In this document: positions 1-64,000 of the stretch, in pieces
How the letters are laid out: every line of letters starts with the position of its first letter
Numbering within the stretch: the stretch's first letter is position 1
DNA from: Planctomycetota bacterium
Lineage (GTDB): Bacteria > Planctomycetota > JAJSAM01 > JAJVHW01
DNA length: 64,000 nt
Assembly (NCBI GenBank): GCA_965248445.1
Contig: CBDFJG010000001.1
Coordinates: 558,131 to 622,130 of the forward strand
Direction of reading: 5' to 3'
Notes under the pieces: generated by a model
What the model was told of the DNA's origin: nothing
What the model saw: only the letters and a program-made list of their open reading frames with translations
Databases searched by the model: none
Made by a program: the position numbers and the translations under genes

Positions 1-1278
1 CTGCTCGCCGTCGTGTTCCTCGTCACGGTCTGCGCGGCTGTCGCCGCATCGCTTCTGGTCCCCGCGCTGGCGCGTCACGGTGAGGTCGAGACCTCCGTGG
101 ACCGCGACCGCGCTCTCGAACTCGCAGAGTCTGGCCTGGACCGCGGTATCGCGGCCATCCGGCGTCCCGGCGGCGAGATCACCGCGAACACGAGCGAGGC
201 CTTCACGATGCCGGGCTCGGGCTCCGTCGAGGTCGACTACCTGCTCGGCTCGACGAATGGGCTCGATGACGACGGAGACGGTACGGTCGACGACGCGGAC
301 GAGGACGAGTTCGTCGAGATCCGCAGCGTCGGTGTATTCGGCAGCGAGCGCCGCGGCGTGGCGGTCGTGCTGCGGCGAGCGGTCAACGCAGGTGCGCTTC
401 CGGCCGCGCTCATGTTGAACGGCACCGCGCCGATCCTCGATCTGCAGGGCGCGGACTACGTCTTCGACGGCGAGGAGCACGACCTGAACGGCGACCCTGT
501 GGGCGGCGGCACCGATCTGCCCGCAATTGTCTGTGTGTCACCCGCAAGCGACGTCGTGTCGCAAATCGCACCAACGGCATATGGGCAGTCTCTCGGTACC
601 GGAGGGGCGCCGCCGATCGTCTCGGGCCCCGCCGTGGGCCTGGACGAGTGGATCGACCAGCTCGAGATGTCGGCCGACACGACGCTGACCCCGGGGATCT
701 ACGAGAGCGGAACTTTCGGCTCGGCCACGTTCGAGGGCGTTCGCGCGACGTTCGCCGACGGCGACGTCCATCTGACCGGCACGACGCAGGGCGCCGGACT
801 CCTGGCGGTGCGAGGCGATCTGACGATCACGGGCGACTCTCAGTGGACAGGCGCCATCTTCGTGAGCGGGACGATCCGCATGACCGGCGGTGGTGCGCAG
901 AGCGTGGTGGGCGGCATCGTAGTCGGCCAGGCCATGGAAGGCGCAGCGTACTCCGCGACAGAACTCACTGCGATGACGGCGACCGAACTGGCGGCCGTTG
1001 ACGCGGCTTTCGCGGCATACGACACATCGATGTCGGACGTCTACCAGTGGGACGCGACGTCGGGAGAGTGGGTGCTCGTGCCGTACACCGGTGGCGGCTC
1101 TTCGGAAAACGAAGACGACGAAGACGACGAAGACGGCGGGACGCCCGGCTCCGGGCCGTCGATCACCGACCTCGCGGGGTCCGCGGAGGTGCTGCACGCG
1201 CCCGCCGCGATCGAACTGGTGCTCAGCCGCCTAGGCGCCGTGCGCGTCCTGGCGTGGCGCGAGATGGTCGCGCCCTAG
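1..1278 (+). CDS. Secreted or membrane-anchored protein, 5' partial (reading frame open to window start); possibly type IV pilus PilX-like
   Basis: Frame 1 is open from base 1; N-terminal hydrophobic helix LLAVVFLVTVCAAVAASLLVPALA; Gly-rich beta-strand-like repeats (GDLTITG, GAIFVSGTIRMTGGG); acidic run ENEDDEDDEDGG from tandem gaagacgac units. Function assignment is pattern-level only. Confidence 0.45.
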   Translation: MLAVVFLVTVCAAVAASLLVPALARHGEVETSVDRDRALELAESGLDRGIAAIRRPGGEITANTSEAFTMPGSGSVEVDYLLGSTNGLDDDGDGTVDDADEDEFVEIRSVGVFGSERRGVAVVLRRAVNAGALPAALMLNGTAPILDLQGADYVFDGEEHDLNGDPVGGGTDLPAIVCVSPASDVVSQIAPTAYGQSLGTGGAPPIVSGPAVGLDEWIDQLEMSADTTLTPGIYESGTFGSATFEGVRATFADGDVHLTGTTQGAGLLAVRGDLTITGDSQWTGAIFVSGTIRMTGGGAQSVVGGIVVGQAMEGAAYSATELTAMTATELAAVDAAFAAYDTSMSDVYQWDATSGEWVLVPYTGGGSSENEDDEDDEDGGTPGSGPSITDLAGSAEVLHAPAAIELVLSRLGAVRVLAWREMVAP

Positions 1279-1517
1279 CGTTCAGCCCGATCGAACAGCC
1301 CTCGCACGGGCTGGAAGCGGGTCCTGAGCCTCCGAAAGCGCCGGGCGTAGGTTTGCTCGAAGACGCCTGGGTGGTCGCCGAGAACGGCCTCGAAGCGACC
1401 GCGGACCAACTCGATGGCGCGGTCGATCTCGGCAGCGGGCACCTGCTCGGAGCAGATCATCGTGGCCACCTCGTGAGCGGCCTGGTCCAGCGCCTGGACC
1501 TCTGGGTGAACGCGCAT
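1275..1517 (-). CDS. Hypothetical small protein (80 aa)
   Basis: ATG at 1517 preceded by GGGAGG Shine-Dalgarno 5 nt upstream on the minus strand; convergent 4-bp overlap with the upstream gene stop. No recognisable domain. Confidence 0.4.
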   Translation of the reverse strand: MRVHPEVQALDQAAHEVATMICSEQVPAAEIDRAIELVRGRFEAVLGDHPGVFEQTYARRFRRLRTRFQPVRGLFDRAER

Positions 1518-1941
1518 GTCAGCCTCCCGGGCGCGGCATCCTACTGATCACGGGGGACGGGCGTCCGGCCAGCCCGCCTCACCGTAGTCGGCCCTCGTCG
1601 TCCACCTCGACGATGCGGGTCTGCCCATCGGACATGCGGACGGGGAGCGAGGCGGTCCAGCCGGTCGCGCTGCCCGCGGGTGCGATGTTGAGAGCGCCGA
1701 GCCCTGCGGGTTCGACGCCGGGGAAGGTGAAATCCGCGGGGTCGAGGGACGGTTCGTCGCGGTCGCGTTGCGCGTAGTACAGCGCCATCAAGCGTTCACG
1801 GGCCGGCCACGTCGGGTCGGCGGGAGCGTGGAGCGGGGCCTCGCCGGGCGGCAGCGCGGAGAACGTGACGTAGCCGTAACGCTCGGGGCGGCGGGGCGGT
1901 GCATGTCGATTGCGTCCTGCGGGGTCCAGACCCAGTTGTCT

Positions 1942-3442
1942 TGTAACCGTTCACCCCTTGACAGCGTGTGAGCCTCAGCGTGCGAGGGGCAGCGGGACCA
2001 TGACGGGCGGGTCGGCGCCGGTGAGGTGCGCGGCGACCGAGTCGGCGAGGAAGTCGAAGACTTGGTCGCCACGGCGTCGCAGCGTGGCCGCGGCGGTCAA
2101 CACGCGCTCGGCGAAGCGGAGTCCGCGAGCGGACTGGCTTCCGAAGGAGCCCTTGCGCCAGAGCACCGCTTTGCGGACCGCGCGCTCGGCGGCGTTGTTG
2201 GTCGGACTCACGTCCTGGGTCCGCGCATAGGTGAAGAGGGCGACCACGCGGGGGCGCAGATGGTTGGCCAGAGCCGAGTCGTCGTTCGCGATCAGTCGCT
2301 CGAGCCGTCCGCGCAGCACAGCGGCTTCGCCTTGCAGCCGGTCACGGTCGCCGTGCTCACCGAAGAGCCGGTAGCTGCGCATGACCGACTGCGCGATCAT
2401 GACGCCCTTGTTGCCGAAGCGGCGATGTTCTCGCGGGCCTTCGGCCAGCGCACGGAAGGCGCGCTCGATGTGCGCCCAGCAGAGCTGGCGGCGGGCAAGT
2501 GGGTGTGACTCGTAGGCACCCATCCGGTCGCTGATCACCGTGCCACCGAAGCGCCGCCCGATCAGCCGCCCTTTCGCCTTGGCACTGCGGCGGCGATCGA
2601 TCCCGAAGGCTGTGGCGTGCTCGCTCTCCGCCGCCCACAGCCAGCACACCCGGCCCCGTTCCTTCCACGACGTCTCGTCCACGTTGGCTCGCAGCGACGT
2701 GCGGACTGCCCCGAGGGCTTCGAGGTACGACGAGTGCAGAGCGTCACTGAGCCGACGCTCACAGTCGCTGATCTTGCCCAGCGACATCTTCACACCGAAG
2801 ATCTCACCGAGCAGCCGCTGCGTCTCCCGCACGCTCACGCGGTACACGCCGCGCAGCGCGCCGGCAAGTGTGGTCAGCCGCGGACCGAAGGCCCCGGTCG
2901 GCACGCCATCGGGCAGGACCGCCGTCGTGACCGCACGACAGCGCCGGCACCGCGCCTTGTGCAGCCGGTGCTCCCGCACCGTGACGAGCACGCGCGGGAG
3001 CACCGTCACCTGGTGCCGGTACGGATCGCCGATGCCCTGCTCGAGATCGTCGTGTCCGCACGCGTCGCAGAGGTCGGGACGGTGCTCCTTGGTCTCATCG
3101 ACGTTGGACGGATCCACCAGCTCGCGCGCCGTGCCCTCATGGCCCGGCTGTCCGCCCTGCTTGCGACCGCTACGCGGCCTTCGGCCGCGACGGCGCTTGG
3201 ACCACGCCGGGTCCGACGACGGAGGCCTCGAGCTGTTGCGGGAGTCACGCTTCAGACGCGACTCGAGCTCGTCGATGCGGCGCAGATGCTTCGCTTCGCG
3301 ACGCTCCAACTCCTCGATCCAGGCCAGAAGGCCCTCGACCATCGCCCGCAGATCCTCGTCCTGCCGCTCGCCCACAACATCTTGATCGACCGATGGCCGA
3401 ACGATCTGGATCCTGGCTCGCGACGAAGGGGTGAACGGTTAC
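1942..3442 (-). mobile_element. IS66-family single-ORF insertion sequence (type A) with 17-bp terminal inverted repeats
   Basis: GTAACCGTTCACCCCTT at 1942-1958 and its reverse complement AAGGGGTGAACGGTTAC at 3426-3442 flank the transposase ORF; no clean target-site duplication seen. Confidence 0.8.
1975..3375 (-). CDS. IS66 family transposase (TnpC-like)
   Basis: 466 aa; N-terminal coiled-coil/leucine zipper (LERREAKHLRRIDELESRLKRDSRNSSRPPSSD), CxxC...CxxC zinc-finger region, DDE-region motifs (VDETSW, LCWAHIER, NNAAERAVR) typical of IS66 transposases. Confidence 0.9.
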   Translation of the reverse strand: MGERQDEDLRAMVEGLLAWIEELERREAKHLRRIDELESRLKRDSRNSSRPPSSDPAWSKRRRGRRPRSGRKQGGQPGHEGTARELVDPSNVDETKEHRPDLCDACGHDDLEQGIGDPYRHQVTVLPRVLVTVREHRLHKARCRRCRAVTTAVLPDGVPTGAFGPRLTTLAGALRGVYRVSVRETQRLLGEIFGVKMSLGKISDCERRLSDALHSSYLEALGAVRTSLRANVDETSWKERGRVCWLWAAESEHATAFGIDRRRSAKAKGRLIGRRFGGTVISDRMGAYESHPLARRQLCWAHIERAFRALAEGPREHRRFGNKGVMIAQSVMRSYRLFGEHGDRDRLQGEAAVLRGRLERLIANDDSALANHLRPRVVALFTYARTQDVSPTNNAAERAVRKAVLWRKGSFGSQSARGLRFAERVLTAAATLRRRGDQVFDFLADSVAAHLTGADPPVMVPLPLAR

Positions 3443-3537
3443 CGTTCAGCGGCACCGTCTGGGACGTCAACAACCTCGGGTCGTTCAGCGTCTTCGAGGG
3501 CAACGACAACGGCTACCAGACGCTCTACCAGTAGTCC

Positions 3538-4377
3538 TCAGCCGGCCTGGATGGCGGTGATGCAGGCGACATCCACGATGTCGCCTGCAGTCGCGCCGCG
3601 CGACAGGTCGTTCATGGGACGAGCGAGTCCCTGCAGCACGGGCCCGAGCGCTGCGCCGCCCGCCAGCCGCTGCGTCAGCTTGTAGGCGATGTTCCCGGCA
3701 CCGAGGTCCGGGAACACCAGCACGTTGGCGTTGCCGCCGACCGCGCTTCCGGGCGCCTTGCGGGCCGCTACCGACGGAACCAGCGCAGCGTCTCCCTGCA
3801 ACTCCCCGTCCACCGTGAGCTCCGGCTCGCGACCGCGAATCAGATCGACGGCGCGGCGCACCTTCGCGACGTCGTCATGCTCGGCGCTGCCCTTCGTCGA
3901 GAAGGAGAGCAGTGCCACGCGCGGTTCCTCCTCGAGGAACAGGCGGGCGCTGGTGGCGCCGGCGATCGCGATGTCCGCCAGTTGCCCGGCCGTGGGGTCG
4001 GGCACCACGCCGCAGTCCGTGAACACGAAGGTGCGGCCGTCCGGCAGCGCCATCAGGAAGAAGCTCGAGACCGTGGTGATCCCGGTGGCCATGCCGATGC
4101 CGACGATCGCCGCGCGGACGGTCTCGGCGGTAGTGTGCACGGCGCCTGCGACGCAGCCGTCCGCGTCTCCGGCCCTCACCATCAGCGCGGCGCGAAGCAG
4201 TGGATCGTCGAGCGCGGCGCGCGCGTCCGCGACGGTCATCCCCTTGTGCGCGCGGGCCTCGGCGAGCATCTCCGCGTAGGCGTCGAGGCGATCGGCCGAC
4301 ACGGCCGGCGTCAGCGGCTCGGCCAGGCGCTCGTCTGCGAGCCGCGTCGCCGCTTCGCGCACACGGTCGTCCTCCAT
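3538..4377 (-). CDS. Phosphate acetyl/butyryl-transferase family protein (PTA/PTB-like)
   Basis: 279 aa from ATG at 4377; [24 protein letters not shown] and C-terminal [19 protein letters not shown] resemble PTA/PTB family. The N-terminus may lie further upstream (candidate GTG at 4389). Confidence 0.6.
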
Positions 4378-4442
4378 CTCGGGCAGCACGATCCGGCGCC
4401 GGCGCGCGCGGGCACGTTCGTGCAGGCGGTCGAGGACGTCGC

Positions 4443-6254
4443 TCACTCGGCGTCTTCCCCGAACGTCTCGACCAGACCGATGTCCACCGTGACCTCGGAG
4501 GCGAGCAGGTACTGCGCGTAAGTCTTGCCCTGCGCGTCGAGCAGCAGCGACAGCGTCCCTCCGCCACCCAGGCTCTCGTGCAGCAGGAAGTTCAGCGCGA
4601 GGAGGTTCGGGACCTCGAATCGCTCGACCTCGCCGTGACAGATGCCCTCGAAACGCTCCTTCACGAACTCTGCAGTCAGGTGACTTCGCATCCACGCGTA
4701 CACCGCCGGAGTGCGCGCGATGACACCGATGTTGCAGGCGTCTCCCTTGTCCCCGGAGCGGGCGAGACAGAGTTCTTCGAGGTGCACCACCGTGCGGCGG
4801 CCGCTGGTCGGGATGCGCGTGCCCGGCATCTGAGGGGTGAAGTCCTCTTGCCCGCCGGCACCCGGCACGGCGGACGACAGTTCCACCTCTCTGTCGCCGA
4901 CCACTACCCGCACGTTGATCACGTCGCGGCCGATGAGCGCCGGCCAGTAGCCGACGACACCCGAAGCGCGCGGCCGACCCTGGTCCGCGAGGTACGTGAT
5001 CCCCGGCACGGTGCCGAGCACACGCGGCACGAGTTGCACGGCAAACTCGTGTTCGAGCTTGTTGCGATCTGCGTCGCGCGCGGCGACCTGGAGCAACACC
5101 TCGGAGGGCGGCAGCGCATCGTCGTCGAGAGGCGGGTGCGTGGAGCTCCACCCGACCAGCGCGGTCTCGGTGTCCTGGTACTGATCGCGGCCGCCGGCCG
5201 AGTCCCAGAACGACTCCGCGACGACCTCCGCCTTGCGCAGGGCGTCGGGGCCGGAGATGAGGAGCCGCCCGAACGCGCGGTAGCCGTGGGAGAAGCTGAT
5301 CGAGACCTTGAACTTCTCCGGTGCCGGGCCACCGCGGGCGCCGGTGACGCGCACGCGGTTCTCCCCCACCTGCTCCAGCTGGATGGAGTCGAAGCGTGCG
5401 ATGCAGTCCGGCGCGATGTATCGCGGGGAGCCCATCTCGTACACGAGTTGTTCGCTCACCGTGTGTACGCTGACCAGTCCGCCTGTGTCCGGATGCTTCG
5501 TCACGACGAACGTCCCGTCGGCGTTCGCCTCGATGAGCGGATAGCCCATGTTCAGGAACGACGGCACGATCTGCCAGTCGGTGAAGTTGCCGCCGGTGCA
5601 CTGCGTACCGCACTCGATGATGTGTCCTGCGATCACCCCCGCGCCGAGGCGGTCCCAGTCGTCCTCCGCCCAGCCGAATTCGTGGATCATCGGGGCGAGC
5701 GTCACAGCGGTGTCGGTGATGCGACCCGCGAGCACAACGTTGGCTCCCATCGAGAGCGCCTGCGACACGGGACGGGCGCCGAGGTACACGTTCGCAGACA
5801 TGACGCTGTTCCGCTCGTCGGAGAGCGGGCGGCCGGTGTCCATGTGGTCGAGCGTCTCGCCGCGGGAGGCGAGCGCGTCGATGTCTTCGAACACGTCGTC
5901 GCCCAACACGACGCCGACGCGCAAATCGTCGGCGATACCGAGTTCCTCGGCCAGTGCAACGAGCGCATCGCGGCAGGCGAGTGGATTCACCCCGCCCGCG
6001 TTGCTGATGATCGTGACGCCCTTCTCGATGCAGAGCGGCAGGACGTCGCGCATCTGGCGCAGGAAGTCCGCGGCATAGCCCTTGGAAGGGTCCCGCTGGC
6101 GCTGCTTCTGCAGGATCGCCATCGTGACCTCGGCCAGGTAGTCCATGACCAGGTAGTCGATGGGCCCGCCCTCGACCTGCCTTTTCGCGGCGGTGGGATC
6201 GTCTCCCCAGAACCCGCCGCAGTTGGCGATGACGATGCGATCTCTACGCGGCAC
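4443..6254 (-). CDS. AtuA-like acyclic terpene utilisation family protein (DUF1446-like)
   Basis: 603 aa; GTG start at 6254 with GGAGG SD 5 nt upstream; N-terminal [14 protein letters not shown] pattern. Assignment from motif recollection, not a search. Confidence 0.6.
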
Positions 6255-6329
6255 GACGCCTCCTTCCGAAGCGCCACATTGTAGGCGTGCTGCGCCGAGA
6301 CTCGGTGGGCTTCGATGCGCGTGCTCGGA

Positions 6330-8855
6330 CTACTGCTCGATGTCGAAGTCCCGATTCCCGAGAAGCTCTCGAGTCTGGCCCTGGATCGTCACGTCCGCCG
6401 CGCTGTCCGTCGCCGGCAGGTTCTGCAGATCGGGCACGCCGTAGAACAGGTAGACCACGCCGCTCGGGTCGCCCGGCGGCCCGAACGTGAACGGGGACGC
6501 GACGTACACGTCCATGCGGCCATCGCCGTTGACGTCGCCCTTGCCCGCATACGTTCCGAAGCCGGCTGCCCTCTCGCTGCCGCCGATCCGCCGGGACGCC
6601 CCGGTCTGCTGGATCGTACCGATGAGATCGGTGGTGCGGAAGACGAAGGCCGCGCCGCCGAGGGAGACGCTCAGGGACGTGTTGGAGTCCGGAATGACCA
6701 ACTCGTCCCGGCCATTGCCGTCCAGGTCCGCGGCCAGCATGACTTCGACCCCCCATGACTGCAGGGACGGGTTGATCTTGACGTCGGCGTCGCTGGTGGA
6801 CTTCGAGCCGAACGATGCCCCGCCCTGGAACAGCCACACGGCTCCGCTGAACCCGCCCGTGAGGGGGTCGAACAGGATCAGGTCGCCTGTGGAGTCTCCG
6901 ATCACGTCGGCGATCAGCGACACGAAGCCGAGCGACTCCGTGGATTCCGCAGCCGTGATCACCGCGCCCGCCGAAGCGAGTGTCGGCTGATCCAGGAGAG
7001 ACAGTGCGCTGCCGCCGGCGAACACGTAGACGTCGTTGCCGCCGTCGCCCCCTTGCTGCAACGACACAATGTCGTCCTTCGTATCCCCGAAGAGGTTGCC
7101 ACACGCACGCACCCAGAGGACCGTGGAGCCCTCGCCCGTGACCTTCTGGCTCGCGTTGCTCGAGAGCCCGTTCACGATCACCGCCGCATCGAACACGTAG
7201 ATGAAGGGCTTGAAATCCGGAGAGGATCCGAACGACGTGACGACCAGATCCAGACGTCCGTCGCCGATCACGTCGCCCACGCAGATCGAGTTCCCGAACC
7301 CCTCCTGGCTGACGCCGCCGATCGTGACGTCGGCGTCGGCGAACGGATTGATCGAGCCCGCGAACCCCGCGCCGCCGAAGAAGATGTGCACCGCGCCGTC
7401 GATGTTGTTCGCGAACTGGTCCGCGACGATCAGGTCGTCCTGCCCGTCGCCGGAGAGGTCGGCTACTACGAAGCTCTGCCCGAACAGGTCGAACTGGTCC
7501 CCGGATGCAAAGAACGCGTCCACCGACGTGGCGGTTGAGAGCGCGGACGGCAGTGTGTCGCTGCCGAAGATCACTTGCACGTTGTTCGGGTTGAGCGCTG
7601 CTCCGCCCGCGCTTCCGGTCGCGATGACGATATCCGCGAACTGGTCGCCGTTCAGGTCGCCCGGCACTGTCATCGGCGGGACCACGCGATCCACGGAGCC
7701 GACGGCCTGGTACTCGCTGAAGTGCGAGACGATGGCCGTGATGAGGCCCGCACCGAAATCGACCGTGAAGTCGGTGACGTCCAGCAGTGCGATGTTCCCG
7801 TCCTCGTCCTTCACCGCGACCTGCACGTCGCCGGCCTCGTTGAACAGCGCCGGGTTGAACGGCAGGATGATCGTCGCGGCCACTCCGAACTGAAGGCCGT
7901 CCGGACCGAAGAACACCGCGGGACCGCCGGGGTCGGTCCCGTCGACCGGCACGCCGAGACCGCTTCCGATGATGATTGCCGACGGCTTGCCGAGCGCACC
8001 CGGTGGGACGAACACGGCTGCGCCTAAGAGGTCACCGAGCTCCCCCTCGGTGATGGCGAGGTTGCCCCCGGCCGGACCGATCACCTTGCCCCGTGCGTCG
8101 TCGCTGGCGAGTTTCGCGTCCGTGATCTCGACGATCTGCTTCTTGTCGGTCTTCGGCGCCTTGATGCCGATCGAGACGTCGACGTCGCCCCCCGGACCGG
8201 TGCTCGAGACGAACAACAGGTGATTGCCGAAGTCGCCGAGCACGACGTCCTTCTGCTTGTGCTTGCTCGCCCCTGCCTCGGGGGCCGGGAACGTGAACTC
8301 CGGGTCGTCGCCGCCGATGTCGACGGTCTCCATCACCGGCTCCGCATCCGATCGCTTGCTGGCCTTCGCCTGGAACTTGCACTTCGCGCCGGGATCGATC
8401 GCGAAGCCGACAATCTGCTGGCCGCCGGAAGTGTCCACCGTCTCCTTGAACTTCTTGGAGCTCTTCCACTTGACCTTCGCTTCGTAGTTCCCGACGGCGC
8501 TTGCCTGGATCACGACGCGGTACTTGCCGCTGACGGGAATCGGGAGCTTCTTGAGCTTCGCCCCGACACCTTTGACCGAGACCAGTCCGGCGGAGATCTC
8601 GGTGTCGCCCTGGTCGAGCACCTTGAAGGTCACGTTCGGCGCGGGAGTCCCGCCCTTGACCTTCTTGCCCTTTACAGAAACGGACAGCGTCGCACCGGCA
8701 GGAATGCACGCTGTGAGCGTCTCGAGCTCGTCCACCGGGTCGATCGTGCCGCGGACCTTCTGTCCGTTGGCGACCTCGATGTCGATGTCCGCGCGGCCGG
8801 TTGCCACGAGCGTGATCAGCACGAGGAGCGAAGCAAACGCGAATCGGCGGGACAT
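6330..8855 (-). CDS. Large secreted FG-GAP/VCBS-repeat protein (integrin-alpha-like beta-propeller repeats)
   Basis: 841 aa; ATG at 8855 with GGAGG SD; signal peptide MSRRFAFASLLVLITLVATGRA; repeated hydrophobic-FG...GD-hydrophobic-NGDGxxDL units (ADLSGDGQDDL, GDVIGDGRLDL, ADLDGNGRDEL, GDVNGDGRMDV). Confidence 0.8.
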   Translation of the reverse strand: MSRRFAFASLLVLITLVATGRADIDIEVANGQKVRGTIDPVDELETLTACIPAGATLSVSVKGKKVKGGTPAPNVTFKVLDQGDTEISAGLVSVKGVGAKLKKLPIPVSGKYRVVIQASAVGNYEAKVKWKSSKKFKETVDTSGGQQIVGFAIDPGAKCKFQAKASKRSDAEPVMETVDIGGDDPEFTFPAPEAGASKHKQKDVVLGDFGNHLLFVSSTGPGGDVDVSIGIKAPKTDKKQIVEITDAKLASDDARGKVIGPAGGNLAITEGELGDLLGAAVFVPPGALGKPSAIIIGSGLGVPVDGTDPGGPAVFFGPDGLQFGVAATIILPFNPALFNEAGDVQVAVKDEDGNIALLDVTDFTVDFGAGLITAIVSHFSEYQAVGSVDRVVPPMTVPGDLNGDQFADIVIATGSAGGAALNPNNVQVIFGSDTLPSALSTATSVDAFFASGDQFDLFGQSFVVADLSGDGQDDLIVADQFANNIDGAVHIFFGGAGFAGSINPFADADVTIGGVSQEGFGNSICVGDVIGDGRLDLVVTSFGSSPDFKPFIYVFDAAVIVNGLSSNASQKVTGEGSTVLWVRACGNLFGDTKDDIVSLQQGGDGGNDVYVFAGGSALSLLDQPTLASAGAVITAAESTESLGFVSLIADVIGDSTGDLILFDPLTGGFSGAVWLFQGGASFGSKSTSDADVKINPSLQSWGVEVMLAADLDGNGRDELVIPDSNTSLSVSLGGAAFVFRTTDLIGTIQQTGASRRIGGSERAAGFGTYAGKGDVNGDGRMDVYVASPFTFGPPGDPSGVVYLFYGVPDLQNLPATDSAADVTIQGQTRELLGNRDFDIEQ

Positions 8856-8886
8856 GACTCACCTCCCCCCGACCAGTATGCCACCC

Positions 8887-9246
8887 CTATGCCATGACCG
8901 CCCTGTCCCGTGAGCCCGGCCTGGCTGCGCTACTGGCCGGAGCCGAACTCCTGGTTCCCGATCGCCTCATCCCCAGCGCCGTCGATGATGAGGTGTCACC
9001 CGCATCGAGCACCTTGAACGTGACGTTCGGCGCCGGAGTCCCGCCCTTCACCTTCTTGTCCTTGGCGATGACGGTAAGCGTGGAGTCGCCTGGGATGCAG
9101 AGGGTGAGCGTCTCCTTCTCGGAGACGGGGTCGATCGTCCCGCGGACCTTCTGTCCGTTGGCGATCTCGATGTCGACGTCGGCGCGGCTCTGCACGCAGA
9201 GCGCCGCGAGGACGACGCACGCGGCGATCACGATCCGATTCCGCAT
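8887..9246 (-). pseudogene. Truncated paralogous copy of the FG-GAP protein N-terminal domain
   Basis: DNA 8993-9246 is ~80% identical to 8602-8855; encodes MRNRIVIAACVVLAALCVQSRADVDIEIANGQKVRGTIDPV... then diverges. Confidence 0.4.
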
Positions 9247-9415
9247 TCCCCACCTCCACTGGACGGCGCCCGGCCGCCACAACCTAGAGCTCCACGGCTG
9301 CGAACGGCCGCAGCCGGTCAACGTCCGATCTCCCAGGCGCAGCTCCAGAGCGCGCCCGGAATCACGAACGCGGGCTCCGTGAGGAACCCGCGTCGTGATG
9401 TCTCCTGAGCGTGGC

Positions 9416-10397
9416 TCAGGGGATGAAGACGTTACCCGTGCCGGAGTCACTCACGTTCGTACCCGAGATCCCCACGAACACGTTGCCCGGTCCGATCTGG
9501 TTGTTGTCACTCCCCGGCAGCAGACGCACGCCCGTGGTGAGGCTCTTGAGCTTGTTGGCGCGGATCGTGTTGCCGTCGGAGGTGTGCATCTCGATGCCCG
9601 TTCCGGCGCCGATCACCTTGTTGCGGCGCACGACGGAGTCGACCAAGTTGCCGGTGTAGATGCCGATGGCGCCGGGGTTCGCGAGCAGGATCTTGTTCCG
9701 GTCGACGAGGACGTCGTCTTCGTAGACGACGATCCCGTACTCGGCCGCGCCGGTGATCTTGTTACCGCGCACGACGGCGTTCCCGGCCGTGGCCCGGATG
9801 CCACGCGGCATCCCCTCGATACGGCAGCCCTCGACCAGCTGGTCGACGGTGGGCGACGTCGGTTCGAGGTAGATCCCGTAGACGAACCCAGCACCGACCG
9901 GCGCGAACACCTTGCACTTCAGGGCCTGGAGGCGCTCAGCGACGCGCAGCTCGAACACATGTCCCGTCGGGGCGCCGGTGAAGGTCGCGCTCACGCGCTC
10001 CATGGAGAGTCGGTCACACGCGCACGCCGCCAGGTGCGCTCATCGAGAGCTTCTGCAGCGTGACACCCGATGAGTTGAGCACGCGCATCGCGTACCCACC
10101 GCCGGCCTGGATGACCGTGGTGCCCTTACCGCGGATGAGCAGGTTGTCGACGTTGTTGACGACCACGTTCTCGGCGTACGTGCCGCCGACGATGAGGATG
10201 ACGTCTCCGTCATTCGCCGCATTCACGGCGCCCTGGATCGTCAGGTGGTCTTGCGGGACCCTCAGCACGTCGGCCATCGCCGTCGTCGTCAGAAGACCCA
10301 GTACCAAGCTCGAAAGCATGAACTTGCGCATCTCTTCCTCCTTCGAGGCCGGGTGGGCAACCAGCCCGCCGTTTCTTGGCCTCGACCCCCTGAACAC
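9416..10397 (-). pseudogene. Secreted right-handed parallel beta-helix repeat protein, split between two reading frames
   Basis: N-terminal ORF 10014..10397 (signal peptide MRKFMLSSLVLGLLTTTAMA, beta-helix start) and C-terminal ORF 9416..10003 (beta-helix repeats VVRGNKITG, VRRNKVIG, IRANKL) are adjacent but in different frames. Could be a genuine frameshift or a sequencing error. Confidence 0.5.
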
Positions 10398-10609
10398 GGG
10401 GGTGCGGAAGGCGCCGCAAGGTCGAGGCTTGTTCGAAGGAGGGACCCGAGCCTGGCCAGGCTCAGGGGGAACTCAGCGTCAGGGCGCGGGGGGTGCAGCG
10501 CATCCCCCGTGACCGCAGCCCTCCGTAGCGGTCGGAGACCGCGTAGGAGGGAGACACCCGTAGATGCCGCGGGCACGGGGATCGCCCCGCGATCCCCGTG
10601 CGGGCGCAT

Positions 10610-10942
10610 CTACGGCGTCTGGAGACGGATCTCGAGGTCCTGAGCGTCGTCCACGTACGCCTCGACCAGGAGGGTCCCGAGTCGGGAGGCGGCGGGGCCC
10701 GCAGTGGGCTCTCCGTCCAGCCTCCAGAGAGACTGGCAGCCCGGGCAGATCAGCCGGTCCAGGCTCTCATCCCACTCGAGGTCGCTACCGTCCACCGGAC
10801 ACTCCGCCGTGCAGGCAGCCAGGTGCGTCGTGTGGACCCGGACGAGCACCACGTTCTCCGTGAGTTCCTCTCCCCGCACGATACGGCTGGTGCCGACCCC
10901 GAGCCTGCGGCCGTGCAGGTCCACCTGCCACGTCCCGGGCAT
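10610..10942 (-). CDS. Hypothetical small Cys4 protein (zinc-ribbon or rubredoxin-like motif)
   Basis: 110 aa from ATG at 10942; CTAECP...(16 aa)...CPGC motif; lies directly downstream of the thiolase gene. Confidence 0.3.
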   Translation of the reverse strand: MPGTWQVDLHGRRLGVGTSRIVRGEELTENVVLVRVHTTHLAACTAECPVDGSDLEWDESLDRLICPGCQSLWRLDGEPTAGPAASRLGTLLVEAYVDDAQDLEIRLQTP

Positions 10943-11160
10943 GACCGGAACCGCTGTCGCGAATTCATCCGAGGGGCGAGTGATTCGCGAATACGTGCCG
11001 GCGGGCGCCGTGGGCACCGGGGACCGCGAAACCGGGATCTCGGGTGCTGCGCCGCTCTCGCGGCCGAGGTCCTCGTGGAGGCGCCGCAGGCCCCGGCCGA
11101 ACACGTCCAGCAGCCGCCGCCGGGACAGGCCCTCGCGGTCGTCGTCGCCTCCCACGCTCG

Positions 11161-12345
11161 TCAGGCCCTTTCGAACAGGACCGCCATGCCCATGCCTCCG
11201 GAGACGCAGAGCGTCGCAATGCCCCTCCGGGCGCCGCGTCTCTTCATCTCGTGAAGCAGCGTGACACAGATTCGCGAGCCCGTCGCGCCGATCGGATGCC
11301 CGAGTGCAATCGCGCCGCCGTTGACGTTCATCCGATCTCCGTCGATGTGCAGATCCCGGTCGCACGCGATCACCTGCGCCGCGAACGCCTCGTTCAGCTC
11401 GATGAGGTCGATGTCGTCGAGCGACAGGCTCTGCCGCTCGAGCAGTTGCCGCACGGCCGGCACCGGGCCGATGCCCATGATGTTGGGGTCGACCCCGGCG
11501 ACGGTCCAGTCGACCACGCGTGCCATCGGCTCCACGCCGAGCGCCTCTGCGCGCTCCGCCGTCAGCACGACCATGGCCGCAGCTCCGTCCGTGATGCCCG
11601 AGGAGTTGCCGGCGTGGACCGTGCCGTCCTTCTTGAAGACGGGCTTCAGCTTCTTCATGCGCTCCGCGGTGCTGTCCGCCCGCGGGTGCTCGTCGGTGTC
11701 GACGATCGTCGGGCCCTTGCGCCCGGGGATCTCGATCGCGAACGACTCGTCCTGCCAGACACCCCGCTCGGTGGCCGCGGCACATCGTGCCTGAGACCGC
11801 TCTGCATAGGCGTCCTGCTCGTCGCGGGAGATGTCGTACTGCTCCGCCAGGTTCTCCGCCGTCTTGCCCATGAGCTGATCGGAGATCGGACACTGGAAGC
11901 CGTCGCGGTACATCCCGTCCACGACCTCGGAGTTGCCGAGGCGGTAGCCGAAGCGCGCGTTCAGCAGGAAGTACGGCGTGTTCGACATCGACTCGGTACC
12001 GCCGACCAGGAGCGTGTCGCGCCGTCCGAGCTGGATCGCATCGTGGGCAAGCGCGACCGCCTTGAGCGACGACGCGCAGGCCTTGTTCACCGTCATGGCG
12101 GGAGAGCTGACGGGAACGCCGGCGCGGACCGAGACCTGCCGCGCCGTGTTGGTGCCGCCGCCGGCCTGCCGGCCGTGGCCGAAGAGCGTCTCCTGGACGT
12201 GCTCCGGCCCAACCCCGGAGCGGCGCAGCGCCTCGGTCGCTGCGGCAACTCCGAGGTCGGCGGGACTGAGCTTGATCAGCCCGCCCCCGAACCTCCCGAT
12301 CGGGGTCCGGACCGCTCCGGCAACGACAACTTCAACTGCGGACAT
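11161..12345 (-). CDS. Acetyl-CoA C-acetyltransferase (thiolase II)
   Basis: ATG at 12345 with GGAGGA SD; MSAVEVVVAGAVRTPIGRFGG, NKACASSLKAV (active-site Cys region), C-terminal GHPIGATGSRI and CVSGGMGMAVL thiolase signatures. Confidence 0.9.
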   Translation of the reverse strand: MSAVEVVVAGAVRTPIGRFGGGLIKLSPADLGVAAATEALRRSGVGPEHVQETLFGHGRQAGGGTNTARQVSVRAGVPVSSPAMTVNKACASSLKAVALAHDAIQLGRRDTLLVGGTESMSNTPYFLLNARFGYRLGNSEVVDGMYRDGFQCPISDQLMGKTAENLAEQYDISRDEQDAYAERSQARCAAATERGVWQDESFAIEIPGRKGPTIVDTDEHPRADSTAERMKKLKPVFKKDGTVHAGNSSGITDGAAAMVVLTAERAEALGVEPMARVVDWTVAGVDPNIMGIGPVPAVRQLLERQSLSLDDIDLIELNEAFAAQVIACDRDLHIDGDRMNVNGGAIALGHPIGATGSRICVTLLHEMKRRGARRGIATLCVSGGMGMAVLFERA

Positions 12346-12546
12346 CGAATTCCTCCGAACTCTTGTCTTGCGAACGCGAGAGCGTACCCGAGGCGGTGTG
12401 ACGGGGGACACGTCGCACGGGGCGTAGCCGCCTCGAAACCGTGGAAAACCAAGGCGTGGGGGCCGGCCGGGCCGGAGGGGCGCTATCCTCAGATGCCGGA
12501 ACAATGGGAACCCGCCAGGGGCTCCTCAACGTCCGACAGTGTGTCC

Positions 12547-12662
12547 GGCTCAACCGCTGACGCGGTTGATGCGGGGCTCGGCGGCGGATGCCGTCGAAGC
12601 ACGGAGGAGCCGCTTGGCGGGCGCGTTGTCTTCTGGCTCACCGGCTGACGCCGGTGATGCGG
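12547..12662. promoter_or_regulatory. Pair of 28-bp motifs, each with a perfect 7-bp palindrome, in a divergent intergenic region
   Basis: GGCTCAaCCGCTGACGCGGTTGATGCGG at 12547-12574 and GGCTCAcCGGCTGACGCCGGTGATGCGG at 12635-12662. Stems CAACCGC/GCGGTTG and CACCGGC/GCCGGTG differ by compensatory changes. Sits between the divergent thiolase and lipoprotein genes. Confidence 0.3.
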
Positions 12663-12900
12663 ATAGCAGCGGACAGATCGAAGAGACAAAACGCGGAGAG
12701 ACGGTTGATGCCCGCCCGAGACGACCACGAACTGAGCCTGGCCGCGCTGCGGCCGGCGTCCCCGATTGGGGACAGAACGGTCGTCTCTCGCCCTCAGCCC
12801 GTTCGGCCCGCGGTTCGCGTCTCTACCCTGCCAATACCAAAACGGCCCATCCCATGGCATGGATGACGCCGCGTCCTTGTTCGTCCGGAGGAGGTCCCCG

Positions 12901-14811
12901 ATGAACCACCGATCTCGCACTGCTGCGCGCCACGCGCGTCCCCTCGCTCTCATCACCGCCTTGGCCGTGCTGGCAGGCTGCTCCGCCGAGCTGACCGACA
13001 CCGGCGCGCTCGAACGGCAGGATGCCGTGCGCACCGTCGTCGCTCAGGATCTGGCCAAGCGGGTCGCTCCGCTGCCGGCTCCCGCGGTTCCGGTCGTCGC
13101 GGCCGGCGCGCTGCCGGTGACGGCGATCGCGGCTTCAGTGGCCGACATCGCACCCCTCGCGGCACCGCAGGAAGACGGCGTCCGCTTCGACGGCGAAGCG
13201 GCCCGCAAGCTCGCTGAGGAGAACGCGCGCTTGCAGGCCGAGCTCCGCCGCACCACGGAAGAGCTCGAGAGCACACGTCAGCGGGAGCGCGACCTGCGCC
13301 TGCCGCCACCGCCCAAGCCCGTGCTCGTCGAGAGCACGGACGGACAGGCGATCGGCGTCGGCGGCGGCCACCCCGTGCCCGACCCGATCCCCGGCACCGT
13401 ACCGCTGGCCGCAGCGCTCGGAGGGACGGTGTACGACCAAGGTCAGCCCGTCGAACGCGAGGTGGTCACCGGAGCCCGTGAGGACTTCGTGATCGTCGAC
13501 GACCGCGAGCCCGAGGTCATTTACGTCGAGGAGCAGGAGCCCGAGGTCATCTACGTCGAGCGCGAGGCGCCCGCCGTCGTGTACGAGCAGGTGGTCTACG
13601 AGACCGAGGTCGTCTACCAGTGGATCCCGTTCGGACACCGCCACTACATCGGCTGCGGACACCACTACTACGGCTGCCACGATCACGCCTGGTACTACAA
13701 CCTCGGCGGTCACTTGGACTTCCATCTGTCCGGGCACGACTGGGATCTGTACTCGCACTTCGGGTACTCGAACTCGTACCACCACGGCCACCACGGCTAC
13801 CGCTACCGCCACCACGGCGGCGGCCACCACTTCGCGTACTACGACCGCCACGACGACCATCACGACGACCACCGCACCGGTCGCCGCAAGGCCTTCAAGC
13901 GCGGCTTCCGCCAGGGCTTCAACGACGGCGTGGCTGCGGGCGGCGGCGTGGGCGGTGTCGGAGGCGGTGGCGCTGTCCCCGTGCGGCGCCGTCTGGGCGA
14001 TACGGGCACCACGGCGACGTCATCCACCGCGACGACACGTCGCGGCCGCGACGGCGGCGGTGCGACTGCCGGGCGGGAGAACCCGCGCGGCCTGAGCCCC
14101 ACCTCCAGCACCCGGAGTTCGACAGGCCGCACTCGGAGCACGACCGGTCAGGCCACCGAGTCGACGTCCCCGCGCCGACGCTTCGGCGTCTCCGGAGAGA
14201 GCACCTCGCCACGCACGACCCGGCGGGGCTCCGCAACGTCAACCGACCGCGGGACCAGCACGAACACGCGCCGTGACCGCGGCGCCGTCGCAACGGAGAA
14301 CCCGGTGACACGCACCCGGCGGGACCGCACGGCCGTGGACACAAACGGGACCACGCGCCGCAGCCAGAACACGCCGACCGTGGTGCGCACGCGCCGCAGT
14401 GGTCAAGCGGGCCAGCCCGGCCTCTCCGGGCGCCGTAACGTGAGCCGTACGACGTCGAACGTGACGCGCACGACCACTCCCACTGTGCGCACACGCACAA
14501 CGGCGCCCACGCGGCGCACGCGCACCGCTCCCACACAGCGGACGCAGCGGACGCCGGAGACCCGCACGCGGACGGCCCCGACCCCTCGGGTCCAGCGCTC
14601 GCCGCCGACCCGAACCCGCCGCGCACCGACGACCCGCCGCGCACCCACGACCCGCTCGGCCCCCACGCGCTCCCCCCAGGTGCGCAGGGCTCCACAGTCA
14701 GCGCCGTCACGCACCCGCCGATCGGCACCGAGGCCCCAGCAAAGAGCGGCACCGAGCACGCGAAACCGGGGCGGTAACGGCGGCGGCGCGAGGCGCCGGC
14801 GCAACCGCTGA
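12901..14811 (+). CDS. Lipoprotein with His/Tyr-rich segment and long Thr/Arg/Pro-rich low-complexity C-terminus
   Basis: ATG at 12901; lipobox LAVLAGCSAE; His-rich block HRHYIGCGHHYYGCHDHAWYY...HHGHHGYRYRHHGGGHHFAYYDRHDDHHDDH; C-terminal repeats RTRTAPT, TRRAPTTR. Whether the C-terminal third is really translated is uncertain in this GC-rich DNA. Confidence 0.55.
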   Translation: MNHRSRTAARHARPLALITALAVLAGCSAELTDTGALERQDAVRTVVAQDLAKRVAPLPAPAVPVVAAGALPVTAIAASVADIAPLAAPQEDGVRFDGEAARKLAEENARLQAELRRTTEELESTRQRERDLRLPPPPKPVLVESTDGQAIGVGGGHPVPDPIPGTVPLAAALGGTVYDQGQPVEREVVTGAREDFVIVDDREPEVIYVEEQEPEVIYVEREAPAVVYEQVVYETEVVYQWIPFGHRHYIGCGHHYYGCHDHAWYYNLGGHLDFHLSGHDWDLYSHFGYSNSYHHGHHGYRYRHHGGGHHFAYYDRHDDHHDDHRTGRRKAFKRGFRQGFNDGVAAGGGVGGVGGGGAVPVRRRLGDTGTTATSSTATTRRGRDGGGATAGRENPRGLSPTSSTRSSTGRTRSTTGQATESTSPRRRFGVSGESTSPRTTRRGSATSTDRGTSTNTRRDRGAVATENPVTRTRRDRTAVDTNGTTRRSQNTPTVVRTRRSGQAGQPGLSGRRNVSRTTSNVTRTTTPTVRTRTTAPTRRTRTAPTQRTQRTPETRTRTAPTPRVQRSPPTRTRRAPTTRRAPTTRSAPTRSPQVRRAPQSAPSRTRRSAPRPQQRAAPSTRNRGGNGGGARRRRNR

Positions 14812-15034
14812 CGCACGATTTATCAGACTGAGAGTGAGCGAGGGTGCCGCCCGGCGGCACCCTCGCGCTCGTTTGCAGAGCACGCTCACAGTCACGATAC
14901 GCGCGGCGGAAGCGCGTCGCGCACCGACCCGTCGGGACGACCTGCAAGACCCCGTTTCTCGCGCTGAGATTCGCCTCAAAACGCGAACTTTCGGGAGCCT
15001 TCACGCAGGCTCGGATTCGTGCCGATGAGAGCGC

Positions 15035-15445
15035 GTGAGAACAGCTCAGGCCACGGCCCTCCCTCCCGTCTACACACCCGCATCCGCAGTGAAGGCGCTG
15101 CCGCTGATCCGCTCGATCGCGCGTGATGCGCATGCGACGTATCTGCGACTGCGCGAACGCCTCGCCGCGTTCAACGACTTCAAGTCGCTCGAGGAACTCT
15201 CGAGCGATCTGAGCCTTCCACACAAGGTCCGCGACGACCTTGCGGAGTTGCGGGACCACGTCGTCGAACTCGGTGACCACCTGGGCGCCCGTTTCGGCGA
15301 GCCCGAGCTGGGGATCGTGTATCTGGACGCGCGTCTCGGCCGCCGCCGGGTGCAGCTCTGCTGGAAGCTCGGCGAGGAGACCATCCGGTACTGGATCCCG
15401 GTGGACGGCGACTACGACGAGCGCCGGCCGCTCCCGGGCGTCTAG
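15035..15445 (+). CDS. Hypothetical protein (136 aa)
   Basis: ATG-initiated ORF at the left edge of the IS island; no recognisable motif. Confidence 0.4.
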   Translation: MRTAQATALPPVYTPASAVKALPLIRSIARDAHATYLRLRERLAAFNDFKSLEELSSDLSLPHKVRDDLAELRDHVVELGDHLGARFGEPELGIVYLDARLGRRRVQLCWKLGEETIRYWIPVDGDYDERRPLPGV

Positions 15446-15449
15446 CCCG

Positions 15450-17114
15450 AATCGTTCACCAGCCGGGAATCTGAGCGGGCCGTCGTCTGTCTAAGTGCTC
15501 GTACTCGCTAGTACTTGCACCGACAGGAGCGCCGGCCCGATGACGACAGACTGTAGCCCGCAGGGGACCCTCTTCGCGGGCATCTGTGGACGCACCGCGG
15601 TGACGCGCTTCGACGCCGGTACCGTGACGAGCGACGGGGGCGTGCTGCTGCTCGAGCGGGTCGATCGTCGCATCGATCTGCTCTCGCGGTTTGCGCGCTG
15701 CTTCGGGGACCACCGGGACCCGCGTCGGGTCGAGCACACGGTCGGCCAGATGCTGCGTCAGCGGGTCTTCGGGCTGTGCGCGGGCTACGAGGATCTGGTG
15801 GACCACGACCATGTCGGCAAGGACCCGCTGTTTGCCGCGGCGTGCGGCAAGCGCGAGGGTGCTCTGGCCACGCACCCGACGCTCTCGCGGCTCGAGACCA
15901 CGCAGCTCGGCGCCACGGCACAGACGCGCTACGCCAAGATCGAGATGGACCAGGAGCGCGTGGACAGCGTGCTCAGCGACGTCTTCTGCGAGGCCATGGG
16001 GCCGGAGGATCCGGGCCTGCTCGTGCTGGACCTGGACCACTCCGACGTGCGGCTGCACGGCCGGCAGGAGGGCCGCTTCTTCCACGGCTACTACGGGCAC
16101 TACTGCTACCTGCCGCTGTACGTCTTCTGCGGCGAGCACCTCTTGCTCGCTCGGCTCCAGACCGCTGACAGAGATCCCGCGCGCGGAGTCGTGGACGAGC
16201 TCCGTGCGCTGGTCTTACGTCTGCGGCGCCGCTGGCCCCGGGCCAAGGTGCTCGTGCGCGCAGACTCGGGCTTTTGCCGCGAGGAGCTGATGGCCTGGTG
16301 CGAGGCCGCCGGCCACTTCTACCTGCTGGGCATGGCGCGCAATGAGCGCCTTGAGCGACACGTCGAAGACGCGCTCGATGAGGCCGCAGCCCGTGCCGTG
16401 CAGACCGGCCGAGCAGCCCGGGTCTTTCGCGACTTTGCCTGGACCACGCTGGGGAGCTGGAGCCAGAGGCGTCGCGTGGTCGCCAAGGCCGAGCACCTGC
16501 CGGGCGGCAAGCGCAATCCCCGCTTCGTGGTGACCAATCTGCCGCCTCGTAGCTGGAGCAGCAAGCGTCTCTACGAGCAGCTCTACTGCGCCCGGGGCGA
16601 GGCGGAGAATCGCATCAAGGAGCAGCAGCTCGAGCTCTTCGGCACCCGTCTGTCGGTGCACACGATGCAGGGCAACGCCGTGCGGATGGCCATGTCGGCC
16701 ATGGCCTACGTCCTGACCTGTGCGCTGCGACGCATCGGTCTCGCCGGCACCGAGATGGCGCGTGCGCAAGCCGGCACGATCCGCCTGCGGCTGCTCAAGA
16801 TCGGCGCGCTCGTGCGGATCACGACGCGCCGGATCTGGGTCTCGATGTCCTCGTCGTGGCCCTGGCAGCACGTCTTCGAGCGCTGCGCGCAACGACTGCT
16901 GGCATCCCCGAAGCCGACCTGACGTCCCGCCGCGCCGTCCGCCACACCACCGCCCGGCCTACGGTCTGCCCACACCGCAGAATCCGCGCCGTTTCGGCCG
17001 CTCACTCGCGTTGCCCTTGTGGCAACGACGACAGCATCCGCCCTCGCCTGGCCAAGATCTGACCCTGTGGACTCCGAAAGCACCGTCATCGCGACGTCTC
17101 GTGAACAGATGCGG
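15450..17114 (+). mobile_element. IS1380-family insertion sequence (boundaries approximate)
   Basis: Contains an intact IS1380-type transposase; terminal inverted repeats could not be identified by eye. Confidence 0.5.
15495..16922 (+). CDS. IS1380 family DDE transposase
   Basis: 475 aa (likely true start at ATG 15540); GYEDLVDHDHV and C-terminal RGEAENRIKE motifs typical of IS1380 transposases. Confidence 0.85.
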   Translation: MLVLASTCTDRSAGPMTTDCSPQGTLFAGICGRTAVTRFDAGTVTSDGGVLLLERVDRRIDLLSRFARCFGDHRDPRRVEHTVGQMLRQRVFGLCAGYEDLVDHDHVGKDPLFAAACGKREGALATHPTLSRLETTQLGATAQTRYAKIEMDQERVDSVLSDVFCEAMGPEDPGLLVLDLDHSDVRLHGRQEGRFFHGYYGHYCYLPLYVFCGEHLLLARLQTADRDPARGVVDELRALVLRLRRRWPRAKVLVRADSGFCREELMAWCEAAGHFYLLGMARNERLERHVEDALDEAAARAVQTGRAARVFRDFAWTTLGSWSQRRRVVAKAEHLPGGKRNPRFVVTNLPPRSWSSKRLYEQLYCARGEAENRIKEQQLELFGTRLSVHTMQGNAVRMAMSAMAYVLTCALRRIGLAGTEMARAQAGTIRLRLLKIGALVRITTRRIWVSMSSSWPWQHVFERCAQRLLASPKPT

Positions 17115-17386
17115 CTAAGTCCGATGAACAACGCCGCCGAGCGCGCGGTCCGCAAAGCGGTGCTCTGGCGCAAGGGCTCCTTCGGAAGCCAGTCCGCTCG
17201 CGGACTCCGCTTCGCCGAGCGCGTGTTGACCGCCGCGGCCACGCTGCGACGCCGTGGCGACCAAGTCTTCGACTTCCTCGCCGACTCGGTCGCCGCGCAC
17301 CTCACCGGCGCCGACCCGCCCGTCATGGTCCCGCTGCCCGTCGCACGCTGAGGCTCACACGCTGTCAAGGGGTGAACGGTTACCTG
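17115..17386 (+). mobile_element. 3'-terminal remnant of an IS66-A element
   Basis: Encodes the last ~75 aa of the IS66-A transposase (NNAAERAVRKAVLWRKGSFGSQSARGLRFAERVL...) followed by the terminal repeat AAGGGGTGAACGGTTAC at 17370-17386. Confidence 0.7.
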
Positions 17387-17759
17387 GACAACGGGCGAGC
17401 GAGGGTGAAGTGGGGCATGGACTATCGCGTGAAATTCGGTCCCTTCGGATGGTTGCTGGGCCAAACCATGATGAAGTTGATGATGGGCAAGATCCTCGAC
17501 GGCAATCTGAAGGGTCTCGCCAACAGAGTTCGGTCGAACCGGCCTGCGGCTTCATAAGCGGCCGGAGCGGCCCGTTTCTCAGCCCTCCGCGGCGTCCGCG
17601 CCGCTGGAGCCATCGCGGGTTCGGTGTCCTTCTCCGCGTGGTGCTTGGCAGCACACGATGACCACGCCGGCCCTTCACCACCGCAAGGCGGGCCACCGCC
17701 CCTCCCGTATGACACAGGAGGTCGCTCACTAAACTCCAAGACGCGGTGTCTCAGAATCG

Positions 17760-17790
17760 TTGACACGTCCCGGCGATCCGCGGGTAGGAT
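17760..17790 (+). promoter_or_regulatory. Candidate sigma70-like promoter upstream of the kinase gene
   Basis: TTGACA at 17760-17765 and TAGGAT at 17785-17790; the 19-bp spacer is longer than optimal. Confidence 0.2.
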
Positions 17791-17957
17791 CGCGGAGATT
17801 CAGGTGAGAGGTCTGGGCCGAGAGGGGTTCATGCACCAACGCCACCCGGCAGCGGGTCGCGTAACTGGGCGACACTCTGGATCTCCTGCTCGGCATGGGC
17901 GGTCTCCTTGGAGAGTCGAATCTGCGGCGTGCGGTCCGCCGAAGCAAGGAAGGGTTC

Positions 17958-20120
17958 ATGCACCAACGCCACCTAAAGAGAGTAGGGCAACGTCTCGGGA
18001 AGTATCAGCTTCGCAAATTAATCGGGGCGGGTAGCACGGGGGCGATTTACAGAGCTTATGACGAGTCGCTTAGCCGAGAGGTCGCGATCAAAATATTGCT
18101 CAACGAGCGTGCGGAGAATAAGCTATACTTGGAACGCTTTCGATCCGAAGCCAAAGCGGCCGGCCAGCTTAGGGACCAGCATGTCGTTGCGGTCTATGAA
18201 CTCGGAGAAGATCGCGACACACATTTCATTGCGATGGAATTGGTCGATGGCGGGAGTGTCGCTGACGAACTCAAAAAGCGGGGCGCATTCCCGGTCACCG
18301 AAGCCACCCACATCACGGCAGATGCCTGCCGCGGCTTGAGTGCCGCTCATCAGCTTCGACTGGTGCATCGCGACATTAAACCGGAAAACCTTCTGAGAAC
18401 GAAGAACCAGCTAGTAAAGATTGCGGACTTTGGCCTGTCAAAGGGCGATTTCCGGAAGCACAACCAACTCACGATGACCGGCGAAATTCTCGGCACACCT
18501 TACTTCATGAGCCCGGAGCAATGCGAAGGTGCACCGGTAGACGAGCGAAGCGACATTTATTCGCTTGGGGCGACATACTACATGCTGCTCACGGGAGCTT
18601 ACCCCTATTCCGAAGCAACGACAATAATGCAAGTCATGCATTTGCATTGTTCGGACAAGGAGCTCGATCCCTGTCTTGTCCACGCGAAACTTCCTGATCA
18701 ATGCTCTGCAATCGTAAAAAGGGCGACTGCAAGGAGTCCGGACGACCGATACCAAACGGTCGATGACATGCTTGTCGATCTCGAGGAGCTTCTAGCCGAT
18801 CAGGACCGGATCTCCCAAAACACAAAGAAACGTGGAGAGACCAAGAGGAAGCGACAAGTTGTGATGGTATCGATCATTGTGGCCGTGGTGGTTGCCGGCG
18901 CCACCTTGCTCATGTTGAATGCGAATAGAACAACAGGAGAGGCAAGGCATGGCGAACGTTCTCCAGCCAGCCGCCGATTTTCCGGTGCGCTGTCACAAGG
19001 AGTCACCGCGGACACCGTTACCTTTGGCACGACGACGGCCTACTCCGGCACCGCCGGTGATCTTGGCCGCAACATAGTATACGGGATCAGAGCTTGTTTC
19101 AAGGCAGTTAATAAACAGGGAGGAATACACGGGCGGAAGCTGGAGCTTGTTGTGCTCGACGACGGATACGAGCCAGTTAGAGCATTGAACAATATACGGA
19201 TACTCTTTGAAGAGAAACAAATATTTGCAACGATCGGCAATGTTGGAACGCCGACGGCAAAGGCGATCCTCCCCTACACTATTGAGAATCGCTACCTGTT
19301 GTTCGCGCCATTCTCCGGTGCCAAGCTACTTCGGCGGGACCCACCGGACCGATACGTTTTTAATTTTCGCGCGAGCTACACCGAGGAGATTGCCGCCATG
19401 ATGCAATACCTCGTCGAATTGCGTAAGATTGATCCGCAAAAAATCGCGGTCTTTGTCCAGGACGATTCGTTTGGAGACAGTGGTTTTGATGCGGTCGTTC
19501 AAGCATTGAGCGAGCATGAAATTGAGGGGAAGGATGTATTGCGGGTTAAGTATCGACGCAACAGTGTCGAGGTGGAAGATGCCGTGAAGGAGATCGTGCG
19601 CGAAATTGAGAACGTCGATGCTATCGTCATGATTTCGACGTATGAGCCAACTGCCAAATTTGTCAGATCGGTCAAAGACAAGAGTAAGAAAGAAATACAT
19701 TTCGCAGCGGTGTCGTTTGTTGGCAGTCGCGGCTTGGCCGAAGAATTTCGCGAGATGGGCGCACGCTCACGCTATGGTGAGGGCGTCATTGTTACCCAGG
19801 TCGTGCCGCACTATGATGCGAAGGCTAAGGGGGTGAATCGCTATCGACAGTTACTGCGGGAACATTGCCCAGAAGCGCGGCCAAGTTTTGCTTCGTTGGA
19901 GGGTTTTATTGCAGCGGAGTGCCTTGTCAAAGGATTGGAAGCCGTGGGGCCGAACCTGACTACGGAACGTCTTGTCGATGCGCTTGAGAACATCAAGGAT
20001 TTGGATCTCGGAGTGGGGCCGCTCCTCAGCTTTGGACGATTTCGGCATCAGGCTTCAATGAAGATCTGGGGGACAATTCTAGACGACGAAGGCAACTACA
20101 AGAGTCTGAAGCTTGAATAA
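17958..20120 (+). CDS. Receptor-type Ser/Thr protein kinase fused to a periplasmic binding-protein (type 1, LivK-like) sensor domain
   Basis: 720 aa; kinase motifs GAGSTGAIYRA, AIK, HRDIKPENLL, DFGLS, SPEQ; transmembrane helix VVMVSIIVAVVVAGATLLML; C-terminal half resembles branched-chain amino-acid binding proteins. GC content is visibly lower than flanking DNA. Confidence 0.85.
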   Translation: MHQRHLKRVGQRLGKYQLRKLIGAGSTGAIYRAYDESLSREVAIKILLNERAENKLYLERFRSEAKAAGQLRDQHVVAVYELGEDRDTHFIAMELVDGGSVADELKKRGAFPVTEATHITADACRGLSAAHQLRLVHRDIKPENLLRTKNQLVKIADFGLSKGDFRKHNQLTMTGEILGTPYFMSPEQCEGAPVDERSDIYSLGATYYMLLTGAYPYSEATTIMQVMHLHCSDKELDPCLVHAKLPDQCSAIVKRATARSPDDRYQTVDDMLVDLEELLADQDRISQNTKKRGETKRKRQVVMVSIIVAVVVAGATLLMLNANRTTGEARHGERSPASRRFSGALSQGVTADTVTFGTTTAYSGTAGDLGRNIVYGIRACFKAVNKQGGIHGRKLELVVLDDGYEPVRALNNIRILFEEKQIFATIGNVGTPTAKAILPYTIENRYLLFAPFSGAKLLRRDPPDRYVFNFRASYTEEIAAMMQYLVELRKIDPQKIAVFVQDDSFGDSGFDAVVQALSEHEIEGKDVLRVKYRRNSVEVEDAVKEIVREIENVDAIVMISTYEPTAKFVRSVKDKSKKEIHFAAVSFVGSRGLAEEFREMGARSRYGEGVIVTQVVPHYDAKAKGVNRYRQLLREHCPEARPSFASLEGFIAAECLVKGLEAVGPNLTTERLVDALENIKDLDLGVGPLLSFGRFRHQASMKIWGTILDDEGNYKSLKLE

Positions 20121-20267
20121 CGCAAAAACCGAACTCATCGAACGCACGAGCTTCCCGACGAAGTCCGCGGGTTCGGCTTCGAGTTGCTCGCGGTCGCCGT
20201 GCGTCTTGTACTCGCGCACACCCCGCATCAGTGCCTGCGCGATGTCGAGTCCGGCCTCACCGAAGCA
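20120..20267 (-). pseudogene. Short remnant of an IS110-family transposase
   Basis: Minus-strand translation GYACFGEAGLDIAQALMRGVREYKTHGDREQLEAEPADFV parallels the IS110 copy at 24057-24842; abuts the IS1595 end. Confidence 0.3.
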
Positions 20268-20947
20268 TGCATATCCGGTTAATGACCGCGCCCACTACAT
20301 CTTGTGCTAGAAGGGCAGCGGGCTTGCAGGCTCGTCGGCGTAGACCTGTTCGTACGTGCGCGGCGGCGTCTTCGCCGCGATGCCGAGGACCGTCTGGAAC
20401 GCTGCCTGCGGCGTGCGTCTCCTGTTGAACCGGAACGTGAACTCGTCGAGATACCGCTGCAGGTGCTTCTCCGAGACCCGGCCGTGGTGCGTGCCTACGA
20501 GCCAGGTCTTGAGGTTGGAGAAGACCAGGTGGTGCAGGTGCCTCAGGACGTCCGCCTGCGCCGCGCCCATCATCGTGGACTCGATCCCGTGCTCGTAGCC
20601 GAGTTTCTCGACTGCGTCGTAGGTCTCGTGGCCGTCGGTCACGACGAGCGCCCCACGCTCGATGCTGTCCTTGACGAACGCCAGCAGGTGCGGCTTCGAT
20701 GAGGCCGGCACGTGGCGCAGCCGGATGCGTCCGGGCTGTGTGCCTCTCTTCGTCGGACGCACCTCGACCGCGCCGACCACGACGGCCTTGTCTGCCGCGG
20801 TGCGCTCCTCTCGGCCTCGAAACGGCGCTCCGATCAGCGCCTCGTCGACCTCGACGACGCCGAACAACTGCGCGCGCTCCGGCGCGACCATCGCAGATCG
20901 CAGTTTCTGGAGCATCTGGTACGCGGTCTCGTAGCGGGTCAGACCGA
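20268..20947 (-). mobile_element. IS1595-family element, 5'-truncated copy
   Basis: Terminal repeat GCATGCATATCCGGTTAATGACC at 20268-20290; transposase C-terminal 202 aa (ORF 20307..20915) near-identical to the full copy at 24838-25878; identity ends at about 20947. Confidence 0.75.
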
Positions 20948-22270
20948 GCTGTCGCTGGAGCCAGGGTCGAGCGGAACCTGTTCAGCGGCCAGCGGTCCGA
21001 CGACCCCGGCGTCGACATCGACGGGCCGAACGCCGTGGTGCAAAAGAACCGGTTCGTCTACGGCCTCGGCGTCGGCATCCAGGTCGATGCCGAGAACGGT
21101 GGAACGGCCACGGTCTGCAAGAATACGGTCGATTCGATGGCGGGCGACTCCTACATCCTGGTGGAGAACGCGGCGGGCCCCAGGGTCCTGAAGAACGTCT
21201 TCAAGAACGCTTACATTGGCGATAGCTACGACCACGTCATCGACCTCCAGTCCTGTGACGACGCCCTAGTCTCCGGCAACAAGATACTGACGATGAACTA
21301 CTCCATCGAGAGGGGGATCAACGTCGCGGGCGAACGGGCGACGGTAACGAAGAACTGCATCGAGAACGTGAATGGCTACTACTACGACCTGTATTGCATC
21401 TACGTGCAGGGGAACGACGCCGCGATCAGCCGCAACAAGATCCGGATCTGCGGCGCCGGGGAGGAATCCGACACGTATGCGATCTACGTTTCCGGGAACA
21501 CAGCGAGCGTCACGCGAAACGCGATCAACGACATAGCTGGTGGCGGCGACGAGATCTTCGGGGTCTATATCGACGGCGACGACGGCTCCATCGACGGCAA
21601 CCGGATCAGCCACCTGAACGAAGAGTACACGTACGCCATCTACTACACCGGCCACAGGGCCCGGATCGTCAAGAACAGGATCGCGCACGTGATGGCTGAC
21701 GGGGACATCTACGTCCGCGGCGATGACTTCCTGATCGAGAACAACACCGTCAGGGACGGAGCGTACTACTGCACCGGTATCTACACGCGCGGATCCGCCA
21801 CGATGCTCGGGGCGGCGGTGATCCAGCGGAACTCACTGAGCTTTCTCGGGTCGGACGGCATCGACCACGGAGGCAACGGGGTGGTCATCCGCGACAACAA
21901 GCTGAACCACCTGGCGGGGTTCGGGGTGATTGCGGACGGAAACGACAACGTGCTGATCGGTAACAGTGTGTCGGGCACGTACACGGCCGCTTTCCACATC
22001 GATGGCAACGACAACAGCGTGACGGGTTGTGCCGCCAGGGACAGCGACGGAGACGGGTTCAGGATCCAGGGCAACAACAACACGCTGGAGAACTGCACGG
22101 CGTCCAACTGCGCCGCCGAGGGCCTCGACAACAGCGGCACCGACACCAGCGCGATGAACTGCCGGTTCACCGGCTCCCGAATCGACTACGCCGGCAACAA
22201 CAACATGATCGACGACACCGGAACGACGTTCGGGACCGGAAGTGCCGCGACCGCGCCCGAGATCAACTGA
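20948..22270 (+). pseudogene. Right-handed parallel beta-helix repeat protein, 5' end replaced by the IS1595 fragment
   Basis: Repeats of the form hydrophobic-x-x-N-x-hydrophobic and G-N-x-hydrophobic (VTKNCIENV, ISRNKIRI, VTRNAIND, IVKNRIAHV, VIRDNKLNHL); the N-terminal region and signal peptide are missing upstream of 20948. Confidence 0.65.
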
Positions 22271-22394
22271 CCTCGGGACCATCGAGATCGGGACACCCGC
22301 GCGGACGGGTCCTGCGGATACCGAGATGGGATGAGATCCCGTCTTCTCGACCAAGGTTCTTAGAGCGTTGTTGGCGCTGCCCGCCTCGCCTGCG

Positions 22395-23926
22395 GTACCC
22401 GTTCAGGGTATGACGATCCGCGGCCTCAGCGCGTGATCGGGAGCGCGACGAGAGCCGGCGGCGAGCGGTTGTGCGCGAGTGCCGCGCTGACGTCTGCGAG
22501 GTAATCGAAGACGCTCTCGCCACGCTGGCGGAGCGTGGCGGTGACGGTCAGGATGCGCTCGACGAAGCGGAGTCCGCGCTCGCTCTGACTTCCGTGCGTT
22601 GCGCGTCTCCACAGGACCGGCTTGCGCACCGCGCGCTCAGCGGCGTTGTTCGTCGGGGAGACGCCAGGGACGTCGGCGAAGGTCCACAGAGCCTCCGCTC
22701 GGTCGAGCAGATGCCGAGTCGTTCCGCGTACTCGGCGGTGCTTGCTGTCTGCGCCGCGCACGAGCAGCGTCAGGAGTCGGTCCCATGTGAGACGCAGCTC
22801 ACGCCGCATGCGGTCGCGGTCCCCGTGCTCGCCGAAGTGACGCTGAGCTCGCATGACAGCCTGGGCGAGACGCACGGCCTGCTTGCCGAAGCGCCGGCCG
22901 CCGCGCGAGCCCTCGGCCAGCGCTCGAAAGTCCCTCTCGAGATGCGCCCAGCAGATCTGGCGGCGCTCGGTGGGATGCTGGTCGTAAGCGCCCATACGGT
23001 CGGTCACGAGGACGCCCCTGAAGCGCTTGCCCACGAGTCGCCGCATGGCCTTGGCGCTCCTGCGCCGATCGATACGATGGACCGTGGCGTGCTCACAGAC
23101 CGCGCTCCACAGCCAATGCAGCGTGCCACGACGCGACCACGGTGTCTCGTCTACATAGGCGACGCTGCTCGTGCGTACGGCCCCGAGGGCCTCGATGTGC
23201 GCTGAGGAGATGGCTCCCGACACCCGCTCCTCGATCGCACTGACCGTGCCCGGTGACATCGAGACGCCGATGACGTCACGCAACAGACGACTGGTCTCGC
23301 GCCGCGACAGGCGGAAGACGCCGACCAGAGCCGCGGTGAGCGCACAGAGTCGCGGGCCGAAGGGACTCGCCGTCACACCGCTTGGCAGCGAGGCAGTGGA
23401 CGTGGCGCCACAGTCCGTGCACCGTGCCCGGTGCAACCGGTGCTCGGTCACCTGGATCAGCCGTGGCGGGACCTCGAAGACCTGCTGGCGTGTCGGGGCG
23501 CGATCGATCGGGACGAGCACGTCGCTCCCACACGCGCTGCACTCGCGCGGGCGGTGGTCCTCTACGCCATCGACCTCGGACTCGTCCACGAGCTTGCGCG
23601 TCGCCCCTTTGTGGCCGGGCTGCGCACCCTGGCGCTTGTCCGACGGCGGCTTGCGCCGCCGCCGCTTCTTGGACCACGACGGATCCGAGGACGGTGGGCG
23701 CGAGGAGGTGCGGGAGTCCCGGCGAAGACGGCTCTCGAGATCGTCGATCCGTGCCGCCTGCCGCTCGATCACCTCCGCCTGCTCGGCAATCGTCTCGTCC
23801 CGAGCGTCCAGACGACGGGTCAGGCGCTCGACCAGATCACGCAGCTCATCGGTGCCCACATCCGATTCATCGACCGAACGGAAAGCGATCTGGATCCGAG
23901 CTCAGAACCAAGGGCTGAACGGGTAC
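22395..23926 (-). mobile_element. IS66-family single-ORF element (type B), copy 1, with 8-bp target-site duplication
   Basis: Terminal repeats GTACCCGTTCAGGGT (22395-) and AGGGCTGAACGGGTAC (-23926); flanked by direct repeats CGCCTGCG at 22387-22394 and 23927-23934. Confidence 0.9.
22426..23859 (-). CDS. IS66 family transposase
   Basis: 477 aa; identical protein to ORF 29963..31396; coiled-coil N-terminus, zinc-finger cysteines, NNAAERAVRKPVLWRR motif. Confidence 0.9.
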   Translation of the reverse strand: MGTDELRDLVERLTRRLDARDETIAEQAEVIERQAARIDDLESRLRRDSRTSSRPPSSDPSWSKKRRRRKPPSDKRQGAQPGHKGATRKLVDESEVDGVEDHRPRECSACGSDVLVPIDRAPTRQQVFEVPPRLIQVTEHRLHRARCTDCGATSTASLPSGVTASPFGPRLCALTAALVGVFRLSRRETSRLLRDVIGVSMSPGTVSAIEERVSGAISSAHIEALGAVRTSSVAYVDETPWSRRGTLHWLWSAVCEHATVHRIDRRRSAKAMRRLVGKRFRGVLVTDRMGAYDQHPTERRQICWAHLERDFRALAEGSRGGRRFGKQAVRLAQAVMRAQRHFGEHGDRDRMRRELRLTWDRLLTLLVRGADSKHRRVRGTTRHLLDRAEALWTFADVPGVSPTNNAAERAVRKPVLWRRATHGSQSERGLRFVERILTVTATLRQRGESVFDYLADVSAALAHNRSPPALVALPITR

Positions 23927-24837
23927 CGCCTGCGCGCGGGGACCGCGCTCGGCGGGCCGCGAGGACAGGTTGGGTGGTGCGACGCCTTCGCCTGTCGGCT
24001 CGGGCATGAATCCGGGGCGGCGGAGCGCGCGCGAGTTCGCTCGGAAGACTCGTGGCTCATGCGGGCACCTGCGTGGCCGACGTGGCCACGGGTGTGGGCC
24101 GGGGGACGAAGGGCTGTTTGTTTCGAGCCACCCAGTGGACGGCGACCAGGAGCTTTCGCATGGACGCGACGAGGGCGACCTTCGGGAGCTTGCCCTGGGA
24201 CCGAAGCCGTTCGTAGAAGGCGCGCAGCCAGGGGTTCCTGCGCACCGCGGTCAGGACGGGCATCCACAGGGCCCTGCGCAGCCGGGCGTGCCCGATGCGG
24301 GTGATGGCGGCGCGTTGGCCCTGGTTGCGTCCGGACTGCTTGAGTGCCGGGACGACCCCGATGTATGACGCCAGCGCCTTGGCGTCGCGGAAACGAGTGA
24401 TGTCGCCCAGCTCCGCGACGAGCCGCGCGGCGGTCTGTGGCCCGATGCCGTCGATGGTCGTGAGGAGCTTGCCGACCTCGTGGTGCTCCAGGGTTCCCCC
24501 GATCAGCTTCTCCAAGTCGCGAAGGCGCCGGCGCAGCAAGTCCAGATCCTCGCAGGCGTACCGGACCTGAGTGCGATAGGCCTCGGCGTGGTGGCGGCCC
24601 ACGGACGACTTGGCTGCACGGACCAGGTCTTGGGCAAGCTGCCGCCCGACTCGGTGACGTCCGTCGTAACGGAGCGCGGCGAGTCGCTTGACCGAGACAC
24701 CCACAAAGGCCTGCGCGGTGGGATGGCGGTTGAGCAGCGCCGTGGCGAGTTCGCTGTCGAGGGTGCGGACGTGGCGTGTGAACTCCGGGAAACCCAGGTC
24801 CACCAAGCGGTGAAGCCGGCGGACCCGGTCTCCAAAG

Positions 24838-25878
24838 CATGCATATCCGGTTGACGACCGTGACCCCAAGGGGTAGTGTCTCGGACGCATGCCGAAGCCG
24901 GGCTACCCTCGCAACATCGTGGAGTTCACGGAGCAGTTCGCGACGGAAGAGCAGTGCCTCGAGTACCTCGTGCAGTGTCGTTGGCCCGACGGGTTCCGCT
25001 GCCGCCGGTGCGGCGGCAAGAAGTACTGGCCCCGTCCAGATCGAAGAGCGATGCGGTGCGTGGGCTGCGACCTGATCACGTCGGTCACCGCGGGCACAGT
25101 GCTGCATCGCAGCCGGCTGCCGCTGAAGTCCTGGATGTGGGCCGCGTACTTGATGACGACGGACAAGCGGGGCGTCTCTGCGCTCGCACTCCAGCGACAG
25201 CTCGGTCTGACCCGCTACGAGACCGCGTACCAGATGCTCCAGAAACTGCGATCTGCGATGGTCGCGCCGGAGCGCGCGCAGTTGTTCGGCGTCGTCGAGG
25301 TCGACGAGGCGCTGATCGGAGCGCCGTTTCGAGGCCGAGAGGAGCGCACCGCGGCAGACAAGGCCGTCGTGGTCGGCGCGGTCGAGGTGCGTCCGACGAA
25401 GAGAGGCACACAGCCCGGACGCATCCGGCTGCGCCACGTGCCGGCCTCATCGAAGCCGCACCTGCTGGCGTTCGTCAAGGACAGCATCGAGCGTGGGGCG
25501 CTCGTCGTGACCGACGGCCACGAGACCTACGACGCAGTCGAGAAACTCGGCTACGAGCACGGGATCGAGTCCACGATGATGGGCGCGGCGCAGGCGGACG
25601 TCCTGAGGCACCTGCACCTGGTCTTCTCCAACCTCAAGACCTGGCTCGTAGGCACGCACCACGGCCGGGTCTCGAAGAAGCACCTGCAGCGGTATCTCGA
25701 CGAGTTCACGTTCCGGTTCAACAGGAGACGCACGCCGCAGGCAGCGTTCCAGACGGTCCTCGGCATCGCGGCGAAGACGCCGCCGCACGTACGAACAGGT
25801 CTACGCCGACGAGCCTGCAAGCCCGCTGCCCTTCTAGCACAAGATGTAGTGGGCGCGGTCATTAACCGGATATGCATG
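24838..25878 (+). mobile_element. IS1595-family element, full-length copy with 8-bp target-site duplication
   Basis: 22-bp imperfect terminal repeats CATGCATATCCGGTTGACGACC / GGTCATTAACCGGATATGCATG; direct repeat CTCCAAAG at 24830-24837 and 25879-25886. Confidence 0.85.
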
Positions 25879-25908
25879 CTCCAAAGTCCTGGACCACGCG
25901 ATCCCTGA
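24889..25908 (+). CDS. IS1595 family transposase (C-terminus frameshifted relative to the truncated copy)
   Basis: N-terminal zinc-ribbon CRWPDGFRCRRCGG...CVGCD; DDE-type core; a 2-bp difference near 25786 gives a different C-terminal tail that reads through the terminal repeat. Confidence 0.8.
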   Translation: MPKPGYPRNIVEFTEQFATEEQCLEYLVQCRWPDGFRCRRCGGKKYWPRPDRRAMRCVGCDLITSVTAGTVLHRSRLPLKSWMWAAYLMTTDKRGVSALALQRQLGLTRYETAYQMLQKLRSAMVAPERAQLFGVVEVDEALIGAPFRGREERTAADKAVVVGAVEVRPTKRGTQPGRIRLRHVPASSKPHLLAFVKDSIERGALVVTDGHETYDAVEKLGYEHGIESTMMGAAQADVLRHLHLVFSNLKTWLVGTHHGRVSKKHLQRYLDEFTFRFNRRRTPQAAFQTVLGIAAKTPPHVRTGLRRRACKPAALLAQDVVGAVINRICMLQSPGPRDP

Positions 25909-26630
25909 GTCTGACGAGCTCGCGCAGTTCCTCGGTGCCGGAGTCGGGCAGCCGCGTGGGCTCCGGGCGTTTCTGGCGAGCGAACCGGGCGAGCCCGAGG
26001 GCGTCGATGGCATCGGTCTTGGTCCGCTGCAGGTCCTCGCCGGCGAAGCGGTGGGTCCGCAGCGGATTGATCAGCACCATGGCGAAACCGCGCGAGAGAA
26101 GCTCCGCCGCCAAGTTGCGCCAGTAGTGCCCGGTCGCCTCCAAGGCCACGAGCACGTCTCGAGGGACGCCGAGCAACTCGAAGAGCTCCTCGTAGCCCTG
26201 TGCGTCCTCACCGAAGGCGGTGGGCCGCACCAGGATCTCTTCGTCCTCGTCCATCACCGCCACGACGTGCTTCTTCGAAGCGATGTCTATCCCCGCGTAG
26301 CGCATCGTGCACCTCCTGTCATGCGACGAGGAGGACCGGGAGCCTCGGAGCCGGCGACCGTACTCATCCTTGTTCATGCGAGGACGCGCGTCTGCGCGCC
26401 TCAGGATCCCGTCCGAGCGTGGGTCGCCGGTCGAGGGCGCCAATCTCATCTCCGAGGACTGCGCCTCGTGAAGGCCGCGGCGACCCTCTCCCGGCTCTCG
26501 TCGATCTCTGTCCACCGTAGGTCGCGGGCATGAGTGGACGTCATACAAGAAGGCCGGTCCCTGCCTCGGTGTAACCCGTAGCGGTTTCCAGAGGCGCTGA
26601 CGGGCTTGCGAGCCCGAGGAGGAACCGGCT

Positions 26631-27674
26631 ATGGCAAAGGCTACACGTTTCGTGATCGGGATGGACCTGGGCGACCGCGTGGTGCCTGTGTGTGTGCTGG
26701 ACCGCAAGACGGGCGAGATCGTGGGCGAAGGGCGCGTCGCGACGACGCGTGCTCGCCTGACGGAGTTCCTCGGCGAGATCGAGCGCTCGAAGGTGGTGAT
26801 GGAGAGCGGGACGCACTCGCCGTGGATCAGCCGCCTCGCCGAGGGTCTTGGTCACGACGTCATCGTGGCCGATGCGCGTCGGCTGCGCGCGGTGTGGGAC
26901 TCGCCCAAGAAGAGTGACCGCCGCGACGCGCTGGTTCTGGCGCAACTGGGGGCCGGGCACCCAGGGCTCCTTCATCCGGTGTCTCACCGGAGCGAGCGCG
27001 CACAGACCCACATGGTCGTGCTCCGAGCGCGCGAGCGTGTGGTCGACGCGCGTACGAAGTTGGTCAATGCCGCGCGGGGCTCGGTGAAGTCGCTCGGGTA
27101 CCGATTGCCCGCTTGCTCCGCTCCGAGCTTCCATCGCAAGGCACGCGAGGCGGTGCCGGAAACCCTCGTGGACGCCCTGGCCCCGTTGTTCGACGCGATC
27201 GCAGCGTTGACGGAGAGCATCGCGCGCTACGACCGCGAAGTCGAGCGTCTCGGCCGCGACGCGTATCCGGTGACACGACGCCTTCGCGAGGTACCCGGCT
27301 GCGGTCCCGTCACCGCGCTCGCCTACGTGCTCGTCGTCCACGACCCAGAGCGCTTCTCGCGCAATCGCGACGTGGGCGCGTACGTCGGTCTCGTCCCGCG
27401 CCAGGACCAGTCGGGCAAGATCGATCGCCAACTCAGGATCACGAAGTGCGGCGACCGGATGCTCCGCCGGCTGCTCGTGCAGTGCGCGCACTACGTGCTC
27501 GGACCACACGGGCCCGACAGCGACCTGAGACGCTGGGGTCTGGAGCTGGCGCAACGGGGCGGGAAGAACGCGAAGAAACGGGCGACCGTCGCGGTCGCCC
27601 GCAAGCTCGCCGTGCTCTTCCACGCTCTGTGGATGAAGGACCGCGCGTACGAGCCGCTCGCTCGAGCGGCGTGA
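26631..27674 (+). CDS. IS110 family transposase (second, different member)
   Basis: 347 aa; N-terminal RFVIGMDLGDR DEDD-type domain; C-terminal LREVPGCGPVTALAYV helix-hairpin-helix region typical of IS110/IS1111. Confidence 0.85.
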   Translation: MAKATRFVIGMDLGDRVVPVCVLDRKTGEIVGEGRVATTRARLTEFLGEIERSKVVMESGTHSPWISRLAEGLGHDVIVADARRLRAVWDSPKKSDRRDALVLAQLGAGHPGLLHPVSHRSERAQTHMVVLRARERVVDARTKLVNAARGSVKSLGYRLPACSAPSFHRKAREAVPETLVDALAPLFDAIAALTESIARYDREVERLGRDAYPVTRRLREVPGCGPVTALAYVLVVHDPERFSRNRDVGAYVGLVPRQDQSGKIDRQLRITKCGDRMLRRLLVQCAHYVLGPHGPDSDLRRWGLELAQRGGKNAKKRATVAVARKLAVLFHALWMKDRAYEPLARAA

Positions 27675-27971
27675 TGACCGACTGAACACCACGAACAACA
27701 CGGGAGTCTGATCGACCGAGCAACGCGCCCACCCGGGCGATGCCCATCTCCCAACTCGAAGGCGCGACGACTGCGGTGGCTGAACGGGCCCGGCCCCGGC
27801 CGAGGCCGCGTAACTGATGGCAGCGTCGCCCTCGAGCGGATGCCTCAACGTGCACCGGGTCCAAACGACCCCCTGACGAGTGCGGATGGATGCGTGCAGA
27901 GGGAGCCGGCATCGGCTGCGGTGGACGGATCGCCAAGTCGATCCGACGCCTTGACACAAGAGGCCTTCTCA

Positions 27972-29502
27972 TGGACGTTCAGCCATTGTGTCTGAGCCCG
28001 TATCCAGATCTCCGAGCGGGTTGACGATGAACACCATGTGGGCAAGGACGACCTCCGCGAGTTGATCGAGCGGCAGTCGCGGCGTCTCGCTGCCCAGGAC
28101 GAGAAGATCGCTGAGCAGCAGCGTGTCATCGAGGGGCAGCAGGAGGAGATCGCAGATCTTCGGAACCGCCTGAAGCGGGATTCGCGCAACTCGTCGCGGC
28201 CGCCGTCCTCGGACGCGCCGTGGTCCAAGCGTCGGCGCCGGCGAAAGCCCCCGTCGGACAAGAAGCAGGGCGGCCAGCTGGGTCACGAGGGCAGGACGCG
28301 GCGGCTGGTGGACGAGGACGAGGTCGATGACGTCGAGGACCACCGCCCGAGCGAGTGCTCGAGCTGCGGGGGCAAGGAGCTCGAGCCGCTGGCGCGTCGT
28401 CCGCACCGCCACCAGGTGTGGGAGATCCCGCGGGTGCTGGTCCCGGTGACCGAGCATCGTCTTCACCGTGCGCGCTGCCGGGAGTGCGGCGAGGTGGTGG
28501 CGGCGGCGTTGCCCGAGGGCGTCACCAAGAGCGCCTTGGGCCCGCGGCTGAGCGCGCTTGCGGCATCCTTGAGCGGCGTCTACCGCGTGAGCCGCCGCGA
28601 GGTCTCCCGGCTTCTCTCGGAGGTCTTCGGTGTGACGATGTCGCCCGGCACCGTGAGCGCCATCGAGGGACGGCTCGGTGAAGGGCTCTCGCTGCCGCAC
28701 ATCCAGGCGCTTGGCGCGGTGCGCACGAGCTCGGTGGCCAACGTGGACGAGACGCCGTGGAGCGAACGTGGCGAGCTGCGCTGGCTCTGGACCGCGGTGG
28801 CCGAAGGCGTTACCGCGCACCGCATCGACTCCCGCCGCAACGCGGCCGCGATGAAGCGCCTGATCGGCCGGCGCTATCGCGGGGTGCTGGTGACCGACCG
28901 CATGGGCGCCTACGACAAGCACCCGCTCAAGAGGCGCCAGCTCTGCTGGGCCCACTTGGAGCGCGACTTCCGCGCTCTCGCCGAAGGGCCGCGGGGCGGA
29001 TGGGTCTTCGGCAAGAAGGGCGTCGAGATCGCGGGGGCCGTGATGCGAGTGCACCGCGGCTTCCGCGGCCACGGCGACCGCACCCGGCTCGCGCGCCAGC
29101 TCCGCGATCCCAAGCGCCGGCTCCGCCGCCTGCTCGAACGCGGGGCACGCGCCAAGCACTGTCCGGTCAGGGGCATGTCCAAGCACCTGCTGGCGCGCTT
29201 CGATGCGCTCTTCACCTTCGCCGAGGTCCCCGACGTCGACCCTACGAACAACGCCGCCGAACGCGCGGTCCGCAAGCCGGTGCTCTGGCGCAAGGGCTGC
29301 TACGGCAGCCAGTCCGCTCGCGGCGAACGCTTCGTCGAGCGAGTGCTCACGGCCACCGCGACGCTGCGCCGCCGGGGGGGCAAGTCTTCGACTTCCTCGC
29401 CGACTCGCTCGCCGCGCACGTCTCCGGCGCCGACCCACCCGTCCTCGTCAGCCTGCCGATCCCGCGCTGAGGATCAGGGCCCCCGAAGGGCTGAACGGGT
29501 AC
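27972..29502 (+). mobile_element. IS66-family element (type C) with degenerate left end
   Basis: Right terminal repeat GAAGGGCTGAACGGGTAC at 29485-29502; left end only partially matches (ACGTTCAGCC near 27972); boundaries approximate. Confidence 0.55.
28038..29470 (+). pseudogene. IS66 family transposase with frameshift in a G-homopolymer
   Basis: Protein matches IS66 transposases until a 7-G run at 29374-29380; the expected C-terminus (GGQVFDFLADSLAAHVSGADPPVLVSLPIPR) continues in the +1 frame (ORF 28757..29470). Confidence 0.8.
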
Positions 29503-29931
29503 GTCGAGGTCGCCCGCAATGCGATCACCGGCACTCCGGCTCCTCGGCTCGTCCCTCAGGCCGCCTCGGCCTGAGGCTGGATACCCACGTGAACGGGTAC
29601 TCGCGCTCTACCGGAGACTCCAGGTGACTCGCCCGTTCTCTGCCCCCTGTTCCAGTATGACGACCGACATCAATGGCGACTTCAGTCGGACGTCTCGACT
29701 GTCCACAATCTCACCGCCCGCGATCGTCTGTGACACCGTCTCCTTGTCCAGCGTGTTGAAGTAGACGGTCAACCGCGAACCAGCCGGTTCGGGAGCGTCA
29801 TTCCGTACGACGACCGCCCGTCCTCGTCGAGGGAGGTTCGGGGTCGATCTGATCCAGATCCGGAACGTCTTCGCGCGCGACAGCGCTGAGGTGGTCGTGA
29901 TGTCGCGGGCGGTGTCGGGCGTTCCATCCAC

Positions 29932-31463
29932 GTACCCGTTCAGGGTATGACGATCCGCGGCCTCAGCGCGTGATCGGGAGCGCGACGAGAGCCGGCGGCG
30001 AGCGGTTGTGCGCGAGTGCCGCGCTGACGTCTGCGAGGTAATCGAAGACGCTCTCGCCACGCTGGCGGAGCGTGGCGGTGACGGTCAGGATGCGCTCGAC
30101 GAAGCGGAGTCCGCGCTCGCTCTGACTTCCGTGCGTTGCGCGTCTCCACAGGACCGGCTTGCGCACCGCGCGCTCAGCGGCGTTGTTCGTCGGGGAGACG
30201 CCAGGGACGTCGGCGAAGGTCCACAGAGCCTCCGCTCGGTCGAGCAGATGCCGAGTCGTTCCGCGTACTCGGCGGTGCTTGCTGTCTGCGCCGCGCACGA
30301 GCAGCGTCAGGAGTCGGTCCCATGTGAGACGCAGCTCACGCCGCATGCGGTCGCGGTCCCCGTGCTCGCCGAAGTGACGCTGAGCTCGCATGACAGCCTG
30401 GGCGAGACGCACGGCCTGCTTGCCGAAGCGCCGGCCGCCGCGCGAGCCCTCGGCCAGCGCTCGAAAGTCCCTCTCGAGATGCGCCCAGCAGATCTGGCGG
30501 CGCTCGGTGGGATGCTGGTCGTAAGCGCCCATACGGTCGGTCACGAGGACGCCCCTGAAGCGCTTGCCCACGAGTCGCCGCATGGCCTTGGCGCTCCTGC
30601 GCCGATCGATACGATGGACCGTGGCGTGCTCACAGACCGCGCTCCACAGCCAATGCAGCGTGCCACGACGCGACCACGGTGTCTCGTCTACATAGGCGAC
30701 GCTGCTCGTGCGTACGGCCCCGAGGGCCTCGATGTGCGCTGAGGAGATGGCTCCCGACACCCGCTCCTCGATCGCACTGACCGTGCCCGGTGACATCGAG
30801 ACGCCGATGACGTCACGCAACAGACGACTGGTCTCGCGCCGCGACAGGCGGAAGACGCCGACCAGAGCCGCGGTGAGCGCACAGAGTCGCGGGCCGAAGG
30901 GACTCGCCGTCACACCGCTTGGCAGCGAGGCAGTGGACGTGGCGCCACAGTCCGTGCACCGTGCCCGGTGCAACCGGTGCTCGGTCACCTGGATCAGCCG
31001 TGGCGGGACCTCGAAGACCTGCTGGCGTGTCGGGGCGCGATCGATCGGGACGAGCACGTCGCTCCCACACGCGCTGCACTCGCGCGGGCGGTGGTCCTCT
31101 ACGCCATCGACCTCGGACTCGTCCACGAGCTTGCGCGTCGCCCCTTTGTGGCCGGGCTGCGCACCCTGGCGCTTGTCCGACGGCGGCTTGCGCCGCCGCC
31201 GCTTCTTGGACCACGACGGATCCGAGGACGGTGGGCGCGAGGAGGTGCGGGAGTCCCGGCGAAGACGGCTCTCGAGATCGTCGATCCGTGCCGCCTGCCG
31301 CTCGATCACCTCCGCCTGCTCGGCAATCGTCTCGTCCCGAGCGTCCAGACGACGGGTCAGGCGCTCGACCAGATCACGCAGCTCATCGGTGCCCACATCC
31401 GATTCATCGACCGAACGGAAAGCGATCTGGATCCGAGCTCAGAACCAAGGGCTGAACGGGTAC
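29932..31463 (-). mobile_element. IS66-family element (type B), copy 2, no target-site duplication
   Basis: Same terminal repeats and same internal ORF set as copy 1; flanks CCATCCAC and ACGCGCGC do not match; right end abuts a truncated IS1380 transposase. Confidence 0.85.
29963..31396 (-). CDS. IS66 family transposase
   Basis: 477 aa, identical to ORF 22426..23859. Confidence 0.9.
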   Translation of the reverse strand: MGTDELRDLVERLTRRLDARDETIAEQAEVIERQAARIDDLESRLRRDSRTSSRPPSSDPSWSKKRRRRKPPSDKRQGAQPGHKGATRKLVDESEVDGVEDHRPRECSACGSDVLVPIDRAPTRQQVFEVPPRLIQVTEHRLHRARCTDCGATSTASLPSGVTASPFGPRLCALTAALVGVFRLSRRETSRLLRDVIGVSMSPGTVSAIEERVSGAISSAHIEALGAVRTSSVAYVDETPWSRRGTLHWLWSAVCEHATVHRIDRRRSAKAMRRLVGKRFRGVLVTDRMGAYDQHPTERRQICWAHLERDFRALAEGSRGGRRFGKQAVRLAQAVMRAQRHFGEHGDRDRMRRELRLTWDRLLTLLVRGADSKHRRVRGTTRHLLDRAEALWTFADVPGVSPTNNAAERAVRKPVLWRRATHGSQSERGLRFVERILTVTATLRQRGESVFDYLADVSAALAHNRSPPALVALPITR

Positions 31464-40527: not shown

Positions 40528-41537
40528 AGACGCACCTCGACAAGATCGCTTCCTGCACCATCAACGCGAAGCTCGACCGCGAGGTCGAGGTCAGCGACCA
40601 GCTCGCGCCGGAACTCGGGCGGGTGGTCGTCGTGCGCGCATTGCGCGAGAAGACCGTCTACGACAAGGTCGAGCTGGTCAGCGGCCGCATGGCGAAGATC
40701 AGCAAGGACGACGTGATCGCGGGTGTGCTCGGCCGGCGTCGCGCGTTGCGCGGCTTCGTCGGTGACATCCCGGACGAGATCCGCGTCGGCGACCGGGTGC
40801 ACATCCTGAACATCGGCGGCGTCGTCGGCGTCGTCGTATCGGGCAACCTCGACCTCGGACAGCCGCTGCTCTGCGAGGTCGTGGGCGCGGTCATGCACAA
40901 CGGCGAACCGGCCAGCATCTCGAAGGGCATCCCGCCTCCGCCGGACACGCTCGGTGACGTGCCACTGATCCTCGTCGAAGGCACGTGCATGAACTCGGGC
41001 AAGACTTACGCGGCTGCAACGCTCATCCAGAAGCTGACGCAGCGGGGCTACCGGCTGAACGGCGCGAAGTTGACGGGCGTCGCGTGCATGCGCGACCAGC
41101 TCAACATGGAGGACCACGGAGCCGTGCGCACGAAGAGCTTCCTCGACGTGGGGCTGCCCTCGACCGTCGGCGTCGACGACGTCGCGGGCGTGGCGCGAAC
41201 CCTCCTCGCGGACCTCGCGAGCGACAAGCCCGACGCGATCATCGCCGAACTCGGCGACGGCATCATCGGCTACTACGGCTGCGACAAGATCCTGGCCGAC
41301 CCGGAGATCCGCAGGGCGACCAAGGCGCACGTCATGTGCGCCAACGACCTCGTCGGCGCGTGGGGCGCGGTCGAGGTCATGCGCAAGTGGGGTCTCGAGA
41401 TCGACGTGCTGACCGGACCGGCGACGGACAACGACGTGGGCGAGGGCTACGCGAAGCAGGAACTGCGGCTGCCGGCAGCGAACGCACGGCTCAACCCGCA
41501 CAAGCTCGCCGACCTGGTCGAAGGCCTGGTGTTCTGA
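40524..41537 (+). CDS. P-loop-containing protein of unknown function embedded in the arginine operon (possibly DUF1611/DgcN-like)
   Basis: 337 aa; ATGA overlap with argG stop and TGATG overlap with argC start; Walker-A-like GTCMNSGKT. Family assignment is from recollection and unverified. Confidence 0.55.
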   Translation: MKTHLDKIASCTINAKLDREVEVSDQLAPELGRVVVVRALREKTVYDKVELVSGRMAKISKDDVIAGVLGRRRALRGFVGDIPDEIRVGDRVHILNIGGVVGVVVSGNLDLGQPLLCEVVGAVMHNGEPASISKGIPPPPDTLGDVPLILVEGTCMNSGKTYAAATLIQKLTQRGYRLNGAKLTGVACMRDQLNMEDHGAVRTKSFLDVGLPSTVGVDDVAGVARTLLADLASDKPDAIIAELGDGIIGYYGCDKILADPEIRRATKAHVMCANDLVGAWGAVEVMRKWGLEIDVLTGPATDNDVGEGYAKQELRLPAANARLNPHKLADLVEGLVF

Positions 41538-42604
41538 TGATCGCGACGGCCGGACCGTCGACGCGATTCAAGATCGCCATCGCCGGTGCCAGCGGCTACG
41601 GCGGCGCGGAGATGCTCCGCTGGATCGCGGTGCACCCCAATCTCGAGGCGTGCGCGGTGACGTCGCGCCGCAACCAGGGGCGCGCCGTGCCGGAGGTGCA
41701 CCCGAATCTGGCCGGCTTCCACGACGACCTGAACTTCGTCGGTAACGTCGACGACATGCTCGCGACGGAGCCGCAGGCAGTCGTGCTCGCCGTGCCGCAC
41801 AAGACCGCTGCCGACATGGCGCTGAAGGTGCAGACGGCACTCCCGGACGTCCCGATCGTGGATCTGTCCGGCGACCATCGCCTGGACGACCCGGACTCGT
41901 ATCGCGCGCACTACGGCGTGACGCACCCCCACCCCGGCGCACTGACGTCCGGCGAGTGGGTGTACGGGTTGAGCGAGGCAAACCGCGATCGCATCTGCAA
42001 CGCGCGTCTCATCGCCAACCCCGGCTGCTACGCGACCGGCGCGGCACTCGCCGCGCTGCCGCTCTCGGAAGAAGGGCTGATCGCCGGACCGGTGCGGCAC
42101 GTGGCGATCACCGGCTCGTCCGGCGGGGGCGTCGAAGCAAGACGCGGAACTCACCATCCCGAACGGGTCGAGAACGTGCGCGCATACAAGGTGCTGGCGC
42201 ATCAGCACGTGCCCGAAATCGTGCGGTGCCTGCGCGAACACGGGATGGGCGACCACGCGTGGCACATGGTCCCGCAGTCCGGTCCGTTCGCCCGCGGCAT
42301 CCTGACGACGCTGTTCGTCGAGCTCACGCGAGAGATGACGGGCGACGAGTTGCGCGGCATCTACGACGGCGCGTTCGAGAACGAGCCTTTCGTGCGCATG
42401 CGCGACGGCTCGCCGCAGATCGCCCACGTGCACGGCACGAACTTCTGCGACATCGCCGTGCACGTGGATGGCAAACAGGCAGTCGTGCTGTCGGCGATCG
42501 ACAACCTCGGCAAGGGCATGGCCGGACAGGCCGTGCAGAACCTGAATCTCCTCCTCGGCCTGAACGAGGCCGCTGGCATCGCGGTGCCCGGGAGCCGGCC
42601 GTGA
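41537..42604 (+). CDS. argC: N-acetyl-gamma-glutamyl-phosphate reductase
   Basis: N-terminal Rossmann IAIAGASGYGGAEMLR; catalytic-Cys region LIANPGCYATG. Confidence 0.9.
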   Translation: MIATAGPSTRFKIAIAGASGYGGAEMLRWIAVHPNLEACAVTSRRNQGRAVPEVHPNLAGFHDDLNFVGNVDDMLATEPQAVVLAVPHKTAADMALKVQTALPDVPIVDLSGDHRLDDPDSYRAHYGVTHPHPGALTSGEWVYGLSEANRDRICNARLIANPGCYATGAALAALPLSEEGLIAGPVRHVAITGSSGGGVEARRGTHHPERVENVRAYKVLAHQHVPEIVRCLREHGMGDHAWHMVPQSGPFARGILTTLFVELTREMTGDELRGIYDGAFENEPFVRMRDGSPQIAHVHGTNFCDIAVHVDGKQAVVLSAIDNLGKGMAGQAVQNLNLLLGLNEAAGIAVPGSRP

Positions 42605-43767
42605 CCGAGGATATCCGCGACGCCGAGGCGCGGTACGGCATCCCGACGTACTCGCAGCTCCCGCTCACACTGGTGCGCGGCGAGGGCTGCTACGTCTGGG
42701 ACAGCGACGGCAACCGACACCTCGATCTCTACGGCGGGCACGCGGTTGCGCTGACCGGGCATTGCCACCCGCGCGTCGTGGCGGCGATCCGAGAGCAGGC
42801 AGGCAAGCTGCTCTTCTACAGCAACGCCGTGTCGAGCGACGTGCGTGCACGCGCACTCGAAGACCTGGCAGCGACGGCGCCCGAAGACGGCTTCCGCGTG
42901 TTCCTCTGTAACTCGGGGACAGAGGCGAACGAAGCCGCCATCAAGCTGGCGCGAAAGACGACCGGACGCCGTGAGGTCCTCTCGATGGAGGGCGGTTTCC
43001 ACGGCCGCACGATGGGATCGCTGTCGGCGACACACCTCGGCCACTACCTCGCGGACTACGCCCCCGGAGTGCCGGGACACCGGTTCATCCCGTTCGGCGA
43101 CCTCGACGCCGCAAGCGCCGCGATCAGCAGCGAGACCGCTTCGGTCATGCTCGAGCCGATCCAGAGCATGGCGGGGATGCAGACCGCCACGGACGAGTAC
43201 CTGCGCGCGCTCCGCGCGCGGTGCGACGAACACGGTGCGCTGCTGCACTTCGACGAGGTGCAGACGGGGCCGGCGCGGACCGGAACCTGGTGGTACGGCG
43301 ATCACGGCGGGGTCGTGCCGGATCTCATCAGCACGGCCAAGGGCCTGGCGAGCGGCGTACCCGCGGGTGCGGTGCTCGCGCGGGCGAACGTCGCCGAGGC
43401 GGTTCGGCACGGCGACCAGGGCACGACGTTCGGCGGCGGGATGCTCGCGTGCGCGGCGATCTCGGCAACGCTCGCCGTCGTGCGCGACGAGGGCCTGCTC
43501 GAGAACGCGACCCGGCGCGGCGCCGAGATCACAGAAGGCGTCTCGGCGCTCGCGGGCGTCACGGACGTGCGCGGACGCGGCATGCTGTTAGGGATCGCGC
43601 TCGATCGGCCGGCCAAGCCCGTCGTCGCGGCGCTACGCGATCGAAGGATCCTGACCGGCACGACGGTCGGCGATGCGCACGTCCTGCGCATCCTGTCCCC
43701 CATCACACTCGGCGACGCTCAGGTGGCGACGTTCATCACACAGCTGGGCGAGGTGCTCGATGCGTAA
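42601..43767 (+). CDS. argD: Acetylornithine (class III) aminotransferase
   Basis: GTG start overlapping the argC stop; CNSGTEANEAAIKLARK; PLP-lysine region DLISTAKGLASG; FDEVQTG. Confidence 0.85.
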   Translation: MTEDIRDAEARYGIPTYSQLPLTLVRGEGCYVWDSDGNRHLDLYGGHAVALTGHCHPRVVAAIREQAGKLLFYSNAVSSDVRARALEDLAATAPEDGFRVFLCNSGTEANEAAIKLARKTTGRREVLSMEGGFHGRTMGSLSATHLGHYLADYAPGVPGHRFIPFGDLDAASAAISSETASVMLEPIQSMAGMQTATDEYLRALRARCDEHGALLHFDEVQTGPARTGTWWYGDHGGVVPDLISTAKGLASGVPAGAVLARANVAEAVRHGDQGTTFGGGMLACAAISATLAVVRDEGLLENATRRGAEITEGVSALAGVTDVRGRGMLLGIALDRPAKPVVAALRDRRILTGTTVGDAHVLRILSPITLGDAQVATFITQLGEVLDA

Positions 43768-44761
43768 CCTGCTCTCGCTGGCGGACCTGCCGGGCAGGGA
43801 ACTGGAAACCCTCCTCGCAGAGGCCGCGCGCATCGCGCGTGACGGCCCGGATCCCACGGCCCTGCGCGGCAAGCGCGTCGCTCTGCTCTTCCTCAACCCA
43901 TCGCTGCGCACGCGCACGTCGATGGAACTCGCCGCCAAGACGCAGGGGGCGCACTCCGTCACGCTCGTGCCCGGCGCCGACGCTTGGAAGGTGGAGCTCG
44001 AACGCGGCGCGGTCATGAATGGAGAGGCTGCGGAGCACATGGTGGACGCGATCCGCGTGCTCTCGCGCATGTGCGACGGGATCGGCGTCCGCACGTTCGC
44101 TGGATTGCGCGACGCCGACGAGGACCGGCAGGAGCGCGTGCTCTCTCTCATCGCGGAGGAGAGCACCGTTCCCGTCGTGAACATGGAGTCGGCTTTGGAT
44201 CACCCGCTCCAGGCGCTGGCCGACCTGCAGACGCTGCAGGAGGAACTGGGTGATCTGCGCGGTGCGCCGGTCGCGCTGACGTGGGCGCCTCATCCGAAGG
44301 CGCTGCCGATGGCGGCGGCCGCCGCTTTCCTGCGCGGTGCCGCGCGCGTGGGCGCGGACGTCCGCGTCGCCGCCCCCGAGGGGTTCGCGCTGCCGGACGA
44401 ACTCGTGGAGGAGGCGCGCACGCTGCTTCCCGGCACCGGCAGCGTCTCCACCACGAACGACCAGCGAGCGGCCGTGCAAGGCGTGCGCGCCGTGTACGCC
44501 AAGGCCTGGGCGGCTCCGGCTCTCTACGCGGATGCGGCCGCCGGAAGCGCTGGACGCGATCGAAACGCCGCCTGGACCGTCACGGAGGGTCTGATGGCGG
44601 AGGGCGCCGACGCGGTGTTCCTCCACTGCCTCCCCGTGCGCCGCAACGTGGTCGTCACGGACGAGGTGCTGGACGGGCCGCGCAGCCGCGTGTACCGCGA
44701 AGCGGAGCACCGGTATCACACGGCTTGCGCCGTGCTGAGCCGCGTGCTGGGAGGCGCGTGA
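43760..44761 (+). CDS. Transcarbamylase of the N-acyl-ornithine type (ArgF-prime-like)
   Basis: Carbamoyl-phosphate motif region SLRTRTS, HCLP motif present, but the canonical ornithine-binding DxxxSMG segment is replaced (VYAKAWAAPALY). Confidence 0.7.
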   Translation: MRNLLSLADLPGRELETLLAEAARIARDGPDPTALRGKRVALLFLNPSLRTRTSMELAAKTQGAHSVTLVPGADAWKVELERGAVMNGEAAEHMVDAIRVLSRMCDGIGVRTFAGLRDADEDRQERVLSLIAEESTVPVVNMESALDHPLQALADLQTLQEELGDLRGAPVALTWAPHPKALPMAAAAAFLRGAARVGADVRVAAPEGFALPDELVEEARTLLPGTGSVSTTNDQRAAVQGVRAVYAKAWAAPALYADAAAGSAGRDRNAAWTVTEGLMAEGADAVFLHCLPVRRNVVVTDEVLDGPRSRVYREAEHRYHTACAVLSRVLGGA

Positions 44762-45672
44762 TGGACGACGTGAAGATCCTGATGCAGGCGCTGCCCTACA
44801 TCCGCGCGCACCGCGGGAAGACGTTCGTCGTCAAGTTCGGCGGCGCGGTCGTGGAGAACACGGAGGCCTTGGCCACTCTCGCAAAGGACGTGTCCCTGCT
44901 CACGAGCGTCGGCATCGACATCTGCATCGTCCACGGTGGCGGGCCGCAGGCGACGGCGATGTCCGAGAAGCTCGGCCTCGCGCCGAAGTTCGTCGAGGGT
45001 CGCCGCATCACGGACGCCGACACGCTCGAGATCGCGAAGATGGTCTTCGCGGGCAAGATCAACCTCGAGATCCTCGGCGCCCTGCGCGCGCAGGGCTTGA
45101 GTGCGGTCGGGCTCTCCGGGGTCTCCGGCGACCTCGTGCAGGCCGTCCGTCGCCAACCCACGGAGTATCGCGACGACGATACGGGCGAGAAGCGTGTGGT
45201 CGACATGGGCCACGTGGGCGACATCGAAAGTGTCGACACGTACCTGCTCCGAGAGCTGATGGACACGGGCCACGTACCGGTCGTGAGTTCGCTGGCCGCG
45301 GACGGTGACGGCAACTTCCTGAACATCAACGCCGACACGGTCGCGACGGCCATGGCGGTCGATCTCGCGGCCGACAAGTTCCTGCTGATGACCAACGTCG
45401 ACGGCATCCTCCGCGACAAGGACGACCCGTCGTCCCTCGTCGCGACCGTGACCGCCGCCGAGGCGGAGAAGCTGATCGAGGACGGTGTGATCGCCAGGGG
45501 CATGATCCCGAAGGTCAACAACGCCCTCGACGCGCTGCGCGGCGGCGTGGATCGCGTGCACATCCTGAACGGCGAGCGTCCGCACACGCTCCTGACCGAG
45601 CTGCTCACGAAGCGCGGCAACGGCACCTTGCTCACGCTGGAAGAACAGCCGCCGGGGTACCTCATCGGATGA
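44761..45672 (+). CDS. argB: Acetylglutamate kinase
   Basis: FVVKFGGAV, IVHGGGPQ, amino-acid-kinase family pattern; ATGA overlap with the upstream stop. Confidence 0.9.
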   Translation: MDDVKILMQALPYIRAHRGKTFVVKFGGAVVENTEALATLAKDVSLLTSVGIDICIVHGGGPQATAMSEKLGLAPKFVEGRRITDADTLEIAKMVFAGKINLEILGALRAQGLSAVGLSGVSGDLVQAVRRQPTEYRDDDTGEKRVVDMGHVGDIESVDTYLLRELMDTGHVPVVSSLAADGDGNFLNINADTVATAMAVDLAADKFLLMTNVDGILRDKDDPSSLVATVTAAEAEKLIEDGVIARGMIPKVNNALDALRGGVDRVHILNGERPHTLLTELLTKRGNGTLLTLEEQPPGYLIG

Positions 45673-46757
45673 GCACGCCGGTGTTCACCGCGGACGACCC
45701 GGTCGACCTGACCGTGCGCCTGGTCGAGACGCCGTCGGTCTCCGGCGGTGAGTCGGCGGTCGTCGGCCTGATCGCCGAGGGGCTGCGCGCCGCAGGACTG
45801 CGGCCGATCGTGACCGGCCGCAACGTGCATGCCGTCGTAGAGGGCAAGCGCCCTGGCCGCCACACGCTCCTGCTGCAGGGGCACATCGACACGGTGCCCG
45901 CTGGACAGGATTGGACCCGCGATCCGTGGCGCGCGTCGCGAGAGGACGGGCGGATCTACGGCCTCGGGTCCAACGACACGAAGGGCGGCGTCGCCGCGAT
46001 GATCTGCGCTTTCGCGGACCTCGCGAAGACGCGGGACTTCGGCGGGACGCTCGTGTTCGCTGCCACATGCGATGAGGAGACCGGCGGCGAGGGCCTCGAG
46101 ACACTGCGCCCCCACCTGCCGCCGCTGACCGGCGCGGTGATCGCTGAGCCGACGACGCTGCGAGTCTGCACGGCTCAGCGCGGGTTGATGCGAATCGTCG
46201 TCGCGTGCCACGGCCGTTCCGCGCACGCGTCGCGACCGTGGCAAGGCAGCAACGCGATCGAGTTGGCGCTGGCCGACATCGCGGCTCTCCGCGCGATCGA
46301 GGCGCCGGACGTGCACCCGCTGCTCGGACGCACGACCTGCACGCCCACCATGATCGAAGGCGGCGTCGGGTCCAACGTCGTCCCGCCGCTCTGCCGCTAC
46401 ACACTCGACGTGCGCCCCACGCCCAACTACCCGAACGCGTGGTGGGAGGAGCGCATCCGGGCCACGGTCCAGGGCGAGATCGAGGTGTTCCGGGGTCGCA
46501 TGGTGCCGGTGGAGACCGAGCCCGGAGACCGGCTCGTGCAGGCGGCACTCCTGGCGGCCGCCACCGGCGACGCGGCACCGTTCGGCGGCGTCAGCGATCT
46601 GTTCCACGTGCGCGACGTCGCCGGCGTCGTGCTCGGTCCAGGGCGCTCGGAGCAGAGCCACTCCCCCGACGAGTGGGTGGAGGAAGAACAGGTGCGTGCG
46701 GCGGTCGCCGTGTACCGCGACCTTGTGCTGAGTTACCTGACGGGAGAGGCCGCATGA
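45669..46757 (+). CDS. argE: M20-family deacylase (acetylornithine or acetylcitrulline deacetylase-like)
   Basis: LLLQGHIDTVPAG metal-binding His/Asp region, GSNDTKGG, M20 dimerisation region; ATGA overlaps on both sides. Confidence 0.75.
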   Translation: MSTPVFTADDPVDLTVRLVETPSVSGGESAVVGLIAEGLRAAGLRPIVTGRNVHAVVEGKRPGRHTLLLQGHIDTVPAGQDWTRDPWRASREDGRIYGLGSNDTKGGVAAMICAFADLAKTRDFGGTLVFAATCDEETGGEGLETLRPHLPPLTGAVIAEPTTLRVCTAQRGLMRIVVACHGRSAHASRPWQGSNAIELALADIAALRAIEAPDVHPLLGRTTCTPTMIEGGVGSNVVPPLCRYTLDVRPTPNYPNAWWEERIRATVQGEIEVFRGRMVPVETEPGDRLVQAALLAAATGDAAPFGGVSDLFHVRDVAGVVLGPGRSEQSHSPDEWVEEEQVRAAVAVYRDLVLSYLTGEAA

Positions 46758-48172
46758 CCAAACGCAAGAACCCCGCGACATCGCGCACATCCAAGCGGGG
46801 CCTGTGGGGCGCACGGTTCGACGGCGGACCGTCGGCCGCGATGCGCGCGATCGGGGACTCGCTGCACGTCGATCAGCGTCTCGTGGACCAGGACCTCCGC
46901 GGGTCGATCGCTCACGCGCGCATGCTCGGAGACCAGGGCATCCTACGGAAGGCCGACGCACGGAAGATCGTGAGCGAGCTCGGCAAGATGCGACGCGAGA
47001 TCGCGCGCGGGGAACTCGTCGTGGAGGGCGCCGACGAGGACGTCCACTCCTGGATCGAACGCGTCCTGACGGAGCGGATCGGCGACGACGGCGCACGGCT
47101 GCACACGGCCCGAAGCCGCAACGATCAGGTTGCCACGGCGTTCCGCCTCTTCCTGCGGGACGGGACCGCGGAGGTCAACGACGCTCTGCGCGCACTGCAG
47201 TCGTCTCTGGTCGCGCGGGCGGCCGAGATGATCGGCGTCATCGTGCCGGCGTACACGCACCTCCAGCGGGGCCAACCTGTGCTTCTGTCGCACCAGTTCC
47301 TGGCCTACGTGGAGATGCTCGAGCGCGACCGCGGACGGTTCCTCGACCAGGCGCGCCGCATGAACGAGTGCCCGCTCGGCGCGGGCGCGGCAACCGGCGT
47401 GCCGTATCCCATCGACCGCGCCGCGACGGCGAAGGAACTCCTGTTCGATCGGCCGACAGCCAACTCCATGGACAGCGTGGCGGATCGCGACTTCGCTGCG
47501 GAGTGGCTGGCCGCAGCGGCAATCCTCGCCGTGCATCTCTCGCGGCTGGCCGAGGACATCTGCCTATGGGCGTCGTCCGAGTTCGGGCTTCTCTCGCTCG
47601 GCGACGCGGTCTCGACGGGCTCGTCGATCATGCCTCAGAAGCGCAACCCCGACGGCGCGGAGCTTGTGCGCGGGAAGGCCGGTCGCGTGATCGGCTCGCT
47701 GGTGTCCCTTCTGACGACCCTCAAGGCGCTGCCGCTGACGTACAACCGCGACCTGCAGGAGGACAAGGAGGTCGTGTTCGACGCGCTCGACACGTCCCTC
47801 GTGTGCCTGCGCATGCTGGACGACACGCTCGCAGAGAGCCGCTTCGTGCCGGAGGCGGCCGCGCGGCTGCTCGAGGGCGGACACCTGCTGGCGACGGAAC
47901 TGGCGGACTTCCTCGTCGGGAAGGGCGTCCCGTTCCGACTCGCGCACGAGGCGGTCGGCGAGGTTGTGAAGGAGTGCGACGACCGAGGCGTCGACCTCTC
48001 CGAGCTGTCGGAGGAGGACCTGGTCGCGCTGCACCCGCGCTTCGCGGACTGCGCAGAGACACTCGACTTCGCCAGCGCCGTGGATCGGCGCGACCACCTC
48101 GGGGGCACGGCGACGAAGCGCGTACGCGCTGCCATCCGCAAGTGGGTGCGCCGCCTCGCGCCGCGGAGGTAG
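46754..48172 (+). CDS. argH: Argininosuccinate lyase
   Basis: Fumarate-lyase signature GSSIMPQKRNPD; 472 aa from ATG at 46754 (the ORF track extends an N-terminal artefact from 46205). Confidence 0.9.
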   Translation: MTKRKNPATSRTSKRGLWGARFDGGPSAAMRAIGDSLHVDQRLVDQDLRGSIAHARMLGDQGILRKADARKIVSELGKMRREIARGELVVEGADEDVHSWIERVLTERIGDDGARLHTARSRNDQVATAFRLFLRDGTAEVNDALRALQSSLVARAAEMIGVIVPAYTHLQRGQPVLLSHQFLAYVEMLERDRGRFLDQARRMNECPLGAGAATGVPYPIDRAATAKELLFDRPTANSMDSVADRDFAAEWLAAAAILAVHLSRLAEDICLWASSEFGLLSLGDAVSTGSSIMPQKRNPDGAELVRGKAGRVIGSLVSLLTTLKALPLTYNRDLQEDKEVVFDALDTSLVCLRMLDDTLAESRFVPEAAARLLEGGHLLATELADFLVGKGVPFRLAHEAVGEVVKECDDRGVDLSELSEEDLVALHPRFADCAETLDFASAVDRRDHLGGTATKRVRAAIRKWVRRLAPRR

Positions 48173-48181
48173 TCGATCCGG

Positions 48182-48760
48182 ATGGAACTCGACGACGCCG
48201 TCGTGCGCAACGCTTTGCGCCCCGCCACCGGAGACTGGCGATCGTCGAACGACCTGAAGGACGCCGCCGTACTTCTGCCGTTGCTGCGTCGGGACGGCGC
48301 CGATCACCTGCTCTTCACGCTGCGCCGCGCGGACCTGCCCGACCACCCAGGCCAGGTTGCGTTCCCCGGCGGGTCACGCGACGCGGGCGAGGATGTCGTG
48401 ACGTGCGCCCTGCGCGAGACCGAGGAGGAGGTCGGGCTCCCGGCCGACCTGCTGACGCCGCTCGGCCGCCTGCCGGAGCGCGTCTCGATCGCGGGCTTTC
48501 TCGTCGCGCCGGTCGTTGCGCGGCTCACACGTGAGCATCCGCCCGTGCCGGATCTGCGCGAGGTCGAGGACGTCTTCGACGTCCCACTCTCCGCACTCCT
48601 CGACAAGAGCCTCTGGCGTTTCGAGTCGCTCTCGACACCTCGGGGCAACTTCAACCACATCCCGTACTTCGACGGCGGACGCCACACTGTCTGGGGACTG
48701 ACCGCCGTGATCGCCCGCGACTTCCTGCGCAGCGTGCTGGAGTTCGATCCGGGCCCGTGA
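48182..48760 (+). CDS. NUDIX hydrolase (CoA-pyrophosphatase-like)
   Basis: Nudix box GGSRDAGEDVVTCALRETEEEVGL. Confidence 0.75.
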   Translation: MELDDAVVRNALRPATGDWRSSNDLKDAAVLLPLLRRDGADHLLFTLRRADLPDHPGQVAFPGGSRDAGEDVVTCALRETEEEVGLPADLLTPLGRLPERVSIAGFLVAPVVARLTREHPPVPDLREVEDVFDVPLSALLDKSLWRFESLSTPRGNFNHIPYFDGGRHTVWGLTAVIARDFLRSVLEFDPGP

Positions 48761-50127
48761 CCGACTCGACGTTCGAGTTGACGTCCTTCGTGCAGGCAAC
48801 GCCGCAGACAGTGTTCGACTGGCATGCACGACCGGGTGCGCTCGAACGCCTCGCTCCGCCGTGGGAGCGCGTCGAATTCCTGCAGAAGGCTCCGCTCAGC
48901 GTCGGCAGCCAGGTGGTGCTCCGCGTGTCGGCACCCTGGCCCCGCAGGTGGGTGATTGAGCACATCGAGGTGCAACCGGGCAGGTCCTTCCGCGACGTGT
49001 AGGTGACTGGGCCCTTCGGGAAGTTCGACCACCAGCACCTCTTTGCAGCCCAAGCGGTGGGTTGCCTGTACTCGGACCGTATCGTCTACCAGTTGCCACT
49101 CGGGCGGCTGGGTCACGCCGTGGGGAGCGGCGTGTTGCGCGCGAAGCTCGCGCGGTCATTCGCGTATAGGCATCGGACAGTGTGCGGCGATCTCGCCGCC
49201 CGACGTGCGTTGCCATCGGAGCAGACCATGTTGATCGCGATCACTGGCGCCGGCGGGCTCGTCGGGCGCGCCCTGGTACCGTTCTTGACCACCGGCGGGG
49301 ACGAGGTCGTGCGGCTCGTCCGCCGCGACCCGAGTTCCGAGGACGAGGTCGCGTGGAGCCCCGCCGACGGGACCGTCGACACGCGCGGTCTGCGCGGCGT
49401 GGACGCCGTCGTGCACCTGGCCGGCGAGGGCATCGCCGACGGGCGCTGGAACGCCGCCAAGAAGGAGCGCATCCGCGCCAGCCGCGTGGACGGCACGGCA
49501 GCCATCGCGAAGGCCATCGCCTCGATGGACGAGCCCCCGCGCGTGCTCGTGTGCGCGTCTGCCATCGGGTTCTACGGCGACCGCGGCGACGAAGAACTGA
49601 CCGAGGACAGCGCCGCCGGGACAGGGTTCCTCCCGGAGGTCTGCCAGGCCTGGGAAGACGCTGCCGCTCCCGCCAGGGAAGCGGGAATCCGCGTCGTGAA
49701 TCTGCGCATCGGCATCGTGCTGTCCGCGCGCGGCGGCGCCCTCCACAAGATGCTGACGCCCTTCAAGCTCGGTGCGGGCGGAGTGATCGGCAGCGGCGAC
49801 CAGTGGATGAGCTGGATCGCGATCGACGACGTGCTGGGAGCGATCCGTCACGCCATCGCACAGGAGCAGATGACGGGTCCGGTGAACGTCGTCGCACCGC
49901 AACCCGTGACGAACCGGACGTTCACGAAGACGCTCGGCCGCGTACTCCGGCGTCCCACCGTTCTCCCGCTCCCGGCGTTCGCCGTGCGGCTGGTGTTCGG
50001 ACAGATGGGCGAAGATCTGCTGATCGCCGGACAGCGGGTGCTGCCCCGTCGCCTGGCGGCCCACGGATACGCGCTCCAGTACACCGACCTCGAGACCGCC
50101 CTCCGCCATCAGCTCGGCAAGGGCTGA
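48757..50127 (+). CDS. SRPBCC-domain / TIGR01777-type NAD-dependent epimerase fusion, interrupted by an in-frame TAG at 49000-49002
   Basis: One continuous frame; the SRPBCC-like domain is split by the TAG; epimerase part has Rossmann IAITGAGGLVG and a DUF1731-like C-terminus. Confidence 0.6.
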
Positions 50128-50155
50128 GTCCCGCTGCGACGACTATCCTGCACGC

Positions 50156-50479
50156 ATGGCGGGTGGATTCCTGGAGGAGCTCACAGACCCGAGTGCGAAG
50201 GCCATGCGGTCGCGCACCGTCGCGCAGACGGCGCTCGTCCTCGGGGTCTCGTCGCTGGTGTTCGTACCGACGGTCGGACTGCGCGCGCTGCTGCTCTGCC
50301 CGGTGGCGTGGCTCATCGGCCACGTCGATCGGGCGAACGCGAGGACTCAGGGCAACCGGCCGGACCCGTCAGGCGAACTCGGCCGCTCGATCGGGAAGTT
50401 CGTGACGCTCATCGGCGCCGCGCCGGTCGCGATCTGGGGGTTCGTCTGGTGGCTCCACAGCTGGAGCTTCGGCATATGA
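50156..50479 (+). CDS. Hypothetical small membrane protein (107 aa)
   Basis: ATG start; two predicted hydrophobic helices. Confidence 0.35.
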   Translation: MAGGFLEELTDPSAKAMRSRTVAQTALVLGVSSLVFVPTVGLRALLLCPVAWLIGHVDRANARTQGNRPDPSGELGRSIGKFVTLIGAAPVAIWGFVWWLHSWSFGI

Positions 50480-50501
50480 ACCCACACTCGAGGCTCGGAA
50501 C

Positions 50502-50924
50502 GTGTCGCTGATCCTGCGCTGCCCGAAGTGCGCGACGGAGATCGTGATTCGCCGCAGGCATCGCGGTGCGACCGTGCCATGCCCCCACGACGGTTGCCCC
50601 GGCGACGTCCAGGTACCGCAGGAGTTCGACTCGCAGGGGCGTGTCCGCGAACTGCTCCAGGACCGCAAGCGCGCCGAGGGGATGACGGCCTTCGCGCTCG
50701 CCTCCTGCGTGATCTGGATTCCGATCGTGCCGGCGTTCGTGTGGTTCCACGCGCTGCGCCGGATCTGGAGTGCGCGCAGAGAGAACCGAGTGGTCACGCT
50801 CGACCTCTACACGGCGCGGACAACTGCGATCGTCGCGTTGATCGGGCAGCTGGCCTGGTACGCCGCGCGGTACGCGCACGAATCCCACGGCGTCGGCTTC
50901 AAGCCCTTCATGAGCTGGTGGTAG
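50502..50924 (+). CDS. Hypothetical zinc-ribbon membrane protein (140 aa)
   Basis: N-terminal CPKC...(16 aa)...CPHDGC zinc-ribbon followed by two hydrophobic helices. Confidence 0.4.
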   Translation: MSLILRCPKCATEIVIRRRHRGATVPCPHDGCPGDVQVPQEFDSQGRVRELLQDRKRAEGMTAFALASCVIWIPIVPAFVWFHALRRIWSARRENRVVTLDLYTARTTAIVALIGQLAWYAARYAHESHGVGFKPFMSWW

Positions 50925-51031
50925 CCCGCAGCCGGGCCAACGGAACACAGCGGCGCTCTGTGACCTCGGAGGCACCCCGCGCGTCCTGACCTGCGCGACA
51001 TCTCGGCTCGTATACTCACCCCGGAGGAGTC

Positions 51032-51559
51032 ATGCCGACCACGGACACAGAGAAGTTCACGCGCCGCGAGTACAACCAATTGCCCGAGGGCTTCCCCGCC
51101 TACCTCCTCGACGGCATGCTCGTCCGCGAGCCTGCCCCGACATTCAGCCATCAGGCGATCGTCGGCGCGTTGTACCTCCGCCTCGTCGCAGTGGCGCCCC
51201 GCCGCGTCCTGATGTCGCCGGTGGACGTCGTCATCGACGACTGGAACGTCCTGCAGCCCGATGTACTGGTGTTCCGTCCCGGCCGGCGGGCCGGGGTCGA
51301 CACGCCGGCCGAGGAGATCCCAGTGGCCGTCTTCGAGGTGCTCTCGCCGTCGACCGCTCGTCGCGACCGGAGAGAGAAGACGGCGGCCTACCTGCGCGCC
51401 GGGATCGAGGAGGTGTGGCTCGTCGACCCCGTCGCCTGCGAGGTCACGATCGTCACCGCTGTCGGTCGGAGCCACCTCTCCGCGAACGAGTACGCGGAGT
51501 CGAAGGTGATACCCGGCCTGCGCTTCACGTGGTCCGAGATCGTGCGCGACCTGGGCTAG
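51032..51559 (+). CDS. Uma2-family (DUF820) putative endonuclease
   Basis: ATG with GGAGGAG SD and TATACT -10-like hexamer upstream; PD-(D/E)xK-like VFEVLSPSTARRDRREKTAAYLRAGIEEVWLVDP. Confidence 0.8.
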   Translation: MPTTDTEKFTRREYNQLPEGFPAYLLDGMLVREPAPTFSHQAIVGALYLRLVAVAPRRVLMSPVDVVIDDWNVLQPDVLVFRPGRRAGVDTPAEEIPVAVFEVLSPSTARRDRREKTAAYLRAGIEEVWLVDPVACEVTIVTAVGRSHLSANEYAESKVIPGLRFTWSEIVRDLG

Positions 51560-51566
51560 CTCGCTT

Positions 51567-53741
51567 TCAGTTCTCGCCGTCGTAGGGCACGTCGAGCTCG
51601 TTCGCCACGAATGCCCACTTGTCGGCGACCTCGTCGATCTGCTTGCTGACCGGCTTTCCGGCGCCGTGACCCGCGCGGGTCTCGATCCGGATCAGGCACG
51701 GCGCGTCGCCGCCCTGCGCCCGCTGGAGTGCCGCGGCGAACTTGAAGCTGTGCGACGGCACGACGCGATCGTCGTGATCGCCCGTCATCACCATCGTGGG
51801 CGGGTACGAGGCACCCTCCTCGAGGTTGTGGTACGGCGAGTACTCACGGATATAGGCGAACGCATCCGGCTCATCTGGTGAGCCGTAGTCCGAGACCCAG
51901 GCCCATCCGATCGTGAACTTGTGGAAGCGCAGCATGTCGAGCACGCCCACGGCCGGGATGCACGCGCCGAACAGATCCGGCCGCTGCGTCATGCACGCAC
52001 CGACGAGCAGCCCGCCGTTGCTCCCGCCCGCGATGGCGAGCTTCGGCGTCGACGTGTACTTCTCCGCGATCAGCCACTCGGCGGCCGCGATGAAGTCGTC
52101 GAACACGTTCTGCTTGCGCTCGAGCGTGCCGGCCGCGTGCCACTCCTCGCCGTATTCCCCGCCACCCCGCAGGTTCGCGACGGCATGCACCCCACCCATC
52201 TCGAGCCACACGAGGTTCGATATGGCGAATCCGGGTGTCAACGGGATGTTGAACCCGCCGTAACCGTAGAGGTACGTCGGGTTGTTCCCGTCGAGCACGA
52301 GGCCCTTCTTGTGCGTCAGGAACATCAGGATCCGCGTCCCGTCCTTCGAGTTGTAGAAGACCTGCTCCGTCTCGAACGCGGTGCGCTCGAACGGCAGTTC
52401 GACGCGGCGGAAGAGCGTGCTCTCACCGGTCACGACGTCGTAGCGGTGGATCTCCGTCGGCGTCGTGAAGCTCGAGTACGCGTAGTGCGTGACGTCATCG
52501 CCGACGTGCCCGCCGAAGCCCGTCGCCGTCCCGAGCCCGGGCAACGGCACGTCGCGAACGTGTGAACCGTCGAGCCCGTGCACCCGCACGAGGCTGCGCG
52601 CGTCCTGCAGGTACTCGCAGACGAGGTGATCTCCGACACGTGAGACGTTCCTCAGCGTCTCGTCGGCATGCGGGATCAGCTCGACCCACTGGTCGCGCGC
52701 CGGCCGGTCGAGGTCGATCGCGAGGACCCGGCCGCGCTCGGCATCGAGATCGGTGCGCACGATGAAGCGGCGGCCGACGTTGGCCACGACGTCATAGCTC
52801 GCGTCGTTCTCGTCGAGCAAGCGGACGAGCTCACCCTCGCGGCCGTCGTCCAGATCGACGTAGTGGATGCGGTTCTCGCGCGCCGTGCCTTCCCACACGT
52901 AGATGACCAGGAACGCCCCGTCCTCGCTCACACGGGCGCCGAAGCCGCGCTTGGGGTGCTCGGGATCCTGGAGAACCACGCGATCTCCGTTGGGATCGGT
53001 CCCCAGCGCATGGAACTGCATGCGCTGCTTCTCGTTCTTGCTCTCGTACTCCTCGCCTTCCGCGGGCTGGTCGTAGCAGCTGTAGTAGAAGCCGCTGCCG
53101 TCCCGGGCCCACGCGGCGCCGCTGAACTTCGCCCACTCGACTCGATCCGCGCGGTCCGCGCCGGTGGCCACCTCGCGTACACGCCACTCGATCCAGTCGG
53201 AGCCGGCGATCTGTACTGCATACGCGACCAGCGCGCCGTCGGGACTCGGCGACACCTGCCCGAGAGCAACGGTGCCGTCCTCGGACAACTTGTTCGGATC
53301 GATGAGCGCGCGCGGCTCGGCGCCGTCGTGATCCACCACGTACAGAACGCTCTGGTCCTGCAGCCCGTCGTTGTGGCGGTAGAACGTCTTACCGCCGCGC
53401 CGGTAAGGAACGTCGTACCGTTCGTGGTCCCACAGGTCCTCGATCCGCTTGCGGATGGCGGCCCGCTGAGGGATGCCCGCGAGATGCGCCTGCGTCACCG
53501 CGTTCTGCGCCTCGACGAACGCAGCCGTTGCCGGACTGTCCAGGTCTTCCAGCCAGCGGTACGGATCGGCGACCTCGACACCGTGCAACGTCTCAACGAC
53601 GTCGCCGCGACGCACGTCGGGGTAGGCCGGCGCTTCGGTGGTCTCGCTCATGGGTTGGTCGCCTCCGCAGGCCGCCACGATCGAGACAGCCGCCAGGACG
53701 GCGAAGACTCGGACAGAGTGGGCACCTGTTTGCATCTGCAT
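51567..53741 (-). CDS. Prolyl oligopeptidase (S9A family), secreted or lipoprotein form
   Basis: Catalytic Ser region GGSNGGLLVGA; N-terminal beta-propeller and C-terminal alpha/beta hydrolase domains; signal peptide with AACGG. Confidence 0.85.
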   Translation of the reverse strand: MQMQTGAHSVRVFAVLAAVSIVAACGGDQPMSETTEAPAYPDVRRGDVVETLHGVEVADPYRWLEDLDSPATAAFVEAQNAVTQAHLAGIPQRAAIRKRIEDLWDHERYDVPYRRGGKTFYRHNDGLQDQSVLYVVDHDGAEPRALIDPNKLSEDGTVALGQVSPSPDGALVAYAVQIAGSDWIEWRVREVATGADRADRVEWAKFSGAAWARDGSGFYYSCYDQPAEGEEYESKNEKQRMQFHALGTDPNGDRVVLQDPEHPKRGFGARVSEDGAFLVIYVWEGTARENRIHYVDLDDGREGELVRLLDENDASYDVVANVGRRFIVRTDLDAERGRVLAIDLDRPARDQWVELIPHADETLRNVSRVGDHLVCEYLQDARSLVRVHGLDGSHVRDVPLPGLGTATGFGGHVGDDVTHYAYSSFTTPTEIHRYDVVTGESTLFRRVELPFERTAFETEQVFYNSKDGTRILMFLTHKKGLVLDGNNPTYLYGYGGFNIPLTPGFAISNLVWLEMGGVHAVANLRGGGEYGEEWHAAGTLERKQNVFDDFIAAAEWLIAEKYTSTPKLAIAGGSNGGLLVGACMTQRPDLFGACIPAVGVLDMLRFHKFTIGWAWVSDYGSPDEPDAFAYIREYSPYHNLEEGASYPPTMVMTGDHDDRVVPSHSFKFAAALQRAQGGDAPCLIRIETRAGHGAGKPVSKQIDEVADKWAFVANELDVPYDGEN

Positions 53742-53828
53742 CTCTCTGGTCCAGCGCCACCCGCGCGCGCCGAGCCGCAGATCGTAGCCCGGCCGCAGGC
53801 TTCGTCCACGCGCAGGTCGGGCGCGGCG

Positions 53829-55006
53829 TCAGCTGAGGCCGGAGAGCGCCTGATCGACGTCCGCCCAGACGTCCTCGACGTGCTCGATCCCGCACGAGAT
53901 ACGCAGGAGCCCGTCGCCGATCCCGAGCAGTTCGCGCTGCTCGGCGGTCAACGCGGCGTGAGACGACGTGGCGGGGTGCGCCACGGTCGTCGTCACGCCG
54001 CCCAGGCTGGGCGTGAACGTGAGCAGGCGCAGGGCCCGCACGAAGTCGTCGACGCGAGCCCGCGAACCCGTGTCGAACGCCACGAGCGCGCATGCGCCCG
54101 AGTGATGCACGGCCCCACCGCCGGGTGTTCGCGCAGGCGTGCGGCCAGTGTCGCCGCGTTCTGGCACCCGCGCTCCATGCGGAGTGCGAGCGTGCGCAGC
54201 CCGCGGTCGCAGAGCCACGCGTCGAACGGACTGGCCCGGCCGCCCAGGTGGACCGACTTCGTGCGCACACGGTCCATATCCGCTGTGGTGCCGCACACGA
54301 CACCGACCGTCACGTCGTGGTGTCCGCCGAGGAACTTGGTCCCCGAGTGCAAGACGATGTCTGCGCCCTCGGTGAGCGGGCGGGAGAGCATCGGCGTCGC
54401 GAACGTCCCATCTACGACGAGGCGGACGTCCGCATCTCCGCACGCAGCCGCTAGCGCGGCGACGTCCACGCGGCGGAGCAGGGGATTCGAGATGGACTCG
54501 ACGAGCAGCAGCTTCGGGTTGCCGCCGGCCGCCGCGCGGACGGCGTCCGTGTCGTACGCATCGACCGCAACGACATCGATGCCCAGCGGCCCGAGGTCGC
54601 CCTCTAACAGTCCCATCGTGCCGCCGTACGCGTCGGACTGGACAAGGACCGCGTCTCCGGAAGATGCGAAGGCCAGCACCGTCGCCGAGATCGCCGCGAG
54701 TCCGCTCGCCGTCGCCACGCCGTCCTCGGCCTCCTCGAGCGCCACCATGGACAGCTCGAGCGTGCGGCCGTTCGGGTGGCCGTACCGCGCGTACGCGTAT
54801 CCCTCGCGACCGGACAGTGGACGGAGCGACGCGGCCACGTCCTCGAAGTCGTACGCGGTGCTGACCTGCAGCGGCGGCCGGTGCGGGCGCGCGCGCAGGC
54901 CCGGGGGCTGCTGCTCGGGAGCAGGTGCGCGGGCGCCACGGGCCGCCTGCGTCTCCCTGCGCTGCACCGCTTCTCTGGGCGGCGCCGGCGGCTCCTTGTC
55001 ACTCAT
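53829..55006 (-). pseudogene. PLP-dependent trans-sulfuration family enzyme, disrupted by frameshift/indel
   Basis: N-terminal frame (53993..55006) carries the core up to ...[10 protein letters not shown]...EHPAV; the conserved C-terminus ([18 protein letters not shown]...[14 protein letters not shown]) is in another frame (53829..54443); ~18 residues expected between the two appear missing near 54090-54130. Confidence 0.6.
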
Positions 55007-55028
55007 CCGAGCAGGGTACCCCGCCGAC

Positions 55029-56402
55029 TCAACGGGTTCGAAGTGGAGCGTGGAACTTCACGAAGAGCCGGCCGGCACGGGTCACGACCAACACCCGGCC
55101 CGCGAGGGCCTCCGGGGCACCTTCCGGCGGCAGCGTGACATCGCACTCGACCCAGACCGAGAGGCGTCGGCCTGCGCCCAGCGCGGTCCGCCTCGTGGGC
55201 TGTCCGATGCGCAGCCGCTCATCCGTGAACTCCAGCAGCGGAGACGCAACCAAGTCGGCCGTTCGCAACCCCTTCGCGAAGTGCAGACCAACGTGCAGAC
55301 GCACGAGGGCGCGTCCCGTGCTGTCGCCGACGATCACGGTCTCGACGGTGATGCGCTCCCCGGCGTTCTCGGACCCGGCGAAATCAAGCTCGCTACGCTC
55401 GACCGTCTTGCGCACGCGCGGATCGAGCAACTCCGCACCGGAGAGGCCCGTACGGAGGTCGAGCGGGTGCTCGTCGCGCGGCTGTATCGACCGCCGGGCT
55501 TCGCTGACCCACGGATAGAACGGGTACGGCTTGTCGAGCAACGGCCCGTACTGCTGGATGCGACGACGCCAGATGTACTGCTTCTTCCGGAGATCCAGGG
55601 CGCCGGACCAGGCGTCCACAGCCCGTTGGAAGTCCCCCGGCTGCGCACCGTTCGAGTCGTGGCGCATGCGATGCGCAACGCCCAGGCGGAACCGCGCGGC
55701 CGCGTCCTCGGAGTGCGTGTCGACGTACGCGCCGATCGTCTCAATCGCTCCGTCGCGAGCGTCCTCGGAGCCCCACAGCAGGGATGTCAGGGCCTCGAAG
55801 TACTTGCGATCGGGAGCCGTCCGAGCCATCCCGTCGAGCTCGATCAGACGACCCTTGGCGTGCGCGCCGTCGGCCGGCGGCAGGTCATCGGGGGCGTCGA
55901 ACGCGACGTCGAGGAACTCCTTCTCGATCGTCTCGAGCGTCGGCCGTTTGGAACGCACGACGCCGTGTTCGTCGACCAGCGTCAGGTTCGGCACGGCGGC
56001 AGCCCCCGTGACGTTCAGCGGATCCCACAGGATCGGCCAGTCGATCTCGTGCCACTGAGCGAACAGGCGCGCGCGGTCCCGGTGCTGTTCCTGCACGATG
56101 CCGATGACCGCGAGCTTCCCGCTCTTGCGCCACTTCTCGGTCGCGCGGTGCCACACGGGCACCTTCTTGCGGCAACCCGCTCACCAGGAGGCAAACTCGA
56201 TCAGGAGCAACTTCTTGCCGCGGTAGTCCGAGAGGCGGACCGTCTGCTCACCGTCGATCGTTGGCAATCGCACGTCGGGCAGGACCTCCCCGATCGCGGC
56301 CCGTGCCGGCTCTCGGTCGCCCGCGATCGCCACGGCGCTGAGCGTAACGACAAGCATTGTCGCGAGCCTGCGTGGACGCATCACAAGCCTGCGTGGACGC
56401 AT
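55029..56402 (-). CDS. Candidate selenoprotein: secreted TlpA/ResA-like thioredoxin-fold protein with in-frame TGA (Sec) at 56181-56183, plus ~300-aa C-terminal domain
   Basis: ORFs 56181..56402 and 55029..56162 share a frame and are separated only by the TGA; translation ...GKKLLLIEFASW-[TGA]-AGCRKKVPVW... puts the TGA at the first Cys of a thioredoxin CxxC motif; signal peptide present; hairpin 18 nt downstream. Confidence 0.6.
56147..56180 (-). promoter_or_regulatory. Candidate SECIS-like hairpin downstream of the in-frame UGA
   Basis: mRNA: UGA-GCGG-GUUG-CCGC-AAGAAG-GGUGCC-CGUGU-GGCACC; perfect 6-bp stem with 5-nt loop 18-34 nt after the UGA, preceded by a 4-bp minihairpin. Confidence 0.3.
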
Positions 56403-56773
56403 CAGAAGAAGCCGTGATCCAGGTCCACCTCGTGGCTGTCCAGGACCCCTTCACTCAGCCGGATCGTGACTGTGCCGTGCGTGTTTCCCGGATCGATGTC
56501 CGCAGCGACACGCGCAAAGCGATCCTTGCCGTGGGAGTCCTTCCACCGCACGCGGACCTTTTCGGTCGGTGCGGTGGGCTCGACCTTGACGCTGTCGCTG
56601 GCGCCGTCTTCCAGATCATCGAGCGGGTACTCCGTCCCCTGTACCTCGACCCGCACTGACGTGAGTGTCACGCCGGACACGTTCTCGACGACAACCCGGA
56701 TGCCCTTGCCGAGCGCCACCCACACGAAGAGTGCGATCGTGAGCACCGCGACGACTACCGCGACCTTCTTCAT
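56402..56773 (-). CDS. Small membrane-anchored or secreted protein (123 aa)
   Basis: ATG at 56773 overlaps the upstream stop (ATGA); its own stop overlaps the next start (ATGA); N-terminal hydrophobic helix MKKVAVVVAVLTIALFVWVAL. Confidence 0.5.
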   Translation of the reverse strand: MKKVAVVVAVLTIALFVWVALGKGIRVVVENVSGVTLTSVRVEVQGTEYPLDDLEDGASDSVKVEPTAPTEKVRVRWKDSHGKDRFARVAADIDPGNTHGTVTIRLSEGVLDSHEVDLDHGFF

Positions 56774-58605
56774 TCGTCGTCCTCTTCTTCGGTGGCGGGC
56801 GGCACTTCGCTCGCGAGCGGGATCCACTCGACGTACCCGATCATCATCTCCTCCGAAGTCTGCTCCCCGAAGCGCACTCTGCGCGTGGGGTCGGGATTGG
56901 CCGGGTTGTCGGCGCTGTTGTCGAACCACGCAACGCAGTCGATCCGCGCTCCGGCAGGCACGTCGATGGGATCGCGGAGGCGGTAGTTCAGCTGCCAGTT
57001 GAAGTCGTACCGCGGCACGTCGAGGAGCCGCGTGCGCTCCCCGTCCGGCAGCACCAGTTCGTAACGGAAGCCGGCACCGCGGAGGTGCATGTGCGGCGTG
57101 AGAGACAGCAGACGCGCCGGCTGGCGGAACGAGTGGTCCGCGCGAACTGCGTGGCGCTTCGCACCGGGGGGGATGCGGAAGCGAGTATTGTGGATGCCCG
57201 TCGAACGCACCTCGTGGTCCGGGGGGCCGTCCGTGAACACGAGACCGAGCCGCGGTCGGTCCTGCACCGCCTCGCCGTTCGGCGTGTAGTGGATCTGGAA
57301 GCGCAGGCGCGCGCCCTTCGGCAAGAAGCGCCCGGACGCGCGCGGGAACACCAGGTGGTTCTGTCCGGGGACCATCGCTGCGAAGTACCCGGAGACACCA
57401 TTCTGGTCGCGCGGCTGCTCCATCATCCGCGGGTGTGACGCCGGATAGTGGCAGAACACGAGGATGTGGTGCACGACCTGGGGGTGCGTCGGCTGCACCT
57501 CGAACGCGCGCACCCACTTGTCCTCGTCGAACGACGTGGTCAGCGTCTGATACTGGTACTGCATGATGCCGTCGGCCGGCACGTCGGTCGTCTTGGGCAC
57601 GTCGATCACGACGTCCGGCCGGCCGATGTTCCAGCCGGTCGCCCGCGCGATCGGTAGGGGCGCGTCCGACGTCTCGCCCTCTGGGCAGTCGCCCGCGATC
57701 CACTCGAGAAGCGTCGCGCGCTCCCGCTCGGTGAGACTCAGGTCGTTGCCCATCGGCACGGAGTGGGCCGCGTCGGCAAACCACGGCGGCATGACCCGAC
57801 GCTCGACGACATCGGCGATCATCGCGCGATGCCCGCGCACCTCCTTGTACGACGTCAGCGAGAAGGGCGCGCTTTGCTGCGGCCGATGGCACGAGACGCA
57901 CCGACGATCGACGATGCGCGCCACGCTGCCGTGGTACGTCGGCAGTTCCTCCGCCGCAAGCGCATCGCCGGCTGCGACTGCGCACCCCGGAGCGGTCGTG
58001 GCGGCGACGTCCGGCGCGGCGTTCGCCGCCACCGACGCCAGCGCGTCACGCAGGTAGTGGTGCCGCGCCGCCGCGAGCGCGTAGCCGAACCCGTAGCGAT
58101 CGTCGATCGCACCGCGGTAGACCAGTGTGCGCGCGCCGTCGAGGACGAACGCCTCGGTCGTCGTCCCGACGCGCAGCGCCCGGGCCAGCTCACCGCCTGG
58201 ATCGTGGATCCAGCGGCCGGAGACACCGGTCTTCTCCCGGCTCGTGCGCACCATCTCGACCGTGTCGGCCTCACCGACGCCGAGCACGATGCAGACGATC
58301 CCGTCTTTCTCGAACTGCGCCGAGAGTGACTTCTGCGTCGGGCCGTACCGCTTGGACAGCGGGCACGTGGTCGAACGGGCGAGCACCACGACCGTCTTGC
58401 CCCTGTACTCCGACAGCCGTCCGACCTTGCCGTCGATGTCAGAGAACGCCGCGTCCGCAACGAGGACCCCGACGCCGGCTGCGGCCGCGTCGAGTGTGCG
58501 CGGCGCCTGGCGCACGGCGCTCTCGCCCTCCCCCGCGGTGATGCTCACGGGCCACGCGACGCACGCAATGCCGAGGAGGGTCAGCAGAGTGCGTATGACC
58601 GTCAC
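56770..58605 (-). CDS. Periplasmic fusion protein: thioredoxin-like (CxxS) domain + c-type cytochrome (CxxCH) + Cu-monooxygenase-like domain
   Basis: GTG at 58605 with GGGAGA SD, overlapping the upstream stop (GTGA); signal peptide TLLTLLGIACVAW; redoxin-like block with TTCPLS; heme motif CVSCH; C-terminal His/Met pattern HHILVFCHY ... HMHLRG ... MMIGY reminiscent of type II Cu monooxygenases. Confidence 0.7.
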   Translation of the reverse strand: MTVIRTLLTLLGIACVAWPVSITAGEGESAVRQAPRTLDAAAAGVGVLVADAAFSDIDGKVGRLSEYRGKTVVVLARSTTCPLSKRYGPTQKSLSAQFEKDGIVCIVLGVGEADTVEMVRTSREKTGVSGRWIHDPGGELARALRVGTTTEAFVLDGARTLVYRGAIDDRYGFGYALAAARHHYLRDALASVAANAAPDVAATTAPGCAVAAGDALAAEELPTYHGSVARIVDRRCVSCHRPQQSAPFSLTSYKEVRGHRAMIADVVERRVMPPWFADAAHSVPMGNDLSLTERERATLLEWIAGDCPEGETSDAPLPIARATGWNIGRPDVVIDVPKTTDVPADGIMQYQYQTLTTSFDEDKWVRAFEVQPTHPQVVHHILVFCHYPASHPRMMEQPRDQNGVSGYFAAMVPGQNHLVFPRASGRFLPKGARLRFQIHYTPNGEAVQDRPRLGLVFTDGPPDHEVRSTGIHNTRFRIPPGAKRHAVRADHSFRQPARLLSLTPHMHLRGAGFRYELVLPDGERTRLLDVPRYDFNWQLNYRLRDPIDVPAGARIDCVAWFDNSADNPANPDPTRRVRFGEQTSEEMMIGYVEWIPLASEVPPATEEEDDE

Positions 58606-59024
58606 GCGTCTCCCTCGCCGGAATCCCCCGCCGCGTGCAGACGCCACCGCATCCCGGCGAACGTCAGGAGCAGCGCGGGTGCAATGGTCAACAGCTGCGC
58701 CAACCGCCCGATCTCGAAGACGAGTTGCGCGCCGGTGACCCAGAGGAGCGAGTAGAGCGCCGCACCTACGCCGAGCCAGAGCGCGCGCCCCGTCCACGGA
58801 CGTCCGTTCCACATGCCCGCCGCGGCGAGGCCCGGGAAGAGGACGTACGCGATGAAATCCGGAGGTACGAAGCTCCAGGCGAAGTGTGGCTCGACGCCCG
58901 CCGGCAGGTACTGCTCCGCCACGAGTTCAGGACGCAGAAGCGTGACGACGATGCCCGCTGTGCCCGCGAGCGACAGCGCGATCAGCGCAGCGGTCCACCA
59001 GCGTCTCTCCCCCCGTGCGAGCAT
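58602..59024 (-). CDS. Small polytopic membrane protein (140 aa), possibly DoxX/MauE-like
   Basis: Four predicted hydrophobic helices; stop overlaps the downstream start; 36 bp after the lipoprotein gene. Confidence 0.5.
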   Translation of the reverse strand: MLARGERRWWTAALIALSLAGTAGIVVTLLRPELVAEQYLPAGVEPHFAWSFVPPDFIAYVLFPGLAAAGMWNGRPWTGRALWLGVGAALYSLLWVTGAQLVFEIGRLAQLLTIAPALLLTFAGMRWRLHAAGDSGEGDA

Positions 59025-59060
59025 CTGACCCTTCTAACAAAATTGGGCTACCAGTCCCGG

Positions 59061-59627
59061 TCACCAGTGATGGCCGAACCCGAAGCCGTAGCCGTGGTGG
59101 CCGCCGTAGTGGCCGAACCCGAAGGACCAGTGGCCGTAGTGCGGGTACGCGTCATGGTAGGCGTATCGCACCCGCTCGAAGTTGACGTGTCCGTCCGCGG
59201 TCTTGTTCCCGACGAGGGCCCTCCAGCGGACGGCCAGGCCGTCGAGGTCGACGTCGACGTCCTCGGGGAGCCCGAAGTACGCCGTGAACTGCCGCGACGT
59301 ACCAGCCGGGACCGTCGTGTCACCGTCCGGGCCGAAGCCCACCAGCGGTAGGTCGATCAGGTCGGCCGACACGGCGTTCAGGTGCTCCTTCTGGAGCGTG
59401 ACGTCCCGGTCGGGTGGCGCTTCGATGCGGAGCCGGACGTCCACCGACTCGGGCAGTCCGTCGGCGGCCGAGGCGCGGCGCACACCTTCGACGGCGGCGA
59501 GCACGCGGGCCTTGCTCTCGGTGACAGCGACGGCGGGAGCCGGCGAGTACTGAAAGCCGGGACGGTAGGTGGAGCAGGCGGAGAGCAGCAGCAGGGCCGC
59601 CGCGGGAATGAGGATGCGATGGGTCAT
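59061..59627 (-). CDS. Lipoprotein with C-terminal His/Gly/Tyr/Trp-rich tail
   Basis: ATG at 59627 with GGAGAG SD; lipobox LLLLSAC; tail HYGHWSFGFGHYGGHHGYGFGFGHHW. Confidence 0.65.
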   Translation of the reverse strand: MTHRILIPAAALLLLSACSTYRPGFQYSPAPAVAVTESKARVLAAVEGVRRASAADGLPESVDVRLRIEAPPDRDVTLQKEHLNAVSADLIDLPLVGFGPDGDTTVPAGTSRQFTAYFGLPEDVDVDLDGLAVRWRALVGNKTADGHVNFERVRYAYHDAYPHYGHWSFGFGHYGGHHGYGFGFGHHW

Positions 59628-59709
59628 GGTGTCTCTCCGTGAGGAGGGTGTCCGGGGGACCCGCCGCTAAGAGGGTACCCTCCCGCTTCGAACCGACAGG
59701 AGAACGTCC

Positions 59710-64000: not shown

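Follow-up and report, generated by a model that had tools for sequence, protein, structure and literature searches.

A hairpin repeat with covarying stems in intergenic clusters of two related Planctomycetota-like genomes: a possible lineage-specific REP-like element

Results

Genes and intergenic region at the locus

The window, by which we mean the whole 64-kb stretch of Planctomycetota DNA analysed here, carries a thiolase gene (acetyl-CoA acetyltransferase; 11161-12345, minus strand; Thiolase_N 4e-83, Thiolase_C 2e-49) and, on the plus strand at 12901-14811, a gene encoding a lipoprotein with the lipobox LAGC, a His/Tyr-rich middle part and an Arg/Thr/Ser-rich tail. These are the flanking genes described in an earlier sequence-only reading of the locus, a divergent thiolase and a His-rich lipoprotein. 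The lipoprotein has no Pfam match, and a word-indexed search retrieved nothing. Its gene is fast-evolving, the ortholog in the related contig L057 being 42% identical over approximately 410 amino acids. A gene encoding a DUF2203 protein follows the lipoprotein gene both in the window and in L057, as part of a syntenic string on one strand in which the lipoprotein, DUF2203, rubrerythrin and DUF5679 genes succeed one another; DUF5679 is a zinc-ribbon protein of 49 residues.

The two divergent genes are separated by 555 bp of non-coding DNA (12346-12900), which hold the hairpin cluster described below. The cluster leaves approximately 200 bp to the thiolase start on one side and approximately 240 bp to the lipoprotein start on the other. 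A regulator of the TetR/GntR type had been suggested as a possible neighbour; the nearby genes encode none, nor any other regulator domain. The window is rich in transposases (IS4-like, IS66, IS110 and IS1595), and no Y1_Tnp/RAYT transposase was found among approximately 50 of its ORFs that were scanned. Cas-like domains are absent from the ORFs scanned. The sole match to Rfam at gathering level in the window is a tRNA.

The hairpin unit and its copies in the window

The pair of 28-nt motifs originally noticed in this region lies on the plus strand at exactly the stated positions, GGCTCAACCGCTGACGCGGTTGATGCGG spanning 12547-12574 and GGCTCACCGGCTGACGCCGGTGATGCGG spanning 12635-12662. They share their flanks and a TGAC loop, as had been claimed. 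The compensatory nature of their stem differences is likewise borne out, but not the stem length of 7 bp, which we measured as 8 bp. The stems, TCAACCGC/GCGGTTGA in the first motif (M1) and TCACCGGC/GCCGGTGA in the second (M2), contain no mismatches and are distinguished by two compensatory pair exchanges (A-T to C-G and C-G to G-C). Moreover, the repeat unit is longer than the 28 nt first proposed: it spans 31 nt, TCYGGCTCA...TGATGCGG (repeat family D1 of the window), and comprises the perfect 8-bp stem with its TGAC loop, a 2x2 mismatch and then a 3-bp outer helix, which is CCG/CGG in M1 and CUG/CGG, with a G-U pair, in M2.

With these limits, M1 occupies 12544-12574 of the plus strand (TCCGGC TCAACCGC TGAC GCGGTTGA TGCGG, outer helix CCG/CGG), scores 45.8 bits with a covariance model and folds as a single hairpin at -18.0 kcal/mol (z -4.1 versus shuffles). 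M2 lies at 12632-12662 of the same strand (TCTGGC TCACCGGC TGAC GCCGGTGA TGCGG) and scores 46.2 bits. Its outer helix, UCUG/CGGA, contains a U-G pair and therefore forms on the plus strand only, the fold reaching -21.3 kcal/mol with the outer helix on that strand and -18.6 kcal/mol without it on the minus strand. Relative to shuffles, the single-hairpin folds have z values of approximately -4.

A third copy, M3, had been missed in the earlier reading. It adjoins M1 directly (12575-12602, plus strand; GGC TCGGCGGC GGAT GCCGTCGA AGCAC) and, in the register of the motif, reads GGCTCG GCGGC GGAT GCCGT CGAAGCAC. This more diverged copy folds in register with the other two, its 8-bp stem containing one G-U pair and its loop being GGAU. 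It folds at -16.9 kcal/mol (z -3.9) and also appears as a hairpin in context folds. No further 27-mer in the window reaches 18/27 identity to M1 or M2 together with 8/8 in-register pairing. M1, M3 and M2 are 67-85% identical over the 27-nt unit, with starts 28 and 60 nt apart; these three co-oriented copies stand head-to-tail on the plus strand inside 120 nt. A tandem duplication at the 88-nt spacing was considered and rejected, similarity beyond the 31-nt unit being only at background level.

A covariance model (R1) built from these three copies detected no further copy across the 64-kb window, the next match scoring 16 bits against 30-46 bits for the copies. Two shorter matches could be remnants. 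A possible truncated copy consisting of a loop remnant and 3' arm lies at 12697-12711 on the plus strand (GAGACGGTTGATGC; repeat family D3); within it, CGGTTGATGC (12702-12711) is exactly common to M1 and this candidate half copy, a match that lacks a 5' arm and is weak taken alone. The other, CCGGCgCAACCGCTGACGC (14796-14814, plus strand), may be a remnant of a 5' arm and loop and overlaps the stop codon of the lipoprotein gene, the TGA of which is the TGA of the loop. This 19-nt match has one mismatch, no 3' arm and an E value of 0.028 within the window, and may be due to chance.

Pairing is maintained among copies

Of the 31 perfect hairpins in the window whose stems measure 8 bp or more, M1 and M2 alone have TGAC or GTCA as their loop. 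Since these two hairpins sit 88 nt apart, have loop and flanks in common and fold with z values near -4, the paired look-alike motifs are real and beyond chance. Among the window trio M1-M3, 97% of stem cells pair and four pair positions have changed on both sides; shifting the 3' partner columns by 1-3 positions lowers pairing to 26-63%. When the four full copies found in a second genome (see below) are included, 55 of 56 stem cells pair over seven full copies from two genomes, and three positions are doubly changed. The C-UGAC-G loop and its closing pairs are conserved and the stems covary. The four wobble pairs (one in M3, one in the outer helix of M2 and two in outer helices of the L057 copies) are all G-U on the gene-sense strand. 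The persistent pairing could reflect either selection acting on a folded single strand or template correction from one arm to the other, and the data do not separate these.

A second cluster at a different site in a related genome

A search for further copies had been suggested as a check on the motif. The pattern GGCTCA-N5-TGAC-N5-TGATGCGG gave chance-level matches only, none with complementary arms. The exact pattern was matched 20 times in 185,579 species genomes (one per species) and 31 times in a metagenome collection, approximately as expected by chance, and arm complementarity in these matches ranged from 0 to 4 out of 5, never 5. The flanks in the scanned pattern proved to be genome-specific, that is, too specific as a probe, and the core TCAACSGCTGACGCSGTTGA is a better one. 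This core had no match in viral contigs, the region had no blastn match among plasmids and a literature search with the core sequence found no paper.

Thiolase neighbourhoods of relatives, chosen via thiolase homologs, were then compared. The thiolases are 86% identical to that of the window in L021/L064, 81-82% in L054, L055 and L056/L057 and 78-81% in L058-L063. Thiolase matches with named sources agree with a probable assignment to Planctomycetota. Model R1 found four full copies in L056/L057, at 5635-5867 of L057, a related Planctomycetota-like contig, on the gene-sense strand. BLAST and reading of the sequence revealed a fifth copy there, truncated after the loop and thus made up of an 11-nt 5' arm plus loop. 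At L057 5843-5862, a 20-nt core, TCAACCGCTGACGCGGTTGA, is identical to M1 (E 3.9e-7 between the two short regions). Similarity between the window and L057 regions is limited to the hairpin, and the thiolases of the two carrier genomes are 81% identical.

All the L057 copies are on one strand, head-to-tail, and form one cluster in 13 kb of contig. It begins 10 nt past the stop codon of the rubrerythrin gene, in a gap of 865 nt versus 98-407 nt in the other relatives, and the next start after this cluster of five is more than 600 nt away. Two stem variants occur in L057, CCGC/GCGG and CGGC/GCCG. One copy has arms of different variants (TCAACCGC...GCCGTTGA), with a C-C mismatch and a TCAC loop.

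A protein of 739 residues encoded in L057 was identified by tblastn as the ortholog of the window lipoprotein, and the 491-nt region upstream of its gene contains no copy. The element is also absent from the other six related neighbourhoods fetched (L021/L064, L054, L055 and L058-L063), including their orthologous lipoprotein-upstream regions and the gaps that follow their rubrerythrin genes. The sequence-only reading had named absence from orthologous intergenic regions as an outcome that would count against it, and no copy is indeed found upstream of the lipoprotein ortholog or the thiolase in L057, L064, L054, L055 and L058-L063. Across the relatives, intergenic sequences have diverged too far to be aligned. 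The idea of an operator specific to this promoter also conflicts with the cluster of the same hairpin at a different intergenic position in L057, where the 20-nt core is identical. Of the original proposal, the hairpin and its compensatory stem changes therefore stand, whereas a role as operator or regulatory hairpin specific to the divergent promoter does not, given the other site in L057 and the absence from orthologous regions.

Putative promoter, leader structure and coding signal

The description of the region as a divergent promoter region is loosely right. It does lie between divergent genes, but a consensus scan of 12250-13000 found no sigma-70-like promoter, and promoters of the host lineage may differ from this consensus. 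A -10-like motif missed by the scan, GCTATCCT (12482-12489, plus strand), faces the lipoprotein gene, and similar motifs (gctatcct, gctatgct and gttatgct) precede the divergent gene in L021, L054 and L056. If GCTATCCT is a promoter, the hairpins would lie within a leader of approximately 405 nt. This putative leader is strongly structured as a whole (z -4.0). Both MFE and centroid folds contain a long closing helix between 12511-12527 and 12604-12622 (12511-12622, plus strand); in any plus-strand transcript, this helix is predicted to close a three-way junction that includes M1 and M3. A candidate second promoter or upstream-ORF start is located near 12830-12855, downstream of the hairpins.

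The 555-bp region displays neither codon-position GC bias nor a codon-usage signal, and its ORFs have no Pfam match. A full HMMER scan of 1.84 billion representatives retrieved no homolog of the ORF at 12539-12904. Rfam returned no match for the region at gathering or permissive thresholds, and only sub-threshold chance matches were seen for both clusters. The 27-nt unit can be read as G-S-[T/P/A]-A-[D/H]-A-[V/G]-[D/E]-[A/T], with the codons GGC TCA ACC GCT GAC GCG GTT GAT GCG, and the copies yield peptides such as GSTADAVDA, GSPADAGDA, GSAADAVEA and xSTADAVDT. The significance of this reading frame is considered below.

Discussion

A lineage-specific palindromic repeat as the best explanation

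Our analysis suggests, at about an even chance of being right, that the hairpins belong to a short, lineage-specific palindromic repeat of the REP or stem-loop-sequence kind that forms head-to-tail clusters. In such a scenario, a unit of approximately 31 nt would reside in small head-to-tail clusters within long non-coding gaps. Its 8-bp stem, with the consensus TCAACSGC/GCSGTTGA, is capped by the 4-nt TGAC loop and continued, past a small internal mismatch, by a short outer helix. The unit would multiply locally and decay by duplication, truncation and exchange of arms, and would occupy different intergenic sites in different genomes. The family would presumably be dispersed genome-wide in many copies. 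Pairing could be kept through a folded single strand, either the sense transcript or single-stranded DNA during spread, or alternatively by arm-to-arm template correction as in quasi-palindromes. Where transcribed, the copies would probably act as generic stable stem-loops affecting mRNA decay or 3'-end formation and not as a gene-specific switch.

Several observations point in this direction. The hairpin is found at non-orthologous intergenic sites in genomes whose thiolases are 81% identical, and its presence among relatives is patchy. The local amplification, with a truncated copy and a copy with mismatched arms, is what decaying or recombining repeats would show. The absence of a coding signal and of a regulator nearby agrees with this view, as does the combination of an 8-bp stem with a 4-nt loop, also found in CGTC-type REPs (PMC3733652). 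Finally, 55 of 56 stem cells are paired, the wobbles are G-U on the sense strand and the outer helix of M2 is lost on the other strand.

Other features fit less well. The dispersal observed amounts to one cluster in each of two genomes, and the two share a single co-directional gene string, which could indicate a function tied to the locus; the occurrence of a cluster within the 13 kb sampled from a second genome implies either a high copy number or such a tie. There is no GTAG or CGTC tag, no inverted dimer and no RAYT/Y1 gene among the approximately 50 ORFs of the window. A cluster between divergent genes, as in the window, is unusual for REPs, and the period-3 variation among copies is not predicted for plain non-coding repeats.

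Comparison with known repeats and RNA elements

REP families are distributed unevenly across species, and their stems of 5-13 bp carry small loops (Di Nocera et al., 2013, PMC3733652). They number from fewer than 20 to thousands of units, a small family having for instance 20-100, and the units are often plausibly transcribed, mostly downstream of genes (PMC3733652). The element described here resembles the REPs and BIMEs of Enterobacteria and Pseudomonas in being an imperfect palindrome of 20-40 nt in non-coding DNA, with an internal mismatch and a small loop. It also shares with them compensated stem changes between copies, clustering, patchy presence in related genomes and probable transcription. 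In contrast to REPs and BIMEs, the copies are arranged head-to-tail without inverted pairs, and one cluster lies between divergent genes. GTAG REPs are mobilized by RAYT, whose gene they often flank, and are scattered over the chromosome in tens to thousands of copies. Unlike in these REPs, none of the seven copies contains GTAG or CTAC and there is no RAYT gene in the window. The flanks of the seven copies are GGC, GGT, CGT or TGT on the 5' side and TGCGG, CACGG, CACCGG or GACGA on the 3' side.

Another structural parallel is family 1 of the CGTC REPs, which has a terminal CGTC (or TGTC or CCTC) tag, an 8-bp stem, a 4-nt loop, a 3-nt tail and no known dedicated transposase, and includes the dRS3 elements of Neisseria and RPE-6 of Rickettsia (PMC3733652). 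The present unit likewise has a stem of exactly 8 bp, a 4-nt loop and a short unpaired tail; its minus strand can be written as tag / TCAACSGC / GTCA / GCSGTTGA / tail. However, the minus-strand tags are CGCA in M1 and M2, CGTG in H1 and GGTG in H3 and H4 (H denoting copies of L057), and CGTC occurs only in H5, one copy out of seven. Moreover, the stem starts with TC in all copies (and ends ...GA), whereas AT is near-invariant in the CGTC stem, and the tails are GCC, ACC, ACG or ACA where CGTC elements have CCA. CGTC REPs are also mostly head-to-head dimers and rarely clustered, in contrast to the head-to-tail clusters observed here. With no GTAG, CGTC in one of seven copies, a stem beginning with TC and not AT, no inverted dimers and no Y1/RAYT gene in approximately 50 ORFs, the element fits neither tagged REP superfamily, and we place it as REP-like, outside the named families.

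Rickettsia palindromic elements sit in frame inside genes, and RPE-1 elements are much longer than the present unit. The likeness to these and to intragenic REPs lies in a palindrome that is open in one frame and varies mostly at third codon positions; unlike for RPEs, no copy was found inside an intact gene here, and the frames of the copies differ. The hairpins further resemble CsrB/RsmZ-type RNAs: in both, stem-loops with a constant loop and differing stems recur along an extended non-coding stretch and are amplified by local duplication. They differ from such RNAs in that the loop is UGAC and not a GGA motif, and in lacking an Rfam match.

Alternative explanations

The concentration of both clusters in one gene string raises the question of whether the hairpins are cis-acting RNA modules of a long lipoprotein, DUF2203, rubrerythrin and DUF5679 transcript, lying in the leader in the window genome and between cistrons in L057. 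An RNA-binding protein or a nuclease could recognize their conserved C-UGAC-G loop, or the hairpins could provide differential mRNA stability within the operon; a variant of the idea is a multi-hairpin RNA that titrates a protein. The sense orientation of both clusters along the same co-directional string would be explained, as would a conserved loop with closing pairs on covarying stems, wobbles that are G-U on the sense strand only, an M2 outer helix confined to that strand, the structure of the putative leader (z -4.0) and the -10-like motif upstream of the hairpins. Yet the same gene string lacks the element in six other relatives, its position differs between the two carriers, truncated and mismatched copies exist, Rfam has no match and a possible second promoter or upstream-ORF start at 12830-12855 lies downstream of the hairpins; we thus consider this explanation unlikely. 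It is distinctly doubtful that the hairpins are instead non-selfish modules of an undescribed structured RNA of this Planctomycetota lineage, borne by that transcript as tandem stem-loops with a conserved C-UGAC-G tetraloop and read by a dedicated RNA-binding factor for which DUF5679 would be a candidate. On this view, the variation at third codon positions described below might also indicate that the unit is, or was, translated, the palindrome then being constrained by both pairing and coding.

Two further alternatives ascribe the palindrome to a protein-binding site or to a reading frame. The variation among copies has a period of three that is at present unexplained: across the seven copies, variation affects each of the nine third-codon positions as against five of the 18 others (Fisher p 4e-4, or 0.0065 once paired columns are merged). 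Stem pairs 3/18 and 6/15 join third positions with third positions, so that compensatory changes are synonymous. One could imagine a coding-compatible element, a decayed and frameshifted peptide-repeat gene, or a palindrome adapted in frame like an RPE. M3 and M2 are in frame with the ORF at 12539-12904, whose terminal ATGA overlaps the lipoprotein start, and H3-H5 of L057 share one frame. However, M1 is shifted by one base relative to the frame of M3 and M2, no start codon opens the L057 frame and neither GC3 bias nor a codon-usage signal is seen. That ORF is without homologs among the 1.84 billion representatives or in Pfam, and a chimeric query of translated hairpins found no match. Since the symmetry of a palindrome halves the number of independent positions, p becomes roughly 0.02-0.06 when three frames are allowed for, and we regard a coding origin as very unlikely. 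An operator, in which a dimeric transcription factor on TCAAC-N10-GTTGA palindromes would control the thiolase gene, the lipoprotein gene or both, appears to us more improbable still. Like TetR/GntR-type operators, the hairpins are inverted repeats of approximately 20 bp with several neighbouring sites in an intergenic region; their outer half-sites TCA...TGA are conserved, two or three sites lie between the divergent genes and a core that is identical in two genomes implies that something recognizes its sequence specifically. But a protein that reads bases does not need joint changes in both arms, and here the arms covary. Approximately 200 bp separate the sites from the thiolase start and approximately 240 bp from that of the lipoprotein, with no promoter found by the consensus scan for them to overlap. 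They are lacking in all orthologous promoter regions examined, no regulator gene is adjacent, and the L057 cluster of five lies behind a stop codon, with over 600 nt to the next start.

Implications and other candidates considered

If the interpretation as a REP-like repeat is correct, it would add an untagged palindromic family that clusters head-to-tail, from a poorly studied high-GC lineage, and would bear on how REP-like elements originate and spread without a RAYT transposase. It would also caution that intergenic hairpins with covarying stems need not regulate adjacent genes. Repeats of this sort indicate places prone to rearrangement and can lead gene callers and motif finders astray; their practical value is modest. 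Should the hairpins prove to be RNA modules of the gene string, they would offer an entry to a riboregulatory system around the rubrerythrin gene cluster.

A number of other known elements were considered and rejected. The copies do not form a CRISPR array, being only 67-85% identical, with M1 and M3 abutting without a spacer and no cas-like domain in the scanned ORFs. A sigma-54 promoter at ATGGCA was discarded because the GG-N10-GC spacing holds in the window only. For an integron attC site, R'' fits, R' fails and the unit is far too short. Sites of the dif/Xer type are single-copy, an ANTAR dual hexaloop has the wrong loop size and sequence, and type III toxin-antitoxin repeats would require a toxin gene, which is absent. 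Nor are the hairpins intrinsic terminators, as they have no U tract; the likely terminators here have stems of 13-14 bp and loops of 3 nt, for example at 14838-14866.

Variation among the hairpin copies

When the seven copies of the hairpin unit were compared (12547-12601 and 12635-12661 in the window; 5630-5874, minus strand, in L057, the second hairpin-carrying thiolase neighbourhood), their variation was found to have a period of three. In one frame, variable columns account for all nine third codon positions, versus 5 of the 18 other positions. This frame translates the unit as G-S-T-A-D-A-V-D-A and makes the compensatory changes in the stem synonymous. Despite this periodicity, the reading frame differs between copies and no coding signal was found in the hairpin region.

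A stretch of 19 nt elsewhere in the window (14796-14814) matches the 5' arm and loop of the hairpin with a single mismatch (E 0.028 within the window). It overlaps the stop codon of the lipoprotein gene, which is formed by the TGA of the loop, and the 3' arm is absent at this site. This match could be either the remnant of a hairpin copy or a product of chance.

In L057, the hairpins occupy an 865-nt gap that follows the rubrerythrin stop codon. The hairpin cluster there adjoins a long inverted repeat of ~100 nt, which gives a sub-threshold Rfam miRNA-like match by chance of shape, and lies beside an open stretch ending in ...VEIAFPQLDVHLDQP (gap features at 5479-5583 and about 5268-5430, minus strand). 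We take this open stretch to resemble the C-terminus of an MscS-type channel, a reading for which Pfam gave no confirmation. Together, the inverted repeat and the MscS-like stretch suggest that the gap is rearrangement debris.

The lipoprotein gene and its surroundings

The lipoprotein (12901-14811) has a highly unusual composition, in which a His/Tyr-rich block is followed by ~220 residues of low complexity, rich in Arg, Thr and Ser and encoded by DNA with a strongly positive AT skew (0.4-0.5). Likeness to the L057 ortholog is limited to the first ~410 residues; the protein has no Pfam match, and the word-index search returned no homolog.

A short ORF starting at a conserved [A/G]TGGCA motif precedes the lipoprotein gene in the window (12855-12904) and in the related thiolase neighbourhoods L056 (about 4509-4577) and L054 (about 3424-3481), both on the minus strand. 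In both the window and L056, the TGA that ends this ORF shares bases with the start codon of the lipoprotein gene (ATGA); in L054, the ORF stops 2 nt ahead of the start codon. It possibly encodes a coupled leader peptide; alternatively, it may mark the true promoter-proximal region. The motif GCTATCCT / GCTATGCT / GTTATGCT, repeatedly found upstream of the gene divergent from or adjoining the thiolase gene, looks like a lineage-typical -10 element (12482-12489 in the window; about 3484-3491 in L054, 4960-4967 in L056 and 5872-5879 in L021, a further thiolase neighbourhood). In L021 it lies 8 nt upstream of a GTG start codon, an arrangement suggestive of a leaderless mRNA.

Four perfect GC-rich hairpins with 13-14-bp stems and 3-nt loops, distinct from the family with 8-bp stems and TGAC loops, are present in the window (3561-3589, 10573-10601, 14838-14866 and 62353-62383). 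The third begins 27 nt past the lipoprotein stop codon and is followed by TCGTTTG. These hairpins look like the terminators of the source genome.

Insertion sequences and other genes of the window

Insertion sequences are densely packed in part of the window (1975-3375 and 15495-31467). An IS4-like element with a DDE transposase (15495-16922) occupies the site of rubrerythrin and DUF5679 in relatives. Four genes belong to the IS66 family, with a 1.5-kb sequence present as two exact copies (22395-23929 and 29932-31467). At 24057-27674, an IS1595-type element interrupts IS110-family genes, and there are further inverted duplicates (20264-20960 and 25189-25880; 1943-2208 and 17118-17383).

A truncated N-terminal fragment of a Ser/Thr kinase (33583-34146; 187-aa ORF) lies near the only tRNA gene of the window, a tRNA-Arg ACG (34809-34885). 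Between 39286 and 46757, a cluster resembling arginine biosynthesis comprises argininosuccinate synthase, semialdehyde dehydrogenase, class-III aminotransferase, amino-acid kinase and M20 peptidase genes.

Follow-up and report, generated by a model that had tools for sequence, protein, structure and literature searches.

The open reading frame at 12901-14811 (+) of the window, by which we mean the whole 64,000-nucleotide stretch of planctomycete DNA that was analysed, raises the question of whether its long Arg/Thr-rich end is translated and, if so, to what kind of protein it belongs. The frame is open from 12766 to 14811 (+), and the gene proper, 12901-14811, specifies 636 amino acids. By direct reading, a Shine-Dalgarno-like GGAGGAGG at 12887..12894 (+) is separated by a 6-nt spacer from the ATG at 12901, and a stop codon at 14809-14811 (+) closes the frame. 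The product of this start begins MNHRSRTAARHARPLALITALAVLAGC; its n-region is basic, the hydrophobic core measures 12 residues and the lipobox L-A-G-C contains Cys27. Residues 1-27 (12901..12981, +) were read from the translation as a lipoprotein signal peptide with the h-region LALITALAVLA and the lipobox LAGC; the N-terminus, MNHRSRTAARHARP-LALITALAVLA-G-C27, fits the lipoprotein pattern [LVI][ASTVI][GAS]C together with its basic n-region. The Pfam model LPAM_1 gave a weak match (E=0.044, under its cutoff). Lipobox-like xxGC or xxSC is found in about 10 of the 14 family members described below, and every member with a complete N-terminus carries a lipobox or a signal peptide. The first-pass annotation of this DNA had called the product a lipoprotein, which the LAGC lipobox and those of the homologues bear out. 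Judged from the sequence, the window protein is probably exported and lipid-anchored.

The same annotation had raised the alternative of an over-extended ORF, in which case the real protein would end near 13900-13950, or another frame or strand would be the real one there. Several properties of the window tail (residues 347-636, 13939..14808, +) agree with that alternative. GC2 is 0.83 in the tail, as high as GC3; on the synonymous-codon score, frames +2 and −1 reach 0.433 and 0.413, near the 0.447 of frame +0 (0.565 for the N-terminal part, 0.53-0.64 for reference genes); and frame −2 is also stop-free, lying within a 453-aa minus-strand ORF at 13919-15280. Codon usage does single out +0 as the best of the six frames, but by a narrow margin. 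GC3, on the other hand, does not collapse past ~13900 and stays at 0.78-0.88 throughout the tail, and every tandem-repeat period within the ORF is a multiple of 3. In the comparison with relatives, each of them has 55-336 aa of in-frame tail beyond the conserved core, a short amino-acid motif is conserved in frame in four divergent members, and +0 is the unique frame without stops across the tails of all 9 loci examined. Frame −2 contains stops in L001, L082 and L083, and in the L001 tail each of the five other frames has 2-6 stops. The minus-strand ORF, which would give a Cys/Trp/Arg-rich product, was therefore rejected as a gene, its frame being closed by stops in relatives. On these grounds an untranslated tail is hardly credible, and we hold with high confidence that 12901-14811 is a genuine gene, translated tail included.

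The tail so delimited is 290 aa long and rich in Arg (23%), Thr (22%), Ser, Pro and Gly, with a net charge of +55, a C-terminal basic cluster RRRRNR, and 6.6% hydrophobic residues vs a background of 31%. Its AlphaFold2 pLDDT is 30-50 and no DSSP elements occur at 347-636, which agrees with the disordered tail proposed at first. The RTRTAPT-like repeats proposed along with it were confirmed in part: Tandem Repeats Finder detected one clear array, an in-frame 18-nt repeat present three times (TRRAPT-TRRAPT-TRSAPT, 14614..14667, +), but the remaining tail is of low complexity without a regular repeat. Directly after this array lies the short linear motif RSPQVRRAP (residues 590-598, 14668..14694, +), picked out by regular expression and shuffle test. 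The form RS-x2-3-VRR-x-P (RSxxVRRxP) recurs in 4 divergent members, namely the window protein, L001, L003/P0002 and P0013, at 28-48 aa before the C-terminus, while its chance expectation is 0.002-0.006 per tail. Among family members the net charge of the tail varies between +3 and +55, so that polycation behaviour is not family-wide. Sec export of a tail with a net charge of +55 is energetically awkward.

Relatives of the window protein are few. An exhaustive phmmer search yielded about 12 true representatives among 1.84 billion proteins (best relative E=2e-30), and tblastn against the three closest Planctomycetota MAGs revealed homologues in syntenic positions (E 4e-47 to 4e-22); homologues were reached via the adjacent thiolase gene. 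A scan of a metagenome collection with the core motif added 1 further locus only, and the identifiable source genomes of the family are Planctomycetota MAGs. A scan of genome contigs with the window protein's own peptides returned no relative. Word-indexed searches for homologues returned nothing for residues 1-348 or for a 13-sequence core profile, their lists of 8000 candidates being probably swamped by low-complexity words; the same type of search with a 4-sequence core profile returned a single 73-aa fragment. Against Pfam and NCBIfam at E<=1, no family was matched beyond two weak hits (LPAM_1 and DUF3300), and Pfam contained no family common to 13 members. The best match in a PDB sequence search had E=1.4, which is no relative, and an exact-sequence look-up found no record for this lipoprotein or for a second one in the window (see below). 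The literature on DUF2203, DUF3300, His-rich planctomycete lipoproteins and YacH contained no functional study of the family.

The members share a common layout. A signal peptide or lipobox is followed by a P/A linker, a confident coiled-coil-like helix and acidic (E/D)REVPVYV repeats; then come an invariant HxHxxGC(G/A)HHYYGCx[C/D]H, a variable His/Asp/Cys-rich block and a disordered Arg-rich tail. As a working definition of the family, we used a Cys/His motif after VVYExVVY strands, with a signal peptide and a RALAEEVARLR-type helix upstream and a long low-complexity tail downstream. The window protein has all of these features, and its position beside thiolase and DUF2203 genes is syntenic. 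Taken together, these comparisons show that it is a member of an unnamed and very rare family, predicted to be exported and mostly lipid-anchored.

Little of the protein is predicted to fold. The Ala/Pro/Val-rich linker (residues 28-97, 12982..13191, +), defined by composition, family alignment and AlphaFold2, is poorly conserved; a helix of moderate confidence was predicted at 34-54 and the remainder is of low confidence. It is followed by a conserved amphipathic, coiled-coil-like helix (residues 98-132, 13192..13296, +) with the family consensus RPIDExAIRALAEEVARLRAxL, in which L104, E107 and L111 are invariant (alignment A6), and which alone exceeds a pLDDT of 90 in both AlphaFold2 models. 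In the acidic region (residues 136-243, 13306..13629, +; alignments A3 and A5, AlphaFold2) the strand-like repeats read EPEVIYVE / VVYEQVVYETEVVYQW, the family form being (E/D)REVPVYV, and strands were predicted at 226-233 and 236-243 as a beta-hairpin (226-243) with pLDDT of about 56-62. Beyond the one helix, no fold was predicted with confidence when AlphaFold2 was supplied with the family alignment, not for the Cys/His core either, and about 80% of the window protein is predicted to be unstructured.

That core, FGHRHYIGCGHHYYGCHDHAWYY (residues 244-270, 13630..13710, +), defines the family in alignments A3 and A5. It matches H-x-H-x2-G-C-(G/A)-H-H-Y-Y-G-C-x-[C/D]-H, and the window protein alone has D at the last Cys position. 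The invariant columns of A3 (H45, H47, G50, C51, H53, H54, Y55, Y56, G57, C58, H61 and Y64) are repeated in A5, so that 5 invariant His and 2 or 3 Cys are packed into 17 residues. Window residues 226-265 keep every invariant column of both alignments, the Cys-to-Asp change falling in one nearly invariant column. In the best-conserved segment of the core the closest relative is ~47-61% identical to the window protein; at that identity, synonymous sites are probably saturated. The mature window protein has Cys252 and Cys259 only, as GCGHHYYGCHDH, and relatives have C-x-C-H, with 1 intervening residue and not 2. The heme motif of c-type cytochromes, CXXCH, is absent from the window protein and the relatives examined, and a heme c site was therefore rejected. 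With a spacing of 6 residues, the two invariant Cys could simply form a disulfide in an oxidising periplasm.

Downstream of the core lies a variable His/Tyr/Gly/Asp block (residues 271-327, 13711..13881, +; delimited by composition and repeats) with 16 His and, in frame, micro-repeats of 9 and 12 nt at 13779-13801 and 13841-13873. Where about 25 His in ~80 residues had been reported, the dense cluster is real and the count slightly high: residues 244-324 (81 aa, nt 13630-13872) contain 22 His, 12 Tyr, 13 Gly and 9 Asp, and 25 is the His number of the whole protein. Against a background of 2.4% His, taken from 13 other window ORFs with a coding-like GC pattern, the enrichment has P ~2e-17. The stretch after the core is His/Asp/Cys-rich in about 12 of the 14 members, in line with the metal-ligand-rich block suggested before, and the sequences differ from member to member: those of relatives (DDDHDDHDHHDSHHDDGHHDD, CDDDDDCDDDRDCDD and HHHHRHYHRRHHHHH) occupy the same position and cannot be aligned. 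P0004 has no such His/Asp block and P0009 only a weak one, so the family does not strictly depend on it. In the window protein the block is followed by the basic motif RRKAFKRGFRQGFNDG (residues 328-346, 13882..13938, +; alignment, with a low-confidence AlphaFold2 helix at 329-337), which is kept in one subgroup (the window protein, L001, L003/P0002, P0009 and P0013) and takes the degenerate form Y-A-x-G-Y-x-N-G-F in P0006 and P0011. From the composition and the invariant Cys/His residues, metal binding may be the core activity of the window protein, a proposal for which we see the chances as even. His-dense stretches in a coding-like GC frame occur in just two ORFs of the window, the present one and 59061..59627 (−), whose translation is a 188-aa lipoprotein with lipobox LSAC and C-terminus ...HYGHWSFGFGHYGGHHGYGFGFGHHW. 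A second lipoprotein with a similar tail had been noted; it exists and shares the composition, but not an ancestry, paralogy of the two being rejected at BLASTP E>1.

The neighbourhood of the gene is conserved in part. Downstream lies a gene for a 136-aa DUF2203 protein (15035..15445, +; Pfam PF09969, E=1.9e-14), an adjacency repeated in L081-L085, with homologous sequence downstream in L003. In 8 of 9 relatives' loci (L086 was not assessable) the family gene is followed on its 3' side by the DUF2203 gene and then, two genes downstream, by a gene for a rubrerythrin-like protein (di-iron fold). Neither conserved neighbour has a signal peptide. In the window the rubrerythrin-like slot is occupied by an IS transposase, DDE_Tnp_1_4 (15495..16922, +; Pfam E=8.8e-142), which is context and lies outside the window protein's own parts. 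No rubrerythrin-like gene was found within the whole window, and the upstream exported gene of the relatives is absent from it. Multiple IS copies are present at 15.5-31.5 kb. Among relatives, collinearity extends over the entire neighbourhood, from AtuA and thiolase through Amidase_2 and PTS_EIIA, so the synteny may reflect relatedness and not a functional operon.

As a whole, the best explanation appears to be an anchored lipoprotein with a metal site, a His sponge and a disordered tail, which we judge to have an even chance of being right. After Sec export and lipidation of Cys27, the protein would hang from the membrane into the periplasm on its P/A-rich spacer, and the amphipathic helix at 98-132, with its hydrophobic residues spaced 3-4-3-4, would mediate self-association. 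The invariant Cys/His motif after the beta-hairpin would then form a defined site for a divalent transition metal or, alternatively, a disulfide-closed His/Tyr loop. The His/Asp/Cys-rich block, fast-evolving and partly grown by in-frame slippage, may act as a metal sponge or buffer of higher capacity and lower affinity. The Arg-rich tail might serve as an unfolded, flexible spacer or tether; its strongly polycationic character in the subgroup of the window protein could let it adhere to anionic components of the envelope. The role given to the tail is tentative, and we lean against it.

A different reading makes the protein a structural, scaffold or adhesive component of the envelope instead of one for metal homeostasis: the His/Tyr/Gly patch and the polybasic tail would drive pH- or metal-triggered self-association (gel, coacervate or holdfast-like) at the cell surface, while the lipid anchor and the coiled coil fix it to the membrane. 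Blocks rich in H/G/Y and disordered tails rich in R/T/S/P are seen in self-associating and adhesive low-complexity proteins. The window protein resembles these in composition, the large predicted unstructured fraction fits as well, and the unrelated lipoprotein at 59061-59627 also ends G/H/Y/F-rich, which suggests a compositional theme in the envelope proteins of the organism. Against this reading, Pfam, NCBIfam and PDB gave no homology to adhesin or holdfast proteins, tail charge and composition vary across the family, and what is invariant is a compact Cys/His motif, which more closely resembles a binding site than a bulk material; we consider this reading unlikely. About equally unlikely, in our estimate, is that the helix and the Cys/His core alone are functional, for example as an interaction or regulatory module with the DUF2203, rubrerythrin-like or upstream exported product, and that the His block and tail are tolerated slippage products in GC-rich DNA. 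Both parts do carry in-frame micro-repeats, cannot be aligned between members and vary widely in length (55-336 aa), charge and composition; P0004 has no His block, and the surrounding gene order is conserved. Yet a long tail is found throughout the family, and in most members a ligand-rich block recurs at an equivalent position, which argues for selection on a property, if not on the sequence, and the tails hold a short conserved motif and a terminal basic cluster.

Finally, the window copy might be a decaying gene in an IS-ridden region, deprived of its flanking partners and of one conserved Cys. The missing upstream exported and rubrerythrin-like genes, the transposase directly after DUF2203, the several IS copies and the Cys-to-Asp change at the CxCH position, found in no other member, would all agree with decay. 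Its 636-codon ORF is nevertheless intact, a Shine-Dalgarno sequence is present, the N-terminal codon score equals that of reference genes and the other invariant residues are all retained, so that we regard decay as very improbable. The anchored metal-binding lipoprotein is the reading that we prefer. In its boldest form, HxHxxGCGHHYYGCxCH would be an undescribed metal or Cys/Tyr redox centre on a lipid-anchored coiled coil and, with the sponge and the tail, make up a new kind of system in the periplasm, for metal buffering or for metal-triggered condensation or adhesion, that is confined to a planctomycete lineage and functionally coupled to the DUF2203 and rubrerythrin-like genes; we offer this as a speculation that is quite improbable as it stands.

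An ambiguous, possibly over-called ORF has in this way become part of a nameable family with a signature motif, a domain order and a conserved neighbourhood, in a phylum with a little-understood cell envelope. Should the Cys/His motif prove to bind metal, it would represent a new exported metal-binding module and provide a handle on DUF2203, and the tail is a clean case of a long Arg/Thr-rich disordered region held in frame across divergent relatives. The practical impact is limited, since the family is tiny (about a dozen in 1.84 billion clustered proteins) and its function putative.

Among known systems, Lpp (Braun-type) has a comparable N-terminal lipid anchor, a heptad-like hydrophobic helix and a basic C-terminal end. 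Lpp is a protein of 58 aa, all helical and linked to peptidoglycan via its C-terminal Lys, whereas the helix of the window protein takes up only ~35 of 636 aa and most of the chain is disordered; the two are not homologous. The nearest by layout is YacH of E. coli (DUF3300), with a signal sequence, VVY-type strand motifs PDVVYIPNYNPTVVYG, a dense Asp/His block DWDDDDHDHHHHDNDDYHHHDGGH and then a long basic low-complexity repeat tail ending RRLER. YacH is regulated by Cpx (envelope stress), and deletion of yacH alters protamine survival (PMC9600279). DUF3300 (PF11737) was also the only near-match in Pfam, where the complete protein scored 11.9 bits (E=0.16) and a fragment 14.4 bits (E=0.027); these scores do not reach the threshold of 25 bits, cover profile positions 125-199 only and concern 1 of 13 members. 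BLASTP between YacH and the window protein gave E=0.98, and hhalign of the A5 profile with YacH aligned 32 columns, limited to the low-complexity His/Asp block (probability 71%); homology to DUF3300/YacH was rejected on these two results. YacH, moreover, has no lipobox, coiled-coil helix or GCGHHYYGC motif and its tail is R/Q-rich with regular ~32-aa repeats, while the planctomycete family is without the N-terminal DUF3300 domain proper. Among the His-rich metal binders of the periplasm or cell surface, the disordered SilE/PcoE-type sponges, the streptococcal Pht histidine-triad lipoproteins and the His-rich ZnuA/ZinT loops are exported, partly lipid-anchored and partly disordered, and bind transition metals through His clusters, in some cases joined by Asp, Met or Cys. 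The planctomycete family has no sequence relationship to them (Pfam, NCBIfam, PDB) and neither HxxHxH triads repeated in a folded domain nor Met-rich motifs. Unlike the SilE, Pht and ZnuA types, it has an invariant Cys/His/Tyr motif unique to it, together with an Arg-rich tail of great length.

The open frame at 12766-14811 (plus strand) holds a real, fully coding gene for an exported lipoprotein, which is novel in sequence and familiar in architecture and belongs to a very small planctomycete-specific family. A ribosome-binding-like GGAGGAGG at 12887-12894 (plus strand) is separated by a 6-nt spacer from the ATG at 12901, which gives a 636-aa product with the N-terminus MNHRSRTAARHARPLALITALAVLAGC. 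Textbook signals of bacterial lipoproteins consist of a basic n-region, a hydrophobic core and a lipobox. It can be seen that the product starts with a basic n-region and a 12-residue hydrophobic core, followed by the lipobox L-A-G-C (Cys27); the protein therefore carries an export and lipid-anchor signal, as the first-pass annotation had proposed for 12901-14811.

The dense histidine cluster claimed there was also found, with a slightly corrected count: the 81 residues 244-324 contain 22 His along with 12 Tyr, 13 Gly and 9 Asp, the entire protein having 25 His. This enrichment has P ~2e-17 against a His background of 2.4% taken from 13 other ORFs of the window with a coding-like GC pattern. 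The tail (residues 347-636, 290 aa) consists of 23% R and 22% T, has just 6.6% hydrophobic residues and carries a net charge of +55. It had been described as repetitive; low complexity was observed and a regular repeat was not, since Tandem Repeats Finder reported a single clear tandem array there, three copies of 18 nt (TRRAPT) at 14614-14667. Small 9- and 12-nt in-frame repeats lie in the His block, and all repeat periods within the ORF are divisible by three. In an AlphaFold2 model of the full protein, residues 347-636 have pLDDT 30-50 and no secondary structure, and the tail is thus predicted to be disordered.

A simple alternative is that the ORF over-extends into a non-coding tail. GC3 in the ORF frame does not collapse after ~13900; it stays at 0.78-0.88 from 13900 through the stop and falls to 0.62-0.72 only past 14811. 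A synonymous-codon score, independent of amino-acid composition and trained on the 13 other window ORFs with a coding-like GC pattern, put the N-terminal part at 0.565 and the tail at 0.447, with reference genes at 0.53-0.64. The annotated frame (+0) scores highest of the six in the tail, with +2 (0.433) and -1 (0.413) near, so that codon composition alone is suggestive but not decisive. Comparison with relatives, in which an in-frame tail of 55-336 aa follows the conserved core, argues decisively for translation. Frame +0 is the sole frame free of stops in the tails of all nine loci with DNA analysed, while each other frame is interrupted in at least two of them; in L001, a locus from one of the closest relatives, each of the five alternative frames contains 2-6 stops. 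In addition, the motif RS-x2-3-VRR-x-P, defined post hoc, is located 28-48 residues before the C-terminus in the window protein, L001, the L003 locus (protein match P0002) and the match P0013. It is expected by chance in 0.2-0.6% of tails in composition-matched shuffles, and its joint occurrence at a similar position is far beyond chance. Taken together, GC3, the open frame in nine loci, the relatives' tails and the shared motif contradict over-extension: the gene is intact, its tail is translated, and a non-coding tail is now largely excluded. A 453-codon ORF on the minus strand (13919-15280), overlapping the tail and the downstream spacer, was also considered as a gene. It is a GC-rich shadow ORF, because its frame is closed in L001, L082 and L083 (loci of relatives) and its product would be Cys/Trp/Arg-rich.

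Searches of Pfam and NCBIfam gave no family for the target, the sole near-matches, LPAM_1 (E=0.044) and DUF3300 (E=0.16), being under cutoff, and direct searches with the protein found no relative. The thiolase gene at 11164-12345 (minus strand), divergent from the target, was used as a handle. Its closest genomes, all Planctomycetota MAGs, show 86, 77 and 76% thiolase identity, and in each of the three a target homologue flanks the thiolase gene on the same side as in the window (tblastn E 4e-47, 1e-35 and 4e-22). An exhaustive phmmer search over 1.84 billion cluster representatives gave 13 matches, 12 of them true relatives and one (P0005) a repeat artefact, and one further locus came from scanning 241 million metagenome records for the motif. 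Judged from these counts, the family is real yet extremely rare.

Members share a signal peptide, which carries a lipobox in roughly 10 of the 14 and is a plain signal or anchor in the remainder, then a P/A-rich linker and a conserved helix (consensus RPIDExAIRALAEEVARLRAxL, hydrophobic residues in 3-4-3-4 spacing), which in the window protein (residues 98-132) is the only part with pLDDT >90. They also have an acidic region with strand repeats of the (E/D)REVPVYV type (EPEVIYVE...VVYEQVVYETEVVYQW in the window protein). The signature H-x-H-x2-G-C-(G/A)-H-H-Y-Y-G-C-x-C-H-x-(W/S)-Y is invariant, except that the window protein alone has Asp for the last Cys (GCGHHYYGCHDH). After it comes a block of variable sequence, His-, Asp- or Cys-rich in most members (DDDHDDHDHHDSHHDDGHHDD, HDDHDDHDHHHH, CDDDDDCDDDRDCDD, HHHHRHYHRRHHHHH), missing in P0004 and weak in P0009. 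One subgroup, the window protein included, has a basic K/R-R-A-F-K-R-G-F-x-D-G-F helix. The tails are Arg-rich and disordered across the family (55-336 aa, net charge +3 to +55), mostly with a basic cluster at the end.

In all five relatives whose contigs were reached by protein look-up, the family gene, DUF2203 and a rubrerythrin-like gene follow in this order on one strand, with 51-150 nt between the first two. Where the flank is available, an exported 416-530-aa protein without Pfam match is encoded upstream (L001 8541-9923; L002 5284-6540; L083 6609-7859), with the thiolase gene divergent and upstream of it; L001 to L003 have the same arrangement. Such synteny is weak evidence for a functional operon, because a far larger region, from AtuA and thiolase to Amidase_2 and PTS_EIIA, is collinear in L083 and L084. 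In the window, a mere 555-nt gap (12346-12900) separates thiolase and target, DUF2203 (15035-15445) is the sole remaining partner, and neither the exported-protein gene of the upstream flank nor the rubrerythrin-like gene was detected across the 64 kb. A DDE_Tnp_1_4 transposase (15495-16922) directly follows DUF2203, and several IS copies, densely packed, lie after it. With partners absent and IS copies downstream, the locus has evidently been rearranged; the target ORF is nonetheless intact. Inverted copies include a 266-nt pair, 99% identical (1943-2208 and 17118-17383), and arms, 100% identical, around an IS1595-type transposase (20360-20960 and 25189-25786). Another element pair with a 492-codon ORF (22395-~23921 and 29932-~31458) is 100% identical over its first 300 nt. 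A 197-nt direct repeat of 80% identity (8601-8797 and 8992-9188) sits at the 5' end of, and just upstream of, the minus-strand gene for an FG-GAP repeat protein (6330-8858). ORFs 9416-10039 (207 aa, seemingly truncated) and 20675-22270 match NosD/right-handed beta-helix proteins, a periplasmic copper-binding family.

A second lipoprotein with a similar tail had been pointed out at 59061-59627 (minus strand). It exists (188 aa, lipobox LSAC) and its Gly/His/Tyr/Phe-rich tail ...HYGHWSFGFGHYGGHHGYGFGFGHHW is alike in composition, but it is not homologous to the target and has no Pfam or NCBIfam family. No other ORF of the window has a His-dense stretch in a coding-like frame.

The target may be tethered to the membrane in the periplasm and self-associate through the conserved helix. 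The invariant motif would bind divalent transition metals, the His/Asp/Cys block would add a sponge of lower affinity that grows and shrinks by in-frame slippage, and the tail would be a flexible spacer; in the window subgroup, where it is strongly polycationic, it could adhere to anionic envelope material. For metal binding itself we consider the chances even, and three points speak against it: the invariant Cys pair may be a mere disulfide, at least one member does without the His block, and no confident fold is predicted. Other readings were scored separately, namely that the protein has a structural or adhesive role in the envelope and self-associates, that the helix and core form an interaction module with the low-complexity parts as tolerated products of slippage, or that the gene is decaying. 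The family deserves to be formally defined and tested for metal binding, and is no major surprise.

Among known proteins, the target lacks a CXXCH heme site, matches none of the named His-rich metal-binding families in Pfam and NCBIfam, and has no relative in a PDB sequence search. DUF3300 membership was rejected (11.9-14.4 bits in Pfam against a cutoff of 25, with a match in just one of 13 members), as was homology to E. coli YacH (DUF3300), for which BLASTP gave E=0.98 and hhalign covered the low-complexity His/Asp block alone. YacH is Cpx-regulated, and deletion of yacH alters protamine survival (PMC9600279). Encoded at NC_000913 129407-131260 in E. coli K-12, it has an Asp/His block and a basic repeat tail that closely resemble those of the planctomycete family without detectable homology. 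YacH is the closest known layout: its signal sequence is followed in turn by VVY-type strand motifs, the block DWDDDDHDHHHHDNDDYHHHDGGH and a long basic repeat tail. An Asp/His block with a basic tail may be an architecture that recurs among functionally uncharacterised exported proteins.

Follow-up and report, generated by a model that had tools for sequence, protein, structure and literature searches.

Amino-acid sensing by the GlnH-GlnX-PknG system of Corynebacterium and Mycobacterium is performed by three separate proteins (PMC9769921). The receptor kinase described here is predicted to share one feature with this system, namely that a Hanks-type kinase is informed of a small molecule outside the cell by a periplasmic binding protein. 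However, that system divides binding, membrane transduction and kinase activity among separate proteins, while in our protein the parts are fused into a single-pass chain. The resemblance is one of logic and not of homology. GlnH belongs to a different binding-protein class from the Peripla_BP_6 domain found here.

Much closer in domain order, which is the same as in our protein, are kinases of Gimesia fumaroli, G. alba, G. aquarii, Thalassoglobus polymorphus and Symmachiella dynata. These planctomycete proteins are annotated as ‘ABC transporter substrate-binding protein’ or ‘PknB’. The kinase studied here is co-linear with them over 99-100% of the query, keeps the invariant residues of both the kinase and the binding domain, and like them stands alone without conserved neighbours. 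It differs from them in having no 25-90-residue N-terminal tail and in starting inside a locally duplicated 22-mer. A literature search for the kinase plus Peripla_BP_6 architecture found no study, a kinase atlas preprint does not mention it, and we know of no family member that has been studied experimentally. For the duplicated start, the nearest described process is short-patch double illegitimate recombination, which was described in laboratory Acinetobacter baylyi and in which patches of 3 to ~100 bp are derived from intragenomic single strands, either nearby or ectopic (bioRxiv 10.1101/2023.11.22.568220).

The features of the locus are collected in Table 1; the window denotes the whole 64,000-nucleotide stretch of DNA that was analysed. 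The explanation that best accounts for the locus as a whole, to which we assign a probability of about 0.6, is the horizontal acquisition of a single gene, with the second repeat copy (S2) acting as a patch that restored its start.

Table 1. Features of the kinase locus and its flanks, in window coordinates.
Feature	Position	Strand	Evidence or remarks
IS1380-type transposase gene (DDE_Tnp_1_4)	15495..16922	+	Pfam PF13701, E 9e-142; GC3 0.87, host-like
IS66-family 3'-terminal fragment	17118..17383	+	99% identical to 1943-2208, inverted
SRPBCC (Polyketide_cyc2-like), C-terminal 57 codons	17384..17557	+	Pfam E 0.004; cut by IS66 end
Spacer	17558..17821		GC flat over the three codon phases, no codon periodicity
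Repeat copy 1 (S1)	17822..17846	+	SD-like GAGGGG (purine-rich), followed by ATG 17831 and four further codons
Intervening high-GC 102 nt	17847..17948		Between S1 and S2; in-frame ATG 17895
Repeat copy 2 (S2)	17949..17973	+	SD-like sequence, ATG 17958, kinase codons 2-5 (MHQRH)
Receptor Ser/Thr kinase gene, 720 aa	17958..20120	+	Pfam, full-length homologues, TM segment, PDB 4kv7, GC3, CAI
High-GC remnant GEAGLDIAQALMRGVREYKTHGDREQLEAEPADFVGKLVRS	20121..20263	-	Host-like codon periodicity, phase GC 0.83/0.40/0.75; cut by IS1595 end
IS1595-family copy, truncated	20264..20960	-	Transposase 3' part and terminal inverted repeat; DDE_Tnp_IS1595, E 2e-31

The kinase ORF is intact. The Pfam Pkinase domain covers residues 16-266 (profile positions 1-253 of 263, E 4e-46) and Peripla_BP_6 (PF13458) covers residues 353-706 (profile positions 1-336 of 343, E 2e-48). 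One hydrophobic segment at residues 301-320, with KKRGETKRKRQ just before it, provides the transmembrane helix. The Hanks-type catalytic motifs GAGSTG, VAIK, the α-C Glu, HRDIKPEN, DFG and MSPE are present, and every column that is invariant over a 14-member alignment is kept, including the VAIK Lys, HRD, DFG and SPE. By these features the protein is an intact Hanks-type Ser/Thr kinase with a full catalytic domain, for which phosphotransfer is predicted. The best 120 relatives (E <= 5e-188) combine a kinase with Peripla_BP_6, nearly all at 99-100% query coverage, and all taxon-bearing source names among them are Planctomycetota. Identity to full-length family members was 43-62%, with the best relative at 62%. 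A co-linear kinase, a single transmembrane helix and Peripla_BP_6 were found throughout, which places our protein within this planctomycete family; the architecture is common in the phylum. No conserved synteny was found among the kinase homologues, and a single-gene transfer fits because these genes stand alone.

The closest solved structure was PDB 4kv7, a ‘probable leucine/isoleucine/valine-binding protein’, with which the periplasmic domain aligned over 363 residues (E 1e-73); the type-I ‘Venus flytrap’ binding fold is therefore secure. We take 4kv7 to be a structural-genomics entry from Rhodopirellula baltica, and no literature citing it was found. The solved relatives that follow are far more distant (E 1e-26 to 1e-13). 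The names of the nearest ones are generic (substrate-binding, putative Leu/Ile/Val-binding) and identify no ligand, and the NCBIfam branched-chain amino-acid binding-protein model scored 41 bits, far below its cut-off of 477. ‘Amino-acid sensing’ would thus be a family label only, and annotation of the protein as an ‘amino-acid sensor’ is not yet justified.

A lower GC content and a different codon flavour had been ascribed to the gene in an earlier note on this DNA, which took them as consistent with horizontal acquisition. The compositional claim was borne out by sliding-window GC, GC3 and CAI. Sliding-window GC is 0.66-0.70 in the surroundings and goes down to 0.50-0.55 over 17.97-20.13 kb; we took 17974 to about 20130 as the foreign low-GC part of the locus. 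The kinase ORF (17958-20120) has a GC of 0.528, a GC3 of 0.583 and a CAI of 0.31 against the host reference, compared with a GC3 of 0.83-0.91 and a CAI of 0.64-0.75 in six host genes; the local IS transposase genes have a GC3 of 0.82-0.87. The composition is therefore mismatched to its own genome, whereas other family members match theirs, as their GC3 tracks the genome in which they reside over a range of 0.49-0.90 (Thalassoglobus 0.49, Gimesia 0.50, a 69% GC genome, L079, 0.90). Since family members adopt the local GC3, the low GC observed here indicates recent transfer and not a family trait. Taken together with the IS-dense island in which the gene lies, the deviation in GC3 and CAI and this family control mean that horizontal acquisition of the kinase gene is well supported.

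The converse reading is a native, vertically inherited gene whose odd composition is a property of the family. It would agree with the planctomycete host, as the family is typical of that phylum, and with the closest relative, whose kinase gene also lies a bit under its own neighbours in GC3 (0.635 vs 0.73-0.75). However, GC3, a synonymous measure, is about 0.3 under that of the host genes, the family member in the other 69% GC genome shows no such depression, and the flanks consist of IS debris and gene fragments. We consider vertical inheritance scarcely credible. The host ArgG was nearest to proteins of ‘Planctomycetes bacterium’ MAGs.

IS fragments had also been reported on both sides of the gene. 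These are indeed present, IS66 on the left and IS1595 on the right, but neither abuts the foreign DNA, as non-IS sequence of 590 nt (17384-17973) and about 143 nt (20121-20263) lies between. An ORF at 17019-17351 matches the C-terminus of DDE_Tnp_IS66 (Pfam), and the IS1595 copy is 99-100% identical, inverted, to 25189-25880 in three adjoining stretches. As IS66 and IS1595 are two different families, nothing shows IS-mediated delivery. A composite transposon was rejected on the same ground, on the truncation of both elements and on the non-IS sequence between each of them and the foreign DNA. Neither terminal inverted repeats nor target duplications were found at the borders of the foreign DNA, and inspection by eye downstream of the kinase gene revealed no attC-like site that would suit an integron cassette, nor was an integrase gene noticed. 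The IS1380-type transposase gene upstream of the kinase is part of the same IS-dense island.

The remaining flanking sequence consists of remnants. The SRPBCC fragment shares 59-89% amino acid identity with most of 38 metagenome loci, with homology starting exactly at 17384, and is taken as coding because its third codon positions vary most. Its relatives were used to look for the ancestral neighbourhood, but the DNA downstream of their genes was unrelated to the window, and the window does not contain the gene's N-terminal half. Between the two repeat copies, 17847-17948 displays codon-like periodicity in the register of the kinase frame or its antisense (phase GC about 0.77/0.45/0.75). Protein searches and Pfam detected no homologues of this segment or of the 20121-20263 remnant, and the former has no other copy in the window. 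The kinase might interrupt a single minus-strand host gene; the two flank remnants share a phase relative to the kinase frame, for which the chance at random is one in three. A word-indexed search with the concatenated minus-strand flank peptides gave no match, an exhaustive HMMER search with the 47-aa minus-strand ORF as query yielded a single marginal match (E 6e-4), broken into six short stretches, that was taken as spurious, and Pfam at E <= 10 returned nothing on the flank remnants.

A whole-window scan showed that the 22-mer GGGTTCATGCACCAACGCCACC occurs exactly twice, on the plus strand at 17825-17846 and 17952-17973. No further copy was found in the window with up to 3 mismatches tolerated, and 100 shuffles yielded 0 matches. 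If one mismatch is allowed, the repeat lengthens to 25 nt, GA(G/A)GGGTTCATGCACCAACGCCACC, at 17822-17846 and 17949-17973. As the spacing of 127 nt equals 3x42+1, the ATG of S1 and that of S2 are out of frame; the coordinates and frame given in the earlier note were therefore accurate. The ATG of S1 opens a 67-codon out-of-frame ORF (17831-18034), and on the minus strand S1 forms the stop of a 47-codon ORF (17829-17972). The repeat does not behave as a target-site duplication, which is typically 2-14 bp and surrounds an element with inverted repeats or a transposase; here 22-25 nt enclose 102-105 nt without inverted termini or an ORF of a known family. A tRNA-fragment or att-core origin of S1 and S2 was also rejected, as ARAGORN and Rfam were blank there and T-arm pairing failed by eye.

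The 3' end of S2 coincides with the left border of the foreign DNA. Nucleotide homology to the closest relative spans only 17977-20101 (76% and 70% identity), beginning 4 nt past the 3' end of S2 and stopping at the stop codon, so that the homology break falls at 17974-17977; none was found in either flank. The import was therefore one ORF without its native promoter and without the 25-90-codon N-terminal tail. This is in line with the protein alignment, in which at least about 25 residues precede the [WR][IV]GxxLGKY motif in 13 of the 13 aligned homologues, compared with 8 in this ORF when translated from ATG 17958. A start at ATG 17895 would give 29 residues, with the extra sequence being non-homologous at the DNA level. 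Because the tail is unconserved in sequence, the short N-terminus marks a truncated member of the family and not a non-member. The ‘recombination scar’ proposed earlier fits these breakpoints, and in our reading the repeat is a scar left at the junction, probably in the form of a short templated patch.

Other readings of the start deserve consideration. Given the unconserved family tail, the gene is possibly a natural short-N-terminus variant with S2 as its own start, and the true kinase start could be upstream, given the codon periodicity of the 102 nt in the kinase register and the presence of ATG 17895; alternative translation starts are likewise possible. A fuller version of the first of these holds that S2 is the native ribosome-binding site and start of an untruncated gene, and that S1 is a later copy placed 127 nt upstream at integration, at the expense of the 3' end of a gene that resided there on the minus strand. 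Conservation within the family is lowest in the tail, a weak resemblance in codons to the closest relative may extend into the last ~6 nt of S2 (CAC CTA vs CAT TCA), and on the minus strand S1 holds the last codons as well as the stop of the 47-codon ORF, all of which would suit such a history. The uniform presence of the longer tail in the aligned homologues argues against it, as do the fact that S2, those ~6 nt aside, has no detectable similarity to the 5' region of the relative and the fine GC profile, in which the shift occurs at the 3' end of S2 and not at its 5' end. We judge this account as a whole unlikely.

Under the favoured reading, that of an acquired gene with S2 as a start-restoring patch, a planctomycete with a genome of ~69% GC would have received, from a donor with a GC of roughly 50-55%, a ~2.15-kb piece (17974 to about 20130) holding one ORF, which came to lie in an island that is dense in IS elements and heavily rearranged. 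Neither the native promoter nor the variable 25-90-residue tail would have come with it. S2 would supply a purine run resembling an SD sequence, followed by an ATG and four codons that share the reading frame of the truncated kinase; as this start is in frame, the catalytic domain is still translatable whole. S2 may have been templated by S1 during or soon after formation of the junction, with microhomology-mediated template switching and short-patch illegitimate recombination as candidate mechanisms, and the patch was presumably retained because it restored a start codon. A 22-25-nt copy derived from 127 nt away falls inside the 3 to ~100 bp range of the process in A. baylyi; here, however, there is only weak microhomology where the patch begins and ends (GA-GGG at its left edge, possibly CCAC at its right edge). 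The specific proposal that a headless import was rescued by a 22-25-nt patch from 127 nt upstream, bringing both a ribosome-binding site and an in-frame ATG, is tentative and we regard it as rather unlikely.

The same repeat might instead be a functional duplication, forming either twin initiation regions with an overlapping upstream ORF (17831-18034) that would tune translation of the kinase, or twin 22-bp protein-binding sites that would control transcription. An SD-like purine run lies 3-8 nt ahead of the ATG in both S1 and S2, the last 77 nt of the upstream ORF extend past the kinase start, the 127-nt spacing amounts to about 12.1 helical turns, and an imperfect 10-bp palindrome, GTtCATGcAC, lies inside the repeat. 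Yet the upstream ORF lacks a coding-type GC3 and has an Arg-rich composition of the wrong-frame type, the predicted fold of the leader RNA is no more stable than those of shuffled sequences (z = -0.24), and the only adjacent sequence is IS debris, with no regulator gene. In addition, no exact match to the 22-mer was found in metagenome contigs or viral contigs, so that no conservation points to function. We find a functional role for the duplication distinctly unlikely. A consensus promoter and terminator scan upstream and downstream of the kinase gene called nothing, and it passed over a weak promoter-like TTGACA-N19-TAGGAT at 17761-17791 that was seen by eye; expression of the gene is therefore hypothetical.

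Searches for other carriers returned little. A scan of genome contigs with the kinase recovered only kinase-domain relatives at <=39% identity, and no plasmid carried the full gene, the only plasmid matches being to the binding domain at <=47% identity. A look-up of the exact kinase product gave no other record, with one cluster member on one contig. Searches of genome contigs and metagenome loci found no sister genome or empty site, and for this reason we infer, rather than observe, what the site looked like before insertion and which of S1 and S2 was copied from the other. The solitary record, the MAG-type nature of the assembly and the position of an exact 22-mer right at the compositional border could also be explained by an assembly chimera, in which a shared sequence the size of a k-mer led to the joining of reads from a lower-GC planctomycete present in the same sample. 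Such a chimera would require two joins, but the right border has no repeat. In the 654-kb contig, several IS copies are kept apart although they are 99-100% identical and share stretches of 300-430 nt without any difference, which suggests long reads; S1 has high-GC sequence on both sides and S2 on its left, unlike a simple graph misjoin; and the kinase ORF is intact and in frame. We consider a chimera very unlikely.

If translated, the kinase would most likely act like other single-pass receptor kinases, with ligand-driven closure of the periplasmic binding domain altering dimerisation and trans-autophosphorylation of the activation loop. The transfer itself is tidy but ordinary, as the family is widespread and no new kind of system is involved. 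It nevertheless offers a clear example of a signalling gene that moved as nothing more than an ORF between planctomycetes whose base compositions differ greatly, and it suggests that a truncated import may regain a start codon through a tiny local duplication. If the patch proposal is true, this would be a natural case of short-patch illegitimate recombination yielding a working translation start for an acquired receptor kinase, and the older copy, S1, would now head an overlapping out-of-frame upstream ORF. Analyses of this genome should mark the kinase gene as a recent acquisition, and the family, which has thousands of members and one ectodomain of solved structure, is a target for ligand discovery.

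Sliding-window analysis showed that GC content falls from 0.66–0.70 to 0.50–0.55 across about 17.97–20.13 kb, the region of the receptor kinase ORF. This ORF has a GC of 0.528, a GC3 of 0.583 and a CAI of 0.31 (reference, six host genes), compared with a GC3 of 0.83–0.91 and a CAI of 0.64–0.75 for the six host genes; the nearby IS transposase genes have a GC3 of 0.82–0.87. The homologues in Gimesia fumaroli (GC3 0.50), Thalassoglobus polymorphus (0.49) and a 69% GC genome (0.90) agree in each case with their own neighbour genes; a low GC is thus not inherent in the kinase family. A family member with a long history in a high-GC genome attains the GC3 of its host, and the window copy has not. 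The earlier note had described lower GC and deviant codon usage and proposed horizontal acquisition; the compositional check found a strong deviation, and recent acquisition of the gene therefore stands and is well supported.

The product contains a complete protein kinase domain (residues 16–266) and a complete Peripla_BP_6 domain (residues 353–706) by Pfam, separated by one hydrophobic segment (residues 301–320). It follows the sequence KKRGETKRKRQ, which makes the kinase the cytoplasmic part and the binding domain the external one. A protein search yielded relatives in the thousands; the best 120 all combine a kinase with Peripla_BP_6, align almost without exception over 99–100% of the query, and come from Planctomycetota wherever the source name bears a taxon (Gimesia, Thalassoglobus, Symmachiella, Planctomycetaceae, Pirellulales and Gemmataceae). 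Their identity is 43–52%, apart from one relative at 62%, P0002, which is encoded on a metagenome contig of 6.4 Mb. An alignment of 14 sequences showed that the window protein retains all invariant columns, including the Gly-rich loop, the VAIK lysine, HRD...N, DFG, SPE and many binding-domain positions. The window argininosuccinate synthase is closest to proteins of uncultured "Planctomycetes bacterium" MAGs (67–78% identity), and host and kinase family therefore share one phylum. Neighbour genes differed in each of the four relatives' loci examined; the kinase gene is a self-contained, stand-alone receptor gene. The P0002 gene (locus L001, 10001–12274) has a GC3 of 0.635, lower than the 0.73–0.75 of its neighbours, and a transposase fragment lies ~9.7 kb upstream of it. 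This sub-branch of the family may have moved between planctomycete genomes more than once.

In single-pass Hanks receptor kinases, ligand binding by the ectodomain changes the dimer and leads to trans-autophosphorylation. By analogy, the two lobes of the periplasmic domain would close on a bound ligand; the geometry of the dimer would then shift across the membrane, which would favour trans-autophosphorylation in the activation loop, with its threonines in LTMTGEILGTPYFMSPE. Among solved structures, 4kv7 gives the best match to the periplasmic domain (E 1e-73); the other solved relatives are far more distant and generically named. The label of amino-acid sensor given previously is unproven: the branched-chain amino-acid binding-protein model matched far below its cut-off, and the solved structures closest to the domain do not come from defined amino-acid binders. 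This binding-domain subfamily also (46.8% identity over 359 aa) occurs in a 492-aa protein annotated "ABC transporter substrate-binding protein" on Bradyrhizobium sp. Ash2021 plasmid NZ_CP100605.1 (locus L081, 6593–8071), behind a non-kinase N-terminal region of ~135 aa. No ABC permease genes were found near this plasmid gene. The different fusion and the absent permease hint at a role of the subfamily as a sensing module and not as part of a transporter.

The nucleotide match to the P0002 gene was confined to 17977–20101, with 76% identity in the kinase half and 70% in the binding half. At the 5' end good identity begins at AGAGAGTAGGGCAACG, with none upstream, and the 3' similarity ends at the stop codon. 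Both limits coincide with the GC shift; in essence, then, a single ORF was imported, and it lacks its native promoter. The foreign DNA has neither inverted nor direct repeats at its borders. All 13 aligned homologues carry an N-terminal tail of about 25–90 residues before [WR][IV]GxxLGKY, compared with 8 in the window ORF. The gene is a further member, truncated at its 5' end, of an established and widespread family that is not known to have been studied experimentally.

The kinase gene lies in an IS-dense stretch of about 15.4–31.5 kb. Several of the IS copies there and at 1943–3400 are 99–100% identical, implying recent IS activity; these are ordinary IS-rich surroundings, an IS graveyard. 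The gene had been described as bounded on both sides by IS fragments, which is correct in that IS66 lies to the left and IS1595 to the right, but the immediate flanks are non-IS sequence. As the two fragments belong to different families, a composite transposon was rejected. On the left, the IS66 end truncates an SRPBCC gene at 17383/17384, leaving its last 57 codons, and these are followed by a 264-nt spacer showing no codon periodicity, the upstream repeat copy (S1), 102 nt and the downstream copy (S2). On the right, a 143-nt segment that the IS1595 end interrupts at 20264 shows host-type periodicity on its minus strand. The 102-nt and 143-nt pieces share a coding-like GC periodicity in the register of a 47-codon antisense ORF, and protein-level and Pfam searches found no homologue of either; as a conjecture, they could be two parts of one resident gene on the minus strand that the insertion broke up.

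The SRPBCC remnant has relatives on metagenome contigs of 31% to 68% GC, with 76–92% nucleotide identity over about 170 nt that ends at the stop codon. Its third codon positions vary most (identity 0.67 versus 0.88–0.92), therefore it is very conserved coding sequence and not RNA; its GC3 (0.76) is lower than that of host genes. The beta-helix gene beside the truncated IS1595 is host-like by its GC3 and CAI despite its low GC, which results from Asn/Asp/Ile/Tyr-rich repeats and not from foreign origin. This leaves the kinase ORF as the one gene in the neighbourhood that looks truly foreign. At the island edge, the kinase N-lobe and the 45-nt repeat may be the 5' end of a kinase gene that was duplicated or rearranged.

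Features of the kinase region and its surroundings (window coordinates)
Feature	Position	Strand	Remark
IS66 copy	1943-3400		outside main stretch
ORF, 681 aa	12766-14811	+	His/Tyr/Gly-rich middle; extremely Arg/Thr/Pro-rich repetitive C-terminal half; no Pfam match; AT skew up to 0.5 over 14.0-14.8 kb
IS1380-type element	15495-16922		in IS-dense stretch
IS66 fragment	17118-17383		
SRPBCC/Polyketide_cyc2-like remnant	17384-17557	+	relatives at loci L040-L077
22-mer copies	17825-17846, 17952-17973	+	25 nt with one mismatch: 17822-17846 (S1), 17949-17973 (S2)
47-codon ORF	17829-17972	-	antisense to kinase frame, in register with it
Kinase ORF	17958-20120	+	
IS1595, truncated	20264-20960		
Parallel beta-helix (NosD-like) gene	20960-22270	+	GC 0.62, GC3 0.89, CAI 0.69; 5' end adjoins truncated IS1595
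IS66, two near-identical full copies	22395-23900, 29932-31400		
IS110 copies	24057-24890, 26631-27674		
IS1595, full	24821-25895		inside truncated IS110 gene; TCCAAA duplication
IS66-like stretch, additional	27976-29480		
Second beta-helix gene	32209-33360	-	
Host-type Ser/Thr kinase N-lobe, truncated	33583-34146	-	high GC; 29% identical to imported kinase
45-nt direct repeat	34088-34132, 34684-34728		87% identity, 596 nt apart; overlies N-lobe Gly-loop region
tRNA-Arg(ACG)	34809-34885	-	adjoins truncated N-lobe; beyond IS-dense stretch

The duplicated start region was present as had been reported: the 22-mer GGGTTCATGCACCAACGCCACC occurs exactly twice, no third copy exists elsewhere in the 64-kb window with up to three mismatches, and no shuffled sequence gave a match. 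It can be extended three bases leftward, and an exact search did not find it in metagenome and viral collections. The spacing of 127 nt equals 3 × 42 + 1, and the ATGs at 17831 and 17958 are therefore out of frame. Folding analysis of the leader RNA revealed no unusual structure. A tRNA fragment was rejected as the identity of the repeat by tRNA and RNA-family scans, and a transposon target duplication was rejected since the repeat is too long and the DNA it flanks too featureless. A junction scar fits best, as S2 ends 4 nt before the family homology starts, in agreement with the recombination scar suggested earlier, and the repeat is best read as such a scar that now supplies the kinase start codon.

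From S2 the kinase ORF takes a stretch rich in purines, its ATG and codons 2–5. S1 is flanked by high-GC sequence on both sides and carries, on the minus strand, the final codons and stop of the antisense ORF. We infer both the direction of copying, from S1 to S2, and its mechanism; the main rival reverses the polarity, with S2 native and S1 the copy. Under copying from S1, a short patch would have been taken from a template 127 nt away while an illegitimate junction was made or repaired. Candidate routes are microhomology-mediated template switching and short-patch double illegitimate recombination, which has literature precedent for patches of 3 to ~100 bp from intragenomic single strands. 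The patch brings an ATG into frame with a kinase that is intact but for its missing head, and selection for expression would explain why it was kept. We put the chance that a headless import was rescued by a templated patch that created its start codon at roughly one in four. Such a rescue, if true, would be of moderate interest.

Follow-up and report, generated by a model that had tools for sequence, protein, structure and literature searches.

Two copies of a 1,532-bp insertion sequence

The stretch of DNA analysed here (the window, 64,000 nucleotides) carries an IS66-family insertion sequence (ISBst12 type) of 1,532 bp in two copies, both on the minus strand: copy 1 at positions 22395 to 23926 and copy 2 at 29932 to 31463. 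The sole long open reading frame (ORF) of copy 1 is a transposase gene (22426 to 23859, minus strand) that begins with GTG and encodes 477 aa; the transposase gene of copy 2 (29963 to 31396, minus strand) encodes an identical 477-aa protein. Both ends of the element are formed by a perfect 12-bp inverted repeat, GTACCCGTTCAG, which in copy 1 lies at 22395 to 22406 on the plus strand (IRR, distal to the transposase start) and at 23915 to 23926 on the minus strand (IRL, proximal to it). The two copies are separated by 7.5 kb and lie in direct orientation.

The initial annotation had described the second copy as identical to the first, and base-by-base alignment confirmed this over all 1,532 bp (100% identity), with the identity extending 0 bp further beyond either end. 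Because it halts exactly at the termini, we rejected a segmental duplication as the origin of the two copies and place the flanking 8-mers outside the element. That these 8-mers might be element sequence was also rejected, since copy 2, like every relative, terminates in GTA...TAC. A consensus scan of the element found no promoter or terminator, a blastn search of the plasmid collection returned no match, and the only match in a scan of the genome contig collection was unrelated, at 27% identity.

The transposase and its place in the IS66 family

The IS66 family is defined by a D, D, E triad whose second and third residues bracket a CwAH motif. In the 477-aa transposase, the catalytic core comprises D237, D287 and E408, with the CWAH motif at residues 303 to 306. 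The protein begins with a long helix (DUF6444), followed by a disordered basic linker, a CxxC...CxxC zinc finger (C107/C110/C147/C150) and the DDE RNase-H-like core. It matches Pfam DDE_Tnp_IS66 (PF03050; E 5.8e-32, 111.7 bits against a cutoff of 23.1) and NCBIfam transpos_IS66 (NF033517; 294.6 bits against a cutoff of 180, over 386 of 387 model positions), in agreement with the family originally assigned to it. The match to zf-IS66 (PF13005) is marginal, at 28.4 bits for a cutoff of 27.3. The N-terminal region matches DUF6444, and the domain search returned no match to other IS66 N-terminal domains. Across 22 relatives with 54-85% identity to the query, D237, D287, E408, C303-W304-A305-H306 and the four cysteines (C107, C110, C147 and C150) are invariant.

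An AlphaFold model of the transposase (pLDDT 80.9) shows a beta-strand core and then a helical block between D287 and E408, and the catalytic residues and CWAH motif fall within this predicted RNase-H-like core and helical insertion. The best PDB match of the model is the ISCth4 (IS256-family) transposase (E 3e-5), followed by Hermes and retroviral integrases. ISCth4, the nearest solved structure, shares the RNase-H-like DDE core, with helices inserted between the second Asp and the Glu (Foldseek E 3e-5, probability 1.00), but it belongs to another IS family, and the two share only 12-14% identity and a TM of ~0.35-0.40. A PDB sequence search with the family profile gave noise only, with no sequence-level match.

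Outside the ORF, the element has only 67 bp and 31 bp, which leaves no room for tnpA or tnpB. The absence of these genes, already pointed out in the initial annotation, is not unusual, as a single-ORF architecture (a TnpC homologue only) defines the ISBst12 group of the IS66 family (PMC12898284, PMC8024623). At 1,532 bp with one 477-aa ORF, the element falls within the ~1.35-1.9 kb of this group, and it lacks the tnpA and tnpB that characterize the canonical IS66 group. It shares with the canonical IS66/IS679 elements (tnpA-tnpB-tnpC, ~2.5-2.7 kb) a DDE_Tnp_IS66 domain with the D/D/E triad and CWAH, a zinc finger (marginal in score), GTA-type termini and, at copy 1, an 8-bp duplication; it differs from them in having neither tnpA nor tnpB, in being ~1 kb shorter and in its DUF6444 N-terminus. 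The element thus matches the single-ORF ISBst12 group of the IS66 family, a placement set by anatomy, with ISBst12 compared by description only.

Members of the ISBst12 group, such as ISBst12 and ISDge4 of Deinococcus geothermalis, resemble our element in having one TnpC-homologous ORF without tnpA or tnpB, a length of ~1.5 kb and 8-bp direct repeats, as well as termini that begin with GTA and contain TCAG. This likeness is by description and not by direct sequence comparison, and the terminus here is GTAC, not GTAA. ISDge4 has termini GTAACTGCTCAGCA, a 449-aa transposase and the repeat CCTCGATG, and it has been moved experimentally, generating an 8-bp direct repeat (PMC12898284); experimental transposition in the single-ORF IS66 branch was first reported only in that 2026 study (PMC12898284).

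The closest annotated, named elements in the plasmid collection are ISUnCu16 (1,531 bp, duplication AACTGAGT) and ISKpn15 (1,534 bp, duplication GGCTGCAT), which are annotated as IS66-like on Aeromonas plasmids. Each is of near-equal length and has a single ORF (472-473 aa) and a perfect 8-bp duplication. Their termini, GTAAC(G/C)GTTCACC and GTA(A/T)(G/C)TATTCACC, start with GTAA or GTAT. They differ from our element in their gammaproteobacterial plasmid context and in sharing only 35-36% aa identity with it.

A motif-anchored inverted-repeat search located the termini of relatives at 35-45% aa identity, which read GTA-N-(C/G)-CGTTCA-(G/C), mostly with GTAA, and delimit elements of 1.47-1.75 kb. 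Four relatives (L009, L019, L047 and L065) have perfect 8-bp duplications and two more match at 7/8, against ~0.002 expected by chance. Relatives on short metagenomic contigs mostly lack a duplication. Duplications are much commoner on contigs of at least 4 kb (5/11 versus 1/45; Fisher p 7e-4), which points to chimeric flanks on the short contigs. With the closest database protein at 85% identity and the closest named elements at 35-36%, our element would need its own IS name; its kind, a single-ORF IS66 element, is already known. Its use lies chiefly in annotation, and its exact ends, exact 8-bp duplication and self-nesting (see below) make it a clean example for a little-studied branch.

Insertion of copy 1 and a proposed history of copy 2

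Copy 1 is flanked on both sides by CGCCTGCG (22387 to 22394 on the left and 23927 to 23934 on the right), so that the intact 8-bp target-site duplication first read as the sign of a simple insertion is upheld. The duplication is exactly 8 bp, the next outward base being mismatched on each side, and its size is that reported for the IS66 family (PMC6778807, PMC12898284). Based on composition, such a match at a fixed position has a chance of 4.1e-5; empirically, 8/8 matches at a spacing of 1,532 bp occur at only 2 of 62,452 window positions, the copy 1 site being one of the two. On the left, copy 1 lies 124 bp beyond the stop codon of a beta-helix/NosD-like gene (ending at 22270), and 123 bp away on its other side is the stop (24057) of an IS110-family transposase fragment. 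Without the element, the site would read ...GCCCGCCT-CGCCTGCG-CGCGGGGACC.... Copy 1, a simple and recent insertion into intergenic DNA, is also the only one of the four full-length IS66-type elements of the window to have a duplication, with none at copy 2 or at the diverged elements X and Y described below.

The flanks of copy 2, CCATCCAC on the left and ACGCGCGC on the right, do not match each other, as had been noted. We rejected a composite transposon of copies 1 and 2, the outer flanks CGCCTGCG and ACGCGCGC being unlike. At the right end, copy 2 cuts an IS1380-family transposase gene, also in keeping with the initial annotation, and only the C-terminal 130 aa remain (31466 to 31858, plus strand). 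This remnant aligns with positions 307-432 of 435 of Pfam DDE_Tnp_1_4 (E 6e-40) and is 46% identical to residues 343-472 of an intact IS1380-family transposase at 15495-16922. The N-terminal ~340 aa of the cut transposase are absent from the window, and nothing in the left flank of copy 2 resembles IS1380, the best hit under lenient thresholds having an E of 0.05. That flank (29503 to 29931) consists of a 98-bp end remnant of another IS66-type element, with the terminus GTGAACGGGTAC at 29589-29600, and then 331 bp in which we found no recognisable coding frame.

The missing duplication had been attributed to a later rearrangement between copies. Recombination between copies 1 and 2 themselves was rejected, since copy 1 keeps its duplication, the two are in direct orientation and the interval between them is intact. 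The flanks of copy 2 therefore call for some third copy, for an adjacent deletion mediated by the IS or for a misjoin in the assembly; the missing duplication is consistent with recombination involving a third copy and equally with an adjacent deletion. Copy 2 would first have inserted into the IS1380-family transposase gene, and its left side would then have been replaced, most likely through homologous recombination with a now-lost direct copy or through IS-mediated adjacent deletion. Either event would take away ~340 codons from the start of the IS1380 gene along with one copy of the duplication. This history is inferred, and sequence alone does not separate recombination from adjacent deletion.

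Adjacent deletions are generated by DDE elements of several families, and it is possible, if rather unlikely, that copy 2 lost its duplication by one-ended or intramolecular transposition of the element and not by homologous recombination. In favour of such a deletion, the loss ends exactly at the IS terminus and takes in the 5' two-thirds of the IS1380 gene. However, we found none documented for IS66-family elements in the literature cited here, where the documented alternative is recombination between two direct IS66 copies, which leaves one IS66 with two different (hybrid) 8-bp flanks (PMC6778807); the unlike flanks of copy 2 parallel that recombined copy.

An assembly artefact, in which the assembler used the identical 1.5-kb repeat to pair the left flank of one IS copy with the right flank of a different one and no biological rearrangement took place, seems improbable. 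The presence of the identical transposase on at least four contigs of the collection marks the element as a multi-copy repeat prone to misjoins, and the mostly unrelated flanks of relatives on short metagenomic contigs are consistent with such chimeras. The source contig is nevertheless long (654,057 bp), suggesting a long-read or well-resolved assembly, and misjoins leave unexplained the wealth of truncated non-repeat elements in the surrounding 16 kb (the damaged-end element Y, the 98-bp remnant, a truncated IS1595 and the X fragment).

Activity and neighbourhood

Identity of the two copies had also been taken to argue that the element is currently active. By itself this is weak evidence, and the identity could be inflated by consensus polishing of assembly repeats or by gene conversion, but the argument is strengthened by database evidence of further copies. 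The identical 477-aa protein (P0121) is recorded on at least four contigs. On an 898,527-bp contig, a 400-aa protein (P0002) matches the transposase over its first 393 residues, with the start residue (V from GTG here) as the sole difference; past residue 393 it reads TYPFSPWF*, exactly the residues encoded when codon 393 is followed by the transposase-proximal end of the element itself. This junction indicates that one copy inserted into another. Recent activity is likely given the identical protein on several contigs and the self-nested copy, and the element probably remains active in this genome. It is very improbable that the identity instead reflects gene conversion (possible in principle for direct repeats 7.5 kb apart, with nothing specific in its support) or old but constrained copies of an element that may be inactive. 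Against this, the identity takes in all 1,532 bp, non-coding ends included, and neither the ORF nor the catalytic residues are damaged. The 8-bp duplication at copy 1 is perfect, other contigs carry additional identical copies, one of them nested in another, and the diverged relatives X and Y of the same region have not been homogenised. Taken together, these data are very probably best explained by a 1,532-bp ISBst12-group insertion sequence of which copy 1 is a simple recent insertion and copy 2 is rearranged, and which is probably active.

Going by family and fold, the transposase would bind both ends, probably via its zinc-finger and helix-turn-helix region, and would dimerise via the N-terminal long helix. 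After cleavage at the terminal GTA...TAC, the 3' ends would be joined to the two target strands at points 8 bp apart, and repair of the gaps would yield an 8-bp duplication like that at copy 1. By analogy, transposition is likely to be of the copy-and-paste type, with the donor copy staying where it is.

The stretch is saturated with ISs and adjoins a tRNA-Arg gene. Element Y (27971 to 29502, plus strand; 1,532 bp) is a diverged relative with 69% nt and 67% aa identity in which the first 5 nt of the transposase-proximal repeat are replaced and the ORF is frameshifted near aa 447; it has no duplication. A second diverged relative, element X (1943 to 3442, minus strand; 1,500 bp; 67% nt and 56% aa identity), is bounded by a perfect inverted repeat of 17 bp, GTAACCGTTCACCCCTT; its 466-aa ORF is intact, and it too has no duplication. 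A 266-bp X-type end fragment (17118 to 17383, plus strand), 99% identical to 1943-2208 and inverted, adjoins an intact IS1380-family element. P0122 starts with an IS end.

ISBst12-type elements here might prefer to land in or beside other ISs, building IS "graveyards" whose recombination and deletions reshape the tRNA-Arg-adjacent island, a proposal to which we give little credence. The cases that can be cited for it are the self-nested P0002, P0122, copy 2 in the IS1380 gene, and the location of X and Y next to elements of the IS1380 and IS110 families. If true, it would mean targeting of IS DNA or of a structural feature of it, as opposed to mere survival in dispensable DNA. The host apparently belongs to a poorly sampled high-GC lineage, its ArgG being only 67% identical to that of its nearest named relatives (Planctomycetes MAGs), and in this bacterium the element marks a recombination-prone, IS-rich stretch beside tRNA-Arg.

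Structure of the element and its transposase

Base-by-base alignment showed that copy 1 (22395-23926) and copy 2 (29932-31463), both on the minus strand, are 1,532 bp each and the same at all 1,532 positions, with 0 bp of identity past either end; the initial annotation had called them identical, and we found no divergence. A perfect 12-bp inverted repeat, GTACCCGTTCAG, lies at both ends of the element. As also reported there, copy 1 is flanked by an 8-bp target-site duplication, CGCCTGCG on either side (22387-22394 and 23927-23934). Given the composition, the probability of 8/8 identity at any one fixed position is 4.1e-5. Across a 1,532-bp gap, only 2 of the 62,452 window positions agree to this extent, one of them the copy 1 site. 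Because copy 2 and all relatives terminate in GTA...TAC, the 8-mers beside copy 1 are target DNA and lie outside the element. The flanks of copy 2 (CCATCCAC and ACGCGCGC) are unlike each other.

Each copy carries one long ORF (22426-23859 and 29963-31396, both minus; GTG start, GC3 0.82) of 477 aa. Inside the element, the ORF leaves just 67 bp on its upstream side and 31 bp on its downstream side, confirming that tnpA and tnpB are absent. The IS66-type assignment of the transposase likewise holds, with Pfam matches to DDE_Tnp_IS66 (E 5.8e-32), an N-terminal DUF6444 and zf-IS66, and 294.6 bits against NCBIfam transpos_IS66 (cutoff 180). In an alignment with 21 relatives that are 54-85% identical, D237 (DET), D287 (TDR) and E408 (NNAAER) are invariant, as are C303-W304-A305-H306 and cysteines 107, 110, 147 and 150. 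An AlphaFold model built on the relatives' alignment (mean pLDDT 80.9) contains a long N-terminal helix (3-48), a disordered basic linker (48-87), a beta-strand core from residue 233 and a helical block between D287 and E408. A sequence-level search of the PDB gave no match; the top solved-structure match to the model was the ISCth4 (IS256-family) transposase (E 3e-5), followed by Hermes and retroviral integrases. Together, the domain matches, invariant residues and predicted structure identify the protein as a DDE transposase with a predicted RNase-H fold and helical insertion domain.

Relatives and group assignment

The protein family is large: 2,189 of the scored candidates match the transposase at E<=1e-20. 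Leaving aside P0002, a truncated database copy of the same transposase, the closest distinct relative among the matches listed is 85% identical. DDE_Tnp_IS66 is present in all 120 listed matches, and DUF6444 in all except three truncated ones. Relatives are encoded at no fewer than 590 metagenomic loci. For 80 of these, with proteins 35-45% identical to the query, we used the terminal motif as an anchor; both ends and flanks were evaluable in 56. The termini of these relatives read GTA-N-(C/G)-CGTTCA-(G/C), and their size of 1.47-1.75 kb indicates single-ORF elements. On most of the short contigs carrying relatives (L002-L081), the 8-bp flanks are unrelated.

Perfect 8-bp duplications were found at 4 of the 56 evaluable loci (L009, CAGAACAG; L019, CTTCGTCC; L047, CCATCATC; L065, CAAAACAC), with about 0.002 expected by chance, and 7/8 duplications at L016 and L037. 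Duplications were more common on contigs of at least 4 kb (5/11) than on shorter ones (1/45; Fisher p 7e-4). We take this as a sign that short contigs, whose assembly passes through collapsed repeats, often give multi-copy IS chimeric flanks, a caution for short-read metagenomes.

Two annotated elements on Aeromonas plasmids, each 35-36% identical to the query, share this anatomy: ISUnCu16 (1,531 bp; termini GTAAC(G/C)GTTCACC; duplication AACTGAGT), which also has a single ORF and splits a sensor gene, and ISKpn15 (1,534 bp; duplication GGCTGCAT). Whereas canonical IS66 carries tnpA and tnpB, the single-ORF architecture defines the ISBst12 group of the IS66 family in the literature (PMC12898284; group also in PMC8024623). 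One example is ISDge4, with a single ORF of 449 aa, GTAACTGCTCAGCA termini and an 8-bp repeat; its transposition has been observed (PMC12898284). The absence of tnpA and tnpB is the hallmark of the group and no anomaly. The element is an ordinary, new member of this known group; the initial annotation as a whole was essentially correct, and its observation real.

Activity and the history of copy 2

Recent transposition is the best reading of an intact ORF and ends combined with a perfect duplication and 100% identity, a figure that repeat polishing could inflate. Database records place the protein P0121 (477 aa), which equals the window transposase apart from start-codon notation, on 4 contigs. 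The first 393 residues of P0002 (400 aa, on an 898,527-bp contig) agree with the window transposase, save the start residue (V from GTG in the window), and are followed by TYPFSPWF and a stop. This tail is exactly the first two bases of codon 393 joined to the element's own transposase-proximal end, GTACCCGTTCAGCCCTTGGTTCTGA; it translates that end, so one copy has inserted into another. The proposal that the element is currently active is best restated, from these sequences, as probably active. Another IS-into-IS insertion in the same genome is seen in P0122 (2.04-Mb contig), the truncated transposase of an 82%-identical sister element, which begins MNGY, the translation of an IS66-type terminus, ATGAACGGGTAC.

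To the right of copy 2, 31466-31858 (plus strand) encodes the 130 C-terminal residues of an IS1380-family transposase. They match Pfam DDE_Tnp_1_4 positions 307-432 of 435 (E 6e-40) and share 46% identity with residues 343-472 of the intact transposase (15495-16922). To the left is a 98-bp end remnant (29503-29600; terminus GTGAACGGGTAC) of a fourth IS66-type element, abutting element Y, a diverged relative, and followed by 331 bp of unassigned DNA. We found neither IS1380 similarity nor a Pfam match in this left flank, and no further IS1380 fragment across the window. These observations place copy 2 at a breakpoint, and its unrelated flanks and cut IS1380 gene were correctly described at the outset. 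The accompanying suggestion of a rearrangement between copies stands as to the breakpoint, but copy 1 is ruled out as the partner: it keeps its duplication, the two copies are direct repeats and the interval between them is intact.

From these flanks we infer, as the best-precedented history, that copy 2 formed by recombination between two direct copies, which would delete the interval and leave one copy with hybrid flanks. In Agrobacterium, recombination between IS66 copies had just this outcome (PMC6778807). By sequence, an adjacent deletion mediated by the IS would account for the copy 2 junction equally well. It is improbable that the unlike flanks reflect an assembly misjoin through the repeat.

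The surrounding IS mosaic and the tRNA-Arg gene

Copy 1 is intergenic and lies downstream of both its neighbours: 124 bp separate it from the stop of a beta-helix/NosD-like gene, and 123 bp from the stop of an IS110-family transposase's C-terminal half. It is part of an insertion-sequence mosaic spanning 15.4-31.9 kb. The mosaic includes the intact IS1380-family element, an X-type 266-bp end fragment beside it (17118-17383), a second IS110 element, element Y, copy 2 and the IS1380 remnant. A full IS1595 copy (~24840-25880; transposase 24889-25908), with its own 8-bp duplication CTCCAAAG on both sides, splits the IS110 transposase gene into minus-strand halves (Transposase_20, 24057-24890; DEDD_Tnp_IS110, 25862-26707), a clean nested insertion. 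A 5'-truncated IS1595 copy (20264-20960) is 99% identical to 25189-25880 and inverted; the pair brackets 4.2 kb containing copy 1, so this segment could invert by recombination. Also inside the mosaic is a 741-aa Ser/Thr protein kinase fused to a periplasmic-binding-protein domain (17895-20120, plus strand).

Element X (1943-3442) is a second ISBst12-type species of 1,500 bp with 17-bp perfect repeats and an intact ORF, lacking a duplication. Its transposase is 99% identical to the database protein P0033; 30 sequences from the 2.04, 1.81 and 0.90-Mb contigs belong to the P0033 cluster, and element X is probably the genome's commonest IS. Element Y (27971-29502) is exactly 1,532 bp but only 69% identical to the studied element. 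One of its terminal repeats has ATGGA instead of GTACC as its first 5 nt, and owing to a frameshift around codon 447 its ORF reads through the element's end. Twice, an IS66-type repeat is interrupted immediately before CGTTCAG: the right flank of X (3443-3449) starts CGTTCAGC, and the damaged end of Y resumes at CGTTCAG (27976-27982). The two breaks may agree by chance, or they may mark a favoured breakpoint or target in IS66-type repeats.

Just beyond the mosaic lies a tRNA-Arg(ACG) gene (34809-34885, minus strand), whose 3' 32 bp (34805-34836) are perfectly repeated 1.07 kb away at 33738-33769. The repeat resembles the att-type direct repeats that integrated elements leave behind, and the mosaic and kinase gene fragments, both on the repeat side, suggest a decayed genomic island. 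The nearest named relatives of the window's ArgG are from Planctomycetes MAGs (67% identity). A truncated kinase fragment (33583-34146, minus strand) adjoins the tRNA-Arg repeat.

Follow-up and report, generated by a model that had tools for sequence, protein, structure and literature searches.

The 64,000-nucleotide stretch of Planctomycetota bacterium DNA analyzed here (GCA_965248445.1 CBDFJG010000001.1:558131-622130, hereafter the window) carries a string of arginine-biosynthesis genes (39286-48172), followed on the same strand by a NUDIX hydrolase gene and then by two open reading frames that share one frame (Table 1). The first of these, of 81 codons, starts at GTG 48757, which overlaps the TGA of the NUDIX gene (GTGA, 48757-48760), and the second, of 374 codons, ends at the TGA at 50125-50127. 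Between them stands an in-frame TAG (49000-49002, + strand) with the flanking peptide ...GRSFRDV*VTGPFGKFDHQHLF..., and nothing else separates the two frames, as an initial annotation of the window had pointed out. The joined translation is 456 aa long and comprises an SRPBCC domain, a TIGR01777 domain (YfcH/SDR39U1-type), and a DUF1731 domain.

The nine co-directional genes upstream are uninterrupted: argG, an ORF without a family, argC, argD, argF, argB, an M20 peptidase gene, argH, and the NUDIX gene. All but the ORF without a family give full-length profile matches, which speaks against pervasive errors in the local sequence. An ORF of ~337 aa (MKTHLDKIASCTINAKLDREVEV...), located at ~40520-41537 (+) between the argininosuccinate-synthase gene and argC, had no Pfam match. 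Other frames that adjoin across a TAG were considered as signs of genome-wide TAG reassignment or suppression, and this reading was rejected: argH and NUDIX lie in one frame across a TAG and are separate genes, and the same-frame pairs 38611-39126 with 39127-40527 and 6330-8858 with 4443-6329 are unrelated neighbors with their own starts.

Elsewhere, the window contains an island rich in insertion sequences at ~15495-31500. Two copies of an IS66-family element are identical over their full length, which points to recent transposition, and the fact that a single contig resolves both suggests that long reads were assembled. Outside this island, an ORF at 8887-9450 (-) duplicates in its first ~95 residues the N-terminus of the adjacent 841-aa secreted repeat protein (6330-8855, -), whose repeats appear FG-GAP-like by eye, and then continues into unrelated sequence. 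We considered a frameshift in this ORF, but the homology continues in no other frame and the ORF looks like a partial tandem duplicate.

Table 1. Features of the window (positions counted from its first nucleotide)
Feature	Position	Strand	Basis
NUDIX hydrolase gene, last before the interrupted gene	48182..48760	+	profile match
5′ piece, first half of the SRPBCC (polyketide-cyclase-like) domain, 81 codons	48757..48999	+	PF03364 partial match
TAG at the conserved Gln82 position, one C>T from CAG	49000..49002	+	homolog and ortholog comparison
3′ piece: second half of SRPBCC, linker, TIGR01777/YfcH-type Rossmann domain, DUF1731	49003..50127	+	profile matches
Shine-Dalgarno-like GGAG, 6 nt before the internal ATG	49218..49221	+	sequence
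Internal-start ORF, 299 aa, MLIAITGAGG..., stand-alone epimerase-like domain	49228..50127	+	P0002, homologs
Frameshifted Cys/Met-metabolism PLP enzyme gene (PF01053)	53829-55006	-	profile in two frames
IS66-family element, two direct copies, 1,532 bp, 100% identical; 491-aa transposase	22395-23926; 29932-31463		
Diverged IS66 transposase gene	27996-29627	+	
Diverged IS66 transposase gene	1975-3438	-	
IS4-like DDE_Tnp_1_4 transposase	15495-16922		
IS110	26601-27674		
IS1595	24877-25908		
IS110 remnant, C-terminal Transposase_20 domain only, abuts IS1595	24057-24902	-	

One gene interrupted at a conserved glutamine codon

The profile matches place the stop inside a domain. On the joined product, the SRPBCC-family profile PF03364 (gathering cut-off, 23.4 bits) matches residues 12-127 at 28.8 bits, covering profile positions 1-118 of 126 and crossing the TAG, in agreement with the initial assignment of the stop to an SRPBCC-like domain. 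The 81-aa piece alone reaches only profile positions 1-63 at 22 bits, under the cut-off. Since the cut-off is reached only by the joined translation, the two frames represent one gene and not chance same-frame neighbors.

The 3′ piece also matches Epimerase (PF01370, 65.9 bits) and DUF1731 (PF08338, 61.4 bits against a cut-off of 27). The NCBIfam model TIGR01777, which is of the type 'hypoth_equivalog', is matched over its full length (1-292 of 292) by residues 160-449 at 342.5 bits against a cut-off of 207.35, and the Rossmann glycine motif (TGxxGxxG) is present as ITGAGGLVG directly after Met158. The full-model score, this motif, and the C-terminal DUF1731 together place the protein in the TIGR01777 family. 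We also considered whether it is an ortholog of ThyD and rejected this assignment, as the ThyD model NF050030 scores 282.3 bits over residues 158-451, under its equivalog cut-off of 400 bits.

To identify homologs of the joined product, 5.8 billion proteins were searched and 8,000 candidates were scored, 7,964 of them at E ≤ 1e-20; nearly all of the 7,964 have the SRPBCC-TIGR01777 architecture. Apart from P0002, each of the 120 best listed hits is a single protein, 419-519 aa long, whose alignment takes in 91-100% of the joined query. The joined product aligns with its homologs end to end with no gap at the stop, and the N-terminus of the 5′ piece lines up with the N-termini of full-length homologs. 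The exception, P0002, is a 299-aa protein 100% identical to the window product that starts at ATG 49228, and it is the sole product of the interrupted gene in public protein collections. It is encoded on an NCBI/ENA contig of 654,057 bp and evidently represents the annotation of the source genome itself. The fused family is thus very common, and it has been structurally characterized: residues 7-441 of the PDB 3OH8 chain align to residues 10-454 of the joined product (E = 1.5e-84). The locus therefore has the coding potential for a fused protein along the extent of 3OH8 and of the 119 fused homologs, but with the TAG in place a single chain could be made only through readthrough or if the stop proves to be an error. 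The initial annotation had proposed one gene rather than two, and this is borne out by the 119 of 119 best homologs that are single polypeptides spanning the site and by the same fused architecture in 3OH8; no ortholog split at the TAG boundary was found among these 119.

The residue at the stop is strongly conserved. It is glutamine in all of the 31 best homologs in our alignment and in 114 of the 119 best homologs overall, with alanine in four and leucine in one, and the column is flanked by the invariant residues F78, D80, and G85-P86. We aligned the DNA directly to that of the three nearest orthologs, found in L082 (encoding P0001, 68% identity), L081 (P0081, 60%), and L083 (P0003, 61%), and all three read CAG at the site. 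In 26 more distant genomes examined by tblastn, the codon is CAA in 10 and CAG in nine; the other seven encode Leu, Thr, Ala, or Met there. The codon comparison that the initial annotation had called for can hence be refined to an ancestral CAG, and a single C>T transition explains the TAG.

Apart from the TAG, the gene is undamaged. All family-invariant residues are kept on both sides of the stop (W22, H23, G27, R31, L32, W65, H69, F78, D80, G85, P86, F87, H92, H94, D107, and others), and the joined product has no indels relative to the 31 aligned homologs. This retention indicates that the change is either very recent or present only in the assembly.

The L081 locus is syntenic with the window, with argF, argB, an M20 peptidase gene, argH, NUDIX, and the fusion gene in the same order and an argH 76% identical to that of the window. 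In these two loci, the fusion gene follows argH and NUDIX, not a B12-binding regulator. A gene for such a regulator directly precedes the TIGR01777 homolog in two other relatives, at L009 3060-4004 and L082 3-419. The L009 regulator combines MerR HTH and B12-binding domains (CarH/LitR-like) and precedes a stand-alone epimerase gene, and the L082 regulator gene, cut by the contig end with its B12-binding part visible, precedes the nearest fused ortholog, P0001. These neighbors hint at light- or cobalamin-dependent control of the TIGR01777 family.

Mutation or consensus error

We consider the leading explanation, to which we give about an even chance, to be that 48757-50127 is one fusion gene in which a real and recent nonsense mutation turned the CAG of Gln82 into TAG, leaving an epimerase half that can still be made from ATG 49228. 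A single C>T change would have arisen in the sequenced population, and translation from GTG 48757 would then end after 81 residues, that is, after half of the SRPBCC domain. Judging from the profile coordinates, this half of a helix-grip-type domain is unlikely to fold alone, and the ligand-binding SRPBCC half of the protein would be lost.

The main competitor, which we regard as a serious but somewhat less probable explanation, is that a base-call or consensus error went uncorrected at the TAG and that the organism has CAG and makes a normal 456-aa fusion. The otherwise perfect state of the gene, with its invariant residues kept and no indels, fits this explanation, as does the single transition from the codon found in all three nearest orthologs. 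The two identical 1,532-bp repeats resolved in one very long contig suggest a long-read assembly, which can carry residual errors. Furthermore, a PF01053 enzyme gene 5 kb away is frameshifted near a G homopolymer, and a frameshift at a homopolymer is a classic long-read consensus error. In this PLP enzyme gene, PF01053 is matched in two different frames, at positions 17-272 by the N-terminal part and at positions 293-380 by the C-terminal part; once the frames are joined near the G4 run at 54113-54116, the match extends over 17-380 of 381 positions and the score climbs from 250.6 to 331.9 bits. The gene may be a true pseudogene, or the frameshift may stem from a consensus error at the homopolymer; where exactly the indel lies is uncertain.

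Against an error in the TAG itself, stop-creating substitutions make up a small share of consensus errors, and no point disruption was found in the ~40 other ORFs checked against Pfam. Of the ORFs with a family match, most span essentially the whole profile; the truncated IS110 copy accounts for the one partial match. Within coding-like frames, the only in-frame stops are TAG 49000 and one TGA, a probable selenocysteine codon discussed below. The searched collections yielded no same-species sequence with which to decide between mutation and error: a scan of species-representative genomes returned no relative above 64% identity, and the exact DNA pattern across the TAG site had no match in metagenome contigs.

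On balance, we favor a real mutation over an error by a small margin, a ranking that draws on general rates of consensus error and of pseudogene formation rather than on rates measured for this assembly. The abundance of insertion sequences in the window and the second disrupted gene 5 kb away fit a genome that is gathering real lesions; they are equally compatible with error. We recommend annotating the locus as a single interrupted gene, a pseudogene, or a possible sequencing error, rather than as an 'intact' 299-aa oxidoreductase beside an orphan 81-aa ORF. The TAG and the frameshifted PLP enzyme gene 5 kb away additionally serve as a quality-control flag for the assembly.

Translation downstream of and past the stop

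Given a real nonsense mutation, the conserved internal ATG 49228, which we predict as a start from sequence features, could still yield the epimerase-like, NAD(P)-binding half. The initial annotation had suggested that the downstream part could reinitiate at GTG 49003. This is possible inasmuch as that codon abuts the stop, but no Shine-Dalgarno-like motif occurs in the ~20 nt upstream of it and the resulting protein would carry only half a domain at its N-terminus, so we set this start aside as less likely than the ATG. ATG 49228 appears the likelier downstream start because it has a GGAG 6 nt upstream, because its methionine (Met158) is conserved, being Met in 111 of 119 fused homologs, and because stand-alone members of the family start there, as does the TIGR01777 gene of L009 at its Met158 equivalent. 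A GGAG also lies 6-9 nt upstream of the equivalent ATG in L082 and L083, so that three of the four nearest fusion genes have one; L081 has GGAAGG further upstream. The methionine and GGAG at the domain junction may reflect a retained internal start, with two isoforms made, or merely the ancestral start of the gene that was fused.

Initiation at ATG 49228 would reduce the fusion to a stand-alone YfcH/SDR39U1-like form, which is natural in many other bacteria. A small amount of full-length wild-type protein might still arise through near-cognate reading of the UAG by tRNA-Gln. Should the mutation prove real, the gene would offer a natural example of a fusion reverting to a stand-alone catalytic domain, and the TIGR01777 half may be dispensable or separable from its SRPBCC partner.

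A further explanation, which we think improbable, is that the TAG is real and usefully read through by a near-cognate tRNA-Gln(CUG) or an amber-suppressor tRNA, giving both full-length and truncated products. A UAG read by near-cognate tRNA-Gln or by a supE-type suppressor receives Gln, and Gln is the conserved residue at the site. The lack of secondary damage in the SRPBCC half would likewise fit selection on a full-length product, but it is equally explained by a recent mutation or an error. The stop is shared by none of the homologs, neither the 119 best nor the three nearest, which read CAG. Moreover, TAG terminates other genes of the window normally: it ends argH where the homologs end (472 aa compared to 459-489 aa in the closest full-length homologs), and the TAGs at 39124-39126 and 6330-6332 are followed by separate genes.

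The surroundings of the stop are similarly unremarkable. The RNA of 48960-49080 folds no better than shuffled sequences (z = -0.27), Rfam has no match at the site, and scans for local repeats, promoters, and terminators found nothing notable there. The single tRNA gene in the 64-kb window is tRNA-Arg(ACG), and the window holds no suppressor tRNA. Programmed recoding would be marked by a stop conserved in orthologs and a stable RNA structure adjacent to it, and the locus has neither. Because TAG ends other genes normally, no homolog shares the stop, and the window provides neither an RNA structure nor a suppressor tRNA, we consider recoding at this TAG unlikely. Of the three options raised initially (mutation, sequencing error, and readthrough), readthrough is the least supported.

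A more elaborate version holds that the TAG is genuine, maintained, and partly decoded as Gln, producing a tunable mix of the full fusion and, from the conserved internal ATG and its GGAG, the free epimerase domain; in a milder form, prompted by the near-universal methionine and the GGAG ahead of it in several fusion genes, the whole family would normally make two isoforms. We regard this as highly speculative.

The reading of the locus as two separately functional genes, or of TAG as a sense codon through reassignment or pyrrolysine, is effectively refuted: its sole support is the possibility of drawing two ORFs that each have a start codon, while the split falls in the middle of a domain profile and at a point where 0 of 119 homologs are split, TAG terminates nine of the 38 long coding-like stop-to-stop frames, this is the sole internal TAG returned when the window was scanned for stops with coding-like GC3 to either side, and the orthologs have Gln rather than a Pyl-type context.

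Comparison with known systems

The closest structural counterpart of the joined product is PDB 3OH8, a 516-aa protein described as 'Nucleoside-diphosphate sugar epimerase (SulA family)' that has the same domain order and extent. At the column of Gln82, 3OH8 has Cys, closer homologs have Gln, and the window gene has TAG. The human protein SDR39U1 (PDB 4B4O, 298 aa), in contrast, stands alone and aligns to residues 160-450 only.

Stand-alone TIGR01777 oxidoreductases, among them E. coli YfcH, SDR39U1, and the product of the L009 gene, correspond one-to-one with the 299-aa ORF from ATG 49228. The L009 gene, from a Planctomycetota metagenome-assembled genome, is 64% identical over residues 158-455 and has no SRPBCC part. 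In these stand-alone genes, the short form is native and has its own start region, whereas the window copy is a remnant of a fusion gene. ThyD of Anabaena is, like the window protein, a member of the TIGR01777/DUF1731 family; ThyD (NCBIfam NF050030) has been described as a cyanobacterial thylakoid membrane protein (PMC11711299).

A second in-frame stop, 7 kb downstream, resembles the TAG in splitting one gene into two ORFs. This TGA (56181-56183, minus strand) lies within a gene for an AhpC/TSA-Redoxin protein with a C-terminal domain (55029-56402) and occupies the position of the first Cys of a CxxC motif (...LLLIEFASW*AGCRKKVPVWH..., that is, FASW-U-AGC). The same in-frame TGA is present in the complete genome of a Tautonia plasticadhaerens isolate (CP036426, L084), where the sequence reads FASW*AGCRTHVPVWH and is annotated as two ORFs. 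One full-length homolog has Cys at this position (P0326, FASWCAESR) and another has Ser. Downstream of the TGA, at a distance of 20 nt, is a GC-rich hairpin with a 6-bp stem (GGUGCC/GGCACC) and GU in its loop. From these sequence features, we suggest that the TGA is probably a selenocysteine codon and the product a selenoprotein. Most database homologs are annotated from the V/MPVWH just after the TGA, and this family looks systematically mis-annotated.

Selenocysteine recoding of this type, with UGA in a UxxC redox motif, differs from the situation at the TAG. Its hallmarks, namely a TGA at a CxxC Cys, a conserved stop, a homolog with Cys, and a hairpin, are found at TGA 56181, and none is found at TAG 49000. 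The TAG is instead the same in kind as ordinary nonsense pseudogenes and supE-suppressible ambers, which have a single CAG>TAG change at a conserved Gln in a gene that is otherwise intact. We conclude that the fusion gene was broken by a common type of single-base nonsense change, or only appears broken through an assembly error, and we see in it no new kind of genetic signal, no recoding, no split gene, and no change in the code.

Follow-up and report, generated by a model that had tools for sequence, protein, structure and literature searches.

We conclude with high confidence that positions 55029..56402 on the minus strand of the window (the whole 64,000-nucleotide stretch of planctomycetotal DNA analysed here) form one gene, which encodes a secreted TlpA/ResA-like thiol-disulfide oxidoreductase with a selenocysteine (Sec) nucleophile in a W-U-A-G-C motif and carries a SECIS element within its open reading frame (ORF). 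In public gene calls on the same contig this locus is divided into two proteins, of 58 aa (P0121) and 375 aa (P0001).

In the mechanism we propose, the UGA at 56181-56183 would be decoded by Sec-tRNA(Sec) delivered by SelB, which would be recruited by a small in-ORF SECIS hairpin (56147..56163) built from conserved V-P-x-W-H codons. Once the protein is exported, its selenol would attack and Cys77 would resolve, so that periplasmic disulfides, or another oxidised sulfur or selenium substrate, would be reduced or isomerised; both the substrate and the direction of electron flow are what we infer. The probable relay partner in most of the family would be a C-terminal beta-sandwich that resembles ScsB/DsbD-alpha and bears a C-x6-C cysteine pair, which the window copy has lost.

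One reading frame across a thioredoxin active site

The minus-strand ORFs 56181..56402 and 55029..56162 lie in one frame with a single TGA as their sole interruption, and re-reading of the sequence bore out this layout as an earlier note had described it. Read-through yields a product of 457 residues, ...GKKLLLIEFASW-U-AGCRKKVPVWHRATEKW..., in which the Sec site stands in the context LLLIEFASW-U-AGCRKKVPVWHRATEKW; in-frame ATG codons at 56381 and 56357 are alternative starts. The stretch encoding the N-terminus holds a 21-nt tandem duplication (MRPRRLV / MRPRRLA), and the product is probably secreted by means of a signal peptide, as judged from the residues themselves. The gene is probably co-transcribed with the upstream 123-aa gene, which has no homolog adjoining any of the 80 orthologs described below. 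The coordinates of all features are collected in Table 1.

Table 1. Features of the selenoprotein locus and its upstream neighbour, in window coordinates
Feature	Coordinates	Strand	Remarks
Selenoprotein ORF, complete	55029..56402	minus	457 residues plus TGA stop at 55029-55031
UGA selenocysteine codon, residue 74	56181..56183	minus	First position of the U-A-G-C redox motif; TGA column in 79/80 loci
Resolving Cys codon, Cys77 of UxxC	56172..56174	minus	Cys of xGC/xSC kept in all listed TGA-bearing loci
Candidate bacterial SECIS hairpin	56147..56163	minus	bSECIS criteria and ortholog covariation
Signal-peptide-like N-terminus, MRPRRLVMRPRRLATMLVVTLSAVAIAG	56319..56402	minus	Predicted from sequence and from hydrophobic runs in orthologs
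TlpA/ResA-like thioredoxin-fold domain, residues 37-151	55950..56294	minus	Pfam matches
Helical TPR-like domain	55485..55808	minus	Includes the family signature QYIWRRRIQQYGP(L/R)LDKPYPFY
C-terminal seven-stranded beta-sandwich	55032..55358	minus	Window copy without the C-x6-C pair usual in the family
Upstream gene, 123-aa small membrane-anchored protein	56402..56773	minus	TGA stop overlaps the selenoprotein ATG (TGATG)

The Pfam matches to AhpC-TSA (4.4e-12) and Redoxin (3.7e-9) both span the TGA, covering residues 37-151, and phmmer against PDB sequences placed the TGA column at the first Cys of ASWCxxC in 2ls5 and 2yp6 (in the alignments shown), with TlpA (1jfu) and ResA chains matching the same region. 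The TlpA/ResA pattern that had been read across the codon was thus recovered: a thioredoxin fold of TlpA-like, cd02966-type architecture, in which W-U-A-G-C aligns with the W-C-x-x-C active site at the N-terminal end of helix 1, Sec standing where the first Cys would be. The accompanying expectation that the TGA would align with Cys in homologs held for these two structures, whereas within the family the usual replacement is Ser and a single Cys form was found (P0089, with TGC at the Sec column). We used this natural full-length Cys form for structure modelling (AF2, with an 87-sequence family alignment) and modelled the C-terminal fragment of the window protein separately. The P0089 model (mean pLDDT 91.8, pTM 0.90) displays a disordered signal region and a beta-sandwich at residues 356-480; when PDB sequences were searched with a profile of the C-terminal domain, the matches were at chance level only.

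A single in-frame TGA is unremarkable in DNA of this composition: in the window, at 68% GC, a naive scan returned well over 100 pairs of ORFs in the same frame with one TGA between them, and we dropped that scan as evidence for recoding. A similar caution applies to the hairpin. Published criteria for bacterial SECIS (bSECIS) elements call for a loop of 3-9 nt, a stem of 4-16 bp, a G in the first two loop positions, a spacing of 16-37 nt and a dG of -7.5 kcal/mol or lower (PMC13188914). When all 1,342 TGAs of the window were taken as background, 12% were followed by a hairpin passing these criteria, which are thus weak evidence by themselves, and 6% by a hairpin whose stability equals or exceeds that of the candidate. 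The single-sequence fold of the hairpin region gave a z-score of -1.43, not significant alone. Rfam returned nothing at gathering threshold in the whole window but a tRNA-Arg, and no match in 55900-56450 even at E up to 10, a null that we treat as uninformative. Given the chance ORF pairs and the hairpin background, significance rests on comparative evidence rather than on the window alone.

Conservation of the TGA and of the downstream hairpin

For this comparison one genome per GTDB species was scanned with the family alignment, yielding 80 loci, mostly from Planctomycetota but also from Acidobacteriota, Gemmatimonadota, Verrucomicrobiota, Armatimonadaceae and others, and including the complete genome of the cultured strain Poly30 (CP036434.1, locus L050), by which the family becomes experimentally tractable. 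Orthologs are also carried by the complete genomes CP070675.1 (L045) and CP070806.1 (L049). The variable column of FASW-x-x(G/S)C is TGA in 79 of the 80 loci and GAC in the remaining one. Codon-position entropies follow the same coding-type pattern on both sides of it, at 0.82/0.48/1.43 bits over the 17 codons before the TGA and 0.82/0.64/1.33 bits over the 36 codons after. All 80 genes (that of the window and 79 orthologs) are free of stops for 60 codons upstream in the same frame, where 69 of them encode a signal-peptide-like hydrophobic stretch 10 or more residues long. A UGA kept in orthologs, with coding conservation in one frame on both flanks, is the pattern that marks a selenoprotein gene, and neither a nonsense mutation, nor a sequencing error, nor a two-gene arrangement can yield it. 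We also considered a reassigned UGA (as in genetic code 4 or 25), which stop-codon usage ruled out: TGA is a normal stop, terminating 28 of 36 domain-supported window genes, the selenoprotein gene itself and 34 of the 80 family genes. We take it as almost certain that the in-frame TGA genuinely encodes selenocysteine.

Protein databases present the family otherwise. Of the more than 1,100 homologs retrieved by protein search, nearly all measure 375-400 aa and start at (M/V)PVWH, which indicates that gene callers cut the family exactly there; likewise, a full-library phmmer search gave at least 301 cluster representatives (50% identity) with E <=1e-30, most of which start at query residue 78-80, that is, cut at the TGA.

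The hairpin that follows, GGUGCC-CGUGU-GGCACC, has a 6-bp stem, a 5-nt loop and a dG of -9.4 kcal/mol; its stem starts after a gap of 17 nt from the UGA, its loop begins 23 nt after the UGA, and its codons read K-V-P-V-W-H-R. It passes all bSECIS criteria (dG -9.4, spacing 23, loop CGUGU), as do the hairpins of 61 of the 79 orthologs, while those of the other 18, with 5-bp or G·U-containing stems, miss the energy cut-off only. Among the 68 main-group orthologs, 98% of the cells in helix columns 21-26/32-37 (TGA = 1-3) are paired, as against 18-46% when the partners are slid, none of 500 shuffles reached the observed pairing score, and RNAalifold independently predicted the same helix. The earlier note had called this hairpin plausible as a bacterial SECIS and had asked for a conserved structure of this kind among orthologs; both points were substantiated, as the hairpin is bSECIS-compliant, covaries and is mostly lost in homologs without the TGA. 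Compared with the bSECIS consensus and with the E. coli fdhF SECIS, which has a bulged U, it is short, with only 6 bp and no conserved extended lower stem.

We regard it as unlikely that the selenoprotein is real while the hairpin at 56147..56163 merely follows from the V-P-x-W-H codons and a different or larger structure serves as the functional SECIS. Amino-acid conservation does fix four of the six pairs, the background rate in the window is 6-12%, and a second small helix (GCGG...CCGC) directly follows the UGA in the window fold. Moreover, most or all of the hairpin pairing is retained in the Cys form P0089, in an Asp form (L074) and in a Ser form (P0042); in the first two a recent loss of Sec would explain the helix, and its retention there also implies that amino-acid conservation contributes to it. 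The positions left free by the protein nonetheless covary. The third position of the stem Val codon and the first position of the His or Tyr codon pair as GC in 64 orthologs, AU in 2 and GU in 2, and flanking codon positions change with each other, the closing pair being CG in 47, GC in 5 (the window's included), UA in 4 and UG in 4. The Val codon itself is GTG in 66 of 68 orthologs and GTA in 2, the latter only opposite U, against an expectation of about 40% (the share of GTG among the other Val codons of these genes is 39.6%).

Two deviating groups argue against a by-product as well. In an 11-member subgroup (RGC) the main helix is missing owing to the replacement of W-H by W-N, and a substitute helix, with one compensatory change from GC to AU, is gained 5-6 nt upstream, at nearly the same place. 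In eight uninterrupted Ser-form genes, most of which have a relaxed V-P, 2-6 of the 6 pairs are kept (mean 3.9, one intact), the hairpin is degraded in seven, and a bSECIS-like hairpin of any kind was found in none of the eight.

Selenocysteine genes and other readings of the UGA

Searches of the 64-kb window returned neither a tRNA-Sec (ARAGORN; Rfam) nor SelA, SelB or SelD (Pfam scans of 50 ORFs; tblastn with real sequences). Complete Sec gene sets have been documented in several Planctomycetes (PMC4807772), and two of the orthologs are linked to such genes directly. In a Phycisphaerales MAG (L061) the ortholog sits in a selenium island, directly downstream of selD (AIRS/AIRS_C), selB (GTP_EFTU, SelB-wing_3 and SelB beta-barrel), selA (PF03841, 1.7e-122) and a tRNA-Sec (ARAGORN anticodon TCA; Rfam RF01852, 70.5 bits against a threshold of 47). 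The same island holds a deiodinase-like gene with FGSYT-U-PPF and a Prx-like gene with AHW-U-PFC. In a Verrucomicrobia MAG (L062), the ATG of the ortholog follows 39 nt after the end of a selB that carries SelB-wing_2/3 domains. None of the window's neighbours adjoins any ortholog and no neighbour family recurs across loci, and we therefore dropped any functional inference based on operons.

That the UGA is read through without Sec, by a near-cognate insertion of Trp or Cys, or that the Sec machinery has been lost and the gene is a recent relic, we consider improbable. Such a state would fit the lack of Sec machinery in the window, and the divergent C-terminal domain without a Cys pair in the window copy and in L001 could reflect relaxed constraint. 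If Cys or Trp were the working residue, however, a one-step change to TGC, TGT or TGG would be strongly favoured, and yet the TGA persists throughout the orthologs but for one, together with a hairpin that goes when the TGA is replaced. The window copy retains an undisrupted ORF and an optimal hairpin (dG -9.4) whose closing pair is G-C through compensatory change, and orthologs adjoin selB, selA and selC.

We give still less credence to the TGA as a true stop, separating a secreted stub of 58-73 aa from a GTG- or ATG-initiated protein of ~375 aa. Gene callers consistently choose this model, and a GTG (the Val of VPVWH) is always on hand as a pseudo-start, but the ever-present GTG is accounted for by the hairpin constraint. 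A stop here would fall within the thioredoxin fold, after strand beta1 and ahead of the active-site helix, and neither product would hold a complete domain. The frame, furthermore, is kept across the TGA in all loci, and in the Ser and Cys forms, where no TGA intervenes, the product is one polypeptide of 467-500 aa; the orthologs thus do not behave as two separate genes, whereas homologs arranged in that way were what the earlier note had named as counting against its reading.

As for a nonsense mutation or a sequencing or assembly error in a pseudogene of a CxxC thioredoxin-like gene, one window by itself would leave room for it and an ortholog with an extra in-frame TAG four codons beyond the TGA (L057) indicates that decayed copies may exist, but the identical TGA column in 79 of 80 independent assemblies across phyla, purifying selection on both flanks and the 383 remaining intact codons effectively refute this idea.

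The family and its relation to known systems

The uninterrupted minority of the family mostly carries Ser at the Sec position, as in FASWSEEC, FATWSDEC, YASWSEAC and the like, with TCN as well as AGY codons in use, and P0089 (CAES) is the only Cys form found, the 12 other uninterrupted forms being mostly Ser. The nearly invariant C-x6-C pair falls within the final strands of the beta-sandwich; it occurs in P0089 and in no fewer than 70 of the 77 complete Sec forms, and is absent from all 12 of the other non-Sec forms. Its co-retention with Sec suggests a redox relay that would link the UxxC site to these C-terminal cysteines in most members, although the Ser clade may represent a single evolutionary event, for which reason these co-retention statistics should not be over-read. 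Exceptions are the window copy and L001, its nearest relative at 53% identity: both keep the Sec and the hairpin but have a divergent C-terminal domain without C-x6-C.

We tentatively entertain a further reading, which we hold to be somewhat doubtful: that these proteins form a distinct, uncurated family in which Sec is nearly obligate and in which a dedicated selenol-to-dithiol relay would run from a TlpA-like to a ScsB/DsbD-alpha-like domain on a TPR scaffold. Were this so, the SECIS would be woven into the VPxWH codons, entangling RNA and protein constraints, and the Ser clade, from which both the C-terminal cysteines and the greater part of the hairpin have gone, would be the only common alternative. 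That Ser rather than Cys takes the place of Sec bears on prediction pipelines relying on Cys homologs, and on why Sec is kept at all.

The value for annotation is more immediate. Every public gene call examined truncates the family at the Sec codon, and no curated NCBIfam model (release 20) covers it, so that in Planctomycetota, Acidobacteriota, Gemmatimonadota, Verrucomicrobiota and further phyla hundreds to thousands of genes bear the label 'hypothetical / TPR protein' and lack their catalytic half. The selenoproteomes of these abundant environmental phyla gain a secreted multi-domain Sec oxidoreductase.

One comparison is with the periplasmic thiol-disulfide oxidoreductases TlpA, ResA, CcmG (DsbE) and Etrx, from which the window family differs in having Sec for Cys, ~300 extra C-terminal residues and no conserved neighbours in cytochrome c maturation, copper handling or otherwise. 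The NCBIfam models for ResA (NF002854, 42.6 bits against a cut-off of 170), TlpA (NF047696, 30 against 230) and DsbE (TIGR00385, 18.4 against 123) all score the window protein far below threshold; its predicted function is of the ResA/TlpA/DsbE type, while it is the equivalog of none of them. The best NCBIfam match is NF041054, 'ResA-like WAxxUGC motif-containing protein' (WAxxUGC_long), a curated family of ResA-like selenoproteins of long form. We rejected membership, given 57.7 bits against a cut-off of 300 and a motif (W-A-x-x-U-G-C, taken from the family name alone) unlike FASW-U-A-G-C. A peroxiredoxin proper was rejected as well: AhpC-TSA scores 46.5 against a cut-off of 26, but the site is W-U-x-x-C and not the peroxidatic T/S-x-x-C(U), and a thioredoxin-like W-U-x-x-C active site is the catalogue definition of 'Prx-like', as opposed to Prx (PMC1088965). 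The C-terminal beta-sandwich, with its C-x6-C pair in most members, may be akin to the N-terminal periplasmic (alpha) domains of ScsB and DsbD, Ig-like sandwiches with a redox-active Cys pair.

Catalogues have listed thioredoxin-fold selenoproteins with UxxC since 2005, under the names 'Prx-like', 'Redoxin family' and 'thiol-disulfide isomerase-like' (PMC1088965, PMC2398784, PMC13188914), and the kind of protein is thus well known. A fused domain described in the literature has three conserved Cys including a CxxC, in contrast to the C-terminal C-x6-C without CxxC of the window family. The family's signature strings were absent from the searched part of the GOS sequence supplement, where generic FASWU matches alone were found; the family may already be listed in these catalogues under a generic name. 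It differs from those classes in its fixed combination of thioredoxin, TPR and beta-sandwich (C-x6-C) domains, in its QYIWRRRIQQYGPRLDKPYPFY signature, and in having Ser forms while Cys forms are almost absent. It shares with them the AhpC-TSA and Redoxin matches above cut-off, Sec as the first residue of UxxC, a hairpin within the ORF directly downstream, and an origin in environmental bacteria. We thus view the locus as a selenoprotein gene of a known kind, mis-annotated as two ORFs, and as possibly a new entry at the level of the family.

Upstream genes and wider context of the selenoprotein gene

The gene for the probable secreted TlpA/ResA-like selenoprotein opens with a 21-nt tandem duplication, which encodes MRPRRLV-MRPRRLA and leaves two in-frame ATGs in identical context. 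Directly upstream lies a small gene whose 123-aa product was assigned to no Pfam family, and its TGA stop overlaps the selenoprotein ATG (TGATG), an arrangement that suggests translational coupling of the two genes. One gene further upstream, another secreted redoxin-domain protein is encoded. It carries a T-C-P-L-S site and, as RRCVSCH, a heme-binding-like CxxCH motif, and its C-terminal half is rich in His (HHILVF..., HMH); no homolog of this protein was found beside the selenoprotein orthologs in other genomes.

Elsewhere in the window, an arginine-biosynthesis cluster comprises genes for argininosuccinate synthase, ornithine carbamoyltransferase, a class-III aminotransferase, an amino-acid kinase, an ArgC-like semialdehyde dehydrogenase and an ArgE-like M20 peptidase. 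Insertion sequences are densely clustered at about 1975..3375 and 15495..31400, and the IS66-family copies at 22.4 kb and 30 kb are of equal length and have peptide strings in common.

Features of the window and of the L061 selenium island
Feature	Sequence	Coordinates	Strand	Details
IS66-family transposase ORFs (n=4)	window	1975..3375, 22426..23859, 28038..29627, 29963..31396		
DDE_Tnp_1_4 transposase	window	15495..16922		
IS1595-family ORFs	window	20307..20915, 24889..25908		
IS110-family ORFs	window	24057..24890, 26631..27674		
Arginine-biosynthesis gene cluster	window	39286..48200	+	
21-nt tandem duplication, selenoprotein ORF 5' end	window	56361..56402	-	copies ATGCGTCCACGCAGGCTTGTG / ATGCGTCCACGCAGGCTCGCG
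123-aa protein gene	window	56402..56773	-	single N-terminal hydrophobic helix
Redoxin-domain protein gene, two positions upstream of selenoprotein gene	window	56770..58500	-	AhpC-TSA 1.3e-7
Deiodinase-like gene	L061	4707..5855		TGA at 5100, FGSYT-U-PPF
Prx-like gene	L061	7460..8434		TGA at 8102, YRAHW-U-PFC

Ser-form homologs and an interrupted ortholog

In the eight uninterrupted homologs with Ser in place of Sec (L083-L090), this residue is encoded by codons of the TCN set (TCC, TCT, TCG) and by AGC. Since the TCN and AGC sets cannot be interconverted in one step, the codons hint at more than one route or event of Sec-to-Ser replacement. In two cases (L084 and L088), an acylphosphatase gene immediately precedes the Ser-form gene.

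The ortholog of a Gemmataceae MAG (L057, about 6277) has the conserved TGA and, four codons on, an in-frame TAG (AGCR-TAG-HVPVWH). The hairpin sequence is retained. This copy may be in decay, or the assembly may be wrong here.

The selenium island of a Phycisphaerales MAG

Within the selenium island of L061, the ortholog is flanked by two more probable selenoprotein genes, one deiodinase-like and one Prx-like, the latter encoding an N-terminal domain of ~175 residues ahead of its YRAHW-U-PFC motif.
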